DNA of 63,387 nt, the filler included, from Kipferlia bialata (Eukaryota): the NCBI GenBank assembly GCA_003568945.1. It is 5 parts of 5 records of this genome, joined end to end, with 100 filler letters (N's around TTAATTAATTAA, not from the genome) between each part and the next. Parts side by side here need not be neighbours in the genome. Positions count along the whole stretch, not along the records: positions 38,107 to 50,697 come from BDIP01001062.1; 4 more parts are not named here. The stretch is one strand, 5' to 3'. Numbering within the stretch: position 1 is the stretch's first letter; each line of letters starts with the position of its first letter. The translations under genes were made by a program, and so were the position numbers. Shown here one piece after another: positions 1-63,387 of this stretch. The notes beneath the pieces were generated by a model that was given only the letters and a program-made list of their open reading frames with translations, did not search any database and was not told the origin of the DNA.

Positions 1-12732: not shown

Positions 12733-14040
12733 CCCCCCCCCCCCAATCCCAGGCCCTCTGACCGAGGCCCATGTCTCCTCTCCCTCCTCTGACACCCCCC
12801 CTACAAGTGCCAATGGTCAGGGCAGGTAAGTCACCAGGCTGTGTTGTGTCTCCTTTGGTCCATTTCTTGTTATCACTCAGAGTCTCTCACCCCAGTGTGC
12901 CCTCCAACCGCCGCCGGACTGTCAACAACGCCTTCCACCTAGCCTGCACTGACAGGGTACTGGAGGAGGTGGTGGCACAGGCACTGACACGCATGACAGA
13001 CCTGGTCTCCCCATACCCAGGACACAAGGTGGGGTAGTTGTATATTAGTATATGCCGTGATCCACACCGTTACCCTCTCCCTCTCCCCCTGACCCCCAGG
13101 TCCTTGCCTTCTCCGCCCTCTCCCCCTGTGTCCCGTACCGGTCTCTGTCCTACACCAATGGGCACCAGGCCATATCCCCTCTGGGTGACCCTGCCACAGC
13201 CACGTCGGATGGGGAGGTCTCTGCAGTCAGCCCCTCTGTCCTGGATGCCCTAGCATGTAGTGAGGGAGAGGCAGGGGGTGGGGAGGGGGGGAGGAGGGAG
13301 ACAAGCCCTGTGGAGGTGCTCGAGGTCAAGGGAATGCAGGTGGGTATTCATATTCATAATCACTATTATAGATAGTTCTATATTCTGCTGTACTACGCGT
13401 TGACCTTCCTCCCCACCCCAGGTGTCAGGTGCCGAGGCCAGGATGTATGCTGTGCAGACATACGAGGCCCAGCTCCTGTTGGTCCTGTCCCAGATACACG
13501 CAGCACGCAGACACAGACCCCGGTCCGGACCCATGCCCAGCCACACACCCAATGGTACTAAGGGGGCATACGGACAGGATAAGGTGGGTCAGATGTCCGG
13601 TTAGGATGACATACTTTATCCCCCCCCTCTCTGCCTCACCCCCAGCCCCTGTCCCTCCGTGATGCCACCCTTAGACTAGGCCAAGGGAGAGAGGAGTTAG
13701 ACAGAGCACTGGCAGACACCAAGGACACGTGCTCCAGGTAAGGGTACATGTCAGTGGTATCAATGGGACGTATTATTCATGCATTATGTCATCATTCATC
13801 TATCTATCTGTTGGCGCTCCTCCCCACCCCAGGCTGGGTCTCTTCACCTCCTGCCCTAAGTTCATCGCTAGACCCAAGGGAGTGCGCAGACTCGTGTACG
13901 TTATTAATGCTGCATCTGCACATACGATCCATAGTGATACCCCACTGCCCTGTTGTATTGCCTATTACTTAACGCACCCTCACCCCCAGCCGCACTAGAA
14001 ACAAGGACCTGGCCTGAGCCTAGGGCTACTAGCCCTAGTA
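12733..14040 (+). CDS. 3' part of a multi-exon hypothetical protein
   Basis: GC-rich blocks bounded by CTCACCCCAG-type acceptors and GT donors (e.g. 12896-13028 VPSNRRRTVNNAFHLACTDRVLEEVV.., 13422-13583 VSGAEARMYAVQTYEAQLLLVL..). No recognised domain. Confidence 0.5.
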
Positions 14041-14315
14041 CCAGTAGACAGTCGGATGTTGTATTGAAGAATCCCAAGTATTGTAGTTTCTAATTGTTTC
14101 TTGTGTTTGTGTCAAGCAGTAAATGTGTCAAGTGATATATGGCTAGTTAGTGACATGCATGGAACAGATACTGCATACGTGGTTATTACTTCTCCACACA
14201 CTGAAGATCAGAGACTGAACACTATGATTCTCTATTTCAATACTACACTACACAATGTGTACACATCAACAAACCACTGCATCCGGCCTTCCTTGGGTAT
14301 CCATACACAGCCCCT

Positions 14316-15287
14316 TCACCCTAACCTAGGTGACATGGGAGAGGACTTGCCTAGGGGGGACCGGACTCTGGCCTGCGGGTAGGGAAGAGGACATGGTTAT
14401 GGTGGGCCGCTAATGGTCTGTAATACAATACTTGCCGTAAATAGCTATATGTACGAAGCATCCAGTCATCATCCACACCTGGGGAGACAGGGCCACTGCT
14501 GCCGGAGACCTAGATGCAGAGTGGGTTGATGAGTCTGAGGCCGAGGACTCTTCCCAGTAGGGCAGACCGCTGGAGGGGGCAGAGCTGGCACTCTTGGTGC
14601 TCTTCAACAGACTGCTCGACTGGGGGTGGGGAGACGGTGGAGGAGTTGTTGCTATATACAAATGTAGCTCATTTTTCATCAGAACGTCTTATTCATTGTG
14701 TATATATATTGTAACCCACCCTGCCACTTCTACGAGGCGTGATGTAGGATCGGCGCCCCTGACCCGTTGATGGAAGGGGAGGACCTCCTATAGCTGGTCC
14801 ATGTGCCTTCCTCCCTGAAGGTAAAATTGCTTGAAATCATCATGATTATCATGTATGTTATGACTTGCGGCAATGACAAGTGACACATACCTTCGGGGTC
14901 GGGACCGGCTATAGTTCTAGGACTGGGGTACGGGGTACTGGAACCTTGGGTGAGAGTGAACTACTATCATTTGGTCATATGATATAGTATCCTGTCGAAA
15001 GGTATGATTCGCACAAACGATCTTTATGGTCGCCTGAAAGAATACCTGTAGTATAGGAGCGATATCATTGTATACGGTAGTGCACAAGTTCAAAAACAAC
15101 GAGATCATCACCGTCTACCAAATACGCTAGTAATGTATTGATGCAGCACCTGGGCTCCTCACCCCATATATATATATATACTATATATATATATATACTA
15201 TATACCATGCTCTATTGTAGTACCTGGGCTCCTGACCCCACTTGGGGGTAGTTTGTGCAGGTGGCTCCGTCTACTCCGCTGGCTCAT
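14316..15287 (-). CDS. Small Ser/Pro/Arg-rich hypothetical protein (5 exons)
   Basis: MSQRSRRSHLHKLPPSGVRSP|GSSTPYPSPRTIAGPDPE|GRKAHG..RRSGR|SSSLLKSTKS..ALSPQ|ARVRSPLGKSSPMSPRLG*. Frame stays open across four GT-AG introns; the start could lie further upstream. Confidence 0.55.
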
Positions 15288-15626
15288 TGGTTAGACTGAC
15301 ACAAGACAGGCTGGTGACACTCAGGATACAGTGGGGGGCTTGGGTCCGTCAGACCACACAGGAGAGACAGGGAAGCAGCAGGAGCCTTGCGAAATCGGTA
15401 TCGGAGTGATAACCTCAAAGCGTATTGAAAGGTGTAAACAAAAAGACAAAAGGGTGTTGAGAGGTGTCGCACTTGTACTCCAACTACATGCTTCTCTTCA
15501 CATACCCTAGTCCTCCAGCATCACTAGACACCTGTGATTGGTGCGCCTGACCCATCCACACTGTATCAGTGATACACCAGTGCCCCCCCCCCCCCCTTCT
15601 AGGAGAGAGAGAGTATTTAGGGAGGG

Positions 15627-18600
15627 ATGGACCAGGCCTTCATAGCTGTCACTGGCAGTGATGTGGGCACGGCCCAACAATATCTGGCAGACCACAAGGT
15701 GGGGGGGGGGGAGTATAGGGCGTGGCCACAGAGCCAGATAGAGTTGTATTTACGTGTTGTGGCTTGTGATTAGTCTATAATGTATGTCTGACCGCAGTCA
15801 CTGATACCGAGTGTCGAGGCGTACTACCAGTCCATACAGAGTGCGTCAGGGACTGAGGGTGGGGAGGAGGACACCCACTCCGACCATGCCTCTGGCCTGC
15901 TGAGTCCTGCCCGGCGCCATGCCATGCTGGGCATACTCCAATGCTCACAGGTATCTATATATGTCAGGCATCAGTGTCAGAGTGAGGACTATCTCAGATA
16001 CACCACTCACTCTCAGGGTAACTACTCCGATGCGGTGCTTAACCACCTGATTCTGGCATCAGACACCCCTCCCCTCTCGGTGCTGGCTCTGCTCCTAGGA
16101 GGTAGGGTGAATGCAGACGTGTATATATAGTGTTTGGAGTGATACAGACGACTTCTCTCTTTATCTCTCCCTCTTCCCCCAGACATCCCTCTCTCAGCAT
16201 GTGCTGCACCCGAGCCCCCCAAGGACTCCGTGGCCAACCTGGCCTCTGGGTCAGACGGAGGACAGCTCACTCAGGTTGGTAGGCTTGGTCAGTACATGCT
16301 ATGTAGTGTATGTACTCTTTGTATTATTGTATGCTGGGTATATAATGTGTATTTTCTCCATGTTATTCTGTATCTAGTTCCATATGGTATTGAGATATAT
16401 TATTCCTCTGGGGAGACGGGTGATCACGGGTGAGTATATCCCATGTGTTCTGTCTGAGACATTGCCATATATATATATATACCCCCCCCCCCCCACCCCA
16501 GACCATTCTGCGCCTGTCCCAACCACTGTATCAGGGCAGAGACAGACACCACACCCCCCACCACTCCAGACGCCACGGCCACACCCCAGCACCCCTCTCC
16601 CACAGAGTGTCTGATGTGTACAGTGAGGCAGCGTCAGGCACTCTCCTAGACACGCTGTGCAGGTGGGGGGGGATGGGTATATATCTACTGGTCATTTAGA
16701 TGTTATGGACAGTGTACGTCTACTCGTACCTTTCTATTGTCTCTCACACGTCAGGCTTGTGCAGTTACCGTCTGTGGCATGTGTGCTGGGTGGCGAGAGG
16801 GGCCGGGGGAGAGAGAGAGACCTGGACCCAGATGCTGGTGACAGTGGTGACCCCTACCCCCTGTCAGATGGAGACAGGGCACAGGGTATGGATGACACCA
16901 TGCTCAGGGGTCTGCCAGAGCCGTTCTGCGGCATGACCCTTGGTGCCATCCGTCGATACCTGTCCCACCCTGGCGATGGCATGTCCATGTCCACAACCGC
17001 TGTGGCTGTGCTGCTAGAGGAGGACGGGGAGTCAGAGGGAGAGTACACCCAGGGCGACACTGCCCAGGACTGTCTCGACAGACTGGCAGCCTGCAGTGCC
17101 TACCTGTCTGTGCTCATTGATCCCTATGACTCCTACCGCACCCGCCAGACCTCCAGCCGTGTCCACCACATGGTGCCCATGCCCCACGACAGGGTCAGTA
17201 GGGATGCCCTGCAGCGTGTGCTGAGGGTGTATCTGGCTGTACTGCAAGGGGTACTGGCCAACAGGGTCAGTGCCCCAGGGGAGGAGGGGGGTGAGACCCC
17301 AGCAGTGTATGGACAGGCGGGGGTTGCAGTGGATATCTTGAAGGACGTCCCCCTCAATGAGCCCGAGGCCCTGTGTGCCAGTCAGATATGCCACACACTC
17401 AGACTCTACGGGGTGGCAGCGGCTATATGCGAGGTATTCCTGACACAACAGTGTTATCTTGCAGAGTTCTTATACTATGTGTGATTACATCGTCAATGCG
17501 ATTATCATTCCTTCCTCACCCCTAGGGCGATGCTGTTGTTGACCACAAACTGGCCAGACGCCTCATGTATCTGCTGAACGACACACGCACACACGCACAA
17601 GGTGGGGTTGTCTCTATTTACATGTATATACCTATAAGAGTGGTAGGTAATTGGTAGGTAATACTTTGATATTGTATTGTTGTTGACATTTACTCACATG
17701 CCACTCTTCCTGATCCCCAGAGATCCTGTCCCTTGTGACTTCCATTCCCACCGTGCGCATATCATCGTACACAAGGTAACCACTGTCACCTTTCCACAGT
17801 GTCTGTCATATATTGCCATGTTGTAGTCTATGACATGAGTCTCCACATGTCTGTCTCTGACCCCAGGGCCGACGGCAAGACCCACCGGGAGATGGCCTAT
17901 CTGCACTCCATCGACGATGTGCTGCGTCTCCTGCCCTATGCCGTGGCCCACCTTGGCCCAGTCACCGTGACCAATGCCCTACTGGCAGACTTTGCCTCTG
18001 GTGACATGGGCAGGGGGGAGGGGACCACGGAGATCAGAGGTGCGGCTAGTGATACATTGAAGTACGTCTCTCCCTTCATTCCCTACTCACGCCAGGCTTT
18101 GTCCCCCTAGCTATGCTGGTGCCTGCTCTGATGGACCAGGGGAGAGAGAGAGACAGGGGGCACGGCAGGGACAGGCGGGGGAGGGACAGAGACAGGCGGG
18201 GTAGGTCAGGCAGGGGTGACCAGGCCTCCCAGTCCTGTACCCAGGTGTTCTCCCTGAGTCCCTCTGCCTTTGCCGTCTATGTGCACAGGCTGAGGAGTGT
18301 CAAGAGGCTCAAGACTGCCTCCGAGCAGTACACCCTGGTGCCCTCTGTCCTGGCCTCAGCCCTGCACCAGACCCTAGTGCAGACAGAGAGGCAGGAGAGG
18401 GACAGAGAGGGGGGGGACACATCAGTCCCTGAGCTGGATGGGCCCCAGACCCTGTTGCGGCAGAGGTGGCTGGGGGCAGAGGGCGCAGAGACCATGCGAG
18501 AGATGGTGTCACTGGCCTACATGCGCTATATAGGGGACGATCTGGAGGCACCGGGGGTCAAGCTACTGCAGCAGAGCACGGACAGCGTGGGGTACATCGC

Positions 18601-20616
18601 AGACAAGGTGGGTGTTTGTGTAATGACTGAGACAATATCCTCATAACTGTTCACTGTCTGTTGTATATGTTCTTTGACTTCAGGTGCCCGACTTTGAGAT
18701 CCCCCTCTTCTACCTGTGTGGGTGCATGGGTCAGCACGTGCATGCCCTGACAAGGATACTCAGGTGACCCAGGGGTGTATTTCCGAAGCTAATCCTTCTC
18801 ATATACTGGTGTAGTCCTATTTACTACCCTACATGTAACTCCCCCCTCTCCCTTATACTAGGCCCTTGGCCAAGTACACCTCTGACCTAGAGGCCTTGGA
18901 GGCCACTGCCCCTGAGAGAGAGGGGGTGCCAGAGACCAAGGTGGCCAAGGCCCCCGAGACCCCAGCTGTTGTGATAGCAGTGTCAGACATGGGGGCTAGG
19001 GGAGGGAGGGGTCGGAGAGGGGGTGCCGACAGGGAGAGCCAGAGGTTGAGGGGTCCTGTGCGGCGTCAGCGGAGAGGTCGTGGTGACGACAGCGATGATG
19101 AGAGTGAGTCAGATGAGGAGTCATCTCAGACCACGGAGGAGGAGGTAGAGTCAGAGGGAGAGAGAGAGAGGAGCCAGAGGGAGGCAGACAGTCGGGACGA
19201 GGGCTCCCTGTCAGACTATGAGGGGGTGGGTGACGCTAGTCCGTCTGACAGGCCTCACACAGAGACAGGGACAGAGGAGGAGACGGAGAGAATGCGTGAT
19301 CTGAGCCACCAGCGCCATGCTCTGGAGGTCAAGGCGGTGAGGGCGGCAGCAGCGGTGGCAGAGCAGGTATGGGTGGTAGTATGTGAGGATATATTGGAAT
19401 AGTTGCATATCACACATCTGGGTAGGCCCATCTTCCCTCCCTCTCACTGTCAGGTTGAGGAGTACTGTATTGCGGCAGTGTACCTGGCTGCCAGGAAGGT
19501 GGAACAGGAGCTCAAGAGAGAGTACAGGGTACGTGCAGTTACAGTGTGGATATTGAAACAGTATCTCCCAGATATCCCCCCCCCCCCCTTCCCACCGCAG
19601 TATCTGCTCAAGATCCGTTCTCTCTCCCCCTCGGACTGTCAGGCAGAGACAGACACTAGGGGGGCCCTGCGGTCTCCAGACCCATCTCAGACCGGTGCCT
19701 CCCCATCTGGCCAGGGCAGGCAGTCCGACCTGCCCCGCATCCCCTACCCCCCCGATGCAGACAGTCTCTTTATGGCAGCATGTGGGGCAGGGAGGAAGGA
19801 GCCCCTCGCCACCACCCTGGCCAACCTCTTCCCATTCTCGCTGGCCACCCCTGCGGACCAGTCGACATCCCTCTCCCGCTCCAGGTCGAGCAAGTCTGTG
19901 GCCCACTCCCGTGCCCCCAGCTACGGGGGGTCCCAGGCTGGGTCCCTGACCACCAGTGCCAGTGGGAGCAGAGCAGTGGAGAGGCTGAGGGAGGAGCTAG
20001 ACAGGACAGTGCGGAGGAGGCACGTAGCAGTTGGGCAGCTGGGGCGCAGCTCTGCCCCCCACCTTCTGGTGCGTGCCCTAGATATGCTAGTAAGGATGAC
20101 AGGGGACACAGGTGGGGAGAGGGCGGCAGCTCCCAAGCACGTCGCTGCTGCTGCTCTCCGTCTGGTGGATACCAGGCACGAGTCTGGGCAGCTGCTGGCT
20201 AGATATGCCTCCAGCGACACCCTGGTGAGACTGCCCTCCTGCATCCCCCTGGCAGACCTTAGACCCTTCCTCGTCGCATCCTTCAACACCCTGGCCGACC
20301 ACACCCGCAGTGCCCAGACCCAGATGAGGCTGTACCAGAGGAGGAACGACGTGGCACTCAAGAGGTGGGGGCATGTGTTGCATTATTGGTCAGTGTGTTG
20401 TGTTCTCACCCTCCAGACTCTTCGAGCTCAGAGGCCATGTGGCTGTCCGTAGCAACACCACAGTCTGTTGCGTCTGTCTCAGGTGGGTGTGACTCTTTCT
20501 TTCACCTCTTTATCTCTATCTGTCTATCTGACACCAGGGGTCTTGGTCACACTGATGTGCACGTATACCCAGACGGACTCTTCAGCCACAAGGGATGTAT
20601 ACGTCAGGCGAAGTGA
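15627..20616 (+). CDS. Vps39/Vam6/TGFBRAP1-like tethering-complex subunit
   Basis: C-terminus LPSCIPLADLRPFLVASFNTLADHTRSAQTQMRLYQRRNDVALKR|LFELRGHVAVRSNTTVCCVCLR|GLGHTDVHVYPDGLFSHKGC matches the Vps39 domain-2/zinc-finger pattern (CxxC..VYPDG..H..C). GNYSDAVLNHLILASDTPPLSVLALL resembles the post-CNH helices. Confidence 0.7.
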
Positions 20617-20779
20617 TGGTCGTGCATGTGACTAGCAATTCATCTATTGAACACACTGCCGTAGAATAGACTCGTCTATGTTCCCAGTCTAATCGATGGG
20701 TGAATATATATGACCAATATGTAATTATGTACGTGTGACAAGCCGGTCAACACTGCATGTCACACACACGTGATGATTC

Positions 20780-23700
20780 TCACAGTATGGATAGGAACCA
20801 CTGTGTGCGGGCATTCCTGGCTGCCTCCCTAACTGCCCTATCCGGTGCGTCCAGCCATGGCAGTAGAGCATGCACCACCCTCTGGGATAGAGTACTCCAC
20901 TGGACCTGGGCCTCAGAGGGGTCTGTGCCCTCGGGGGCAGGGGCAGGGGACAGCCACTTGCCAATGGCCTGGTGGTAAAGGTATATAGTCGGGCTGAACA
21001 AATGACATGAATATGAATGCTAACGTGATACAAACACGTATACCTGCAGGGCCTGAGCCCCCTCCACCGACGTGCCCTCTGCCAGTATCATATCTATGAC
21101 CTCTGCCTCGTTGGATGCAACGGGGGAGGGGTGGACACGGCACAGACGGGTGATGGCCGTGCACTGCACTGGCTCGAGACATGCCAGCAGCATGTCCTTG
21201 GGCACACTCTTGTAGGCCTGTGCCACAGACGCATCAGTGGCAGCCATCAGCACAGAGGCCAGAGCGTGCTGGGCAGCGGGTCTTCTGACCTCTCTGCAGA
21301 GTTGGGTGTCGAGCAGTTCGGCACTCCTCACCAGGGTGCATATCATCTCAACGTCCAGGGACAGGGGGAGGGGCTTGGCAAGACCCCCAATGGAGGAACC
21401 TGGGGGTAAATACAGTGATATATGAATAAGGATTATTATGTGAGTGGTGGCTTCAAAGATAGCAACCAACTGACTAAGTACTACCCACCTGTTGCCGTTG
21501 CGACCTCCTCGAGCAGGGTGACGTCTGTCAACAGACGGGACATCAGGGGAATGGCACCCCGCTGGCTCTCAGGCTCAGCGTAGAAGGATGCCACCAGGAC
21601 AGCAGCGACCTCCTGCTGTCTGGGGGGAGAGAGGCTGGACAGGTGCTGGGCTGCCAGGTCGATGTAGGGGGCAGTACCCAGGGACACCAGGGACCCCAGG
21701 ATATAGGCCAGGGGGACAGAGGGCTCTGCTTCTGCCTCAGCGTCTGCCTGGAACAGATGCACGCACAGCCACTGGGCGGCAGGGTGCACCCCACCGTCAC
21801 AGCAGCCACAGCCATGGGAGGATGTGTCACACTTGGCACCGCCTGTGAGAGATGCATACCGTGTCTGGACTGATGCGGGCACTGCCTCCACCACATCCAC
21901 AGTGTGCACACCATGGGGGCAGGAGTTGACCACCACCAGCAGGTCCTTGAGACAAGAGACACAGGGCACACAGGCCGTGCACACGGCTGTCTCCCCAAGT
22001 CCAGACACCATGAGTCTTACAGCACCCAGGGGGTCCTCCTGCTGTAGGGCTGCCCTGGCCACTGGCTGGAGGTCGAGGGGGGAGGGATGGGTCTGGCCCT
22101 CCCCATCTCCGAGGACGGCTCTGTCGAGGGTCAGGCACTGCAGAGCGAGGGAGAGAGACTCCCAGTCAGCAAGGGAGGGCAGGAGAGAGACTAGAGCGGA
22201 GTGGGGCACGAGGGTGCACACATCCACCTCTGCCTCTGTTCCCATGGGTGTGTCACATGCCCTGGCAGACAGATGGGCAGCAAGACGCCTCAGACGCCAG
22301 TCGTCAGTGGCAGCGTACTCAGGTGGGGTGGCCTCACCCCCTCCTAGGGGGTCAGCCTCGCCCCTCAGCACGGCCAGGGCCAGAGTGAGTCTGGTGAGCA
22401 TGGAGAGTGTCTCCACCTGGGCTGGTGTATCTGGGGTCTGTCTGTCTATCAGGGAGAGCAGGGCAGGGACCCAGGCCAGAGGGGGGTTGGGCTGACCCTT
22501 CACCTTCCTGGCCCTCATCGACATGGACAGAGCTCCCAGGGGCTGGGTCACAGCGGTGAGCAGCTCGTATATGTCGCCTGGCTCCTTCCCCCCTGTGACC
22601 GTGGTCTCAGACCTGTTGGACTTGGGGGTCTCCACAGGGCCCTCCTTGCACAGACTGGCGACCAGGGGGGCAAGACCCTGGGGTGAGGGGGAGAATGTGG
22701 CCCACATAGATAACGACTCTTCAAGACTCCTATCTGTTTCATACAGTTACACTGTACCTTGTCCGCTGCCACCACCCCGTCCTGCGAGTGGGCCAGACAC
22801 GTGGCCACCACAAAGCAACTGTTGCGGGTCTCCTTGGTGCCACTGTCAAACTGGATGTCCCTAGTTACATAGTCTACAGCAGCCTGGTATGAGACGCTGG
22901 TGGTTCCACATACTACACACATGGATATGGGGCAATACCTTCAGCACGTGGTGCTTGGCGGGCAGGACACACACATACTCCCTGAGCAGCCCCTCTGTCA
23001 TGGAGAGTGTCTGCACCGATCTGGAGGACACCAGCTCATTGACGATGGTCCACCACAGGATGCGGGACTGGTCCTCCAAGGCCTCGGGTCCCATGGTGTT
23101 GAGGACAAGCCGGATCAGACGCAGGGCCTCGCGCTTGTCACCCTCCTTCTCATCGCTGCCACTCCCTGGGGGTCAGGGGTGAATGCGCACTCCATTGTAA
23201 TATGTATATGTGCTCAGTACGCATATCGACTATCACCACTGAACTACTGTGTGTCTCCCCACCTAGCAGGGAGAGTGCTGCCTCCAGGGTCTGGTCCACC
23301 ACTGGGGCTGCCATGAGCACAGTATCGAGGTAGGACAGCAGGGTGTCGCGGGAGGGGGCGTGGGGGTCGCCCACCTTAGGGGTGTAATCCAGGGGGAAGT
23401 ACTGAATGGCAAAGCCAAACAGATCATCCTGGAGTCAGAGCAAGAGGACTAAAGGACAGAAAACTAAGAATACAATGTACTATACACCCTCCCATGCCCC
23501 CACCCACCCAAGTGTCCTCGTCCTCGCACTTGGCCTCAGACAGTGTGTCTGCCAGCTGGGCAGAGATGGCCAGGAGACGTACTAGGGAGGAGGGGGTCTT
23601 CTCCCCAGCAAACAGCTCCCCCAGGATGGATGCGAACTGGGCTGCGATGGATGGCTTGTCCAAAGGCAGGGACTCAGATGCACTGAGGAAGACAGAGAGG

Positions 23701-24590
23701 ACGGCCTGGGGTGGGGGACACAACGATAACCATCGAACCAAGTGCCCTATACACAACTGGAGAAGTATTAGGGTCATTGCATGACCATACATACACCCTA
23801 TCCCCTATCCCCTATACCTGTCTGGTGGGTGTGGGCATGAACTGAACCCTGGCACTCTTGAGGGCCATGAGGAGGGGGAGGTAGAGGGAGGGGGGGAGGG
23901 GGAGGGAGCACAGGGTGACACAGTGCACAGCAGCAATCCTGGGCCGGGAGAGGTGGGGGGAGAGTGTCCTGACGTCAGCACAGAGAAATCAGAAGAATAG
24001 CAACGGAGCAAGACAGGATACAATAGATGACCCTGATACCGCCACTACTGAGTGTGATGAGCCATCAGACACTATATATATATATAAATATACATCCCTC
24101 CCCACCTGTAGACTGCCATGACCACTGCGTTGGTGAGCAGCTCGGGGTGTGTGTGTGTCAGACACAGCACAGTGTCTCTGAGCATGGATCCCACAAGCAC
24201 AGCCTGGGGTGGGGGAGGCAGACACAGACATAGGCTAGAAGGAACACCATGTAGTAGAATAAATCTAGGTCCAGTGGAATATGGTGTAGGATCTCGGACA
24301 ATACGGGGTCTGACTAGGGTGGACTGGGATACCGTTCACTGACCTGTCTGTCCACAGCCCCTGTCATCTCAGACCCATACACAGTCAGGAAGTCAGACAC
24401 AAAGTCAGCCTCGCCATCTACAATCACTGGCGGTGAGGGATCAATAACCACATACATAAGGTGTATCTGACACACAGTATAACGTACACTTGACAGCTGC
24501 TTCCACAAGGGGTGGCTGCTCCTCTGTAAGGGTGAGGAAGTCACGGTACTTCGTGAATAGTTCCCCAAGCCGGTCCTGCACCGACGCCAT
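20780..24590 (-). CDS. Large Leu/Ala-rich alpha-solenoid-like hypothetical protein
   Basis: ATG 24590 (MASVQDRLGELFTKYRDFL..), ~12 exons including the 1.2-kb open exon ~21489-22677, stop after ..ARNARTQWFLSIL. No family recognised. Confidence 0.65.
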
Positions 24591-24861
24591 GGTGCGTCAA
24601 CTGATACAGTGCCTTTAGACAGAGTGGTTGTGAGCCACTGATCTCTCGAGTTGATGCTCGGAGTCTACACCCTTTTGCTATTATTGATGAGAGAACAAAA
24701 ATGAAAGGGTGTAGACGTGCTTGGATTTTCAGCTGATGAGTGTCTTCTGAGGCACATACTCTGTATCAGAGTCAGACGCTACTGCCATTATTGTTAAGGC
24801 TACACTGCAATGCGCAGAGTTAGAAGCTATGCGGGTCAGTCAGGAGTCAATCCGTTCAGCG

Positions 24862-25204
24862 ATGAGCCGGTAAAAGGTAATGTCGTGTGAGACTATACGG
24901 GTACTTATCTCATATGTTGTATTTCGTCCATCCTCTCACTATCAGCTCGGCCCACGAGACAGAGGCCCATGTCGTCAGTAGGCCACAAGGCACCTCTCTC
25001 GAAGGCACACCAAATGTCCCGAGCCATGACTATCCGGTGGGTGTCTACTGTAGTGGGGCTGTACGGAACGGAGACATTACGGAAGATCGCCCCTTCCCCA
25101 TCTCACCCCAGTGCCGCTGTCCCCACCGTGACAGACGAGCAGTCTCTGCAGCGTCTGAGGGACACGGCATGGACAGGAAGAACGAAGAGAAGTCGATATA
25201 TGAG
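24862..25204 (+). CDS. 5' fragment of a gene truncated by contig end (weak resemblance to a TBC Rab-GAP N-terminus)
   Basis: Exons with canonical splice signals; one frame gives ..DEQSLQRLRDTAWTGRTKRSRYMR. Frame and identity are not secure. Confidence 0.3.
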
Positions 25205-25253
25205 GTTGGTACCACCAGCACTAGGACCTCTCTCTCTCTTTCCCCTTGTTCTC

Positions 25254-25296
<43 letters not shown>

Positions 25297-25309
25297 GGGG
25301 GGGGGGGGG

Positions 25310-25409
25310 NNNNNNNNNNNNNNNNNNNNNNNNNNNNNNNNNNNNNNNNNNNNTTAATTAATTAANNNNNNNNNNNNNNNNNNNNNNNNNNNNNNNNNNN
25401 NNNNNNNNN
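25310..25409. other. Artificial contig spacer
   Basis: N-TTAATTAATTAA-N, 100 nt. Confidence 0.98.
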
Positions 25410-25535
25410 CTCTCTCTCTCTCTCTCTCCCTCTCTCTCTCTCTCTCTCCCTCTCTCTCTCTCTCGCTCTCTCCCGTCTCTCTCTCTCTCGCTCTCTCCCG
25501 TCTCTCTCTCTCTCTCCATCTCTTCTTACCCCCAG

Positions 25536-25985
25536 GAGCAGGAGGAGCTTGCCACCCTCCTCCAGATCCCTCTGGTCGCTTCCACTCTCAACAGGTATAG
25601 TATATATTGTATTATAATTAATATATATATTATTGTATATGTGTGTGTATCCCTCTCTCTCTGTTCCTCCCTCTCTCACCTTCAGAGGTTCCTCTGTTGT
25701 CGGCGCTGGCCTTGTGGCCAACGACTGGGCTGGATTCGTGGGTATGTATGCTTCACAGTATGCATACATATATATATAGACATAGATATATATATACTCA
25801 CCCCAGGTATGGACACCACCGCCAGAGAGGTGTCTGTTGTCGACTCTGTCCTCAAGCTCGATCAGCACGCCAAGGTACCCTCCTCTATCCTCCCTCTCTT
25901 CATCTATATCCCCACTCCCCTCTCACCCCAGGGTGCCTCTACCCAGGGTGTACAGGACTGGATGGCCTGGCTCGAGAAGGAGTAA
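25536..25985 (+). CDS. eIF6: Eukaryotic translation initiation factor 6, C-terminal four exons
   Basis: EQEELATLLQIPLVASTLNR|GSSVVGAGLVANDWAGFVG|MDTTAREVSVVDSVLKL.. matches the eIF6/TIF6 C-terminal motif (ELSSLLQVPLVAGTVNRGS..GMVVNDW..CG.DTT..E.SV.ESVFKL). Confidence 0.92.
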   Translation, partial: EQEELATLLQIPLVASTLNRYSIYCIIINIYIIVYVCVSLSLCSSLSHLQRFLCCRRWPCGQRLGWIRGYVCFTVCIHIYIDIDIYILTPGMDTTAREVSVVDSVLKLDQHAKVPSSILPLFIYIPTPLSPQGASTQGVQDWMAWLEKE

Positions 25986-26427
25986 GTGCTCTGCTACAGC
26001 GTGTCACAGCTTGTCACATTGTGTCAGTCTGTACTGTTTCTTTCCCCCTTCTGTTTTGCGTCACTCTGGGGGTATATCTTCCCCTATTTGTTTTGTGTAG
26101 CCGTTTTGTGTACCCACACAGCCGTTGTAATGCTGTTAATAGATGTTTTATTACCGTCATTCGTGATACTAGTTTTGTGCGGAGGTGTGTTAAATGATTG
26201 AATCTGTCGATATACAAATATCATCCAGGAGGCGCCAAGAACATAGCATAGGTCTATACTTCACTCTAAAGGGATGGAGCATGTCACAGTATATTGCAAA
26301 GCATAGTGTCTGGCAGAGTATACAGAGGGTATTAATACATATGCCTGTTACTTGCAGAGCTGTCATACATTCAGCACAGAATAGTCTACAGTTTGATATT
26401 TCATTTCCTCAAACGGAATCCAACGTC

Positions 26428-26499
26428 GGGCGCGTAGTTAAGTGGTATAACGCTCCCTTCGCATGGGAGAGGCCCGGGGTTCGATTCCCCGCGCGTCCA
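26428..26499 (+). tRNA. tRNA-Ala (anticodon CGC)
   Basis: GGGCGCG/CGCGTCC acceptor stem with the G3:U70 alanine identity pair, D arm, CTCCC-TTCGCAT-GGGAG anticodon arm, GGTTCGATTCC T loop; no intron, no encoded CCA. Confidence 0.96.
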
Positions 26500-26566
26500 C
26501 ATTTCATTGTCTTAGTCTGACCATTCAGTGAATCAAGGACAGAGTTGAACTCTTTTTCACCCGAAC

Positions 26567-29500
26567 ATGGCCACTGCAGCCCTCACCCTGCCAGCATACC
26601 TCGGCCCTGACGCCTGTGGGTTCCGCTGTGCTCATGTGGAGCGCATCGATGCTGCTGAGACCGTAGAGATCGTGAAGAGTGCCCTTTCGACTCGTTCTGC
26701 CCAGTGCAAGCTGTGCACAGGTTTGTTTCACTAGTATCTGCCTTCATGGACTATTTTTTATCATATATATGAGATTTGGAGAGAATAGCGTGTGTTGCCT
26801 CGGGGTCAGTATTCCTGTCAGTTCTCCATTCTGTCGCATTTACACAGTACATACCTTATATTATGGCTTCCTAGCCTTCTTGACAGACTTTATGGTGATA
26901 TTGGTGACAAGGGTAGTGTTTCCAGTGTATTCTTCCCCTCTATATGGCTCTTTTGTGATAATATATGTTTGGTACCGGTACCGTTATGACATCACCACTC
27001 TCCCCCACCCGCCCTCTCTCTCTTTCTCTCTTCCCCCCAATACCCGCGCTTATCCTTAGGCACTGGGTCTCTGTGGATCTGCATGCACTGTGGGACTGTG
27101 GTGTGCACAGCATCAGAGGGCAGGTGTGTATACAAGTATGAATGGTACCGGTATCGTCTTACTCTCTACTACGTTGTTGTGTCCCTAACTCCCAGCGAGC
27201 CCTCCCACCTGATCACCCACCTGGCAGACACCCTGACAGACGACATCCACGGCACACACGCACTGTACGTAAGTATGATATATAGTGTATGTCAGAACAT
27301 AGTACCCTCTCTTGCTGTATGTGCCTCTGACACCCAGGTACCTCTCCATCACCACTGGTGCCATATACTGTGCATGCTGTGACCAGGCAGTGCAGTACAC
27401 AGGTACATTGTCTTTCTGTCAGTCTCTCTCTATCACTCTGTCTCAAACGCTGTCTATATACCTCTCTATATTTATGCTGACCATGCAGTGCAGTACACAG
27501 TTGAATTGTCCATCAGTCTCCATCTCTTAGTGTGTATACCTTTCCGACCCACGCTCTGTGACTCAGATACACTGTCTATATTCTTACCTGTGTTTGTTTC
27601 TTGCCTTCCATATATCTCCCTATGCATGATATTGACCTCAGATGTTGTTGAGGCCCCAGCCCATGCCTCTTTCTCTCTCTCTCTGTCTCATATACACTGT
27701 CTATATACGAATGTGTACCTTTTCCGCTGTATGGGTTAATGACCCCAGATGTTGTTGAGACTCCAGCCCATGCCCCAGTCACAGAGGACGGAGAGGAGAA
27801 GGTGTGTGTGTGCTATATAGGCATGTATTTCAATCTGTTTATACCCACTCTATCGGTGCGTCTCACCTTAGCCCCCCATTAGTCCATCTCTCTCTCTCTC
27901 TCCCTCTTACTCTCCCTCACCTCAGCCCCCCTCCATCACCACCAGAGGCATGATTATCAGTGTCAGGCAGATGTGCCAAGGTTAGTAGTATTTGTATGTT
28001 AACCTAAAGTACGTATATTGTATATGTATGTTATAGTATCTGTATGATTGTCAGTATCAGGCAGGTGTGCCAAGGTATCTGGGTCTCTCTCTCTGCATTT
28101 TCCTCACTGTATATAGTCATGTATGCCGCCCCTCTTGAGATAAGTCCCGTACATTTCTCTCTATCTCTTTCCCTTCCTCTATACATATACTACATGTTTG
28201 CTTCATCTCACATCAGAGTCTCGTGCTGCCTCCAAGAGACTGGAGAATGAGAGGAAGAGGACACTCAGAGACGATATCAAGGTATTACATGTCATAGTCA
28301 TGCGTGACTATATACATATACACGATATATGTATATATATGATATATATATATACATGACATTCACATGCCTTTGCGCCTCTGTCTCTCTCTCTCTCTCA
28401 CCCTAGATCAACACCCCCATCCCTGTCCCTGCCTACCTAGTTTCTCAGGGCCAGACAGCGGTGGCACCAGTCACATGTGAGTGTATAGTACTGTACACTT
28501 CAATAGTTATTATGTATTGATGTTGTATCTATCCCTGTACCCTTCCCCTATCTCTTTTACCCCAGCATGTGTCCTCTGCCTCTCATATATATATGTGTGT
28601 TGTTCCCATACTCACTCTAGCCTGTGTCCCCCTGTGCCCTGCCTCTCTGACTGAGGCCGATGCCAAGACACTGGTCAGCCACACATCAATCACTGATGAG
28701 GGTGGAAGGTATACTATTTGTGTTTATATATATATGGTATATATACATATATATATTCCATATATTGAATGAGGAAGGGCGATTAGTCAGCCACACATCA
28801 ATCACTGATGAGGGTGGGAGGTACAGGATATATTTATATGTATTTCATACATGCATGGATGTTTTCAATTGTGTTAGTATCATTGCCACTCATGTTCAGG
28901 ATAGTGCCATATATATGTATATATAGTAGGCATTATATAATGTACCACTCATATTCAGGACCTTCACTGCCATGCAGCGTGACAAGAGACACAAGTCAGG
29001 GGCCAGGTTCACACCCAAGAAGAAGGTATAGATATATATATATATATATATATGGGGGGGAGGGGTGTAAATATTTGTGTATTTGGGTTTGTATCAGACA
29101 CAAGTCAGGGGCTAGGTTCACTCCCAAGAAGATAGTATCAATATATATGGATCACCTCTCTCTTTAGTATTGTAATGCTACACTCTCTCATACTCTGTTC
29201 TTTTCTAAGTCTTAGACCGGTTCCCAGGCCTCTGCACCCCCCACCCCCCCTTCTTTCTCTCTCTCTATGTCTCTATATCTCTATCTAACCCTTAGGCCGG
29301 TGCCAAGGCCTCTACCCCCAAGAAGATGCTCAACCCCCTGGCTAGGTACAGACCCTCGTATATATCTTTCTCTCTCTCTCTCTTTCTACACCCTTACTCG
29401 ATGCTCAACCCCCTGGCAAGGTAAAGACATAGACACTCTCTCTCTCTCTCTCTTTCTACACCCTTACTCGATGCTCAACCCTCTGGCTAGGTACAGACAT

Positions 29501-30536
29501 TCACTCTGTCTCTCTCTCTCTCTCTCTCTCTCTACACCCTTATCTTCAGGGCTGCCCTTTTGGCCAAGCAGAAGAGAGCGGCAGAGGCCCTCGAAGCAGC
29601 AGGTATAGACACATACTTATATGTATATATATATATATATAATATCTGTGTATATATATATATATATAATTGCGAATATGTTGTATTACTCTCTGAACAT
29701 GTATTCTCTTCTCTCTCTCCCTCTACACCCCTAATACCCAGGTGGTGATCCATCCCAGACTGAGGCATCAGAGACAGAGACTAGCCAGAGTGAGTGGTCC
29801 AGTATACATACATTAGTATATATGCTATGTGTGATTGATGAGTGAGAGCAGTCAACCCAGGTCTAGTGGGTATGAATGTGTTAATCCTGTATATGTATTA
29901 TCTCTTATGCCAGGTGAGAGCACGTCCAAGAGGCCCAGTAGTCAGAGAATGGGAGGTACAACATACAACATACATTACATTGTCCTTCTTCACCCGAACT
30001 ACTTTGCCAGATGGATCTGTCTTTCTCCCTCTCTCTCTCTCCCTCTACACCCCTTATACCTCTAGCTCTCTTTGGCCAGATGGCTGTGTCCTCTCTCTCT
30101 CTCTCTCTCTACACCCCTAATGCCCCTAGCTCTCTTTGGCCAGATGGCTGTGTCCTCAGGTGCCAAGAGGAGCAGCATGAAGCTGAACGTCACAGCAGCC
30201 TCACTTAACAAGGTATGATCTATGTGTTAACTGGACCCTTGGTGACAGGACCTCTCTGTGTGTGTGTGTCTCTCTCTCTCTCTGAGTGTGTTCTGTCTCT
30301 GATTCCCAGGCCCTTGGTGACAAGACCTTCAGGTCTCTCTTTCTCTCTTTTTGTATATTTTCATATATATACATATGTTTGTTTACATATATCTAATTCC
30401 CAGGCCCTTGGTGACAAGACCTTGAGGTCTCTCTTTCTCTCTCTGTGTGTATATATGTATATATGTCTCACTCCCAGGCCCTTGGTGACAAGACCCAGCA
30501 GATAGCAGCATGGAGGGCACTCCTCACAGCGGGTAT

Positions 30537-30576
<40 letters not shown>

Positions 30577-31317
30577 ATAATCAGGTATATACTGTGTATG
30601 TATTTACATATATATACTGATATATAGCAGCATGGAGGGCACTGCTCACAGCCGGTCTGACATACATACACTCACACACATATGTATATTTGTTCTCGTA
30701 CTTCTACATACATTGTAAAGGAGTCTAATACCAGGTGCTGTCATGAAGAAGTGTGGCTCCAAGGGCAAGCCCCATCCCAGGCACTTCAGCCTGGACACAG
30801 AGGGAACTAGGTATGTATATATATAGTACTATATTCTCTGTTATGATTATTTTTCAGTACCCGGCAGACTACCATAATAGTGTCCATTGGAGACAGGCTA
30901 TATGTACTATATATGTGTAGACTATAATATCTGTAGTATGTTTATACGATTGATGATTCTAACTCTCAGCATCCACTGGAGACAGGAGAAGAGGCACTCC
31001 TACAAGGAGAAGGATGCCATGCCTATCACAGACATCATCAAGGTACATATGACTTCTCTCTCTCTCCGTCTACACCCCTAATGCATAGCTTGTGCGTGGC
31101 CAGACCACCGAGGTGTTCAAGAGGAGCGTGGACCCTGCTCTGGAGGACAGAGCCTTCAGCGTCATTGGCACAGAGAGGTATAGTATGTACATATATGTGT
31201 GTATACACTTTGTGTCTTCTTCTTACCCTTAGGACCCTCGACCTGTATGCAAAGACAGAGGAGCAGCGGGAGGAGTGGATAGAGGCCATCGAGGGCATGA
31301 TGACAGTGGATATGTAG
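26567..31317 (+). CDS. Protein with N-terminal zf-UBP (BUZ)-like zinc finger and C-terminal PLC-type PH domain
   Basis: N-terminal exons: RCAHV..QCKLCTG|TGSLWICMHCGTVVC..|EPSHLITHL..HGTHAL|YLSITTGAIYCACCDQAV. C-terminal exons: GAVMKKCGSKGKPHPRHFSLDTEGT|SIHWRQ..ITDIIK|LVRGQTTEVFKR..RAFSVIGTER|TLDLYAKTEEQREEWIEAIEGMM. About 20 small exons. Confidence 0.8.
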
Positions 31318-31492
31318 ACAGTGTACAATAGATTGATATAGGAAGTGTGTTGGAGGACATGCATGGGAAAATGAGTGTTATAAACCCTTTCCTCATCTGG
31401 TACCAAAAGTAGAAGTCAACCCTTTGGGCCAAATTCATTTTTGCCTCTGGACAGCCTAGCAGAGTTGCCTTGCTCAAGCGTGGTTGTGTACT

Positions 31493-32602
31493 ATGAGCAC
31501 AGTCGCACACAAGCTGGCTCAGGCCAGGCACCAGGGAGAGATCCTCAAGGAGAAGATCAAGAAGAACAGGGCCCTCAAGAACGACACCACCCGTACGTAG
31601 CGCCTTCTATCTAGTTTTCTCCCTATATTGCTGCTTTGATCGCTATATAACATGTTTTAATGGGCTTTCACCCCATATACGGTGTTATGTGGTCGTCTTA
31701 TTGGTTTTCAGGTCCATTCTATCTCTGATTGCTGGTTTAGGGATTATGAGTTAGTCCACTCCTTTCTTTGCCTGTTCTGTTATATGCTCTGTATACGTGT
31801 GTTCCCTGTTCTGGTATTCACTGTGCTTACCCCAGTCCAGTCTGCCGCTGCTCAGGTTGAGCCAATCGAGAGGCTCCCAATCAAGTGAGTCCTTGTACCA
31901 ACTCATATGCGCATTCATTTCCGTGATCTCTCTCTCTGTCTCTTACCCCCAGGGCCAGAAGGACTTTGGAGGGTCACGTTGCCAAGCTCTACTCTCTGTG
32001 CTGGGCCACCGACAGCAGGTGTGGAATCGTACTACACTGCCAGTGATATGCCATATTGCTCAGTACCCACATACCACTCTTCTCTCCCCCTCTTGGTAGT
32101 CCTAGTCTCCACCCTTACCTCTAGGTCCCTTGTGTCTGCCAGTCAGGATGGAAAGCTGATTGTGTGGGACGCACCCAACGAGAGCAAGGTACTATTGTTC
32201 TCTATGTCACTGTCTCTCCACTCATATTTGTTTAACTACTCTCTCAGTGTATTTTTTCTCTATCTCTTCTCTCTCTCTCTCCCTCTCTCTCTCTCTCTCC
32301 CTACCCCAGACTGCCATCATGCCCCTCAGGTCCAACTGGGTTATGGCATGTGCATTCAGCCCAAACAGGTATGCATACATATGATCCATTGATATATGTA
32401 TGTATTGTACATGATGATACTTGCGTGATTCTGCTCATATCTCTGTCCCTTACCCTAGGCGCTATGTTGCCTGTGGAGGACTGGACAACACAGTGTCCAT
32501 CTACGACCAGCACTCCAATGAGGTCCAGATCTCTGCCCCCTGTAGAGAGCTGCATGGCCACAGGGGATACATCTCATCCCTGTGTTTTGTGGACAACAAG
32601 AG
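31493..32602 (+). CDS. GNB: Heterotrimeric G-protein beta subunit (3' half lost at N gap 32697-32918)
   Basis: N-terminal coiled coil ..LKEKIKKNRALKNDTT, then RRTLEGHVAKLYSLCWATDSR|SLVSASQDGKLIVWD..|PLRSNWVMACAFSPN|RYVACGGLDNTVSIY..RELHGHRGYISSLCF, diagnostic of G-beta WD1-3. Confidence 0.93.
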
Positions 32603-32927
32603 GTACACACACTCTCTCTCTCTCACTCCCTAACTCACACACACACACACTCTCTCTCTCTCTCTCCCCCCCCCCCCCTTTTCCCCCCTCTCCCTTNNNN
32701 NNNNNNNNNNNNNNNNNNNNNNNNNNNNNNNNNNNNNNNNNNNNNNNNNNNNNNNNNNNNNNNNNNNNNNNNNNNNNNNNNNNNNNNNNNNNNNNNNNNN
32801 NNNNNNNNNNNNNNNNNNNNNNNNNNNNNNNNNNNNNNNNNNNNNNNNNNNNNNNNNNNNNNNNNNNNNNNNNNNNNNNNNNNNNNNNNNNNNNNNNNNN
32901 NNNNNNNNNNNNNNNNNNGAGGGGGAG

Positions 32928-32967
<40 letters not shown>

Positions 32968-32983
32968 ACTGAGCAATATACAC

Positions 32984-33666
32984 CTAGTGATGTTGGGCAC
33001 TGACTGTGGGTACGCGGCACACACATCCTCGAGGAATACTGCATTGAGTCCCAGACTGTTGGCCATGGGAACGGCAGTGGCCCTGGCTGAGGGTAAGATG
33101 GACCTGGATGTATAATGTAACGAGAGCCATACAGACTACACACGCACTATGAACATATACACATCCCCACCTCCTATCACGAGCACAGGCTTGCCCTCAA
33201 ACTGGGCTGCCACTCTCACAAAGGGAGAGGAGGCAAGAACAATCTCCTTACAGTCAGATGTGTACATCAGTACTAATGACACCTAAGAACATGGTTGAGG
33301 ATCTATGTATAAGTACACTATTACATGGGTACCTCAGTCTTCACGTCGAACTTGGTCAGTCCAGTCAGAACCTGAGATCAGATTGAAGTGAATAGATACA
33401 TAGGGGCCACATATATGCAGACACACCTTCGACTTCTTGGCTTCCCTGGCCATGCTGTTCGACAGGAATAGATGTGGCACCATGCCATAGGGGGACTGTG
33501 CGGCATGGCTGCCCGACACAGGCTCTCTGAGTAGGCGCAGGGCATCTATGACAGTGGGCCCTAGCAGGGTGTTGGTGCTACACAGGACACCATCTATGTC
33601 CAGCAGCACTGCAAAGGGGGCCTCTCCCTGGGGGGGACTGCCACTGTCTCCTGATGGAGGACTCAT
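32984..33666 (-). CDS. HAD-superfamily subfamily IIA hydrolase (CECR5/HDHD5-like), 3' part lost in gap
   Basis: FAVLLDIDGVL (motif I DxD), DALRLL, VPHLFLSNS..EAKKS (motif II), EIVLASSPL..KPVLVIG, ANSLGLNAVFLEDV. Confidence 0.75.
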
Positions 33667-34061
33667 GACTGTGTTCACTTTGGAATGCACAACACAAAAG
33701 AGACAGAAGAGAAGCCACATCGTCACGTCCACAGGTCCAGACCCAACAACGTTTGTTTTTGTTTCCTACTAGTAATGAAGCAGAAGAAGCTGCGCTGCGG
33801 AGGCTCACCATGTGGATAACGGGGACTGGAAACATATTGCACGAAAGGATACTTCTTTGTTGGACCTTCTCTTTCCGCATTCTCAGTACCATAAGCCATA
33901 GCTATGGATTGTTGTAGCCACTGGTCAAATCAGTGATATCCAACTCGATACTTCGCTACGTCTATTACAACAACTCACACCTGCATAATAAATATCTGAG
34001 TCCCCCTACACTGAGCCAGTATTAAGACCCATAGCCACGGGTCACTCTGGGAGTAACCTGT

Positions 34062-34889
34062 CTAGCCAGACTGGTACTGGTAGGCAAAGCAGTTGCAGGA
34101 GGGGCAGCAGTAGATCTGGGCATTGCCATCGTCTCCTAGGTCCACGAGGTCATCCTTGGCAGTGATGCCGGCAATGAACTCCATGCGCACCTTGCAGGCC
34201 CTGCACTTAGGCACGCGGGGGCCCTGCTCCCAGACTGGGTGGCCTCCCACGTAGACTGGGCCATACTCACAACAGTGGCTGGGGTCAGTTGAGTCCAAGG
34301 ACATACTAGTGGGATTAGATAGCAAGTTAGTTAGATGCGTACATGTGGAGGGCGTTCTCGTGTGCGACAGAGAGGTCGATGTCGAGTGCGTCGGAGCATG
34401 TCTCTGAGTCAGGGGGCATCACAGTCTCCCTGAAGCAGAGGGGCACGGGGGAGTGCTCGAAGGGCATCTGGACGGGGCCCTCAGGGGTGTCCTTGGGGAT
34501 AGCACGCACGTTGATGTTGTTGGCGAAGGCCTTGAAGCCACGGCAGTCCTGCGTTAGTCTGGAGCGATAAGCTGAAAACAGACACACACCTATGACATGT
34601 CAGAAGAATACGTAAACACCCATCATACCTGGCAAGTGAACACCTGGAGGACACTATCGTCGGCAACACCACGGAGAATGGCACCGTCAATAGTGAGAAG
34701 GGCGCTCAGAGGCTCCCCGCACTCACCACAGATGGGCCAGGCTGCGGCACCGTGTACAGCACTGGGATAGAGGTAGCCCTGCACAACGGTGGCATCCTGG
34801 GACTGCACTAGCACGGGGGCAAGGTGTGGTCCAAGAGCCTCAGCTCCAATAGCGGCCACCAGAGCGTCACGAGTCTGATCGAGAGACAT
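34062..34889 (-). CDS. DUF1963/YwqG-like protein with two CxxC modules (3 exons)
   Basis: WPICGECGEPLSALLTID..VLQVFTCQ|DC.. and VGGHPVWEQGPRVPKCRACKVRMEFIAGI..DLGDDGNAQIYCCPSC..FAYQYQSG* follow the DUF1963/PDCD2_C-type GGxPxWxQ..FGDxG..Y pattern. Two GT-AG introns restore the frame. Confidence 0.65.
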
Positions 34890-35044
34890 GATAATGTAAA
34901 GAGATGTACTGCGTTGACGCGTCATCAGTCAATGACCTCATCAAACGATTCGTGATTCCGCAATAAAAAATAGAATAAGGGGCCAACATCTGAATGGACC
35001 CTGATGGACCCTGCTGCGAGCAACTCTTTTCTGTCCACAACAAT

Positions 35045-37188
35045 ATGACAATGGATACCGACAACCTCGCAGTTAACACCATCAGGTGTCTCTCGGCCGA
35101 CATGGTCTCTAAGGCCAAGAGCGGACACCCAGGAGCCCCCATCGGTGAGTTGTTGTAATATGGATGTTTTCCTATTGATTTCCGTCCCCCTGCTGGGTAA
35201 TATACCTCAGCTAACGTCTAGGATGTGCCCCCATCGCCCATGTGCTCTTCTCCGACCTTATGAAGTTCTACGCACCCGTCCCCAAGTGGATGGGACGCGA
35301 CTACTTTGTGCTGTCCAACGGCCACGCCTCTGCCCTCATGTACTCCATGCTGCACCTCGCTGGCTTCAAGCTGCCCATGTCTGAGCTCGAGAACTTCAGG
35401 CAGTTCGGTTCCAAGACCCCCGGCCACCCTGAGCGTGGAGTGACCCCAGGTGTTGAGGTCACCACCGGTCCTCTGGGTCAGGGTGTGTCCAACGCAGTGG
35501 GTATCGCCGTTGCTGCCAAGGTCATGGGCCACAAGTACAACAAGCCCAACTTCCCCCTGTTTGACAACCACGTGTACTCCATTGTGGGCGACGGATGCCT
35601 GATGGAGGGTGTGTCAGCCGAGGCCCTCTCTCTGGCCGGCACCCTCAACCTGGACAACCTCACAGTCATCTGGGACGACAACAAGATCACCATCGACGGA
35701 GCCACCGACCAGGCCTTTGCCGAGGACACCATCGCCAGGTTCAAGGCCTATGGCTTCGAGACCTTTGTGGTGGAGGAGGGAGACACCGACATTGTCGGCC
35801 TCAGGGAGACCCTGGCCAAGGCCAAGGCCTGCCCCAAGCCATCCTTCGTGGCTGTCCGCACCACCATCGGATACAAGTCTGCCAAGGAGGGCACAGCCGC
35901 TGTCCACGGCTCCCCCCTCAACGCCGAGCACCTAGCCGAGCTCAAGGGAGCCCTGGGCATGCCCGCCGACAAGTTCTTCCACGTGCCCGAGAGCGTGGAG
36001 GCCCACTACAAGGGCAAGGGCGTGGCCCGCGAGGCTGCCTTTGAGGAGTGGTCTCAGATGGTCGAGGCGTACCTGGCCACCTACCCCGAGAACGCCAACG
36101 TGGTGAAGAGGATCATCTCTGGTGAGCGTGAGGTCGAGGCTGACGCCGAGGCTCTCATTGCCACTCTCATGGAGAAGGACCTCAAGGACTCCTTCCCAGT
36201 GGGCAAGGGCCTCTCCACCCGTAAGGCCTCTGGCGAGGTGCTCTCCGCCCTCTACAACGAGCTGCCCTGGATGATGGGAGGCTCTGCTGACCTCTCCGGC
36301 TCCAACTGCACCCGCATTGCAGGTGCCGGTGTGTTTGGAAAGGACAACCGCGACAGCCGCTACATCCCCTTCGGAGTGAGGGAGCACGCTATGTGCGCCA
36401 TCTCCAACGGTATCGCCGCATACTCCACCGCCCTCGTCCCCTTCGACGCCACATTCCTCGTGTTCCTCGGGTACTGCGTGGGCGCCCTCAGGGTGGGAGC
36501 CCTGTCCAGGCAGAGGTCCATCCACGTGTTCACCCACGACTCCATCGGTCTGGGTGAGGACGGCCCCACCCACATGCCCATTGAGACCATGACCTACATC
36601 AGGTCCACCCCCAACATGGCTGACTGGAGGCCGGCTGACGGAGACGAGACCATCGGCGCCTACGCCTGGTCCGTGTGCTGCTCCGAGGGCCCCTCTGTGA
36701 TGGCTCTGTCCAGGCAGAACGTGCCCCACCTTGCTGGATCTACCCCTGCCAAGGCCATGCGCGGAGGATACGTTGTGGTGCAGGAGACCACCGAGGCCCC
36801 CAAGGTGGTCCTCATCTCCACAGGCACCGAGGTGTCCCTCACCATCGAGGCCGCCAAGGCTGTCGAGGCCGCATACGGCGTCGAGGGCTGTGTGCGTGTG
36901 GTGTCCATGCCTTCCATGGTCGTGTACAAGAGGCAGTCTGCTGAGTACCGCGCCTCCGTGGTCCCCGCTGGTGTGCCCGTTGTGTCTGTGGAGCCCCACC
37001 ACTCCATGTCCTGGGCCGGCCTCTCCCACTTCCACATCGGCCTCGACCGCTTTGGCGAGTCTGCCCCCATCAAGGCCCTGTACGAGCACTTTGGCTTCAC
37101 CCCCGAGGCCATCTGCGCCAAGGTCCAGAAGGTGGTCGCCCAGCTCGAGGGCAACGTGCCCGCCCTCGGATTCGTCCAGGTCGAGTAG
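35045..37188 (+). CDS. tkt: Transketolase
   Basis: Exon 35045-35144 (AVNTIRCLSADMVSKAKSGHPGAPI), intron 35145-35221, exon 35222-37188 with RDYFVLSNGHAS, TPGHPE, TTGPLGQG, GDGCLMEG..WDDN (TPP motif), FGVREHAM, THDSIGLGEDGPTH. Strong C-ending codon bias. Confidence 0.98.
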
Positions 37189-37669
37189 ACTAGTTTAGTT
37201 GAAGACGCACCCTATTATGGCTGTTGCACCTCCCACTAGTTTTGTGTTAGTAGTGTTTCTTAGATGTCAATGAATGATGTTTTCCCTTGGGAGTGGTTAT
37301 TGGAGTCTATCTGTTTGATATCTGTGCCAGTACTATGTTACACACTCTCGGAATAGGGTTGAGAATCGAGTGGTTTTGAAACCAAGGCTTGGCTGGTTCC
37401 AGAACGACCACTCTCTTTCAGTATATAGTAATACCCACTACGGTTTACCCTTCGATGCCCACGTTTCTGTGTGGGTGCGCACTACACGGGTGTATAATTC
37501 GGTGACTTACCATGCTCAGGTGGTCAGGACTGTAGACTCTAATGATAGTAGGCAAGATGAGTTTCTTCGTTCAGAGAGCCCTGCTTAGGCAGTTTTGCCT
37601 TCTATACGCAAGCCTATAGTGAGGTACCACTGATCGGGTACACAGTGAGGCCGTGCTGGGTCTATACAC

Positions 37670-37780
37670 ATGTCCAACTGGCTAGGGGGCCATGGGAGGT
37701 CACAGCAGAGGCAGCGGACCGCATCCCCCCCCTTCTGGCGCGATAGGCCTGGCCGTAGCCACGAGGATGCCCTGACTCAG
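37670..37780 (+). CDS. First exon of an unidentified gene truncated by contig end
   Basis: ATG-initiated GC-rich block MSNWLGGHGRSQQRQRTASPPFWRDRPGRSHEDALTQ followed by a GTGGGT donor. Confidence 0.35.
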
Positions 37781-37954
37781 GTGGGTGGGTGTAAGGAAGT
37801 GCTCTTTTGTCGTTACTGTGTGTATTGGAGACACGTGTATTGGTGTGACAATGACTGACTCTCTATACATCTTCTGGTCGTCTTATGCTGTGATGGGCAG
37901 CAAGCTACCTTGTTATACAGCCTTGCCGACCTTCATTCTCGTGACCCTGTGTGA

Positions 37955-38006
<52 letters not shown>

Positions 38007-38106
38007 NNNNNNNNNNNNNNNNNNNNNNNNNNNNNNNNNNNNNNNNNNNNTTAATTAATTAANNNNNNNNNNNNNNNNNNNNNNNNNNNNNNNNNNNNNN
38101 NNNNNN
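38007..38106. other. Artificial contig spacer
   Basis: N-TTAATTAATTAA-N, 100 nt. Confidence 0.98.
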
Positions 38107-38157
<51 letters not shown>

Positions 38158-38159
38158 GA

Positions 38160-40613
38160 GATGCTCAGGCACACCCAGGGCCTTGGCATTGGCCAGGGCC
38201 TGGTATTTAGGGTGTAGAGGGAGATAGAGGTCCTTCACTACTCATCAGTATATATGCACTCATACCTTTGCCTTGTTCTCTCTCATCCTTTGGAATCCCA
38301 GTTGGATGTACTTGACAGAGGTGAAGGCACGAAGCCATGCACCGATAGAGACCTAGGGTTAGTAAACAATAGTAAATGAATATATATATATAGAGAGAGA
38401 GAGATTGATGGGTGAACTGGCCCTAAGCCAGGCACCCATGGATACCTATATATCAGTACTTAAGTATTGATGTAGATAGACAGATACAAGGAGAGAGAGA
38501 GAGACTCACCAGAGCAGAGTGCGGGTTGAGACAGCACACCACTGCATACTATTGTTGTTTGCAGTAGTATATACATATATATAGTGATACACATTCTTAT
38601 AGTAGTGTATACTACTGCTTACCAGGGCACTGTGGGGGTTGAGGCAGCACACCACCGCATACTTGAGTGCCACAGTAGAGTCATTGAAGGCAGTGCCGAG
38701 CATATCCGGCAGCCTAACATTAAGGGTGTAGAGGGAGAGAGAGAGAGAGAGAGACCCATACCTCAGTTTGTGCTTTGGCTTGCCTTTGATATAGAGGGTG
38801 AATATACTAATAATAAGAGACCCATACCTCAGCTTGTGCTTGGGCTTTCCGTTGGCCATGACGGCCTCTCTCTTGTTGGAGGTGCCTATGATAGAGGCGA
38901 GGACCTAGTATTAGACTCTCTCTATATATATATGTGTGTATATACATATATGCATGATGGCCTCTCTCTTGTTGGAGGCAAGGACCTGGGGTTAGACTAT
39001 ATGTAGATAGTATATATTACACATATATGTACGGCAAATGAATGACCTCTCTCTTGGCAAGGACATGAGTTAAGTAGCTGCATATACTATGCCATGTGTA
39101 TATACACATATATGCATATGGCCTGTCTCTTGTTGGACATGACAATGATTGTACTAACAAGGATAGTATACTCTTAGAGGATTTCCTTGTACCTCCACTC
39201 CTGCGTCTATGTTGCCGCATATCAGCACTGCCTCTGCAAATGCAGCATCGGACTCTAGCACAGCAGAGCAGATGCCGGAGAAGACGGGACCAGCGGCCTG
39301 GGGTCACTAATATACTGGTATATTATAGAACTATCTATTCACACATACCTCCAGCCACGTGAGCCTTGTGAATGCCTCCTTTGATACTCCATCTATCTCT
39401 GTCTCTCTCTCTCTCTCTTTATATATATATACAATATATATATATATATACCTCTAGCCACGTGAGCCTTGTGAATGCCTCCTTGAGGATGGGGTACTTG
39501 GCCAGGGGGGTCTGTCTGGGGGGTGAGGAACAGAGATTCTACAGAAGCTATAGAATCTATCATTGTAAGTGTCTATGAATGTATTTCCATACCTCTTCTC
39601 CAGTAAGGGTGTCAGTGCCACCAGCTTGGACACATCCATATCTCTCTCTCTCTATATATATATATACATATATATATACCTCTTCTCTAATAGTGGTGTC
39701 AGTGCCACCAGCTTGGACACATCCATCTTGGCCTGGAGGGCATCCCAGTTCTAGTGGTTAGAGTACACACACACACATATATATATATACAGAGAGAGAG
39801 AGAGATATATAGAGAGAGAGAACATCTTGGCCTGCAGGGCATCCCAGTTCTGGAGTAAGATGTATATGTACATGTATATATACACACACATATATATAGA
39901 TGGAGATAGAGAGAGAGATACCATCCATCTTGGCCTGGAGGGCATCCCAGTTCTGGAGGGGTTAGATATACACACAGACATACACACATGAATATACTAT
40001 GTATGTACCTATCTCTATAACTATATGAGTATTGTATGATGGTATACATCTATACCTGTGCCATGGCATACATGCATGCCGCACTGGAGTGCACTTCTAT
40101 GTCACCCCTCATGACCATGGAGATGAGGTTGAACAGGAGCATAAGGACCTGGAATGAGGGGCTAGAGAGAGAGAGAGAGAGAGAGATACACTCATGTATT
40201 TGAACAGGAGCATAAGGACCTAGAGTGAGAGTGTATGTGTGAGAGAGAGTACAAGTTGATACAGTATATGCGTACTATAGCTATACAATTGCATGTACCT
40301 GTCCATCATATACGTGATACAATAGTTTACATACTACTCTTATTATCTACTCACCTGGAACTGTCCGAATCCAAAGAGTGAGTTTGGGTTGATGGTGCTT
40401 GCCATCACATATATATATATATATACATATATATATGTATACATACATTTACATAGACATTATGGTGTGTATCTACATAACTATTCACAACTCACCTGGA
40501 ACTGTCCGAATCCGAACAAGGAGTTGGGGTTGATTGTGCTGGCCATCATGTGACCAAAGGACTGGGAGAAGATGCCGCTAACGGCTGGCACTGTAAGGGA
40601 GCCATAACCTAGG

Positions 40614-40650
<37 letters not shown>

Positions 40651-40954
40651 TTAAGCCAAGGGGATGGAGCAGATAAGACTAAGAGAATAGGCATACCCTT
40701 CTCCTTGACGAACTGGCCAATACCGTTGGCTAGGAACTTCATCTGACGCTTGACAGAGGCATAGCCTGATAATAAGGGTGTAGAGGGAGAGAATAAGGGG
40801 TGTAGGAGGAGAGAGAGATCGCGACCATCTATGGACACCGAGTATCTATACTCATTGTAGTATAGAAGAATATTCTAAACTATATCTCACTACCTGCGAG
40901 GATTGGGACAGGGAAGTTGGCAAAGTGACCCTCGATCATTCGCACTGGTGTGAG

Positions 40955-40998
<44 letters not shown>

Positions 40999-43900
40999 TC
41001 ATACATACTGGAGTGGGCAGGAGACACTCATACGATAACAGTAATACCTGGTGTAACCAATCCGTAGTCGATGCCTGGTCTGGCCCAGAGCTTGGGGACA
41101 GCATGGTAGCTGGGGGTAAGTGATAGTATATCTATATCTATTAAGCCTCATTAAGTGTTTGCCACTATCTGAACAAAGTAATACGAAACTCACCAGTCCT
41201 CTATGCCCTGTGGCAGTCTCAAGAGGTGCTTGGCACTACATATATGTATAATATATACATACATATATATATATATATGTATTATGTATATACATAGTTC
41301 TCTATACTATTATAGATATCAATTAGATACTCACCCGTCCTCTATGCCCTGTGCCAGTCTCAGCAAGTGCTTAGTACTACATAGTGTGTATATACATATA
41401 CAAACATACATATACATATACATATACATACCCATCTTCTATGCCTTGGGCCAGTCTAAGTAAGTGCTTGGCACTCCTCAGAATGGGGACAGAGGCAGAG
41501 ACAGAGGGAGAGGCATTGACAAGCTGGTATTAAGGGTGTAGAGGGAGAGAGAGAGAGACTCCTCAGTATGGGCACAGAGGCAGAGACAGAGGGAGAGGCA
41601 TTGACAAGCTGGGGTAAAGGGTGTAGAGAGAGAGAGAGAGAGACTCTACACTGTCCACTATAGAGACTCATACCCTCTTTGTCATCTCCTTGAGGTCCTT
41701 CCAGTATGTGTTTCTGTTGGAGTGGGCCAGGTCCTCAGTCAAGGCAGCCTAAGGGTAAGTAGAGAGAGAGATACTCTGAGAGAGAGAGAGAGAGAAAGAG
41801 GAGTGGGCCAGGTCCTCAGTTAAGGCAGCCTAGCAGTGAGATACATATACACACATTCGTGCCTGGCATAATAGAAACAACCATTTGCACGAGCGGAGAG
41901 AGAGAGACTATGAGTATATATATAGTATATTAATACCTCCTGCAAGGGCCCAGTCTCACTGTCGGGACACGCCTTCTGGAACACATCGAGGATCTGTTAT
42001 TAATGGGTGCGGAGAGAGAGAACAATACGATTTAAGGGTGCATGTCATGCACTGCATGAATTTAGGAAATTCAATTTATATCAATTTAGTAAATTCAATT
42101 TACAGTATACTGTCTTGACAACCACTGTACAATATATATATACAATCTATAATATATATAAATGTAATACATATAATAGCATACCTCCAGTGTCAGTGTT
42201 GGCTTGATTGGCCTGCAGTCCAGGAAGGTGTTGGAGGCCTAGAGGGTTAGTATAAAAGAGAGAGAAAGAGAGAGAGAGAGAGAATGAGGGTCTGCAGTCC
42301 AGGAAGGTGTTGGAGGCCTAAGGGTAAGGTAATAAGAGAGAGAGAGAGAGAGCGAGAGACAGATAGACCGTGTTGGAGGAAAAGGACCGTAGCTAACCAA
42401 CAAAAGAGGGAGTGAGAGAGAGCAGGGAAATACCTTGTAGAGCTCCGGCTTGAATGCCACGAAGACCCTCAGCTTGTGCACGGGCTGCTTCAGTCTGGAG
42501 GGTGAGAGAGTAGAAACACAAAGAATGGTATGATTCCCAGCGACATATTATGATATAGTGACTGAGCTTGTGGACAGGCTGCTTCAGTCTGAAAGGTGAG
42601 AAGGGACATATATATATATATATGTGTGTGTAATTAGAGAATACAACACGTACAGGTATGTACATATATAGATATACATATACCCATATATACACCCACC
42701 TGTCCATGTACTTGCCGGTATATATACACGTGTGAGATTGACACACTACACACATACATACACATATGTATGTAAACGTGTATATGAGTACCCCCACCTG
42801 ACCAGGTACTTGCCATACACACTATATACAATGTATATATATATCATTATATATATACAATATATATATCATGTATATATATATACAATATATATATCTA
42901 TTAGAATACATACACTCCCACCTGACCAGGTACTTGCCATACATACACTATATTACATTCATATATTATCAAACATGCCTGACCAGGTACTTGCCGTTCA
43001 GGAAGCATACTACTATATAGTAGATACAAAGAAATATATGGTTATATATATATACATAAATCTAACAAGTATGTACCCCCACCTGACCAGGTACTTGCCG
43101 TTCAGGAAGCTTACTATTGTGTATATANNNNNNNNNNNNNNNNNNNNNNNNNNNNNNNNNNNNNNNNNNNNNNNNNNNNNNNNNNNNNNNNNNNNNNTAT
43201 GTATACGTGTATATAAGTACCCCCACCTGACCAGGTACTTGCCGTTCAGGAACCTGAGCATCTGACCGGGCCTACAGGGTTAGGAAGGGAGAGAAAAGAG
43301 AGTGAGAGGAGGGGAATATTCAATGTGTGTCTCTACCGTCATAGATGATTAGATTAAACAACTCATTAACGCATTGTGTCTCTCCAAGTGTACAGGGTGA
43401 TGACTGTCGAGTATATCAAATGAATGCACACATATCCCATATTGGTTACACATATATACTATAGTATTCAGATAACACTCACTTAGTATTGCGGCCAGTG
43501 TACAGGGTGATGACTCTGTCGAAGAAGTGCTGGGCATCTGCAGTTAGGCTATTCGAAGATTGAACACATATGCATTATATATATATGGTCTATACCGGCT
43601 GTCGGTGCCCCGTTGCTGTGGAATATGATGTGGGCACCGAATATTCATATATATACACATATAAATATTATGCAGTGTAAATAGAGTGTATATACCTGCC
43701 GTTGGCGCCCCGTTGCTGTGGAATATGATGTGGGCACCAGTCTCCAGGGACTTCATGGCAATGGGGAACAGGGCCTAGTATGAGTACACGTACACATATA
43801 TACCTACATATATATCTTACTATATGAACTATTCATCTTAGTGGGCAGGTCCAGGTTGAGCACTGCAATCTGTCCCTCCATATACATGTGGGTATACACT

Positions 43901-46773
43901 ATACTATATCTATATAACTATATATACATGTATACTCTATACTATATATACACATTCATAATAATATATATATATACCTTGGTGGGCAGGTCCAGGTTCA
44001 GCACTGCAATCTGTCCCTCCATATATATGTATACACTATTATATATATACATATATATATATATTACTATATTACTATATATACTGTGTATGCTATACCT
44101 TAGTAGTAAAATATAGTAGTATATACAGTATATAGAATATAGAATAGTATATATAGTATATACAATATACCTTCGTGGGCAGGTCCAGGTTCAGCACTGC
44201 AATCTGGCACTTCTTGCGCATGGCAGCTAGATATCTGGGAATTAGGGTGTAGAGGAGGAGAGAGAGATCTTACGCATGGCAGCCAGGTATCTGGGAATAG
44301 GGAGAGAAAGCGATGGTAGAAAGAGGCAATATTGTCTACTTATGGTGAAGGGTAGCTTAGGGGTATACATATGTGTGCTTAAGAATATATAATTATATAT
44401 ATATACCTCCTGTTGTCTGCACTTGTGTTCTGTGCCTGCAGTCCCTCTAACAGTCCATCCCTCCACATCTGCACACAGGTGGCAACCTATATATTAAAGG
44501 TGTAGAGGGAGAGAGAGAGAATATCTGGACACACGTGGCAACCTGGGCATTAAGGGTGTAGAGGGAGGGAGATAGTGCGCTCCTGAAGCCCATATATACT
44601 AACCTATATCCCCTGCACATTATAGAAACACGGTATGCTCTGCAGGAAGTATATATAATGCAATACTATATATATACATATACATACTATATACATACCT
44701 CTATGCCATGTACATTGTCAAAGAATGGGATGCTCTGTGGGAAGTGCACCGTGGCCATACAGGCACGGACACAGGAGAGGAGGGAAGAATCAACGGAGGG
44801 GAGGGCGCCTATTGTAAGAGGGGGCCACCAACTAAGGAACAATACATAACCCATATAATGCATGTATATACCTGAGTATAGCCACAAGAATGGCTTCATC
44901 TGCTGGTTGGCTGGGAACATGAAGTAGTACTGGCCAGAGGCCATGCCAGCTAGGAACAGGGAGGTAGACAGGGATACATCTGTCATGTCCTACACATTAG
45001 AGAGAGAGAGAGAGAGAAAGACCAGGAGTGACAGTGAGAATAGTGGTCCAGACTAAGAGAGAGAGAGAGGAGAGAGAGAGAGAGATCCACTCACCTCCAC
45101 CCCACACAGCACGTTGACCCTGGCAATCAGGCCCTTGAAGTTGTCCTGAAGGGTGAATAAAGGGTGTAGAGGGAGAGAATAAAGGGTGTAGAGGGAGAGA
45201 GATATCAATGCCATGGAATACAGTAATCCAGAATACATGCATATAATGTACAATAGCAATACTTTCATATATATACAATGTGTATACACTGTATATACAA
45301 TACCTGCTCCGGATGGCTGAAGAACTCGTTGGAGAACAGATAGAGCACAGCAAGGTGGGCACCCCTGGTGACAAGGACCTTCATCTCGGCCTGGGGTTAA
45401 AGGGTGTAGAGGGAGAGACAGATCCTTCACACATGAATATGTATCTCAATATGGACAAGTATATATACCTCCTTGCTCTCATCCCTTGGCAGCACCGTCC
45501 TGATGCTCTGTCTGATCTCAGCCAGTACTGTCTGGACCTCGTCCAGCTCGGGGGAGGGCTCTAACTCCTATCGCGTAAGAAAACCCCTTTCAATAGAATA
45601 CAGTTAAACCGTGCTTCTACAGTCTACAGGCATATTGAATGTAGATGTCAGCGAAACAGGCGCATATGCATATACCCACCTGCAGTAGTGCCTTCTCGTG
45701 TCTCTCCAGGACCCTCATGGTGTTGCCAAGCTCAATGCGCTCAGCCTATGGTTAAGGTATGCAAACATACACACACGCAAGAGACTGTCAGAACCAGTAT
45801 CATGCAACTGAAAGAGTATATAGCGCTATCAATAATGATTGGTAAATACCATACCTTTGCCCTCTTCCAGTATCTCTCCATGGCGCTCATGGCATACATG
45901 GTGAACTGGTATTAAGGGTGTAGAGGGAGAGAGAGAGAATAAGAGAGAGAGAGATGGTACTCATGGCATACTATGGTACACTCTAGTAATTCATATCATG
46001 TATATAAGCTATATACTAAGGGTGTAGACAGAGAGAGAGATACCTGGTTGAACTGTGGCGCACTCTCTGGGTACATGGTGGTCACAGTGTCAAACATCAG
46101 TGCTACTCTAAGTGTCAGAATGAATACACAATACATATACATAAATATGTATATTAATGGGATACTCATTAGAATAACATGATTAATTCTCTGGGTACAT
46201 GGTGGTCACGGTGTCAAACATCAGAGCAACCCTAGGCATAAGATAGGCATAAGAATAGTAGGATTTACAAAAGAATAGGGAGTAATTCATTGGATATGTC
46301 GCCATAACGGTGTCAAACATGAGGGCAACTCTAGGTGTAAGAGAGAGTGATATATAGTGTAATAGTAGACATACACATCTATGTATGTACATTAACGTAC
46401 TGGCTGAAAAAGAACTTGAATGCGTCTGGTGCAATCTTGCGTCCGAAGCGTGACTCTAGGTATCTGTACACACTGTTGGTGGACTGTAACAGTGATCCAA
46501 GTCTGCGGGTCAGAGAGAGCGAGAGAGAGAGACTGTTCGTGGAGTATAACATAGTGAGCCAAGGCTTCTTTAGAAAGTGTACCTTGATGGGTATGCCATA
46601 TTTAGTCCGTGACCCAGTCTGCTAGGGCATATATATATATATATGATATAGTACATATACATACATATATAGTATACTTACATATATATTTACTTATGTA
46701 TATACCTACTAGGGTATGCCATATTAAGTCCGTGACTCAGTCTGCTAGGGTATCCCATGAAAATAATACATAC

Positions 46774-46810
<37 letters not shown>

Positions 46811-47600
46811 CAAGTGTCTATACCTTGATGGGTATGCCATGTTGAGCCCGTGACTCAGCCTGCTAGGGTATATATATGATACAGCATACATACATATATA
46901 TATATCATCAATAGGCATATACCTAGAGGGGTATGCCATATAATACATATATATAATTAATATATATAGACATTGATGAAAATACCTGCTGGGATACGCC
47001 ATGTTGAGCCCGTGACTCAGCCTGCTAGGGGGAGAGTGTCTGGTGGTCACAATGACACCCATGTGCTGGGCTGGGTGTAAATAGGGGTGTAGAGGGAGAG
47101 AGAGAGAGAGAGAGAGAGAAGATACAATGACACCCATGTGCTGGGCTGGGNNNNNNNNGAGAGAGAGAGAGAGAAGATACAATGACACCCATGTGCTGGG
47201 CTGGGTGTAAATAAGGGTGTAGGGGAGGAGAGGGAGGGAGAGAGAGAGAAGTTACAATGACACCCATGTGCTGGGCTGGAGGGTAAATAAGGGTGTAGGG
47301 GAGGAGAGAGAGGGAGAGAGAGAGAAGTTACAATGACACCCATGTGCTGGGCTGGGGGTAAATAAGGGTGTAGAGGGGGAGAGAGAGAGAGAGAAATTAC
47401 AATGACACCCATGTGCTGGGCTGGGTGTAAATGAGGGTGTAGAAAAGGGTGTAGATAGATAGAGAGAGAGAGAGAGAATGTATGTGTATACCTAGCTTCA
47501 TGGTGAGTACAGCTGCATCTGGCTGAGGGAGCACATACTTCTCGCCAAGGGTGAGGTACAACTGACCAAGAGCAGCCCTGGTATTAAGGGTGTAGAGAGA

Positions 47601-47631
<31 letters not shown>

Positions 47632-47869
47632 GTACAACTGACCAAGGGCAGCCCTGGTATTAAGGGGTGTAGAGGTAGAGAGAGAGAGAGACAGAGAGAG
47701 AGGGATAGGTGACCCAGGGCAGTCAAGATAATCAAGTGTAATGATGGATATACATATGTAGATATACACATACCTTGAGAACACGGGTGGGATGAGTCCG
47801 TTGTTGAAGGAGGAGACAGTCTGTCTGAGGACAGCTGAGTCCTTAATCATATCGCCTGGTATTAAGGGT

Positions 47870-47908
<39 letters not shown>

Positions 47909-48670
47909 GGTTAGCTGAGTCCTTGATCATGTCGCCTGGTATTAAGGGTGTAAAAGGGGAGACTGTATAATGTGTACCTGGTGCAGAATCAAATATATTA
48001 TGGGTCTAGAGAGAGAGAGAGAGAGAGGGCTGCTTACCTGGAATGTGCAGCAACACCCTGCTGAAAAGTGTCTCACATATGTTCCCAGATATTCTACACA
48101 CATATTAGTAGTAGTACTACACAATATACATACAATATTTGCTTACCTGGTATATGCAGTAGTACTCTACTGAAGAGTGTCTTCTCACTGGTGAACTTGG
48201 TGGATATGGGGGAGGTGACATCGCCACCGGGGAAGACCTAGAATAAGAGACAAAACACTCAGAGAGAGAGAGAGAGAGATGGGGAAGACCTATAGTGAGT
48301 AAAGCGAGAAAGCAGTCAAGTATCTATGATATGAGAAGTACTCACAGAGTACGAATGCACATACCTTGTATGGTGACACGTTCATCTCAACCCGCTGGCC
48401 CTCCATCTCACTGGGGTTAGAGGGAGGGAAGGAGAGAGAGATTCAACTGTACACTCTATGTACGATACCTATACATGTTAGTATATACGCACTACACACA
48501 CCTCGCCTTGTCCAGGGGCAGTGCCACATGTACTTTCACACATACACCATACTCTCTCTTCCTCTCTACATATGACCCCATAAACTATATGGTATGAACT
48601 ATATGCACACTATACCCACCTAGCCTCATCTAGAGGTAGTGCCACCTGGGCTGGGAGGCCACTAATACTA

Positions 48671-48702
<32 letters not shown>

Positions 48703-49414
48703 CATACTGCATACCTCGCCTCATCTAGAGGTAGTGCCACCTGGGCAGGCAGACCACAGGCAAGGACAATGGCTAGACGGACCAGGGATGCTATCTGGGA
48801 TGGTTAGTATTGAGCGAATACAATAAACGTACAATATTCTATCCTATATGGGATACCTATGTACCAATATATACAACACATACTATTTAACGAGTTCATA
48901 CCTGCTCCTCCTATGTACCATATACTACACTACCTATATATGAAACCTATACATCTATATCAACGATAAGCAATAAAATAACATCACATACTAGTACCTG
49001 CTCCTCGTCGTTCTGGAATGTACTATATACTATACTACATGGGAAAAATGATATATAACTAAGATTAAGATACCTATGTCTCTATTTATATGTAATAATA
49101 CAATCAGATACCTGCTCCTCCTCGTTCTGGAATGACAGAGAGGCCCACACAACCTGGGGGTGAAAAGGGGTGTAGAGAGAGAGAGAGAGAAATATATATA
49201 TATAGAGCTGAGGGTGAAATGGGTGTAGAGGGGGAGAGAGAGAGAGATGACAGTGAGGCCACACAACCTGGGGGTGGAAAGGGGTGTAGAGGGGGAGAGA
49301 GAGGGGAAAGAAATGGCAGTGGCAGTAATCAGGAGATGTACATTGTGTAAACATACACTAATAAACATACATATATACCTGCCGCAATGGAGACTCGTGT
49401 GACTCTGCCACACC

Positions 49415-49467
<53 letters not shown>

Positions 49468-49568
49468 CCTGCTGCAGTGGCGACTCGTGTGACTCTGCCA
49501 CACCCAGACCCCTTCTGATGACATCAAGGTCAACAACTAGCCTGATATTAGGGTATATATATAGGTAT

Positions 49569-49601
<33 letters not shown>

Positions 49602-49960
49602 CCTCTCCTGATGACATCGAGGTCAGCAACAGGCCTGATATTAGGGAACACAATATATATATACAATATTCATATATATATAGAGATAGAGGTACTGTCC
49701 TGATGACACCGACATTCCTGTCTCAACAACTGGCCTATGGTTAGAATACATGTATACTTGTATTTACAATATATGACAATAGGAGAAAGAGAAAGGAGAG
49801 AGGTCCTCCTGATGATATGGTTGTCAAACACTAACACAAGAAATAAGAAGACAAAAGGGGATTCATATACATGTATGTACAATACCTAGGCAGGTATCTC
49901 TCGTGCTGGGATCCAAAGAAGGATGCACTGGAGACAGTGGATATACCTGGGAATTAAGGG

Positions 49961-50001
<41 letters not shown>

Positions 50002-50642
50002 CACTGGAGACAGTGGATAAACCTGGGAATGAGGGTGTAGAGAGGGAAAACGGCATACATTTTCCACATAATAATGGTACACATGTATATGTATAAGAAC
50101 ACTACATATCACTCTGAGCCACGGATAAGTGAACATTTAGAATATTGACTATTTATGATACATTCCACACACATATTATAGTACAATTAATGTATATCAC
50201 TCTGTGCATCGGATGCCACAGTCCTAGTATATACATACTGCACATGACGTGTACATATATATGTATATTAATACACATATATGTATATACTATTACACAT
50301 ATATATAATTTCCATACCGCTCTGTGCCACTGATGCCCCGTCCCAGTTCTCACTCTTGTTGTACCTGGGAATAAGGGTGTAGAGGGAGAGAGAATGTGAA
50401 GATGTTACTGGAGTTACTGCTAGGTGGAGAAAACAGCATCAAGCAATATCAGTACACACTGCTGCCATGGCTGCCCTGTGATTGCATCCTCTCTCTCTAT
50501 ACATATACACACATGATTCTGTATTATATACACTAGTCTCTCTCTCTCTCCATTATATATCTATATCTATACATATCATACGTACACACTGCTGCCCTGA
50601 CTGCCCTGTGAGGCACTGTCCCACTTGTCAGAGCTGCCCTCT
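38160..50642 (-). CDS. Internal part of one very large hypothetical protein split into roughly 40-45 exons of 30-120 nt
   Basis: Splice signals across the contig are on the minus strand and the exons checked join in frame, e.g. AALGQLYLTLGEKYVLPQPDAAVLTMKL, PAQHMGVIVTTRHSPPSRLSHGLNMAYPSR, VALMFDTVTTMYPESAPQFNQ, YLAAMRKKCQIAVLNLDLPTK, YGSLTVPAVSGIFSQSFGHMMASTINPNSLFGFGQFQ. No start or stop seen; family not recognised. Confidence 0.75.
47050..47477 (-). repeat. Tandem array, 6 copies of a ~55-75 nt unit (3' splice cassette + first ~22 nt of an exon)
   Basis: CAATGACACCCATGTGCTGGGCTGG at 47050, 47125, 47180, 47255, 47331 and 47400, most followed by TAAGGGTGTAG..(GA)n; one copy abuts an 8-nt N gap. 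Confidence 0.9.
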
Positions 50643-50648
50643 AGGGGT

Positions 50649-50697
<49 letters not shown>

Positions 50698-50797
50698 NNN
50701 NNNNNNNNNNNNNNNNNNNNNNNNNNNNNNNNNNNNNNNNNTTAATTAATTAANNNNNNNNNNNNNNNNNNNNNNNNNNNNNNNNNNNNNNNNNNNN
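50698..50797. other. Artificial contig spacer
   Basis: N-TTAATTAATTAA-N, 100 nt. Confidence 0.98.
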
Positions 50798-51027
50798 CCC
50801 CGGGTGTTTTTTGGTTGTCCCCCCCCCCCCCCCCCCTCCCTCACTTCCAACCTCTAGCACCATGCTATGGTGTGTATCTCTATATGTAGTGATATGTATG
50901 TACACAATATATCTATCTATAGTGGTTATATAGCTACTCTGGCACCATGCTATGATGTGTCTCTCCCAATAATTACCTACATATGTACGTAGAATATGTA
51001 GTAGTTTGGTGGCTACTCTGACCCCAG

Positions 51028-53379
51028 GACAGAGAGCGCGAGTTTGGTGTGAGCATCTCACTCCATGACTTCATCCAGGGCGATGCAAAGGTATCAGTCT
51101 CCCTCTCTCTCACTAGATATGCATATATTTATATATATACTTATATCTTGACTCCATGGTTTCATCCAGGGTGATGCAAAGGTATCAGTCCCTCTCTATC
51201 TCTCTCTATCTCTCTCTTTCTCCACCATGGTCCCCCCTCTCTCCCAGTCTCTCTCTTTTCTTCTCTCCACTTTCTCCCTTCTCAATGCGCCACTTTCTAT
51301 CTCCAGTGTCTATATATTCCAGAGGTCTAGCAGAGCCTGCACAGGAGCTAATCGCCACATCCTCTCTCTCTCTCCCCCCCCCCTTCCAGTCTCTCTCTCT
51401 TACTCCCCTCTTCCCTCATTATCAGAATGGCATCACTAGGTCTGCCTGCCCTGAGCTGACATCCACAGATGAACAGGGGGCAGTGCTCATACGGTATCAT
51501 CAGGCACATAACGCAGGTATGGTCTACATATAGTATATGTGTATATGTGTGTGTATTGTATAAATGTATCCACAAGTGAACAGGGGGCAGTGCTGATAAG
51601 ATACCACCAGGCACATAACGCAGGTACACACTCTACTTATATGGAACTCATATACACTACTATATCTATATATACTACTATTATTCATTCATTCGTGCTG
51701 ATTTGATACCACAGTACACACAATACAGGTACATTGAGGACAAGCGTATATATCATCTCTCTCTCCCCCCGCCCCCCACCCTACCCCAGCGTGTATCCTA
51801 TAGCCCTGTACTTTGTCATCTCAATATTCATCCCCGACTCTCTCTCTCTCTTTCAGTCTCTCCCTCGATGTTAACCCTATGCCTCGTCTACTACTTCCTG
51901 ACCAGACTTACTCTCTCTCTCTCTCTCCCTCTCTTTGGGTCTCTCTCTGTCCCCCACTCTCTATTAGCCCAAGGCCTAGCTTATCATATATACATATTCC
52001 CTGACCAGACACTCTTTCTCTCTCTCTCTCTCTCTCTATTAACTGTAGGCCTAGCCCTCATCATCTCCTACTTCCTGACGAGGTTGGTTGCCAGGGCAGA
52101 CATAGAAGACCAGAGACTGCTGTTGATAGTGTCCAAGGTGTAATCAGTATCCATATGTAGTGTATAGTGTGTATGATATGATTCTATTGTATGTACTATA
52201 TATATCTCTGTCAATAATATTAACATGTATGTAGCACTACTAACCCTCTTGATCCCCAGGGTGACATGGACAAGGACAGTGTGTTCCAGTCCCCTGAGTT
52301 CATACATCATCCGTATATATATATTCTATAGTCTAGTGTATACATATATGTATATATATATATATATAGTATTTTCCTTATATCTAGGGCGATATGGACA
52401 AGGACAGTGTGTTCCAGTCCCCTGAGTTCAGAAGGCTGCCCCCTGCCTTGGCAGACAGAGTGGCAGTATTAGTGATTGAGAGTTTAGACCAGTTGAGGTA
52501 TGTATATATATATGTATATAGATATATATATATATATATATGTACAAATACTTATCCATCTGCCTTTGCAGACAGAGTGGCAGTATTAGTGGAGAGTCTG
52601 GATCAGCTGAGGTAGTATTATATATTCACAGGGCATCTATTGTGGCAGAGCATCTCTCTCTCCCGTACAGACACATAATCCCAGGGCATCATTAGTGGCA
52701 GAGTGGAGACAGAGGCCATCTGTAGTGGGTGTACTCAATGTCCCATCCTTGTATGAGGACTGTAGACCATCTGCTGTGCCAGCCGCAGTGCTCAGCTCAC
52801 TCTCACTCCTCATGAATAGGGCCCCAGGTAACTAGTAGTCCAAGTCACACTATCTGTCTCTATATACATTTAAGAATACCTGTTCTTGTTACACTGTCTA
52901 ACCTCTCAGGCCCCACCTTCCTCTCCATGCCCATGGACACCCAGTTACATACTATGTGTTCTCTCTCAATATGTATTATGTAAAGTATTGAATTATATTG
53001 ATCCATATTCCCCCCTCTTATCTCAGGCCCCACCTTCCTCTCCATGCCCATGGACACCCAGTGGCCAAGTGACGCCTCACAGATGGTATGGTGTCTATGT
53101 TATCACAGAGATATATATTTAGATCTACCCATTTGTCCCCCACCTCTCTGTCATATACTATATATATTCTCTCTCACACAATTTTTTTTTTTTGCCTTTT
53201 CGTCTTACAAGAGTTTTTATGTGGTATACGAATGTGCTGTTACCCTAACCCTCCAGATCCTCCACCTCTGCCATGTATCTCTCCGTGTCTCTCTTTCTCA
53301 CTCCCTCTCTCTCTCTATTCCTATGTAGCATTTGTCCTTAACCATAAGGTCCTCCACCTCTGCTCTGCCACTCCGCATG

Positions 53380-53380
<1 letters not shown>
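51028..53380 (+). CDS. Multi-exon hypothetical protein fragment (tentative alpha/beta fold; weak likeness to SWSAP1-type RecA-fold proteins)
   Basis: In-frame exons EFGVSISLHDFIQGDAK|SACPELTSTDEQGAVLIRYHQAHNA|GLALIISYFLTRLVARADIEDQRLLLIVSK|GDMDKDSVFQSPEFRRLPPALADRVAVLVIESLDQLR|ASLVAEWRQRPSVVGVLNVPSLY... Coding status is good; the family guess is weak. Confidence 0.55.
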
Positions 53381-53432
<52 letters not shown>

Positions 53433-53444
53433 TAATCCCTACCT

Positions 53445-54765
53445 CTCTCTTGAGAGCCCCTGTTGTCTCGTGGAAGCATGACTGACAGATAGGGACAGAG
53501 AGGGAGCCTGACTCAAGGATGCCTAGAGTTAAGGGTGTAGAGGGAGAGAGAGAGAGAGAGAGAGACTGGCTGATGGGGACAGATGTATAAATACTATTAC
53601 TGGTACCTAATACCCTGCCGACCTTCTCGTCTGCTATCGGGGCATCGGGGAACAGATCAATGATGGACTGTCTGCAGTGAGAGTCATACTATGTATATAT
53701 GTATATATATATATATACGTGTATATCTATCTATATACACATGTCTAGAGGGGAATCGGGGAAGAGATCGATGATGGACTGTCTAGGGTGAAAGGATAAA
53801 TATACGTATTTAAATGAACGTGTGTTGGTGGTCGACGATGCTCTGCGTATGCATTAGACAGTCATCCTATTATACACAATGCATATACCATTGTATATGC
53901 ATCTACATACCTCATGCCCTCCACTCCCTCTCATTCGTGGGTGTCTTCTCTCTCTCTCTCTCTCTCTCTCCCCATATATACATATGTATGTGTGTGAATA
54001 TAACCATATACCTCATGCCCTCCACCCCCTCTGCCTCGTGTGTGTCTGCACCTCCATCCAGGAAGTTGGGGGGTAGCTGATCCAGGCCTGATATTACATG
54101 TACAGACCGAGAATGACATACAGTAAGAGAGATATATATATAGAGAGAGAGGGAGAGAGACTGACATTAGTGGCATTTCGCGAGATAGGAACCCAATTCT
54201 TGAGAATCCACATTGTATATAGAATCACAAATTGAAATACATATGCATATCAAGGGAGAGACATGGCTCATGATATATATAAGGAATGAATAGACAGAGA
54301 AAGAGATAGGGAGGGGGAGAGTACCTTCGTAGTCGAATGTGTATGGCTGGAGAGCCTGGCCATCGTCAAAGAAGTCCTTGAGACCTGGGAATAAGGGTGT
54401 AGAGAGAGAGAGAGAGAAGGAGACAGTGCCAGCTGCACCATTGCATGGGGGCACCATTGTATTGTGGGGACTAGAGTGAACATATCCAAATATACACCTA
54501 CCTACCGAGGGACATGTTGGATATACACGTATACATCTATATATTGTATGTCTATAGAATATACTTGTGTACCTAATGGCTTGTTGCATCTTCGCCTTAG
54601 GGTATATATGCATATCATCGTTATTCTCCATCAGTATCAGTGTCAGTATCTATATCGGTATCTATATCAGTTCTATACATATGTACCTAAGGGCATGTTG
54701 CATATGCCACACACGAACAGAGTGGGGCTGCTATCCATGGACAGACCAAGGCTGACATAAGGGGG

Positions 54766-54802
<37 letters not shown>

Positions 54803-55211
54803 ACAAGCGATCCATGAGGAGGAAAGAGAGGGAGTACCAGAGAACTTCTGAGGTAGAAAGAGAGACACAAATCTGTGGGACTGGACATATACAGAGGGAA
54901 TAGAGAGAGACAGAGAGAGGGAGATAGAGAGTAAGAGACTGGGGTATAGTTCATGTCCTACAGTGTACCCATGGAACATTCAGGTATGTATCTAGTGTGC
55001 TTCTACACCCATCGCTTCTCTGAGTATCTCTCTCCATATATATGCCATTCGTCCACGCTCCCGTCCACATATGGTACTCTATCCAATATGGGTATACACT
55101 CAATAGCCTATAAAGCACTCAATGAATATGTATATCCACATCCACAACACTAAAGTACCTGTCCATGCTGCATGTGCTCTGGTGTGACCGATGGCCATAC
55201 CCACCAGACAT
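53445..55211 (-). CDS. Beclin-1/Atg6/Vps30-like protein, N-terminal part
   Basis: Spliced: MSGGYGHRSHQSTCSMD|SLGLSMDSSPTLFVCGICNMPL|GLKDFFDD..|..|QSIIDLFPDAPIADEKVGRVL|GILESGSLSVPICQSCFHETTGALKRE. FxCxxCxxPL followed later by P[LI]CxxC just before a coiled coil is the Beclin N-terminal arrangement. BARA domain not visible. Confidence 0.55.
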
Positions 55212-55213
55212 GG

Positions 55214-55246
<33 letters not shown>

Positions 55247-56584
55247 AACACTTCTACTCTCTCTTCCCCTCTCTTAGAGTCTCAGCGTCTCAGTCAATTC
55301 AAGGACCTCTAAACTACCCCAGGTAGATCCACTGAGTGAGCCTAGAGATGCACAGTCCCCACTACTTGATGAGGCTGGTTAAGAGAGAAGTACAGTGTGA
55401 GAATGAAGTCGATCAGCAACAGACGTTTCAGCGTATGAACTCTTGACAGGTTTTCCCTCTCAATATCATTGAGTTCTCACTCTCTGATACTCTTTCCTCT
55501 CTCTTCACACTCCCGATACCCCCAATCACTCAAGGTCGGGTACTTTAGGGCGTTCTGCCTCACAGGTATTTAATGGTGCACATGTATGGGTAGTGAGTGC
55601 AGGAGACTCATGCGTACATCTAGTTACATACGTATACAATGGTACCAAGTTGTGGTATAGAGAGGGGTGGGGGTGATTAGTGTAGTCAACCCTCCTCTAG
55701 CATTGTATACCTCTTAGACTTAACACTCCCTATTGTTAGGTACTGTGTATAACACGGCTGGTTTGATGGTGATGTGTTGATATGTCGGTACCGGTACCGG
55801 TACTGTTTCAGTACATGTAGTTTCTATTTGTCTCCTCTACACATATACACACTCTCCAAGGTCTGAAAATATCCCTATGTCAGCATTCCAGTGTATTTTA
55901 CCAGTATATGTACTGTGGAGGCTGTATGCGTATGTACCCATATTGGTACCGCTGGTACTAGCAGTCATCACATAGTAGTACCCACTACTCTGTTTTGTTT
56001 CCATTTGTCCTCTCCCTCTCCCTCTCCCACCCTCCCTCTTTGGACTCTCTTTCCCCCTGTTCCCATCCTTGTTCTCATTCAGTATCCACTTCTCTTTTCT
56101 CTGTCACTGTCTCTCCCTCCCTCTCTCTCTCTCTCTCCCTCTCTCCCTCTCTCTGAGTATATATATGAATGACGTCTCTCTCTTTTCTCACCCAGTGTCT
56201 ATGGATCTGTCTCTCTATCCCTCCCTTCTCTCTCTCCCTCTCAGCATATTCTATGTATTCTCTCTCTTCCTCACCCCCAGTGTCTATGGGTCTCTTGTCT
56301 CTATCCCCTTAGCTCCCTCTCAGAATATACTGCTGTCTGATGTATATTGATGTCTCTCTTCCTCACCCCCAGTGTCTATGGGTCTGTTCTCATACTCTCT
56401 CTCTCTCTCTCTCTCTTCATAAATATGAGTGTGTTTCTATACCCATATATATCAGTCTCTCTTCTCACCCCCAGTGTCGATGGGTCTGTTCTCATACTCT
56501 CTCTCTCTCTCTCCCCCTTCATACATATGAGTATGTTTCTAAACCCATATATGAATATAGCTGTCTCTTTCTCACCCCCAGTCT

Positions 56585-58909
56585 ATGGGTCTGTTCTCAT
56601 GCTGCACAAAGGGGGACACAGGTATAATTGATATTTAGGTTTACATATATATATATATCATGTGATGTATAATGTGTGAGTATAGTGTATGTATAGTGTA
56701 GATGCATATTCTCATGCTGCACAAAGGGGGAGACAGGTATAGATGTATCACAGTTATATAGTATGTATGTATATTGTATGTACGCAATATATATTTTTAA
56801 AGAAGGAACTATTAGAATAGTATATGTAAGGTACATTCTTATAATAGTACTACTCTATCTGTTTGTATGTGTCTATCTGTTTGAATCTCTCTGATTATCT
56901 CACTCTCTTACCACCAGGCCGTGCCCCCCTGGCAGAGTATATACATGCATTATACATATCTATCTATATACTAATTGGTCCTACATAGTATGTGAATCAT
57001 TGTGTCTCACCCCTAGGCCGTGCCCCCCTGGCACATGACACAGAGACAGGAGGTACATAGTATACATACCCTTGAGTATATGTAGTAGTGTATGGTGGAT
57101 AGTTACAGTGTATATCTATTAACCACTGGCACATGACACAGAGACAGGAGGTACATACACACTCACACACACACACATATATATATGAATATGGTATATA
57201 GTATAGTGTATATCTATTAACCACTGGCACANNNNNNNNNTGAATATGGTATATAGTATAGTGTATATCTATTAACCACTGGCACATGACACAGAGACAG
57301 GAGGTGGGGGATAGTATAGATAGATGATTGTATACGTGTATATATGTATATATTTAGTAGTACTATATATTCTCTATGTGTATATACCCCTGGCACATGA
57401 CACAGAGTCAGGAGGTGGGGGATAGTATATATTGTGTATATATATTTGTAGTAATTTCATTGTGTATATGCCCCCCCTGGCAGATTACACAGAGTCAGGA
57501 GGTAGGAGATATACTATGTATGTTTCACTCTTACATACACATTTTTATATGGCGGAAGTTGGAGTGTACTTCATATAGTACCAGACATGTGGCCATACAT
57601 ATTAGTCACTCTCATTCTCTCTCTCTCTCCCCTTACCCTACACATACTCCCTCTAGAGATTATAATCTATCTCTCTATCTCTCTCTGTGTCTACATCTAT
57701 ATATACAGTTTTTATACACACATGTGTATCTATACCCCTTTACCCTAGACATGCTGCCCCTAGAGATTATGGTCTCTCTCTCTCTCTCTGTATCTCTCTC
57801 TCTATATATATCTATAAATGTGTGTATATATATGTACATCCCTCTTACCCTAGACATGCTCCCCCTGGAGGTTGAGGGTCAGGGTGAGGGCCAGACACAG
57901 ACATGGGATGAGGGAGGTATGTATACATATTTACATAAATATATAGATATATGCATATGTATCACTTAGATTATCCCTTACTGTAGGTGAGATACAGACA
58001 TGGGATGAGGGAGGTATATATAGATATATGCATATATATGTATATACATCAGTTAGATAGACCCTTACTGTAGGCCAGACCTCTGCATGGGATGAGGGTG
58101 TGACCCCATTACCCATGTCACCCAGGACACCGGACATGGGGGCATATAGCACAGGTATTATATACTATTTACACACTCATATGTATGTATGTATACACTT
58201 ATATAGATATACATGTATAGACCGGACGTGTGTGCATACAGCACAGGCACTTCTATTACTCTCTACCCATCACCGTATCTTTTGCTAATTGAGTATATTG
58301 GTAATATTGATTATATATATAGTGTTTTTACGCGGCCTCCTCAATTGCGGGGTATTGGAGACACTGTCCCTACATTGTTGTTCCATTATATTACTCCAGC
58401 CCCTCAGATATCGATTGTTCAGCCAGTAGTAGTGGCCGGAGGCATAGACCCTGTATCATAATGTATTTACTATATATTCTATATATCCTATTCTTTGATA
58501 TCTCACCCTAGCCCCTCAAGTCACCCAGTCTGCCATGGCCAGAGGCATACCCTCTGCACCATAGTACATTATACCATATGTATACTAATACAACTATATA
58601 CCTATTCTCTCTTTTGTATCTCACTCTAGCCCCTCAAATCCCCCCTCACCCTGTCCTGGCCAGAGGCATACCCTCTGTACCCTTCCCACCCACATTCGAC
58701 TCCATCTGTGGGTCAGACTTCAGGTATATGTGATAGTGCTCTCTTTCTCTCTCTCTCTACATCCTTTATTTGGAGCGTGTGTTCCCTCTATGTATGTCCT
58801 TTTCTCTCTCTCTCCTCACCTCAGTGTACCACCCTTGCCCTTGACACTGTTGAGCCACATAGGTACATGGTAATATATACACCCACATGTATATATGTTA
58901 CTTGATTTA

Positions 58910-58942
<33 letters not shown>

Positions 58943-60169
58943 CTGAGTGATGTAGTATATGTGCAGTATATATGAAGTATGCATGTCTCACCATAGGCGC
59001 CCAGTGGCAGTCCTTCCCCTTCCCTTCTCTCCCTCCCTCTTCCCCCGGAGAAATGGAGACACTTAGGTGTCGCTCCCCATATCTCGCGGGTATCCTCTCT
59101 CTCGACCCCAGTGCCCTGAGATCTCTGCTATGCAGTGATATTAAGGGTGTAGAGGGAGAGAGTGTATGCAGTGATATTAAGGGTGTAGAGGGAGAGAGAG
59201 TGTTCCTCCTGCATGACAGGGGCCAGAGGGTGCCAGTATCAGTGGACACTATGCTACCAGGTAGTGGGTGTAGCATGTATATATAGATATATATATAGTA
59301 TATATGTATGTATGTAGATCATATATATCCATGTGTTTGTCTCACCCCCAGTGGACTCAGATAGGATGCCCTTCCTCTTTAGGGGTGTAGAGGGAGAGGG
59401 AGAGACTGACTACTTCCTGCCTTTCCTCCTCAAGGCTTTAGGTATGCGTATGGGTGGCATTTATGTACATTCAGAGTAACGTATAGTTTTGTAAGTTCGT
59501 GTGAGTATTCTTACTAACTCAGTCGTGCACCATGGGTCCTGTGCCGCGTAGGTATACACTACATAAACATACAAGGAAATCACATGTCTCACTCCCCAGC
59601 CGTACACTATGGGTCCTATGCCGCTGTGTACCATGCCCCGGTGGAGACACTGCTCTATACTCTGTACGTATACTCATATATTACTGTATATACATTTGTA
59701 TGCATTCACCTGTACTATTTATGTATGTTTTTGTATATATGCTCATTATACTGTCTCAGCATGCCTCGATGGATACTGCTATACACTATATATTCCCATA
59801 TTATTATTATCGTTTGCACCGCTTAACCTCCAGGTATGGCTGTGTGTCCCTGTCCCTGTCACTCCTTCCTGGCATCACGAGGTAGTGTATATATATATAG
59901 TATCTATAGTATCTATAGTATATAGATAGTGCATGTATATATCCATTTGTCCGTGTGTCCCTGCCCCTGTCACTGTTACCTGGCATCACCCTTGATCAAT
60001 ATATATAATATATAATATATATTAATAAGAATTAGTAATTAATTAATCAATTCAATAATGAAAATTTCCCTCGCTTCTCTCCATCATACACCCATCTCTC
60101 CCATATCCCCTTCTACACCCTTATACCAGACAGGCTGCTGTCCCAGGTTGAGGCATATGCCATAGCTTA

Positions 60170-60211
<42 letters not shown>

Positions 60212-60295
60212 CTCTCTTATACCAGACAGACTGCTGTCCCGGGTGGGCGTGAGGTCCCATCTCTCTCTCTATATATATAATGAGACACATATATA

Positions 60296-60332
<37 letters not shown>

Positions 60333-63200
60333 CACCCTTATACCAGACAGACTGCTGTCCCAGGTGGGCGTGAGGTCCCATCTAGTCCAGAGTCTCTCTC
60401 TCACTCTCCCTCTCACCCTACCTCTTTCCAAGACAGCCGGCGTGGCAAGGGACACCGGGAGAGAGAGAGAGTCCTCGGACAGTTGGACACACAAGGTATC
60501 AATGCTAAGTGTGTCCAGATAATTTACGACTTTATGAAAGTCACTATATGACTTTATAGAAGTCACTTTTACCAGTTACCATGTATTGAGCGATGTTTAG
60601 TGTGTCCGTATAGTCTAACCCAGCTCTCGTGAGGGTGTAGTATATATATACATATACAGTGGATTATTATTATATCCATATATAGTTATATATAATACTT
60701 GTCCTCTCCACCCCTAATACCCCCAGGTCTGGTGAGGGTATATTGTGTATATATACCTCATGGTGGTTTACGTGTATATACATCAATAGTGATGCTTTGT
60801 TGTTTACGTGTTTACCGTGCCTATAGATATATAGTATCCTCTACCCCAGGTCTGGTGAGGGTGTTGAGAGAGCACACAACCGGAAAGGCCACACGCTCTT
60901 TGGAGGGGGAGGAAGAGAGAGAGATGGACACTCTCCCCACCAGGAAGGGGTGTCTATTATACACGGAGGCTGAGGTGGGTGTGCATAGGTATATATTGAC
61001 ATTAATGTGTATATGTATTAGTATACCCTACATATACATATATATACCCACCAGGAAGGGTTGTCTGTTGTACACAGAGGCAGAGGTAATGGTAGTGTAT
61101 ATATAGGGAGAGATAGAGAGAGAGAGAGAGAGAGAGATCGTTACTGTTGTGCACTGAGCCAAGAGTATAGTGATTATGTGTATCCATACAAACCGATATA
61201 CACTTGTAAACCCTCATCCTCACCTTATCAGATCCACATCCGTGCTGGCGAGTGTCTGACTGAGTGTCCAGCATACATGGCACACGGGGTCACATTGCAA
61301 GCAGGTATTATATAGTGTGAGTATATGTTCTATCTAGGGAGGTTTTGTAACATGTGGAGTATATATAGTATATGAATATTAATTATCTGATGTGTCCGAC
61401 TGAGTGTCCAGCATACATGGAGCACGGGGTCACATTGCAAGCAGGTATACAAAATATATATATTGTATATATAGTGTATATTTAATACTCCATACTCCAC
61501 ATTGTGGTCTGATACCAGGCACCGTTGTGCCCGTACGTGCAGTCCGTAACTGTATTAAGTATACTATACTATATATATTTATGTAACTATATGGTGTGTT
61601 ATTATAGTAGTGTCTGATACCAGGCACCGTAGTGCCCGTACGTGCAGTCCGTGCAGTGTATGACGAACAGGCGGTAGAGGGTACAGAGGGAGATGATGAT
61701 CACCTCCTATTTGATCTTGAGGTGAGGCATTATCTGTCTCTCTCTCTCTCTCCCTCTAGACCCTTAATACCAGGTCCCTTATGGCCTTGTCTCTGTGTCT
61801 CCCCCCCTTTGCCACAGACTCTTTGGCGCATGCTTCACCCTGGAGTACCTCTCTCCCTCTCTCTCTGCCTCTGCACCGTATGGAGTGAGTATGGAGACAT
61901 GTATAGCGCCCCTTGTATCTAAGAGAAGAGAGAGAGAGAAAGAGGGTATAGTGTCAAGAGGCAGTCTTAGTGGTGAAGGAGAGAGGGAGAGAGAGAGAGA
62001 GGGCCGGTCTGTCGAGGTGGCCACAGTCATGATGGCACAGCCAGGTGATGATAACTATACTATACTATATATGTATTTATATACATGGAGAGAGAGAGAG
62101 CATGTTGCCACAGTCATGATGGCACAGCCGGGTGTGTTGTATAGTTATATGATATATATATTGTATATATATAGAGAGAGAGAGAGAAAAATGTTTCTCT
62201 TTGTATACATATACATTATATATTATATGGCCACAGTCATGATGGTACAGCCAGGTATATATATATATGAAAATTTATACTGATATACTGATATCTGTGT
62301 GGGAGCCAATCTCACCCCCAGGCCAGCTAGCCGTGTCTCTCTTCTCCGACCCCACCCAGACACCCTGTCTGTCAAGGCTCAGGCTGAGGTATATATATAT
62401 ATAGTGTATATATAGTTAATATAGTATCTATAGAACTTACAATGTAATATTCTATGTATACTATTATATATTATAATTGTATATAGTATAGTGTACCACT
62501 CAGACACCGTGTCTGTCAAGGCTCAGGCTGAGGTATGGATGGTATGTGTATATGCACAATCTGTGTATATGCACAATCTGTGTATATCCACAATCTGTGT
62601 ATATCCACAATCTGTGTATATCCACAATCTGTGTATATGCACAATCTGTGTATATACTACTATAATATATATAATATAGTAATAATATAATAATTATATA
62701 ATAATATATATTAATCTGACCCCCAGGGGCTCCCACTTTGTGCACTCCCTCAGTGAGGACAGGAAGTATGTCAGGTATGCATATGCTTATATATTTATGT
62801 ATCCCAAATAGACTATGATATGATGTGTTCATATAATAGTTTTTATCTACCAGACAGGAAGTATATCAGGTATAGTAATGACAATACTACTACTACAATA
62901 TTCTGCCATTATTCAACTACTGGTAACTGTTCACTCCCGGAGGAACAGGAAGTGTGTCGTATATATATATATTACATACTTAAGTATGTGTATGACTGTA
63001 TCTATGCTGACCCCAGGTCCCCTGACCTGCACCTATACCCATATACATATATATATACCCATATATATATGTGCGTGTGTATATATCAATACATACGTGT
63101 ATATATACGTAACTATATATAATATATATACTGACCCCAGGTCCCCTGACCTGCACCTGAGCCTGGACGTGCCAGATCCATATGTGAGTGTGTATAGTAT
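56585..63200 (+). CDS. Calpain-like (peptidase C2 fold) pseudoprotease with N-terminal MGLFSCC acylation motif; 3' truncated
   Basis: Spliced: MGLFSCCTKGDTG.., PFPPTFDSI, GAQWQS, METLRCRSPYLAGILSL, VFLLHDRGQRVPVSVDTMLP|VDSDRMPFLFR..DYFLPFLLKAL|AVHYGSYAAVYHAPVETLLYTL|YGCVS, TLQAGTVVPVRAV, LLFDLE|VPYG. Collinear with calpain FPP..SL, W.RP, QG.LGDCW.LAA, V.VDD.LP, W..LLEKAYAKL.GSYEAL, GHAYSV, RNPWG. Confidence 0.75.
62554..62655 (+). repeat. Intronic minisatellite, 6 x 17 nt (SCACAATCTGTGTATAT)
   Basis: Six direct copies differing only at the first base. Confidence 0.92.
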
Positions 63201-63332
63201 ATAGATAATAGTATATAATGTATCTGTATATATATATATACATTTGTATATATATCATGTCTGCACCTGTGCCTAGACGTGCCAGATGCATATGTGAATG
63301 CATACTGTATAGATACTATACAAATATATGAC

Positions 63333-63387
<55 letters not shown>

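Follow-up and report, generated by a model that had tools for sequence, protein, structure and literature searches.

Genes and half-exon copies in the window

The window, a 63,387-nucleotide stretch of DNA (filler included), comprises five scaffolds of Kipferlia bialata, whose assembly is short-read and microsatellite-rich (PMC5874029); the same genome paper suggests diploidy. Our survey is based on 87 exons from seven gene models on three scaffolds, with hand annotation, in part or whole, behind four of the seven; the exons of scaffolds 1–2 and the eIF6-like, G-beta-like and transketolase genes stand outside this count. The main host gene (38173..50640, minus strand, 42 exons) corresponds to annotated protein KIPB_004798 (P0121; 1,022 aa, partial at both scaffold ends). 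A profile search found no Pfam family for P0121, an Atlas search with it gave no usable match, and scans of metagenome contigs with the shared acceptor motif or with P0121 as the query found no Kipferlia-like loci. A 20-exon gene (26567..31317, plus strand) gave weak zf-UBP and PH matches, confined to single exons and below Pfam cut-offs. P0124 and P0125 were dropped, their matches being low-complexity repeats.

A frame-blind search identified 85 half-exon copies beside 52 of the 87 exons (27 of the 42 in the main host gene), while 3,966 far-intron control scans yielded none. All 85 pairs are in direct orientation and adjacent, with one end of the copy in the exon and the other in the intron, and each copy is anchored at one splice site rather than spanning both acceptor and donor. 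The preliminary description knew only copies that keep a GT; this 3′ class exists (49 of 85, all downstream of the exon), but it has a mirror class of 5′ halves (36 of 85, all upstream) that keep the acceptor and lack the donor. The phenomenon is thus real and more general than first noted, but it is not silent-only. Matches on the wrong side were limited to four in 174 scans, near-whole copies of two exons of 36–37 nt. The spacing between exon and copy shows no bias toward multiples of 3. An origin of the 5′ and 3′ halves of an exon in a single split is unsupported (six of nine abut within 8 nt, p = 0.06–0.25), and a shared acceptor motif as the driver of 5′ copies was rejected (8/25 versus 14/55, p = 0.59).

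The four pairs first noted, with 7, 6, 5 and 5 nucleotide differences, were recovered at their positions; all of these differences are silent, the frames used are those of annotated proteins P0121, P0123 and P0122, and each copy ends in a GT donor. In the main gene, the used exon at 40496..40608 (YGSL...FGQFQ, minus strand), matched by an RNA contig over 40494–40606 with no other letters, has a 53-nt 3′ half-copy at 40355..40407 (minus strand) that differs at 7 nucleotides in 6 codons, keeps its GT and starts in a (TA)n tract. DNA depth is 421 at this copy and 418 at the exon, and no RNA contig was placed on the copy. The used exon at 41432..41523 (LVNA...QGIED, minus strand), whose version is read by a loose end of the RNA contig, is accompanied on the same strand by a nearest 3′ half-copy at 41335..41372 (6 silent and 0 replacement codons), a farther one at 41194..41237 (5 silent, 2 replacement) and a 5′ half-copy at 41558..41608, with its AG kept, 2 silent codons and a (CT)n end. 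On the plus strand, the annotated exon of P0123 at 51426..51516 (NGIT...HQAHNA) has a 3′ half-copy at 51568..51623 with one replacement codon and 5 silent nucleotide differences in 4 codons; the core first described began at 51578, and the homology that continues to 51568 takes in an Asp/Ser replacement. The annotated exon of P0122 at 60850..60974 (LVRV...YTEAE, plus strand) has a 3′ half-copy at 61047..61085 (plus strand; 5 silent, 0 replacement codons) with a (TA)n start. The copies had been said to have no acceptor, but this last one contains an acceptor-like AG within its copied part, where the gene finder called an exon start.

The likeness between exon and copy ends at the splice signal, which is retained in 77 of 83 copies. 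Copy acceptors score the same as used sites and copy donors score below used donors (1.3 versus 2.7, p = 0.008); use of the copy's splice site would produce a frameshift or stop in 68 of 77 cases, and an in-register GT...AG pair is present in only 5 of 85 pairs. Identity runs into the intron for 3.2–4.3 nt at donors (3.4 nt for unrelated donors) and for 5.0–5.8 nt at acceptors (3.0 nt for unrelated ones), and the intron interiors of pairs are 37% identical and alignable mainly in a few arrays. Several copies have identical exon parts yet unrelated intron flanks, a combination that needs very fast intron turnover. The free ends lie at microsatellites: (CT)n stands at the end of 24 of the 36 5′ halves against a background of 14%, and (TA)n at the start of 31 of the 49 3′ halves against 29%. 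Junction microhomology is weak, with an in-phase overlap of at least 2 bases in 3 of 11 cases (p = 0.02).

We compared the window with DNA and RNA contigs over 38121–41230. The RNA set is assumed to be RNA, and its contig skips introns; the DNA set is possibly the window's own source and so not an independent sample. In separately built DNA contigs, exon and copy are covered to the same depth (373–421 over the eight longest pieces), exon 38713–38623 and its copy lie on one unbroken DNA contig, and another DNA contig continues from the copy at 40355 into its (TA)n tract. As far as these contigs show, there is no sign of a haplotype assembly chimera. The main RNA contig is colinear with the gene model and matches full exons with no other letters; it carries the exon's letters over the full exon at five of five testable pairs, although contigs drop rare forms. 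At exon 39750–39680, the RNA contig was placed on both copies (5′, 23 nt; 3′, 36 nt; from bin depths) and the exon itself falls in skipped repeats, so this case is uninformative either way. No second allele was seen at 38121–41230, where most exons occur in one version at 85% likeness or more with no other letters listed. There is an apparent second locus: a DNA contig (depth 430) and an RNA record fit 38306–38343 and the copy at 38508–38542, after which the protein differs, a picture reconstructed from bin depths, joints and loose ends. The main gene would seem to have a paralogous counterpart, and the donors are therefore not necessarily alleles.

Silent and replacement changes

The copies had been described as diverging only at synonymous sites. 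Across all 85 pairs, we counted 138 silent and 47 replacement codons relative to the used exon, two of the replacements being stops; 24 copies are identical, 31 have silent changes only and 30 have at least one replacement, so that 55 of 85 encode the same peptide as the exon. Exon-to-copy dN/dS is 0.10–0.14 (0.105–0.144) overall and 0.065–0.093 in the main gene, with silent distances (pS) of 0.21–0.26 and 0.27–0.33, respectively. The expectation that a dead duplicate should be rich in replacements was borne out: dead duplicates simulated through the same detection gave 58–64% replacement codons compared with 25% observed, the lowest share in 480 runs was 46%, and pairs with at least 3 silent and no replacement codons numbered 13 observed against at most 3 simulated. 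Changes assigned by parsimony to the copy branches number 23 silent and 12 replacement (p of 1e-4 or less versus neutral). Together with the dN/dS values, this supports the proposal that selection acted, or still acts, on the copies at the protein level.

Silent changes are symmetric (58 GC-to-AT, 57 AT-to-GC), while GC content is 39% in introns and 70% at third positions. Ten synonymous codon pairs are 2–3 bases apart, and three of these cross serine boxes. Silent and replacement densities are uncorrelated (83 pairs, rho = −0.04), and no tendency toward conservative replacements was seen (p = 0.20), in keeping with decay at a later stage. Copies that have lost GT or AG show 5 silent to 8 replacement codons, versus 133:39 in the others (p = 0.005). 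Copies of the same exon are not independent; the nearest copy per side alone gives 107:35. The signal is also uneven among genes. One gene supplies 107 of the 138 silent codons, and the silent excess is weaker in the other six gene models (31:26, p = 0.003–0.04). The 12 half-copies of the gene at 26567..31317 have 7 silent and 8 replacement codons and a dN/dS of 0.29–0.36, which is not significant and indistinguishable from dead duplicates, and one contig-5 gene (1:7) resembles dead duplicates as well. Models with fixed and with exponentially spread donor distance were not separated by the data.

Where copies are stacked, replacements accumulate outward. In 12 multi-copy stacks, the nearest copies carry 21 silent to 1 replacement codon over 368 nt, compared with 23:11 over 323 nt for the farthest (Fisher p = 0.018), so the silent load is equal and the replacement load rises with distance. 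Exon 47070–46986 has three stacked 3′ half-copies (46583..46868, minus strand; 46868–46824, 46750–46706 and 46627–46583) with 4:0, 8:0 and 8:1 silent to replacement codons outward; a serine codon that reads AGC in the exon reads TCA, AGT and TCA in the copies. One of the copies is a mosaic whose 5′ part is exon-like and whose 3′ part resembles the farthest copy, indicating that exchange among copies or donors occurs, and at least three different versions of one exon occur within stacks. Upstream of the same exon lie five identical 22-nt 5′ half-copies (47124..47420, minus strand) with alignable intron parts, an array that is recent and self-templated. Single copies range from the clean to the decayed (all minus strand): the 3′ half-copy of exon 48237–48147 at 48038..48073 has 8 differences in 36 nt, all silent (7 codons); that of exon 38713–38623 at 38510..38550 has 5 silent codons, including an AGT/TCT serine switch; and that of exon 44808–44699 at 44604..44650 has 5 silent and 5 replacement codons, including a stop. 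The four stacked 3′ half-copies of exon 57017–57052 (57126..57501, plus strand) have 0, 0, 1 and 3 replacements outward with no silent change, and their decay looks neutral.

Origin of the copies

We favor, with a probability of roughly 0.55, the reading that the copies are once-working halves of other alleles, left behind after a DNA break had been mended on the template of a diverged homologous chromosome and the ends sealed out of register at a microsatellite; repair of this kind, which retires the old half, is the likely source of silent-biased half-copies. Exons would be the only stretches still alike between the alleles, so the broken end would pair within an exon. Dmc1, the sole main recombinase of fornicates, would put up with the mismatches. 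Copying would start in the middle of the exon, pass the splice site, enter the donor's intron and halt in a (TA)n or (CT)n tract. End joining, probably by Pol theta, would then attach the new strand to the opposite broken end, itself left untrimmed; an out-of-register crossover between alleles would give the same picture. The product would be one complete exon and a surplus half: downstream, a 3′ half that keeps GT, or upstream, a 5′ half that keeps AG. Both versions would have been protein-coding until the event, so their differences would be silent and in both directions. The spliceosome would presumably skip the halves by exon definition, since a pair of closely spaced splice sites occurs at the full exon alone. 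Later insertions beside the exon would displace older halves outward, where they would decay neutrally, and events templated by the sister chromatid would leave identical copies. Of this scheme, the data show the geometry, the excess of silent changes, the decay with distance, the microsatellite-bound free ends and the main transcript's use of the full exon; the donor alleles, the breaks, the enzymes and exon definition belong to the proposal.

Excerpts of PMC8516963, rather than the window sequence, indicate that K. bialata has a recombinase and Pol theta and lacks NHEJ: NHEJ and Rad51A are absent there, and entries for Dmc1, Spo11, PolQ, Msh2 and XPF are present. Dmc1 stabilizes mismatched triplets, according to an excerpt of PMC6719624. 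The highest within-species silent diversity that we found in print is 0.20 (PMC4576712, in excerpt); the reading needs a pS at or above this value and may therefore call for hybrids between distant lineages. Neither the DNA contigs (38121–41230) nor the metagenome contigs yielded a donor allele. Of the three routes proposed earlier, unequal recombination between divergent alleles fits best, whereas swapping into the exon seems unlikely and an RNA-level route finds no support in the dominant transcript.

That last route nevertheless yields the strongest competitor, a doubtful one. The half-copy nearest each exon would be under coding selection because a few transcripts, or rearranged DNA copies, join an exon half to the spare half by homology and without a GT–AG pair; once a newer copy intervened between it and the exon, the copy would be released and decay. 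Such joining would account for every sequence pattern without divergent alleles, namely the kept splice signals, the symmetric silent changes, the serine switches, and clean nearest versus decayed farthest copies, and the copy of the same exon end that the second locus seems to carry could mean an old, kept copy. Against it, the dominant transcript uses the full exon at all five testable pairs, though contigs miss rare forms; in-register GT...AG pairs are rare, and copy donors are weaker. We know of no mechanism that joins exon halves in this way.

Somewhat less probable still is the same capture mechanism with paralogs, or a lost second subgenome, in place of population alleles as donors. The silent excess is indeed strongest in the sole gene for which a second locus was seen. 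However, the copy at 40355–40407 lies on an unbroken single-depth contig with no second locus there, the stacks hold three or more different versions of one exon, and genes of contig 5, for which searches found no paralog, have clean silent-only copies too.

Improbable is a third alternative, in which self-made tandem duplicates would stay fit to code through second-order selection, because they occasionally collapse or convert into the exon. The mosaic copies testify to exchange, but no in-register collapsed form occurs among the 15 of 31 DNA joints listed. We infer a population-genetic difficulty as well: silent-site differences would arise at 2u and be removed at 2c, and replacement-site differences at u and c, so dN/dS would stay at 0.5–1. 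A silent divergence near 0.3 would require c ~ u, leaving selection through conversion too weak, and conversion common enough for selection to act on a dead copy would wipe out the silent differences.

We regard as very improbable that these are ordinary dead tandem duplications whose silent bias comes from hand-picking or from a haplotype- or strain-interleaved assembly: the first cores were hand-picked, one of them trimmed short of a replacement, two gene models (7:8 and 1:7) fit, and the assembly type and the possibly shared source of the DNA contigs leave room for artefact, but the bias persists in the frame-blind search and matched simulations, exon and copy have equal depth on separately built contigs, and dead self-templated duplication should give a dN/dS of at least 0.5 and an intron part that matches as well as silent sites do, neither of which is seen overall.

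Relation to known systems and implications

Repair that starts as homologous recombination and is finished by microhomology end joining produces templated insertions and microhomology tandem duplications. The K. bialata copies are similar in being short direct duplications with one low-complexity end, in an organism for which the enzymes are listed, but they occur about once per exon, each straddling one splice junction, and look like two functional versions rather than one copied template. Alternative exons of the Dscam type, tandemly duplicated and mutually exclusive, share with them neighboring versions, purifying selection, kept splice signals and unrelated introns; the K. bialata copies, however, include one splice site, encode the same peptide and are unseen in the main transcript. 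Introns gained by tandem duplication across an AG/GT proto-splice site likewise enclose duplicated exon sequence, whereas here no new intron arises, the old exon stays whole and in-register GT...AG pairs are few. Silent donor cassettes for gene conversion, as in antigenic variation and avian immunoglobulin pseudogenes, are also unexpressed partial copies with intact frames beside an expressed copy; those cassettes vary the protein, while the K. bialata copies preserve it, and in unrelated genes. Ciliate programmed DNA elimination uses pointer repeats, and here too an exon would be restored by removing AT-rich spacers that lie between direct repeats, but the whole exon is already there, the long form persists in DNA at full depth, and it is the first copy that appears in the mRNA. 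An excerpt of PMC9097270 contains no precedent for half-exon copies.

If the retired-allele reading is true, a free-living metamonad's genome would hold an ordered record of past alleles, about one per exon in microsatellite-rich genes. It would also give sequence evidence of exchange between very distant haplotypes in a lineage whose sexuality is in question, would allow diversity to be estimated from a single isolate, and would make visible the cost of Dmc1 and Pol theta repair without Rad51A or NHEJ. The halves may further be a hint that a reduced spliceosome (87 of 174 proteins found; PMC6679479) works by exon definition, and they may be a source of intron growth. Should copies reach mRNA instead, the mechanism would be new, an undescribed eukaryotic route of mRNA assembly. 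Half-copies also call for caution with gene finders, in which they become false exons: two were entered in the annotation as exons of P0122.

Half-exon copies and their silent bias

The preliminary description had reported four exons (at 40496, 41432, 51471 and 60936) whose partial duplicates in the adjacent intron (at 40355, 41335, 51578 and 61047, respectively) show 23 silent differences and no replacing ones, and these counts are correct as claimed. Because the four pairs were hand-picked, we ran a frame-blind search anchored at the ends of 87 exons, with 3966 scans of distant introns as the control. This search recovered 85 copies beside 52 of the 87 exons, and none in the distant introns. 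Copies of exon starts lie upstream (36 of 36) and copies of exon ends downstream (49 of 49), and the AG or GT is retained in 77 of 83 copies, two start-codon copies having been set aside. Differences number 40, 18 and 154 at codon positions 1, 2 and 3. At the codon level, 138 are silent and 47 replacing, with a dN/dS of 0.105–0.144 depending on the transition weight used; for a duplicate that is dead, compared with its live neighbor, 0.5 or more is expected. The copies therefore do not diverge only at synonymous sites, as had been proposed, but they are strongly silent-biased, since the replacement share is 25% versus a mean of 58–64% in dead copies simulated under the same detection, with none of the 480 simulations falling below 46%. 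The bias is uneven among genes, with silent:replacement counts of 107:21 in the main gene (38173–50640, minus strand) and 31:26 elsewhere (p 0.003–0.04), including two genes at 7:8 and 1:7.

The main gene has 42 exons, and its annotated protein, P0121 (KIPB_004798), matches the scaffold exactly. For the pairs on contig 5, frames were taken from the annotated proteins P0123 and P0122, excluding the P0122 stretch at ∼58997–60495, which looks unreliable, and with some later P0122 exon ends set manually; annotation of the contig-3 gene and of a minus-strand gene (55211–53443) is our own. The public P0122 model includes the half-copies 61412–61444 and 61519–61545 as exons, giving duplicated peptides, and its middle part has a weak calpain match under the Pfam cut-off. 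Further genes at 2–940, 25517–25984, 26428–26500, 31830–32600 and 35047–37187 include a DEAD-box helicase-like frame, tRNA-Ala(CGC) and, at 35047–37187, a transketolase with one intron, identical to a Kipferlia bialata protein; eIF6-like and G-beta-like genes are presumably also among them, as labeled by eye.

Exon and copy resemble each other as far as the splice signal at one end and roughly to a microsatellite at the other, and in-phase microhomology at the junctions is weak. Dinucleotide repeats occupy 1.0, 1.3, 5.1, 12.6 and 10.2% of the five scaffolds (∼12.6 kb each, separated by N linkers), in which an annotation-free scan gave 3, 1, 31, 202 and 167 raw, overlapping matches. Single half-copies are also found in the microsatellite-poor scaffolds (7354–7441 and 15149–15223), one of them within a kinase gene that we take, by eye, to be casein kinase 2 alpha. 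At 53330–53450, a plus-strand and a minus-strand gene are each cut off mid-structure by a single (CT)n(TA)n tract; here two loci have probably been wrongly joined across a palindromic repeat.

Coding history and outward decay

In exons with at least two copies, parsimony assigns 23 silent and 12 replacement changes to the copy branch, for which neutral decay predicts ∼30% silent. Silent changes between GC and AT are balanced (58:57), and serine codons switch families: one serine codon, AGC in the exon, appears as TCA, AGT and TCA in its three copies, and another is AGT versus TCT. Judged from sequence, these features mark the copies as having once coded. Decay is a second layer over this earlier coding divergence. 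Across 12 stacks, silent:replacement counts are 21:1 in the nearest copies and 23:11 in the farthest (p 0.018), with 7 stacks worsening outward, 4 tied and 1 reversed, and replacements are more numerous in copies that lack their splice site (p 0.005). Silent and replacement densities do not correlate among copies, and the replacements are not conservative. On a plain reading, copies arrive beside the exon already silently different, and are then pushed outward and decay.

Two 5′ copies of exon 58630–58723 (at 58400–58560) remain open to translation; they differ in length by in-frame steps and at many amino acids, and resemble older versions of a fast-evolving protein; in-frame 3-nt gaps also occur at 52560–52611 and 62928–62958. 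A WDEG peptide is repeated in three successive annotated exons (57854–58154), and at 57987–58013 a 27-nt exon is copied in full, complete with its two splice sites. The half-copy process may also be a source of new exons and protein repeats.

Origin of the copies

The reading we favor, at a probability of roughly 0.55, is that the copies are once-working halves of other alleles, left by repair from a diverged homolog. A break inside an exon or close to one would pair with the homolog inside the exon, which would be the sole alike stretch between the homologs; DNA synthesis would pass the splice site and stop in the repeat tract, and end joining would leave the old exon half in place. An off-register crossover would have the same outcome and is indistinguishable here. 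According to PMC8516963, NHEJ is absent from metamonads and Rad51A from fornicates, and its supplementary table lists Dmc1 (four entries), Spo11, PolQ, Msh2 and XPF for K. bialata; according to PMC6719624, Dmc1 stabilizes mismatched triplets. In 68 of 77 cases, splicing at the copy's own site would disrupt the frame or run into a stop, so tolerance would require the spliceosome to select the unit with both sites, presumably by exon definition. The donor is the weak point of the repair mechanism: no donor allele was seen in this strain, and the silent distance between copies and exons (pS = 0.21–0.33) is at or above the 0.20 that PMC4576712 calls extraordinary for Schizophyllum. The parts of the K. 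bialata genome paper (PMC5874029) consulted here, which report 124,912 GT-AG introns in an assembly of short reads and a k-mer profile whose peaks suggest diploidy, do not mention exon copies.

Current use of the copies in RNA would match the sequence patterns equally well and requires no diverse alleles, but it is unlikely, having no known mechanism, an in-register GT...AG in only 5 of 85 pairs, and no sign in the dominant transcript. Contigs of two sequencing runs, X1 (presumed DNA) and X2 (presumed RNA), were compared with 38121–41230. A 4516-base X2 contig shows no other letters over eight exons among the matches listed, at the offsets of the gene model, and carries the exon letters rather than the copy letters at all five readable differing pairs (40496, 38828, 38623, 38266 and 41432, the last read from the contig's loose end). 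Exon 39750–39680 lies within skipped repeats, and the X2 RNA placed on its two flanking copies is readable neither way.

Slightly less probable still are paralogs as donors, for which another locus whose exon ends are alike is suggested at 38265–38550. There, parts of two exons are matched at ≥85% by an additional DNA contig (depth 430) and an additional RNA record, after which the protein differs; reconstructed from joints and an RNA loose end, this locus would be a main-gene paralog that seems to carry a repeat of that same exon end as well. Routes that we have not thought of retain a small share. Second-order selection through collapse or conversion is improbable and, by our argument, fails on rates. 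An artefact is the least probable explanation: the eight longest X1 pieces show no other letters (depth 373–421), the 40355 copy and its exon have depths of 421 and 418, and exon 38713–38623 and its copy lie on one unbroken contig, although X1 is possibly the window's own source, so that its agreement tests the assembly and is not an independent sample. A haplotype chimera predicts that a copy is preceded by its own 5′ half; the 40355 copy instead runs into (TA)n.

The half-exon copy finding is real. Literature searches, judged by titles and abstract starts and mostly outside subscription journals, gave no description of Kipferlia exon/intron duplication, no match among partial exon duplication and related phenomena, and no exon copies under K. 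bialata heterozygosity; the portions of PMC6679479 and PMC3488318 consulted describe no half-exon copies. The component parts of the proposed mechanism are already known; as far as these searches reach, a closely packed and ordered succession of half exons that formerly coded has not been described.

A shared intron-end motif

Four unrelated exons on the minus strand are preceded by one and the same 20-base intron end, made up of a pyrimidine tract, a branch point and AG (41524–41543, 45906–45925, 47578–47597 and 47856–47875). It recurs in near-identical form at eight more places on two scaffolds, whereas chance predicts none, and the summed DNA depth on one copy is ∼68,000. It seems that intron 3′ ends are copied from one unrelated intron to another, in the manner of a small mobile element or by ectopic conversion; no link with the 5′ half-copies was found. 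The motif also occurs reversed inside annotated plus-strand exons (59135–59190 and ∼59380–59400), where it reads as KGVEGE-like peptides; either the motif was inserted in inverted orientation or the gene model is in error.

Follow-up and report, generated by a model that had tools for sequence, protein, structure and literature searches.

The 3′ ends of introns in Kipferlia bialata appear to consist of two parts, an organism-wide branch point–AG signal and, in a minority of introns, a CT tract followed by an exact ten-base core, for which spreading by CT-primed, repair-type copying between introns is the reading we favor at about even chances. The core-bearing acceptors are real and form a subclass, apparently undescribed so far, within a known kind of splice acceptor. 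The usual view is that splice signals converge one site at a time; in this case, an entire acceptor haplotype seems to pass from one existing intron to another.

Window and Gene Models

The window is a stretch of 63,387 nt composed of five K. bialata contigs, and all counts are limited to it. The N44-TTAATTAATTAA-N44 linkers at 12607, 25310, 38007, and 50698 join separate contigs and are non-biological. Exon queries returned the K. bialata proteins P0123 and P0124 with 100% identity, of which P0123 has no Pfam match and P0124 one match below the cut-off. The set of 62 annotated introns was obtained by exact spliced mapping and rests on public gene models. It comprises 41 GT-AG introns of the 42-exon gene G1 (KIPB_004798, 38173–50638, minus strand, mapped with P0123), 20 introns of G2 (KIPB_004801, 56585–63201, plus strand), and the single intron of a transketolase gene (35260–37188), whose protein is 100% identical to a K. 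bialata protein. A small gene finder trained on these introns yielded 81 further predicted ones in ten regions, giving a total of 143. Branch-point statistics use only the 62 annotated introns because the 81 others were predicted with the same model. Four of 14 regions were dropped before counting (C2b with four introns, C1b with one, C2e with none, and the opposite-strand control G4p with nine), as were the last six of the 12 introns of the predicted gene G4, which were judged unreliable; none of the dropped intron ends carries the core, as read by eye from the printed ends.

Two gene regimes are seen along the window. Compact genes (1–25309) contain short, GC-richer introns with medians of 65 to 106 nt in eight of nine genes, and expanded genes (38107–63387) contain long, microsatellite-rich introns with medians of 141 to 233 nt. 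A tRNA gene is located at 26428–26499 (plus strand). The Rfam scan of the window gave a tRNA and weak, microsatellite-driven matches and no snRNA.

The Acceptor Common to Nearly All Introns

Judged from its consensus, the 3′ half of the cassette is the organism-wide acceptor, that is, a predicted branch point fused to the AG. In 58 of the 62 annotated introns, a YTNAY motif has its A at positions −7 to −10, counted from the intron end; the same holds for 39 of 340 internal YAG sites. Herein the branch A, its position being taken from the consensus, is placed at −7 to −9 in 59 of 62. The branch pentamers are degenerate, with 15 different ones in 61 of the 62 introns and none called in the remaining one, and a strict extended consensus of the CTRACAC type does not extend to all 62. 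GT-AG spliceosomal splicing is confirmed by six RNA joints with CT..AC ends (run X1), four of them identical to annotated introns. A sequence-only reading had described the cassette as going beyond what the branch and acceptor consensus needs, which is correct for the core and incorrect for the 3′ half, being the general acceptor.

The K. bialata genome contains 124,912 introns (PMC5874029). Additional file 9 of PMC6679479 lists SF1, Tat-SF1, U2AF35, and all U11/U12 proteins as not found in this organism and U2AF65 as found, and the available text of that paper gives no snRNA candidates for it. A description of the K. bialata 3′ consensus was not found in the open literature, subscription papers lying outside the search. 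A second stereotyped style, mostly CTGACCC(C)AG, is seen in the acceptors of a predicted gene at 5890–7608 (minus strand), named by eye as casein kinase II alpha-like; gene-specific acceptor styles in general showed no effect (p 0.48).

The Core Motif

The sequence TCTACACCC occurs 40 times in the window versus 1.26 times expected from dinucleotide shuffles, which bears out the earlier claim of a motif shared by many introns. Nineteen copies stand at the 3′ end of an annotated or predicted intron, 12 lie before an AG that is not used, and nine lack an AG at the expected distance. Within the last 45 nt of the 143 acceptors, it is found 19 times, where Markov models of orders 1 to 5 trained on the same ends expect 0.2, 0.4, 1.2, 4.3, and 9.9 copies and models trained on motif-free ends 0.03 to 0.25. 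The latter comparison shows an excess beyond microsatellite and branch-point composition.

The core CTCTACACCC is present in 20 of 143 acceptors, or about one in seven: 14 of 41 in G1, four of 20 in the predicted gene G3, and two of six in G4. It is absent from ten other genes and from 123 acceptors. All core acceptors have a CT tract (20 of 64 acceptors with such a tract versus 0 of 79 others, p 1.5e-8), and the 56 introns of nine compact genes are free of the core, in agreement with the near-absence from compact genes that had been noted before. In 16 of 20 cases, 11 to 12 nt separate the core from the intron end, and a T follows the branch A in 14 of 20 core acceptors versus 13 of 41 CT-tract acceptors without core (p 0.006).

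The core is a discrete block that is present all-or-none, not a graded matrix. Twenty exact copies stand beside six one-off copies (shuffling gives an expectation of three), and the spacer behind the core differs at 20 of 72 positions; a core decaying at the rate of the spacer would give approximately 54 one-off copies. Therefore, the core is either homogenized or selected. Intronic CT tracts carry it only in the sense orientation (24 of 89 versus 0 of 14 antisense, p 0.036). The presence of the core shows no association with the length of the intron (p 0.27 and 0.39), core introns do not cluster within G1 (four adjacent pairs versus 4.4 expected, p 0.75), and the cassette overall has no gene-level subvariants (p 0.36). 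The subvariant CCTAAT was noted post hoc in three of the four core acceptors of G3 versus 0 of 16 elsewhere.

Of 17 sites listed in the sequence-only reading, 16 contain CTACACC, and 60331 is the variant ATACACCC. The consensus as written there is exact at only three of the 17 because the part after the branch point varies, and 44551, 30042, and 60112, taken for intron ends, are unused upstream copies. Used acceptors do not carry the core more often than decoys: among used and unused versions of one acceptor, the core is found in the used version only twice, in the unused version only twice, in both seven times, and in neither 16 times.

Pattern scans for relatives with the motif gave 0 matches in metagenomes, or three in unrelated-looking context with a shorter pattern, one match without acceptor context in viral contigs, and 0 matches in prokaryote genomes. 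At 24664–24715, two inverted copies of TCTACACCCTTT lie 28 nt apart in intergenic sequence without a CT tract, perhaps a hairpin or a chance occurrence.

The core could in principle have arisen independently at each site by slippage of CT, TA, and CA microsatellites at the branch point, or be an adapter or assembly artefact. The strict tie to CT tracts fits with this, as do variants at 60346 and 49542 in which a TA run replaces the TA of the core and, for an artefact, the fact that the published genome was built from short reads (PMC5874029). Convergence is opposed by the excess over motif-free acceptors given above and by the scarcity of near-variants. For an adapter, the flanks would have to be other than the genomic CT tract and CC(C/T) that surround the core, and three copies end RNA-spliced introns, with further RNA contigs carrying the motif. 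Overall, this explanation is very improbable and already largely refuted.

Located Cassettes and RNA Support

The cassette that was first pointed out (41524–41558, minus strand) is the 3′ end of G1 intron 29 (41673–41524), as placed by exact spliced mapping of P0123, and lies outside the RNA-covered region. It begins with a CT dinucleotide tract 5′ of the branch point (41543–41558), followed by the invariant core TCTACACCC at 41534–41542, with CUACAC at 41541–41536, and by the fused predicted branch point and CAG acceptor (41524–41534), in which the putative branch A is 41531 or 41530 (−8/−7). Directly upstream (41559–41643, minus strand), a tandem copy repeats the CT tract, core, AG (41609), and approximately 50 nt of exon start and is unused in the annotation.

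RNA evidence covers 38107–41234 and comes from one run (X1) of assembled contigs, perhaps of the same sample as the window; no contig of runs X2, X8, or X3 aligned, which carries no evidential weight. Three of the four joints that equal annotated introns end in the core, all on the minus strand: at 38200–38218, where the joint skips 66 nt; at 38714–38732, where it skips 114 nt; and at 40766–40805, where a doubled core (core-TTATT-CT-core) precedes the spliced acceptor. The same junction of two cores recurs in a different G1 intron at 45146–45191 (minus strand, identified in the sequence). The doubled-core stretch is matched twice by an RNA contig that comes from another locus, and we read the letters between the two matches as acceptor-like.

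On the plus strand, our gene model of G3 has four predicted core acceptors within 29531–31088 (29549, 29741, 30129, and 31088), with unused copies at 29385, 29455, and 30044. The model of G4 has two on the minus strand within 53523–54403 (54385 and 53523). Within 60112–60346 (plus strand), intron 11 of G2 carries the exact core in an unused upstream copy (60129), and the acceptor in use (60346) has a variant that is one letter off. The CT tract, core, and branch motif also occur together three times in antisense (59145–59391, minus strand) inside annotated exons 8 and 9 of G2, itself a plus-strand gene, where they are read as GVEGE; two of them derive from one 36-nt duplication, and their exon status is that of the annotation only.

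Origin of the Core

For the copying that we favor, a broken end within a CT tract would invade the CT tract of another intron, copy the core together with the branch motif, and rejoin at the resident branch point or AG. Repeated rounds would homogenize the bases adjoining the tract most and leave the spacer variable, and the core would be a tolerated passenger of a working acceptor and unnecessary for splicing. Direct support exists for the two-part anatomy, the fixed spacing, the use of three copies in RNA, and the restriction to CT-tract acceptors and boundary-duplication genes; invasion, copying, and rejoining are modeled on general knowledge of templated insertion (available text of PMC7407515).

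The core is confined to four genes that contain tandem copies of exon ends, and therefore copying is its likeliest origin. Within these boundary-copy genes, it is present in 20 of 87 introns versus 0 of 56 elsewhere (p 2.7e-5) and, among CT-tract acceptors, in 20 of 48 versus 0 of 16 (p 0.0013), both with the genes grouped post hoc. The same doubled core in two different G1 introns, the double match of the RNA contig from another locus, the discreteness of the block, its absence from 123 of 143 acceptors, its association with a single type of branch point (a T following the branch A), and the even gain and loss of the core between used and unused acceptor versions (two and two) point in the same direction. 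The antisense copies in annotated exons favor copying as well because selection for splicing should not act there. However, the core varies far less than the spacer does, so frequent homogenization or selection is needed; neither clustering of neighbors in G1 nor overall gene-level subvariants are seen; and cores in introns are sense-only, which pure DNA copying explains only via two-sided homology at acceptors. Acceptor-side copies are no richer in core introns (seven of 20 versus 16 of 67, p 0.39). In a literature search, templated repair as a route for spreading a splice-acceptor haplotype was not found reported.

The earlier proposal that a short element is copied between introns had two forms, of which the conversion-like one remains the best reading and the introner-like one fails the tests for a shared 5′ end, body, length, and inverted repeats. 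Introner elements are intron-generating transposons, by which one sequence comes to be shared by introns in unrelated genes. Their hallmarks are similarity over the whole intron including the 5′ end, similar lengths, terminal inverted repeats, target-site duplication, and presence/absence polymorphism at new intron positions. A sequence shared among unrelated genes is found in Kipferlia too, but it comprises only the last 20 to 30 nt. Core introns have no common 5′ end (common substring in the first 30 nt of 6.3 versus 6.1), body, or length (46–421 nt), and terminal inverted repeats are rejected since the 5′ and 3′ ends do not covary (p 0.87 for core introns, 0.41 for all). Direct repeats across intron boundaries are in slight excess over all 143 introns (2.97 versus 2.83, p 0.0005), driven by a few cases of 6 to 8 nt, and reach p 0.076 in core introns alone.

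It is improbable that the core is the relic of an old burst of an intron-generating element of which only the 3′ end is still recognizable. One block shared across three genes on three contigs and the small overall excess of boundary direct repeats would be in line with such a burst. The unshared 5′ ends, the missing covariation of inverted repeats, the spread of lengths, and the non-significant excess of boundary repeats in core introns are not, and uniform decay would hardly erode the whole body of an element and leave its core exact.

U12-type introns have an RTATCC donor and a branch site close to the AG. The sequence CCTTAAT likewise resembles the U12 branch motif and lies close to the AG. 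A U12 class was nevertheless rejected: a GTATCC/RTATCC donor is found in 0 of 20 core introns and 1 of 143 overall, and U11/U12 proteins are among those not found in K. bialata (PMC6679479, Additional file 9).

Selection provides a further, possible but rather unlikely explanation. The core would herein be a cis-element located 4 to 5 nt upstream of the true branch A, at which the branch-recognition loop of U2 pairs in a non-branching manner or a dedicated protein binds. With similarly limited confidence, docking at the core might aid 3′ site recognition in a spliceosome seemingly devoid of SF1 and U2AF35, which, like Tat-SF1, are listed as not found in Additional file 9, U2AF65 being listed as found. 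CUACAC is the exact, unbulged complement of GUGUAG in Giardia U2, as given in the available text of PMC3510501, and equals the Giardia branch motif minus one A. All-or-none conservation beside a variable spacer, the fixed distance to the intron end, and the sense-only occurrence in introns argue for selection too. The binding site for a factor or small RNA suggested by the sequence-only reading may thus draw on the all-or-none core and its complementarity to a fornicate U2; two predictions for U2 did not come out. Wobble-compatible YTRYRY at offsets 4 and 5 occurs 0 and five times in 103 other acceptors versus 2.0 expected each, and branch points preceded by the core are not weaker in their pairing to the Giardia U2 sequence (4.2 versus 4.1, p 0.41). 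Furthermore, the U2 complement covers only part of the constant block, the core is not linked to intron length, and it does not mark used over unused acceptors. Homologous used and unused pairs differ at 9 of 100 core bases versus 25 of 155 bases thereafter (p 0.13; one pair per intron, p 0.50); a by-eye impression of a core less diverged than the spacer in these pairs was not upheld by this scripted count. Pairing of the core with the donor of its own intron was tested and rejected.

Copying and selection can both be true. In the most far-reaching combination, which we consider doubtful, the core acceptors would form a discrete class of 3′ splice site, the second one in this organism. Its hexamer, complementary to U2 without a bulge, would take the place of SF1/U2AF35 and dock U2 just 5′ of the branch point. 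This class would have been spread by a genome-wide templated repair that also stacks working boundaries from highly diverged alleles in half of the introns of some genes.

Tandem Exon-Boundary Copies Within Introns

Tandem copies of neighboring exon ends are present in 45 of the 87 introns of the four boundary-copy genes versus 0 of 56 elsewhere, including 28 of the 41 introns of G1, the gene with 14 core acceptors. The pattern of their differences is probably more surprising than the motif itself. In three genes, 76 intronic partial exon copies were collected by nucleotide alignment, which is blind to frame; no row of the copy table was dropped, and a few rows are probably chance alignments. 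Compared with the coding exon, 132 of 487 synonymous (pS 0.27) and 47 of 1562 non-synonymous sites (pN 0.03) differ, with 34, 14, and 131 differences at the three codon positions, each of 683. The copies with this bias lie in 38107–50697, 26560–31320, and 56380–63387. For G1 taken by itself, 112 of 307 synonymous and 21 of 1019 non-synonymous sites differ; the bias is weaker in G2 and G3. For a copy decaying since its duplication, a pN/pS of about 0.5 or above is to be expected. Among the copies themselves, the bias is smaller, with 28 codons of 275 differing synonymously and 21 non-synonymously. The splice signals are likewise retained: of 27 unused acceptors, 26 keep the AG and 25 the YTNAY, while the intervening bases diverge, and donor copies keep the GT in 35 of 39.

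Divergence that is almost only synonymous suggests that the copies encoded protein until recently as parts of other alleles or paralogues. The simplest reading is that they were coding in diverged alleles and may have been pasted in tandem by one-sided templated repair. Stacking of haplotypes by the assembly may be the source instead, against which stand the presence of up to five versions per exon and the lack of RNA cover for several copies. Unless they are an assembly effect, the copies offer an unusual window on boundary duplication and intron gain. The literature searched, as far as its text was available, contained no report of such a synonymous pattern in intronic exon copies.

In the RNA, the listed exon pieces match the annotated copies without other letters, and two joints land on the copies flanking exon 39750–39680. 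At 39593–39952 (minus strand), an RNA contig matches the upstream (39952–39930) and downstream (39628–39593) copies of exon 36 and not the annotated 39750–39680, which may be a mapping effect near skipped repeats. Five exons have both upstream and downstream partial copies (4, 11, 22, and 36 of G1 and 2 of G2), and the breakpoints nearly meet in four of them (36/34, 23/28, 31/24, and 17/8, with 25/40 in the fifth), which would fit an exon split apart by the insertion of a full copy. G2 also contains annotated tandem near-duplicate exons at 57854–58154 (QTWDEGG) and 61412–61721 (TVVPVRAVR), both on the plus strand; in these, both splice sites survived the duplication of a boundary, and the gene apparently gained an exon and an intron.

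Comparison With Known Systems

The closest known kind to the tandem copies of Kipferlia is, by analogy, the amphioxus "mirage" minisatellite, described in the available text of PMC3087553 as tandem intron–exon boundary copies within an intron that are apparently spliced out. In both systems, the copies span the intron–exon boundary, and in Kipferlia, they raise the local number of motifs, an unused AG following 12 of the 40 copies. Compared with what that text reports of mirages, the Kipferlia copies are different in diverging almost only synonymously, in keeping AG, branch motif, and GT, and in occupying 45 of 87 introns. Mirages leave the sharing of the core between unrelated introns unexplained. 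Templated insertion or ectopic recombination in double-strand-break repair, as outlined in the available part of PMC7407515, involves, like the copying proposed here, short duplications, near or ectopic donors, and joins at microhomology.

The general acceptor resembles the fused branch point–3′ splice site of Giardia (VCTRACACRCAG), Trichomonas, and Spironucleus (RCTAACAARHTAG). According to the accessible text of PMC6679479, the GT-AG borders, the near-fixed short distance from branch point to AG, and the layout without a pyrimidine tract between the two are shared with Kipferlia, and S. vortens also has a short pyrimidine motif immediately 5′ of the branch point. Unlike in these organisms, the branch motif of K. 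bialata is a degenerate YTNAY in an intron-rich genome, and a minority class adds the CT tract and the exact ten-base core. The fused layout offers a means of probing for the K. bialata U2, which is still missing. It was known from intron-poor parasites; that it also holds in an intron-rich, free-living relative makes it unlikely to be a by-product of genome reduction.

Follow-up and report, generated by a model that had tools for sequence, protein, structure and literature searches.

Mirage-like copies of exon ends in Kipferlia bialata introns, with mostly silent divergence in one gene

The window, i.e., the whole analyzed stretch of 63,387 nt from the free-living protist Kipferlia bialata, consists of five scaffolds joined at N linkers. 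The array described here lies in the scaffold at positions 38107–50697, within the minus-strand gene KIPB_004798 (38160–50640; partial, 42 exons on one scaffold, median exon length 72 nt). The 42-exon model built from coordinates contains no stop and agrees with the annotated protein P0001 at all compared residues. Pfam search of P0001 gives no families and Atlas search no usable match; a profile-free search yields 18 further proteins, and the nine that were looked up are all from K. bialata. P0001 and P0004–P0021 form a Kipferlia family of very large proteins, up to 4000–5100 amino acids. A weak match to the dynein family DHC_N2 is seen in five of the six family proteins scanned, above the cut-off in two, and the one full-length paralog tested has no match in PDB. 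Judging from these weak DHC_N2 matches in its relatives, KIPB_004798 probably encodes the C-terminal portion of a degenerate dynein-heavy-chain-like protein, and the family is apparently a lineage-specific expansion of such genes.

Functional exon 11 (85 nt, 46986–47070, modeled as in P0001) lies between the upstream exon 10 (47492–47577) and the downstream exon 12 (46401–46502); these exons and all copies listed below are on the minus strand. On the donor side, copy 1 (46923–46941) repeats the last 19 nt of exon 11 with its GT donor, and copies 2 (46824–46868), 3 (46706–46750), and 4 (46583–46627) are 45 nt long. Copies 3 and 4, both carried by contig record 4 of the DNA run, show 8 differences from the exon, all synonymous, and 11 differences, one of them a replacement, Ser>Gly, respectively. 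The codon readout agrees with the first-pass annotation, which had given the last Ser codon as AGC in the exon and TCT, TCA, AGT, and TCA in copies 1–4, Leu as CTC/CTT/CTA, and AGT>GGT in the most distal copy as the lone replacement. The acceptor-side array (47124–47480) has five units with a period of about 75, each composed of a (CT)n tract, a TACACCC motif, AG, and the start of exon 11. The exon parts (22–25 nt; 47124–47145, 47179–47200, 47251–47275, 47327–47351, and 47399–47420) differ from the exon start at 0–1 positions; an 8-N gap is found at 47151–47158. The tandem repeats have periods of 118 (2.7 copies) and 75 (5.9 copies) here.

Searched with a degenerate 32-nt pattern, the exon end has four matches (the exon, 46836–46867, 46718–46749, and 46595–46626), and a 26-nt pattern of the acceptor junction has six (the real site and five copies), with 0 matches for either in 100 shuffles; the positions first reported for the donor-side and acceptor-side copies are all correct. 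What had been described as ten versions of the exon is one exon with four donor-end copies (19–45 nt) and five acceptor-end copies. The near-identity of the latter holds, their number being unsure, as the 8-N gap stands between two identical copies; the claim of ongoing duplication partly rests on the two flanking this gap. Rfam search of positions 44000–50700 gives no matches, and a structured RNA or an intron-borne RNA gene was rejected on this ground.

Such copies are a feature of the entire gene, rather than an oddity of one exon. Blind ungapped alignment of each exon with its flanking introns reveals 47 exon-end copies in 28 of the 41 introns of KIPB_004798, focal copy 1 being below the score threshold and absent from this count. 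Of the donor-side copies, 22 of 25 stop where the exon does, followed by GT, and of the acceptor-side copies, 20 of 22 begin at the exon start after AG, so that 42 of the 47 are anchored at a splice site; in all four introns having both types, donor copies precede acceptor copies. In the PH-domain gene P0003, 12 copies are seen in 8 of 19 introns, and in KIPB_004801, 21 copies in 11 of 17 introns (after removal of three annotated exons that are copies and mending of two aligner splits), i.e., 33 copies in 19 of 36 introns for the two genes combined. The three removed exons of KIPB_004801 (57987–58013, 61412–61444, and 61519–61545) may be mistakes of annotation, or else copies that were taken up as exons, which is how mirages can lead to intron gain; exon-end copies can thus mislead annotation.

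The copying is patchy along the genome, as judged from five scaffolds. A frame-free repeat scan, which gives only a rough density (and whose 67/115 spacing result is not relied on), finds 3 and 2 anchored pairs in the first two scaffolds and, in the remaining three, 25, 155, and 107 redundant pairs. Microsatellite content (0.8, 1.4, 4.9, 13.2, and 11.2%, respectively) tracks these counts, which are raw and not normalized by intron number. The two microsatellite-poor scaffolds, positions 1–25309, are almost free of exon-end copies.

The focal copies are skipped in the mRNA, at least in its dominant form, the evidence being assembled contigs, which hide rare isoforms. Contig record 9 (depth 153) of run X2, presumed to be an RNA run and yielding a contig that proved spliced, carries exons 10, 11, and 12 at consecutive record positions (136–221, 222–306, and 307–408) with 0 differences; hence, the real exon 11 is used with the nearest acceptor and the first donor. 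With leave-one-out matrices, the donors of the focal copies score 10.9, 10.9, 10.9, and 7.8 (copy 1, 10.9) vs. 11.0 for the real donor, and the four intact acceptor copies score 9.0–11.6 vs. 9.3. Over the gene, the copy site is at least as strong as the real one for 8 of 22 donors and 10 of 19 acceptors. Splicing at a copy site leads to stops in all five focal alternative uses tested, and no donor is present in exon 11 at the point where the copies begin.

Site choice by position and not by strength, as suggested by this one dominant contig, is what exon definition predicts, and short exons fit the same mode; intron definition would choose the innermost pair of splice sites, whereas the contig joins exons 10, 11, and 12. 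Mutually exclusive clusters of the Dscam type consist of whole exons with both splice sites, which are used and differ in protein sequence. The Kipferlia arrays share with them the stacked exon variants and conserved protein sequence, but the copies are half-exons, encode the same residues, and are skipped in the mRNA contig; mutually exclusive alternative exons were rejected, given the half-exons and the stops in five of five alternative uses.

Judged from the sequence, the exon-end copies are structurally repeats of the type known in amphioxus as mirages, of which Canestro et al. 2002 is the original description. Human VNTRs in F7 intron 7 and CBS intron 13 are also related in form: the first unit spans the exon–intron boundary and the intronic donors are repeated, the first being normally used. 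To our knowledge, these are single loci with near-identical units, and we know of no gene-wide occurrence or silent-difference excess among them. Mirages are reported from amphioxus Adh3, the globins BflGb6 and BflGb9, troponin C, and PGBD5 (PMC3087553 and PMC3902484). As described there, they are, as in Kipferlia, minisatellite-like tandem units across the exon–intron boundary, on the 5′ or 3′ side, which keep AG/GT and leave normal splicing unaffected; the amphioxus units are 81–100% identical and 10–160 bp long, and the Kipferlia units are about 75 and 118. Of five defining features of mirages, three are seen here, i.e., boundary-spanning tandem units, retained AG/GT, and regular splicing in the dominant mRNA. 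As for concerted evolution among units, the acceptor units are near-identical, and the donor units are mosaic, with up to 11 of 45 nt different from the exon. The fifth feature is length instability between haplotypes or cells, for which the data cover a single strain.

What is new, compared with the known mirages, is the density and the codon-shaped, mosaic divergence. In amphioxus, a chordate, a handful of loci is described, and in the metamonad Kipferlia, copies are found in 28 of the 41 introns of KIPB_004798 and in 19 of the 36 of P0003 and KIPB_004801; PMC3087553 and PMC3902484 report no codon-position analysis in their passages on mirages, and the word “synonymous” is absent from both papers. 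The Rogers model of intron gain via tandem duplication of splice sites (as summarized in PMC3087553) likewise involves short internal duplications with splice signals, but there the duplicate makes a new intron, and in Kipferlia the duplicates are silent inside existing introns. The K. bialata genome has 124,912 introns, and “duplicat” does not occur in the genome paper (PMC5874029); the spliceosome is reduced, 87 proteins having been found of the 174 searched for, and no candidate for an snRNA (PMC6679479). Neither a description of exon-end copies in Kipferlia nor an analysis of codon bias in mirages was found in the open-access literature searched. The mechanism making mirages is described as unclear (PMC3087553), and the Kipferlia genome, where in some genes at least half of the introns carry copies, allows it to be tested on a large scale.

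In KIPB_004798, divergence of the copies from their exons follows the codon structure. Of the 147 differences in 466 codons, 118 fall at codon position 3, with pS 0.351, pN 0.030, and pN/pS 0.085; the synonymous share is 0.78, whereas a neutral copy next to an exon under full constraint should have 0.47 (p = 1.5e-14). Counts that allow for shared ancestry keep the excess: unique codons show 93 synonymous vs. 22 replacement changes, and one copy per intron 78 vs. 19 (p about 1e-11). Comparison of copies with each other gives 20 vs. 6 (p = 2e-6 against 0.31, the probability that a neutral change is synonymous under the observed mutation spectrum); all three are codon counts set against a per-base expectation, and are approximate. 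Of the 28 introns, 22 are synonymous-led and 3 show the reverse. GC3 is 0.691 in copies vs. 0.695 in exons, with 34 W>S and 32 S>W third-base changes, i.e., the copies do not drift toward intron composition. Given the synonymous excess and the unchanged GC3, most differences of the copies arose under coding constraint.

A simple model (dS = theta + 2x, dN = x + omega(theta + x)) gives a donor silent divergence of 0.41–0.47 and limits the decay after copying, x, to about 0.03 per site or less. Per-copy divergence is slightly better described as a spread (exponential, AIC 172.5–173.2) than as two classes (175.6), with 186.9 for a single rate. Decayed copies do exist, among them the copy in intron 20, and two of the decayed copies have stops. 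Residues of paralogs match only 4 of the 22 copy replacements and the changed sites are not clearly less conserved (p = 0.09), leaving the replacements unsupported as tolerated variants.

This silent-site signal, strong in KIPB_004798, is absent in P0003 and KIPB_004801, where Sd is 28, Nd 33, pS 0.128, and pN 0.051, and the synonymous share of 0.46 shows no excess over the neutral-copy value of 0.47 (p = 0.63). The two proteins look low-complexity and may be weakly constrained, yet pS is about three times lower, too. Four further copies at five hand-modeled exon ends have 10 synonymous vs. 4 replacement codons.

Among the 47 copies, 3 of 36 Ser-to-Ser codon pairs change class, at two sites (introns 11 and 40), with copy 1 as an additional case. 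It had been argued that an AGY/TCN switch needs at least two substitutions via a non-Ser state. A long path via lost states is not needed, since instantaneous jumps are documented (10.1101/2020.05.13.091652, which gives empirical support for them and describes a literature divided on the route) and paralogs carry Thr or Pro at the focal Ser position; the class switch would fit an old divergence without proving one, and is weaker evidence of age than claimed earlier.

Arg and Ser codons at the focal exon end occur as AGG+AGY in the exon, AGG+TCN in copy 2, AGA+AGY in copy 3, and AGA+TCN in copy 4. Copy 2 is a mosaic, its 5′ part being that of the exon and its 3′ part that of copy 4. Since all four combinations are seen despite one common 5′ breakpoint (copies 2–4 begin at the same exon base), the sequences point to recombination or conversion after one founding duplication as the origin of the focal donor copies. 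Intron starts behind each donor hardly align past GTA, though the encoded residues are kept. Of the four long-diverged functional versions proposed in the first-pass annotation, the coding-constrained divergence stands, but the copies are recombinant mosaics and not four independent lineages.

Since most differences between copies and exon are silent, recombination likely brought the copies in from other functional forms of the gene, and they possibly form a record of gene variation within one genome. The explanation we favor, giving it about an even chance, is that they are mirage-type tandem copies of splice junctions, skipped in mRNA and renewed through exchange with diverged working alleles of the gene, either by unequal crossing-over or by gene conversion. 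A short tandem duplication over a splice junction would leave a half-exon, introns rich in (TA)n and (CT)n favoring such events. Exon definition would pair the nearest acceptor and donor across the short exon, and half-exons with strong sites would be ignored and tolerated; here, skipping is shown for the dominant mRNA, and exon definition is the presumed mechanism. A copy on one chromosome could then mispair with the working exon end of another allele, and crossing-over or conversion would produce units with the old outer breakpoint and working-allele sequence, that is, mosaics with silent differences. Turnover of units would outpace their decay, and the copies would have no coding function of their own. 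The nearest annotated paralog (56% identity) was rejected as a donor, as it differs in the exon 11 end.

Several observations do not favor alleles as donors. An allelic diversity of 0.4 is not seen in P0003 and KIPB_004801 (pS 0.128), and no second allele or strain was found, the sequence searches for one each giving a single match, and scans of metagenomes for the protein and the intron-end motif being empty. Crossover geometry predicts enrichment of replacements far from the splice site, which is not clearly observed (p = 0.14). A second RNA contig (record 10, 5847 nt, depth 106) has 9 differences in 93 nt of exon 19 (44870–44962); it could represent a close paralog, an allele, or a conversion tract, so that a paralogous donor is possible.

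That the arrays are the same mirages but received their diverged versions from close paralogs by ectopic conversion seems unlikely, if worth keeping in view. The gene is one of a family, in which 18 other proteins were matched; the synonymous excess is strong in this gene and not in P0003 or KIPB_004801; paralog introns would be unalignable, like the array spacers; and record 10 shares about 90% identity with exon 19, its 9 differences being fewer than the 11 or more that the nearest annotated paralog requires. The donors, however, would have to be about 95% identical in protein, since the 12 most diverged undecayed copies change 6 of 136 codons, while the 90% cluster of P0001 has one member, the exon 34 search gave P0001 only (among proteins of 77–2000 amino acids), and record 10, by bin depth, matches a single exon in the range covered; several donors would also be required to account for the four Ser codons found at one site. 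We consider it rather improbable that the copies themselves are under purifying selection, being often moved into the working position by deletions or conversions, or used in rare isoforms. The latter might include trans-splicing, which is known from Giardia, a relative of Kipferlia. Such selection would agree with the synonymous-led differences between copies and with splice signals kept at full strength, and mirage arrays are described as unstable (PMC3087553). But the RNA contig bypasses all focal copies, cis use of a copy site brings stops, exon 11 lacks a donor where the copies begin, and some copies have decayed, including the two with stops. Moreover, frequent exchange would probably erase silent differences unless population diversity were very high, which leads back to exchange between alleles.

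An assembly artefact, with several haplotypes or strains stitched in tandem, is very unlikely as a general explanation and is likely true only for the number of identical acceptor units. It draws on the short-read SPAdes assembly, on a genome paper that lacks the word “clonal” (PMC5874029), and on the 8-N gap, bridged by no contig; further, among the contigs listed, none joins copies 1–2 with exon 11. Both runs have zero depth at 47255–47471, repeats being skipped there, so that read depth does not confirm the acceptor-side copy number, and the unit cut by the gap may be an assembly double. On the other hand, an 881-nt contig of DNA run X1 (depth 428.8, 0 differences) spans 45957–46758 with copies 3 and 4 and exons 12–13, and seven other long X1 contigs nearby have depth 394–461, several also spanning copies. 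The two distal donor-side copies are hence collinear in DNA at normal depth, although this run may be the source of the assembly itself and would then test the assembler and not the sample. The DNA run shows no alternative letters at the 5% level, and the half-exons stand in fixed order (donor before acceptor) with unique spacers. Finally, neutral decay of ordinary mirage repeats, with silent changes accumulating in the working exon, would fit P0003 and KIPB_004801 and the decayed copy in intron 20; for KIPB_004798, this is highly improbable and was rejected, as it predicts a share of 0.47 instead of 0.78, also with one copy per intron, and cannot yield synonymous-led differences between copies. 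A second short N gap (9) at 57232–57240 lies, like that at 47151, within an array of near-identical donor copies, and exon-end copy arrays seem to break the K. bialata assembly.

If alleles are indeed the donors, as in the favored explanation, population diversity and recombination become readable from a single culture of a protist without population data. We propose, tentatively and as a possibility short of probable, that the introns, thousands of them, serve as a rolling archive of the allele pool, where diverged exon ends are deposited and swapped back. In that case, silent diversity near 0.4 and a history of recombination (cryptic sex) would be preserved in a single, effectively homozygous genome of a fornicate, and the reduced metamonad spliceosome would select sites by exon definition. 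Codon-shaped divergence is in itself a clue that mirage units derive from recently coding sequence, and the arrays are a natural test of the choice among equally strong splice sites in a reduced spliceosome.

Other features of the window may be mentioned. The motif TCTACACCC occurs 40 times, mostly 8–20 nt before acceptors, and is a candidate signal of the branch-point region, without the usual CTAAC form. The intron-end motif, TACACCC with a CT tract, is found reversed inside annotated exons of KIPB_004801 (59130–59200 and 59380–59400), once as a 36-nt tandem pair, which may reflect either a remnant of an opposite-strand gene or a wrong gene model. A stretch at about 26428–26500 is tRNA-like, as judged by eye, and positions 35215–37188 hold a GC-rich, nearly intron-free ORF, which from its motifs we take to be transketolase-like.
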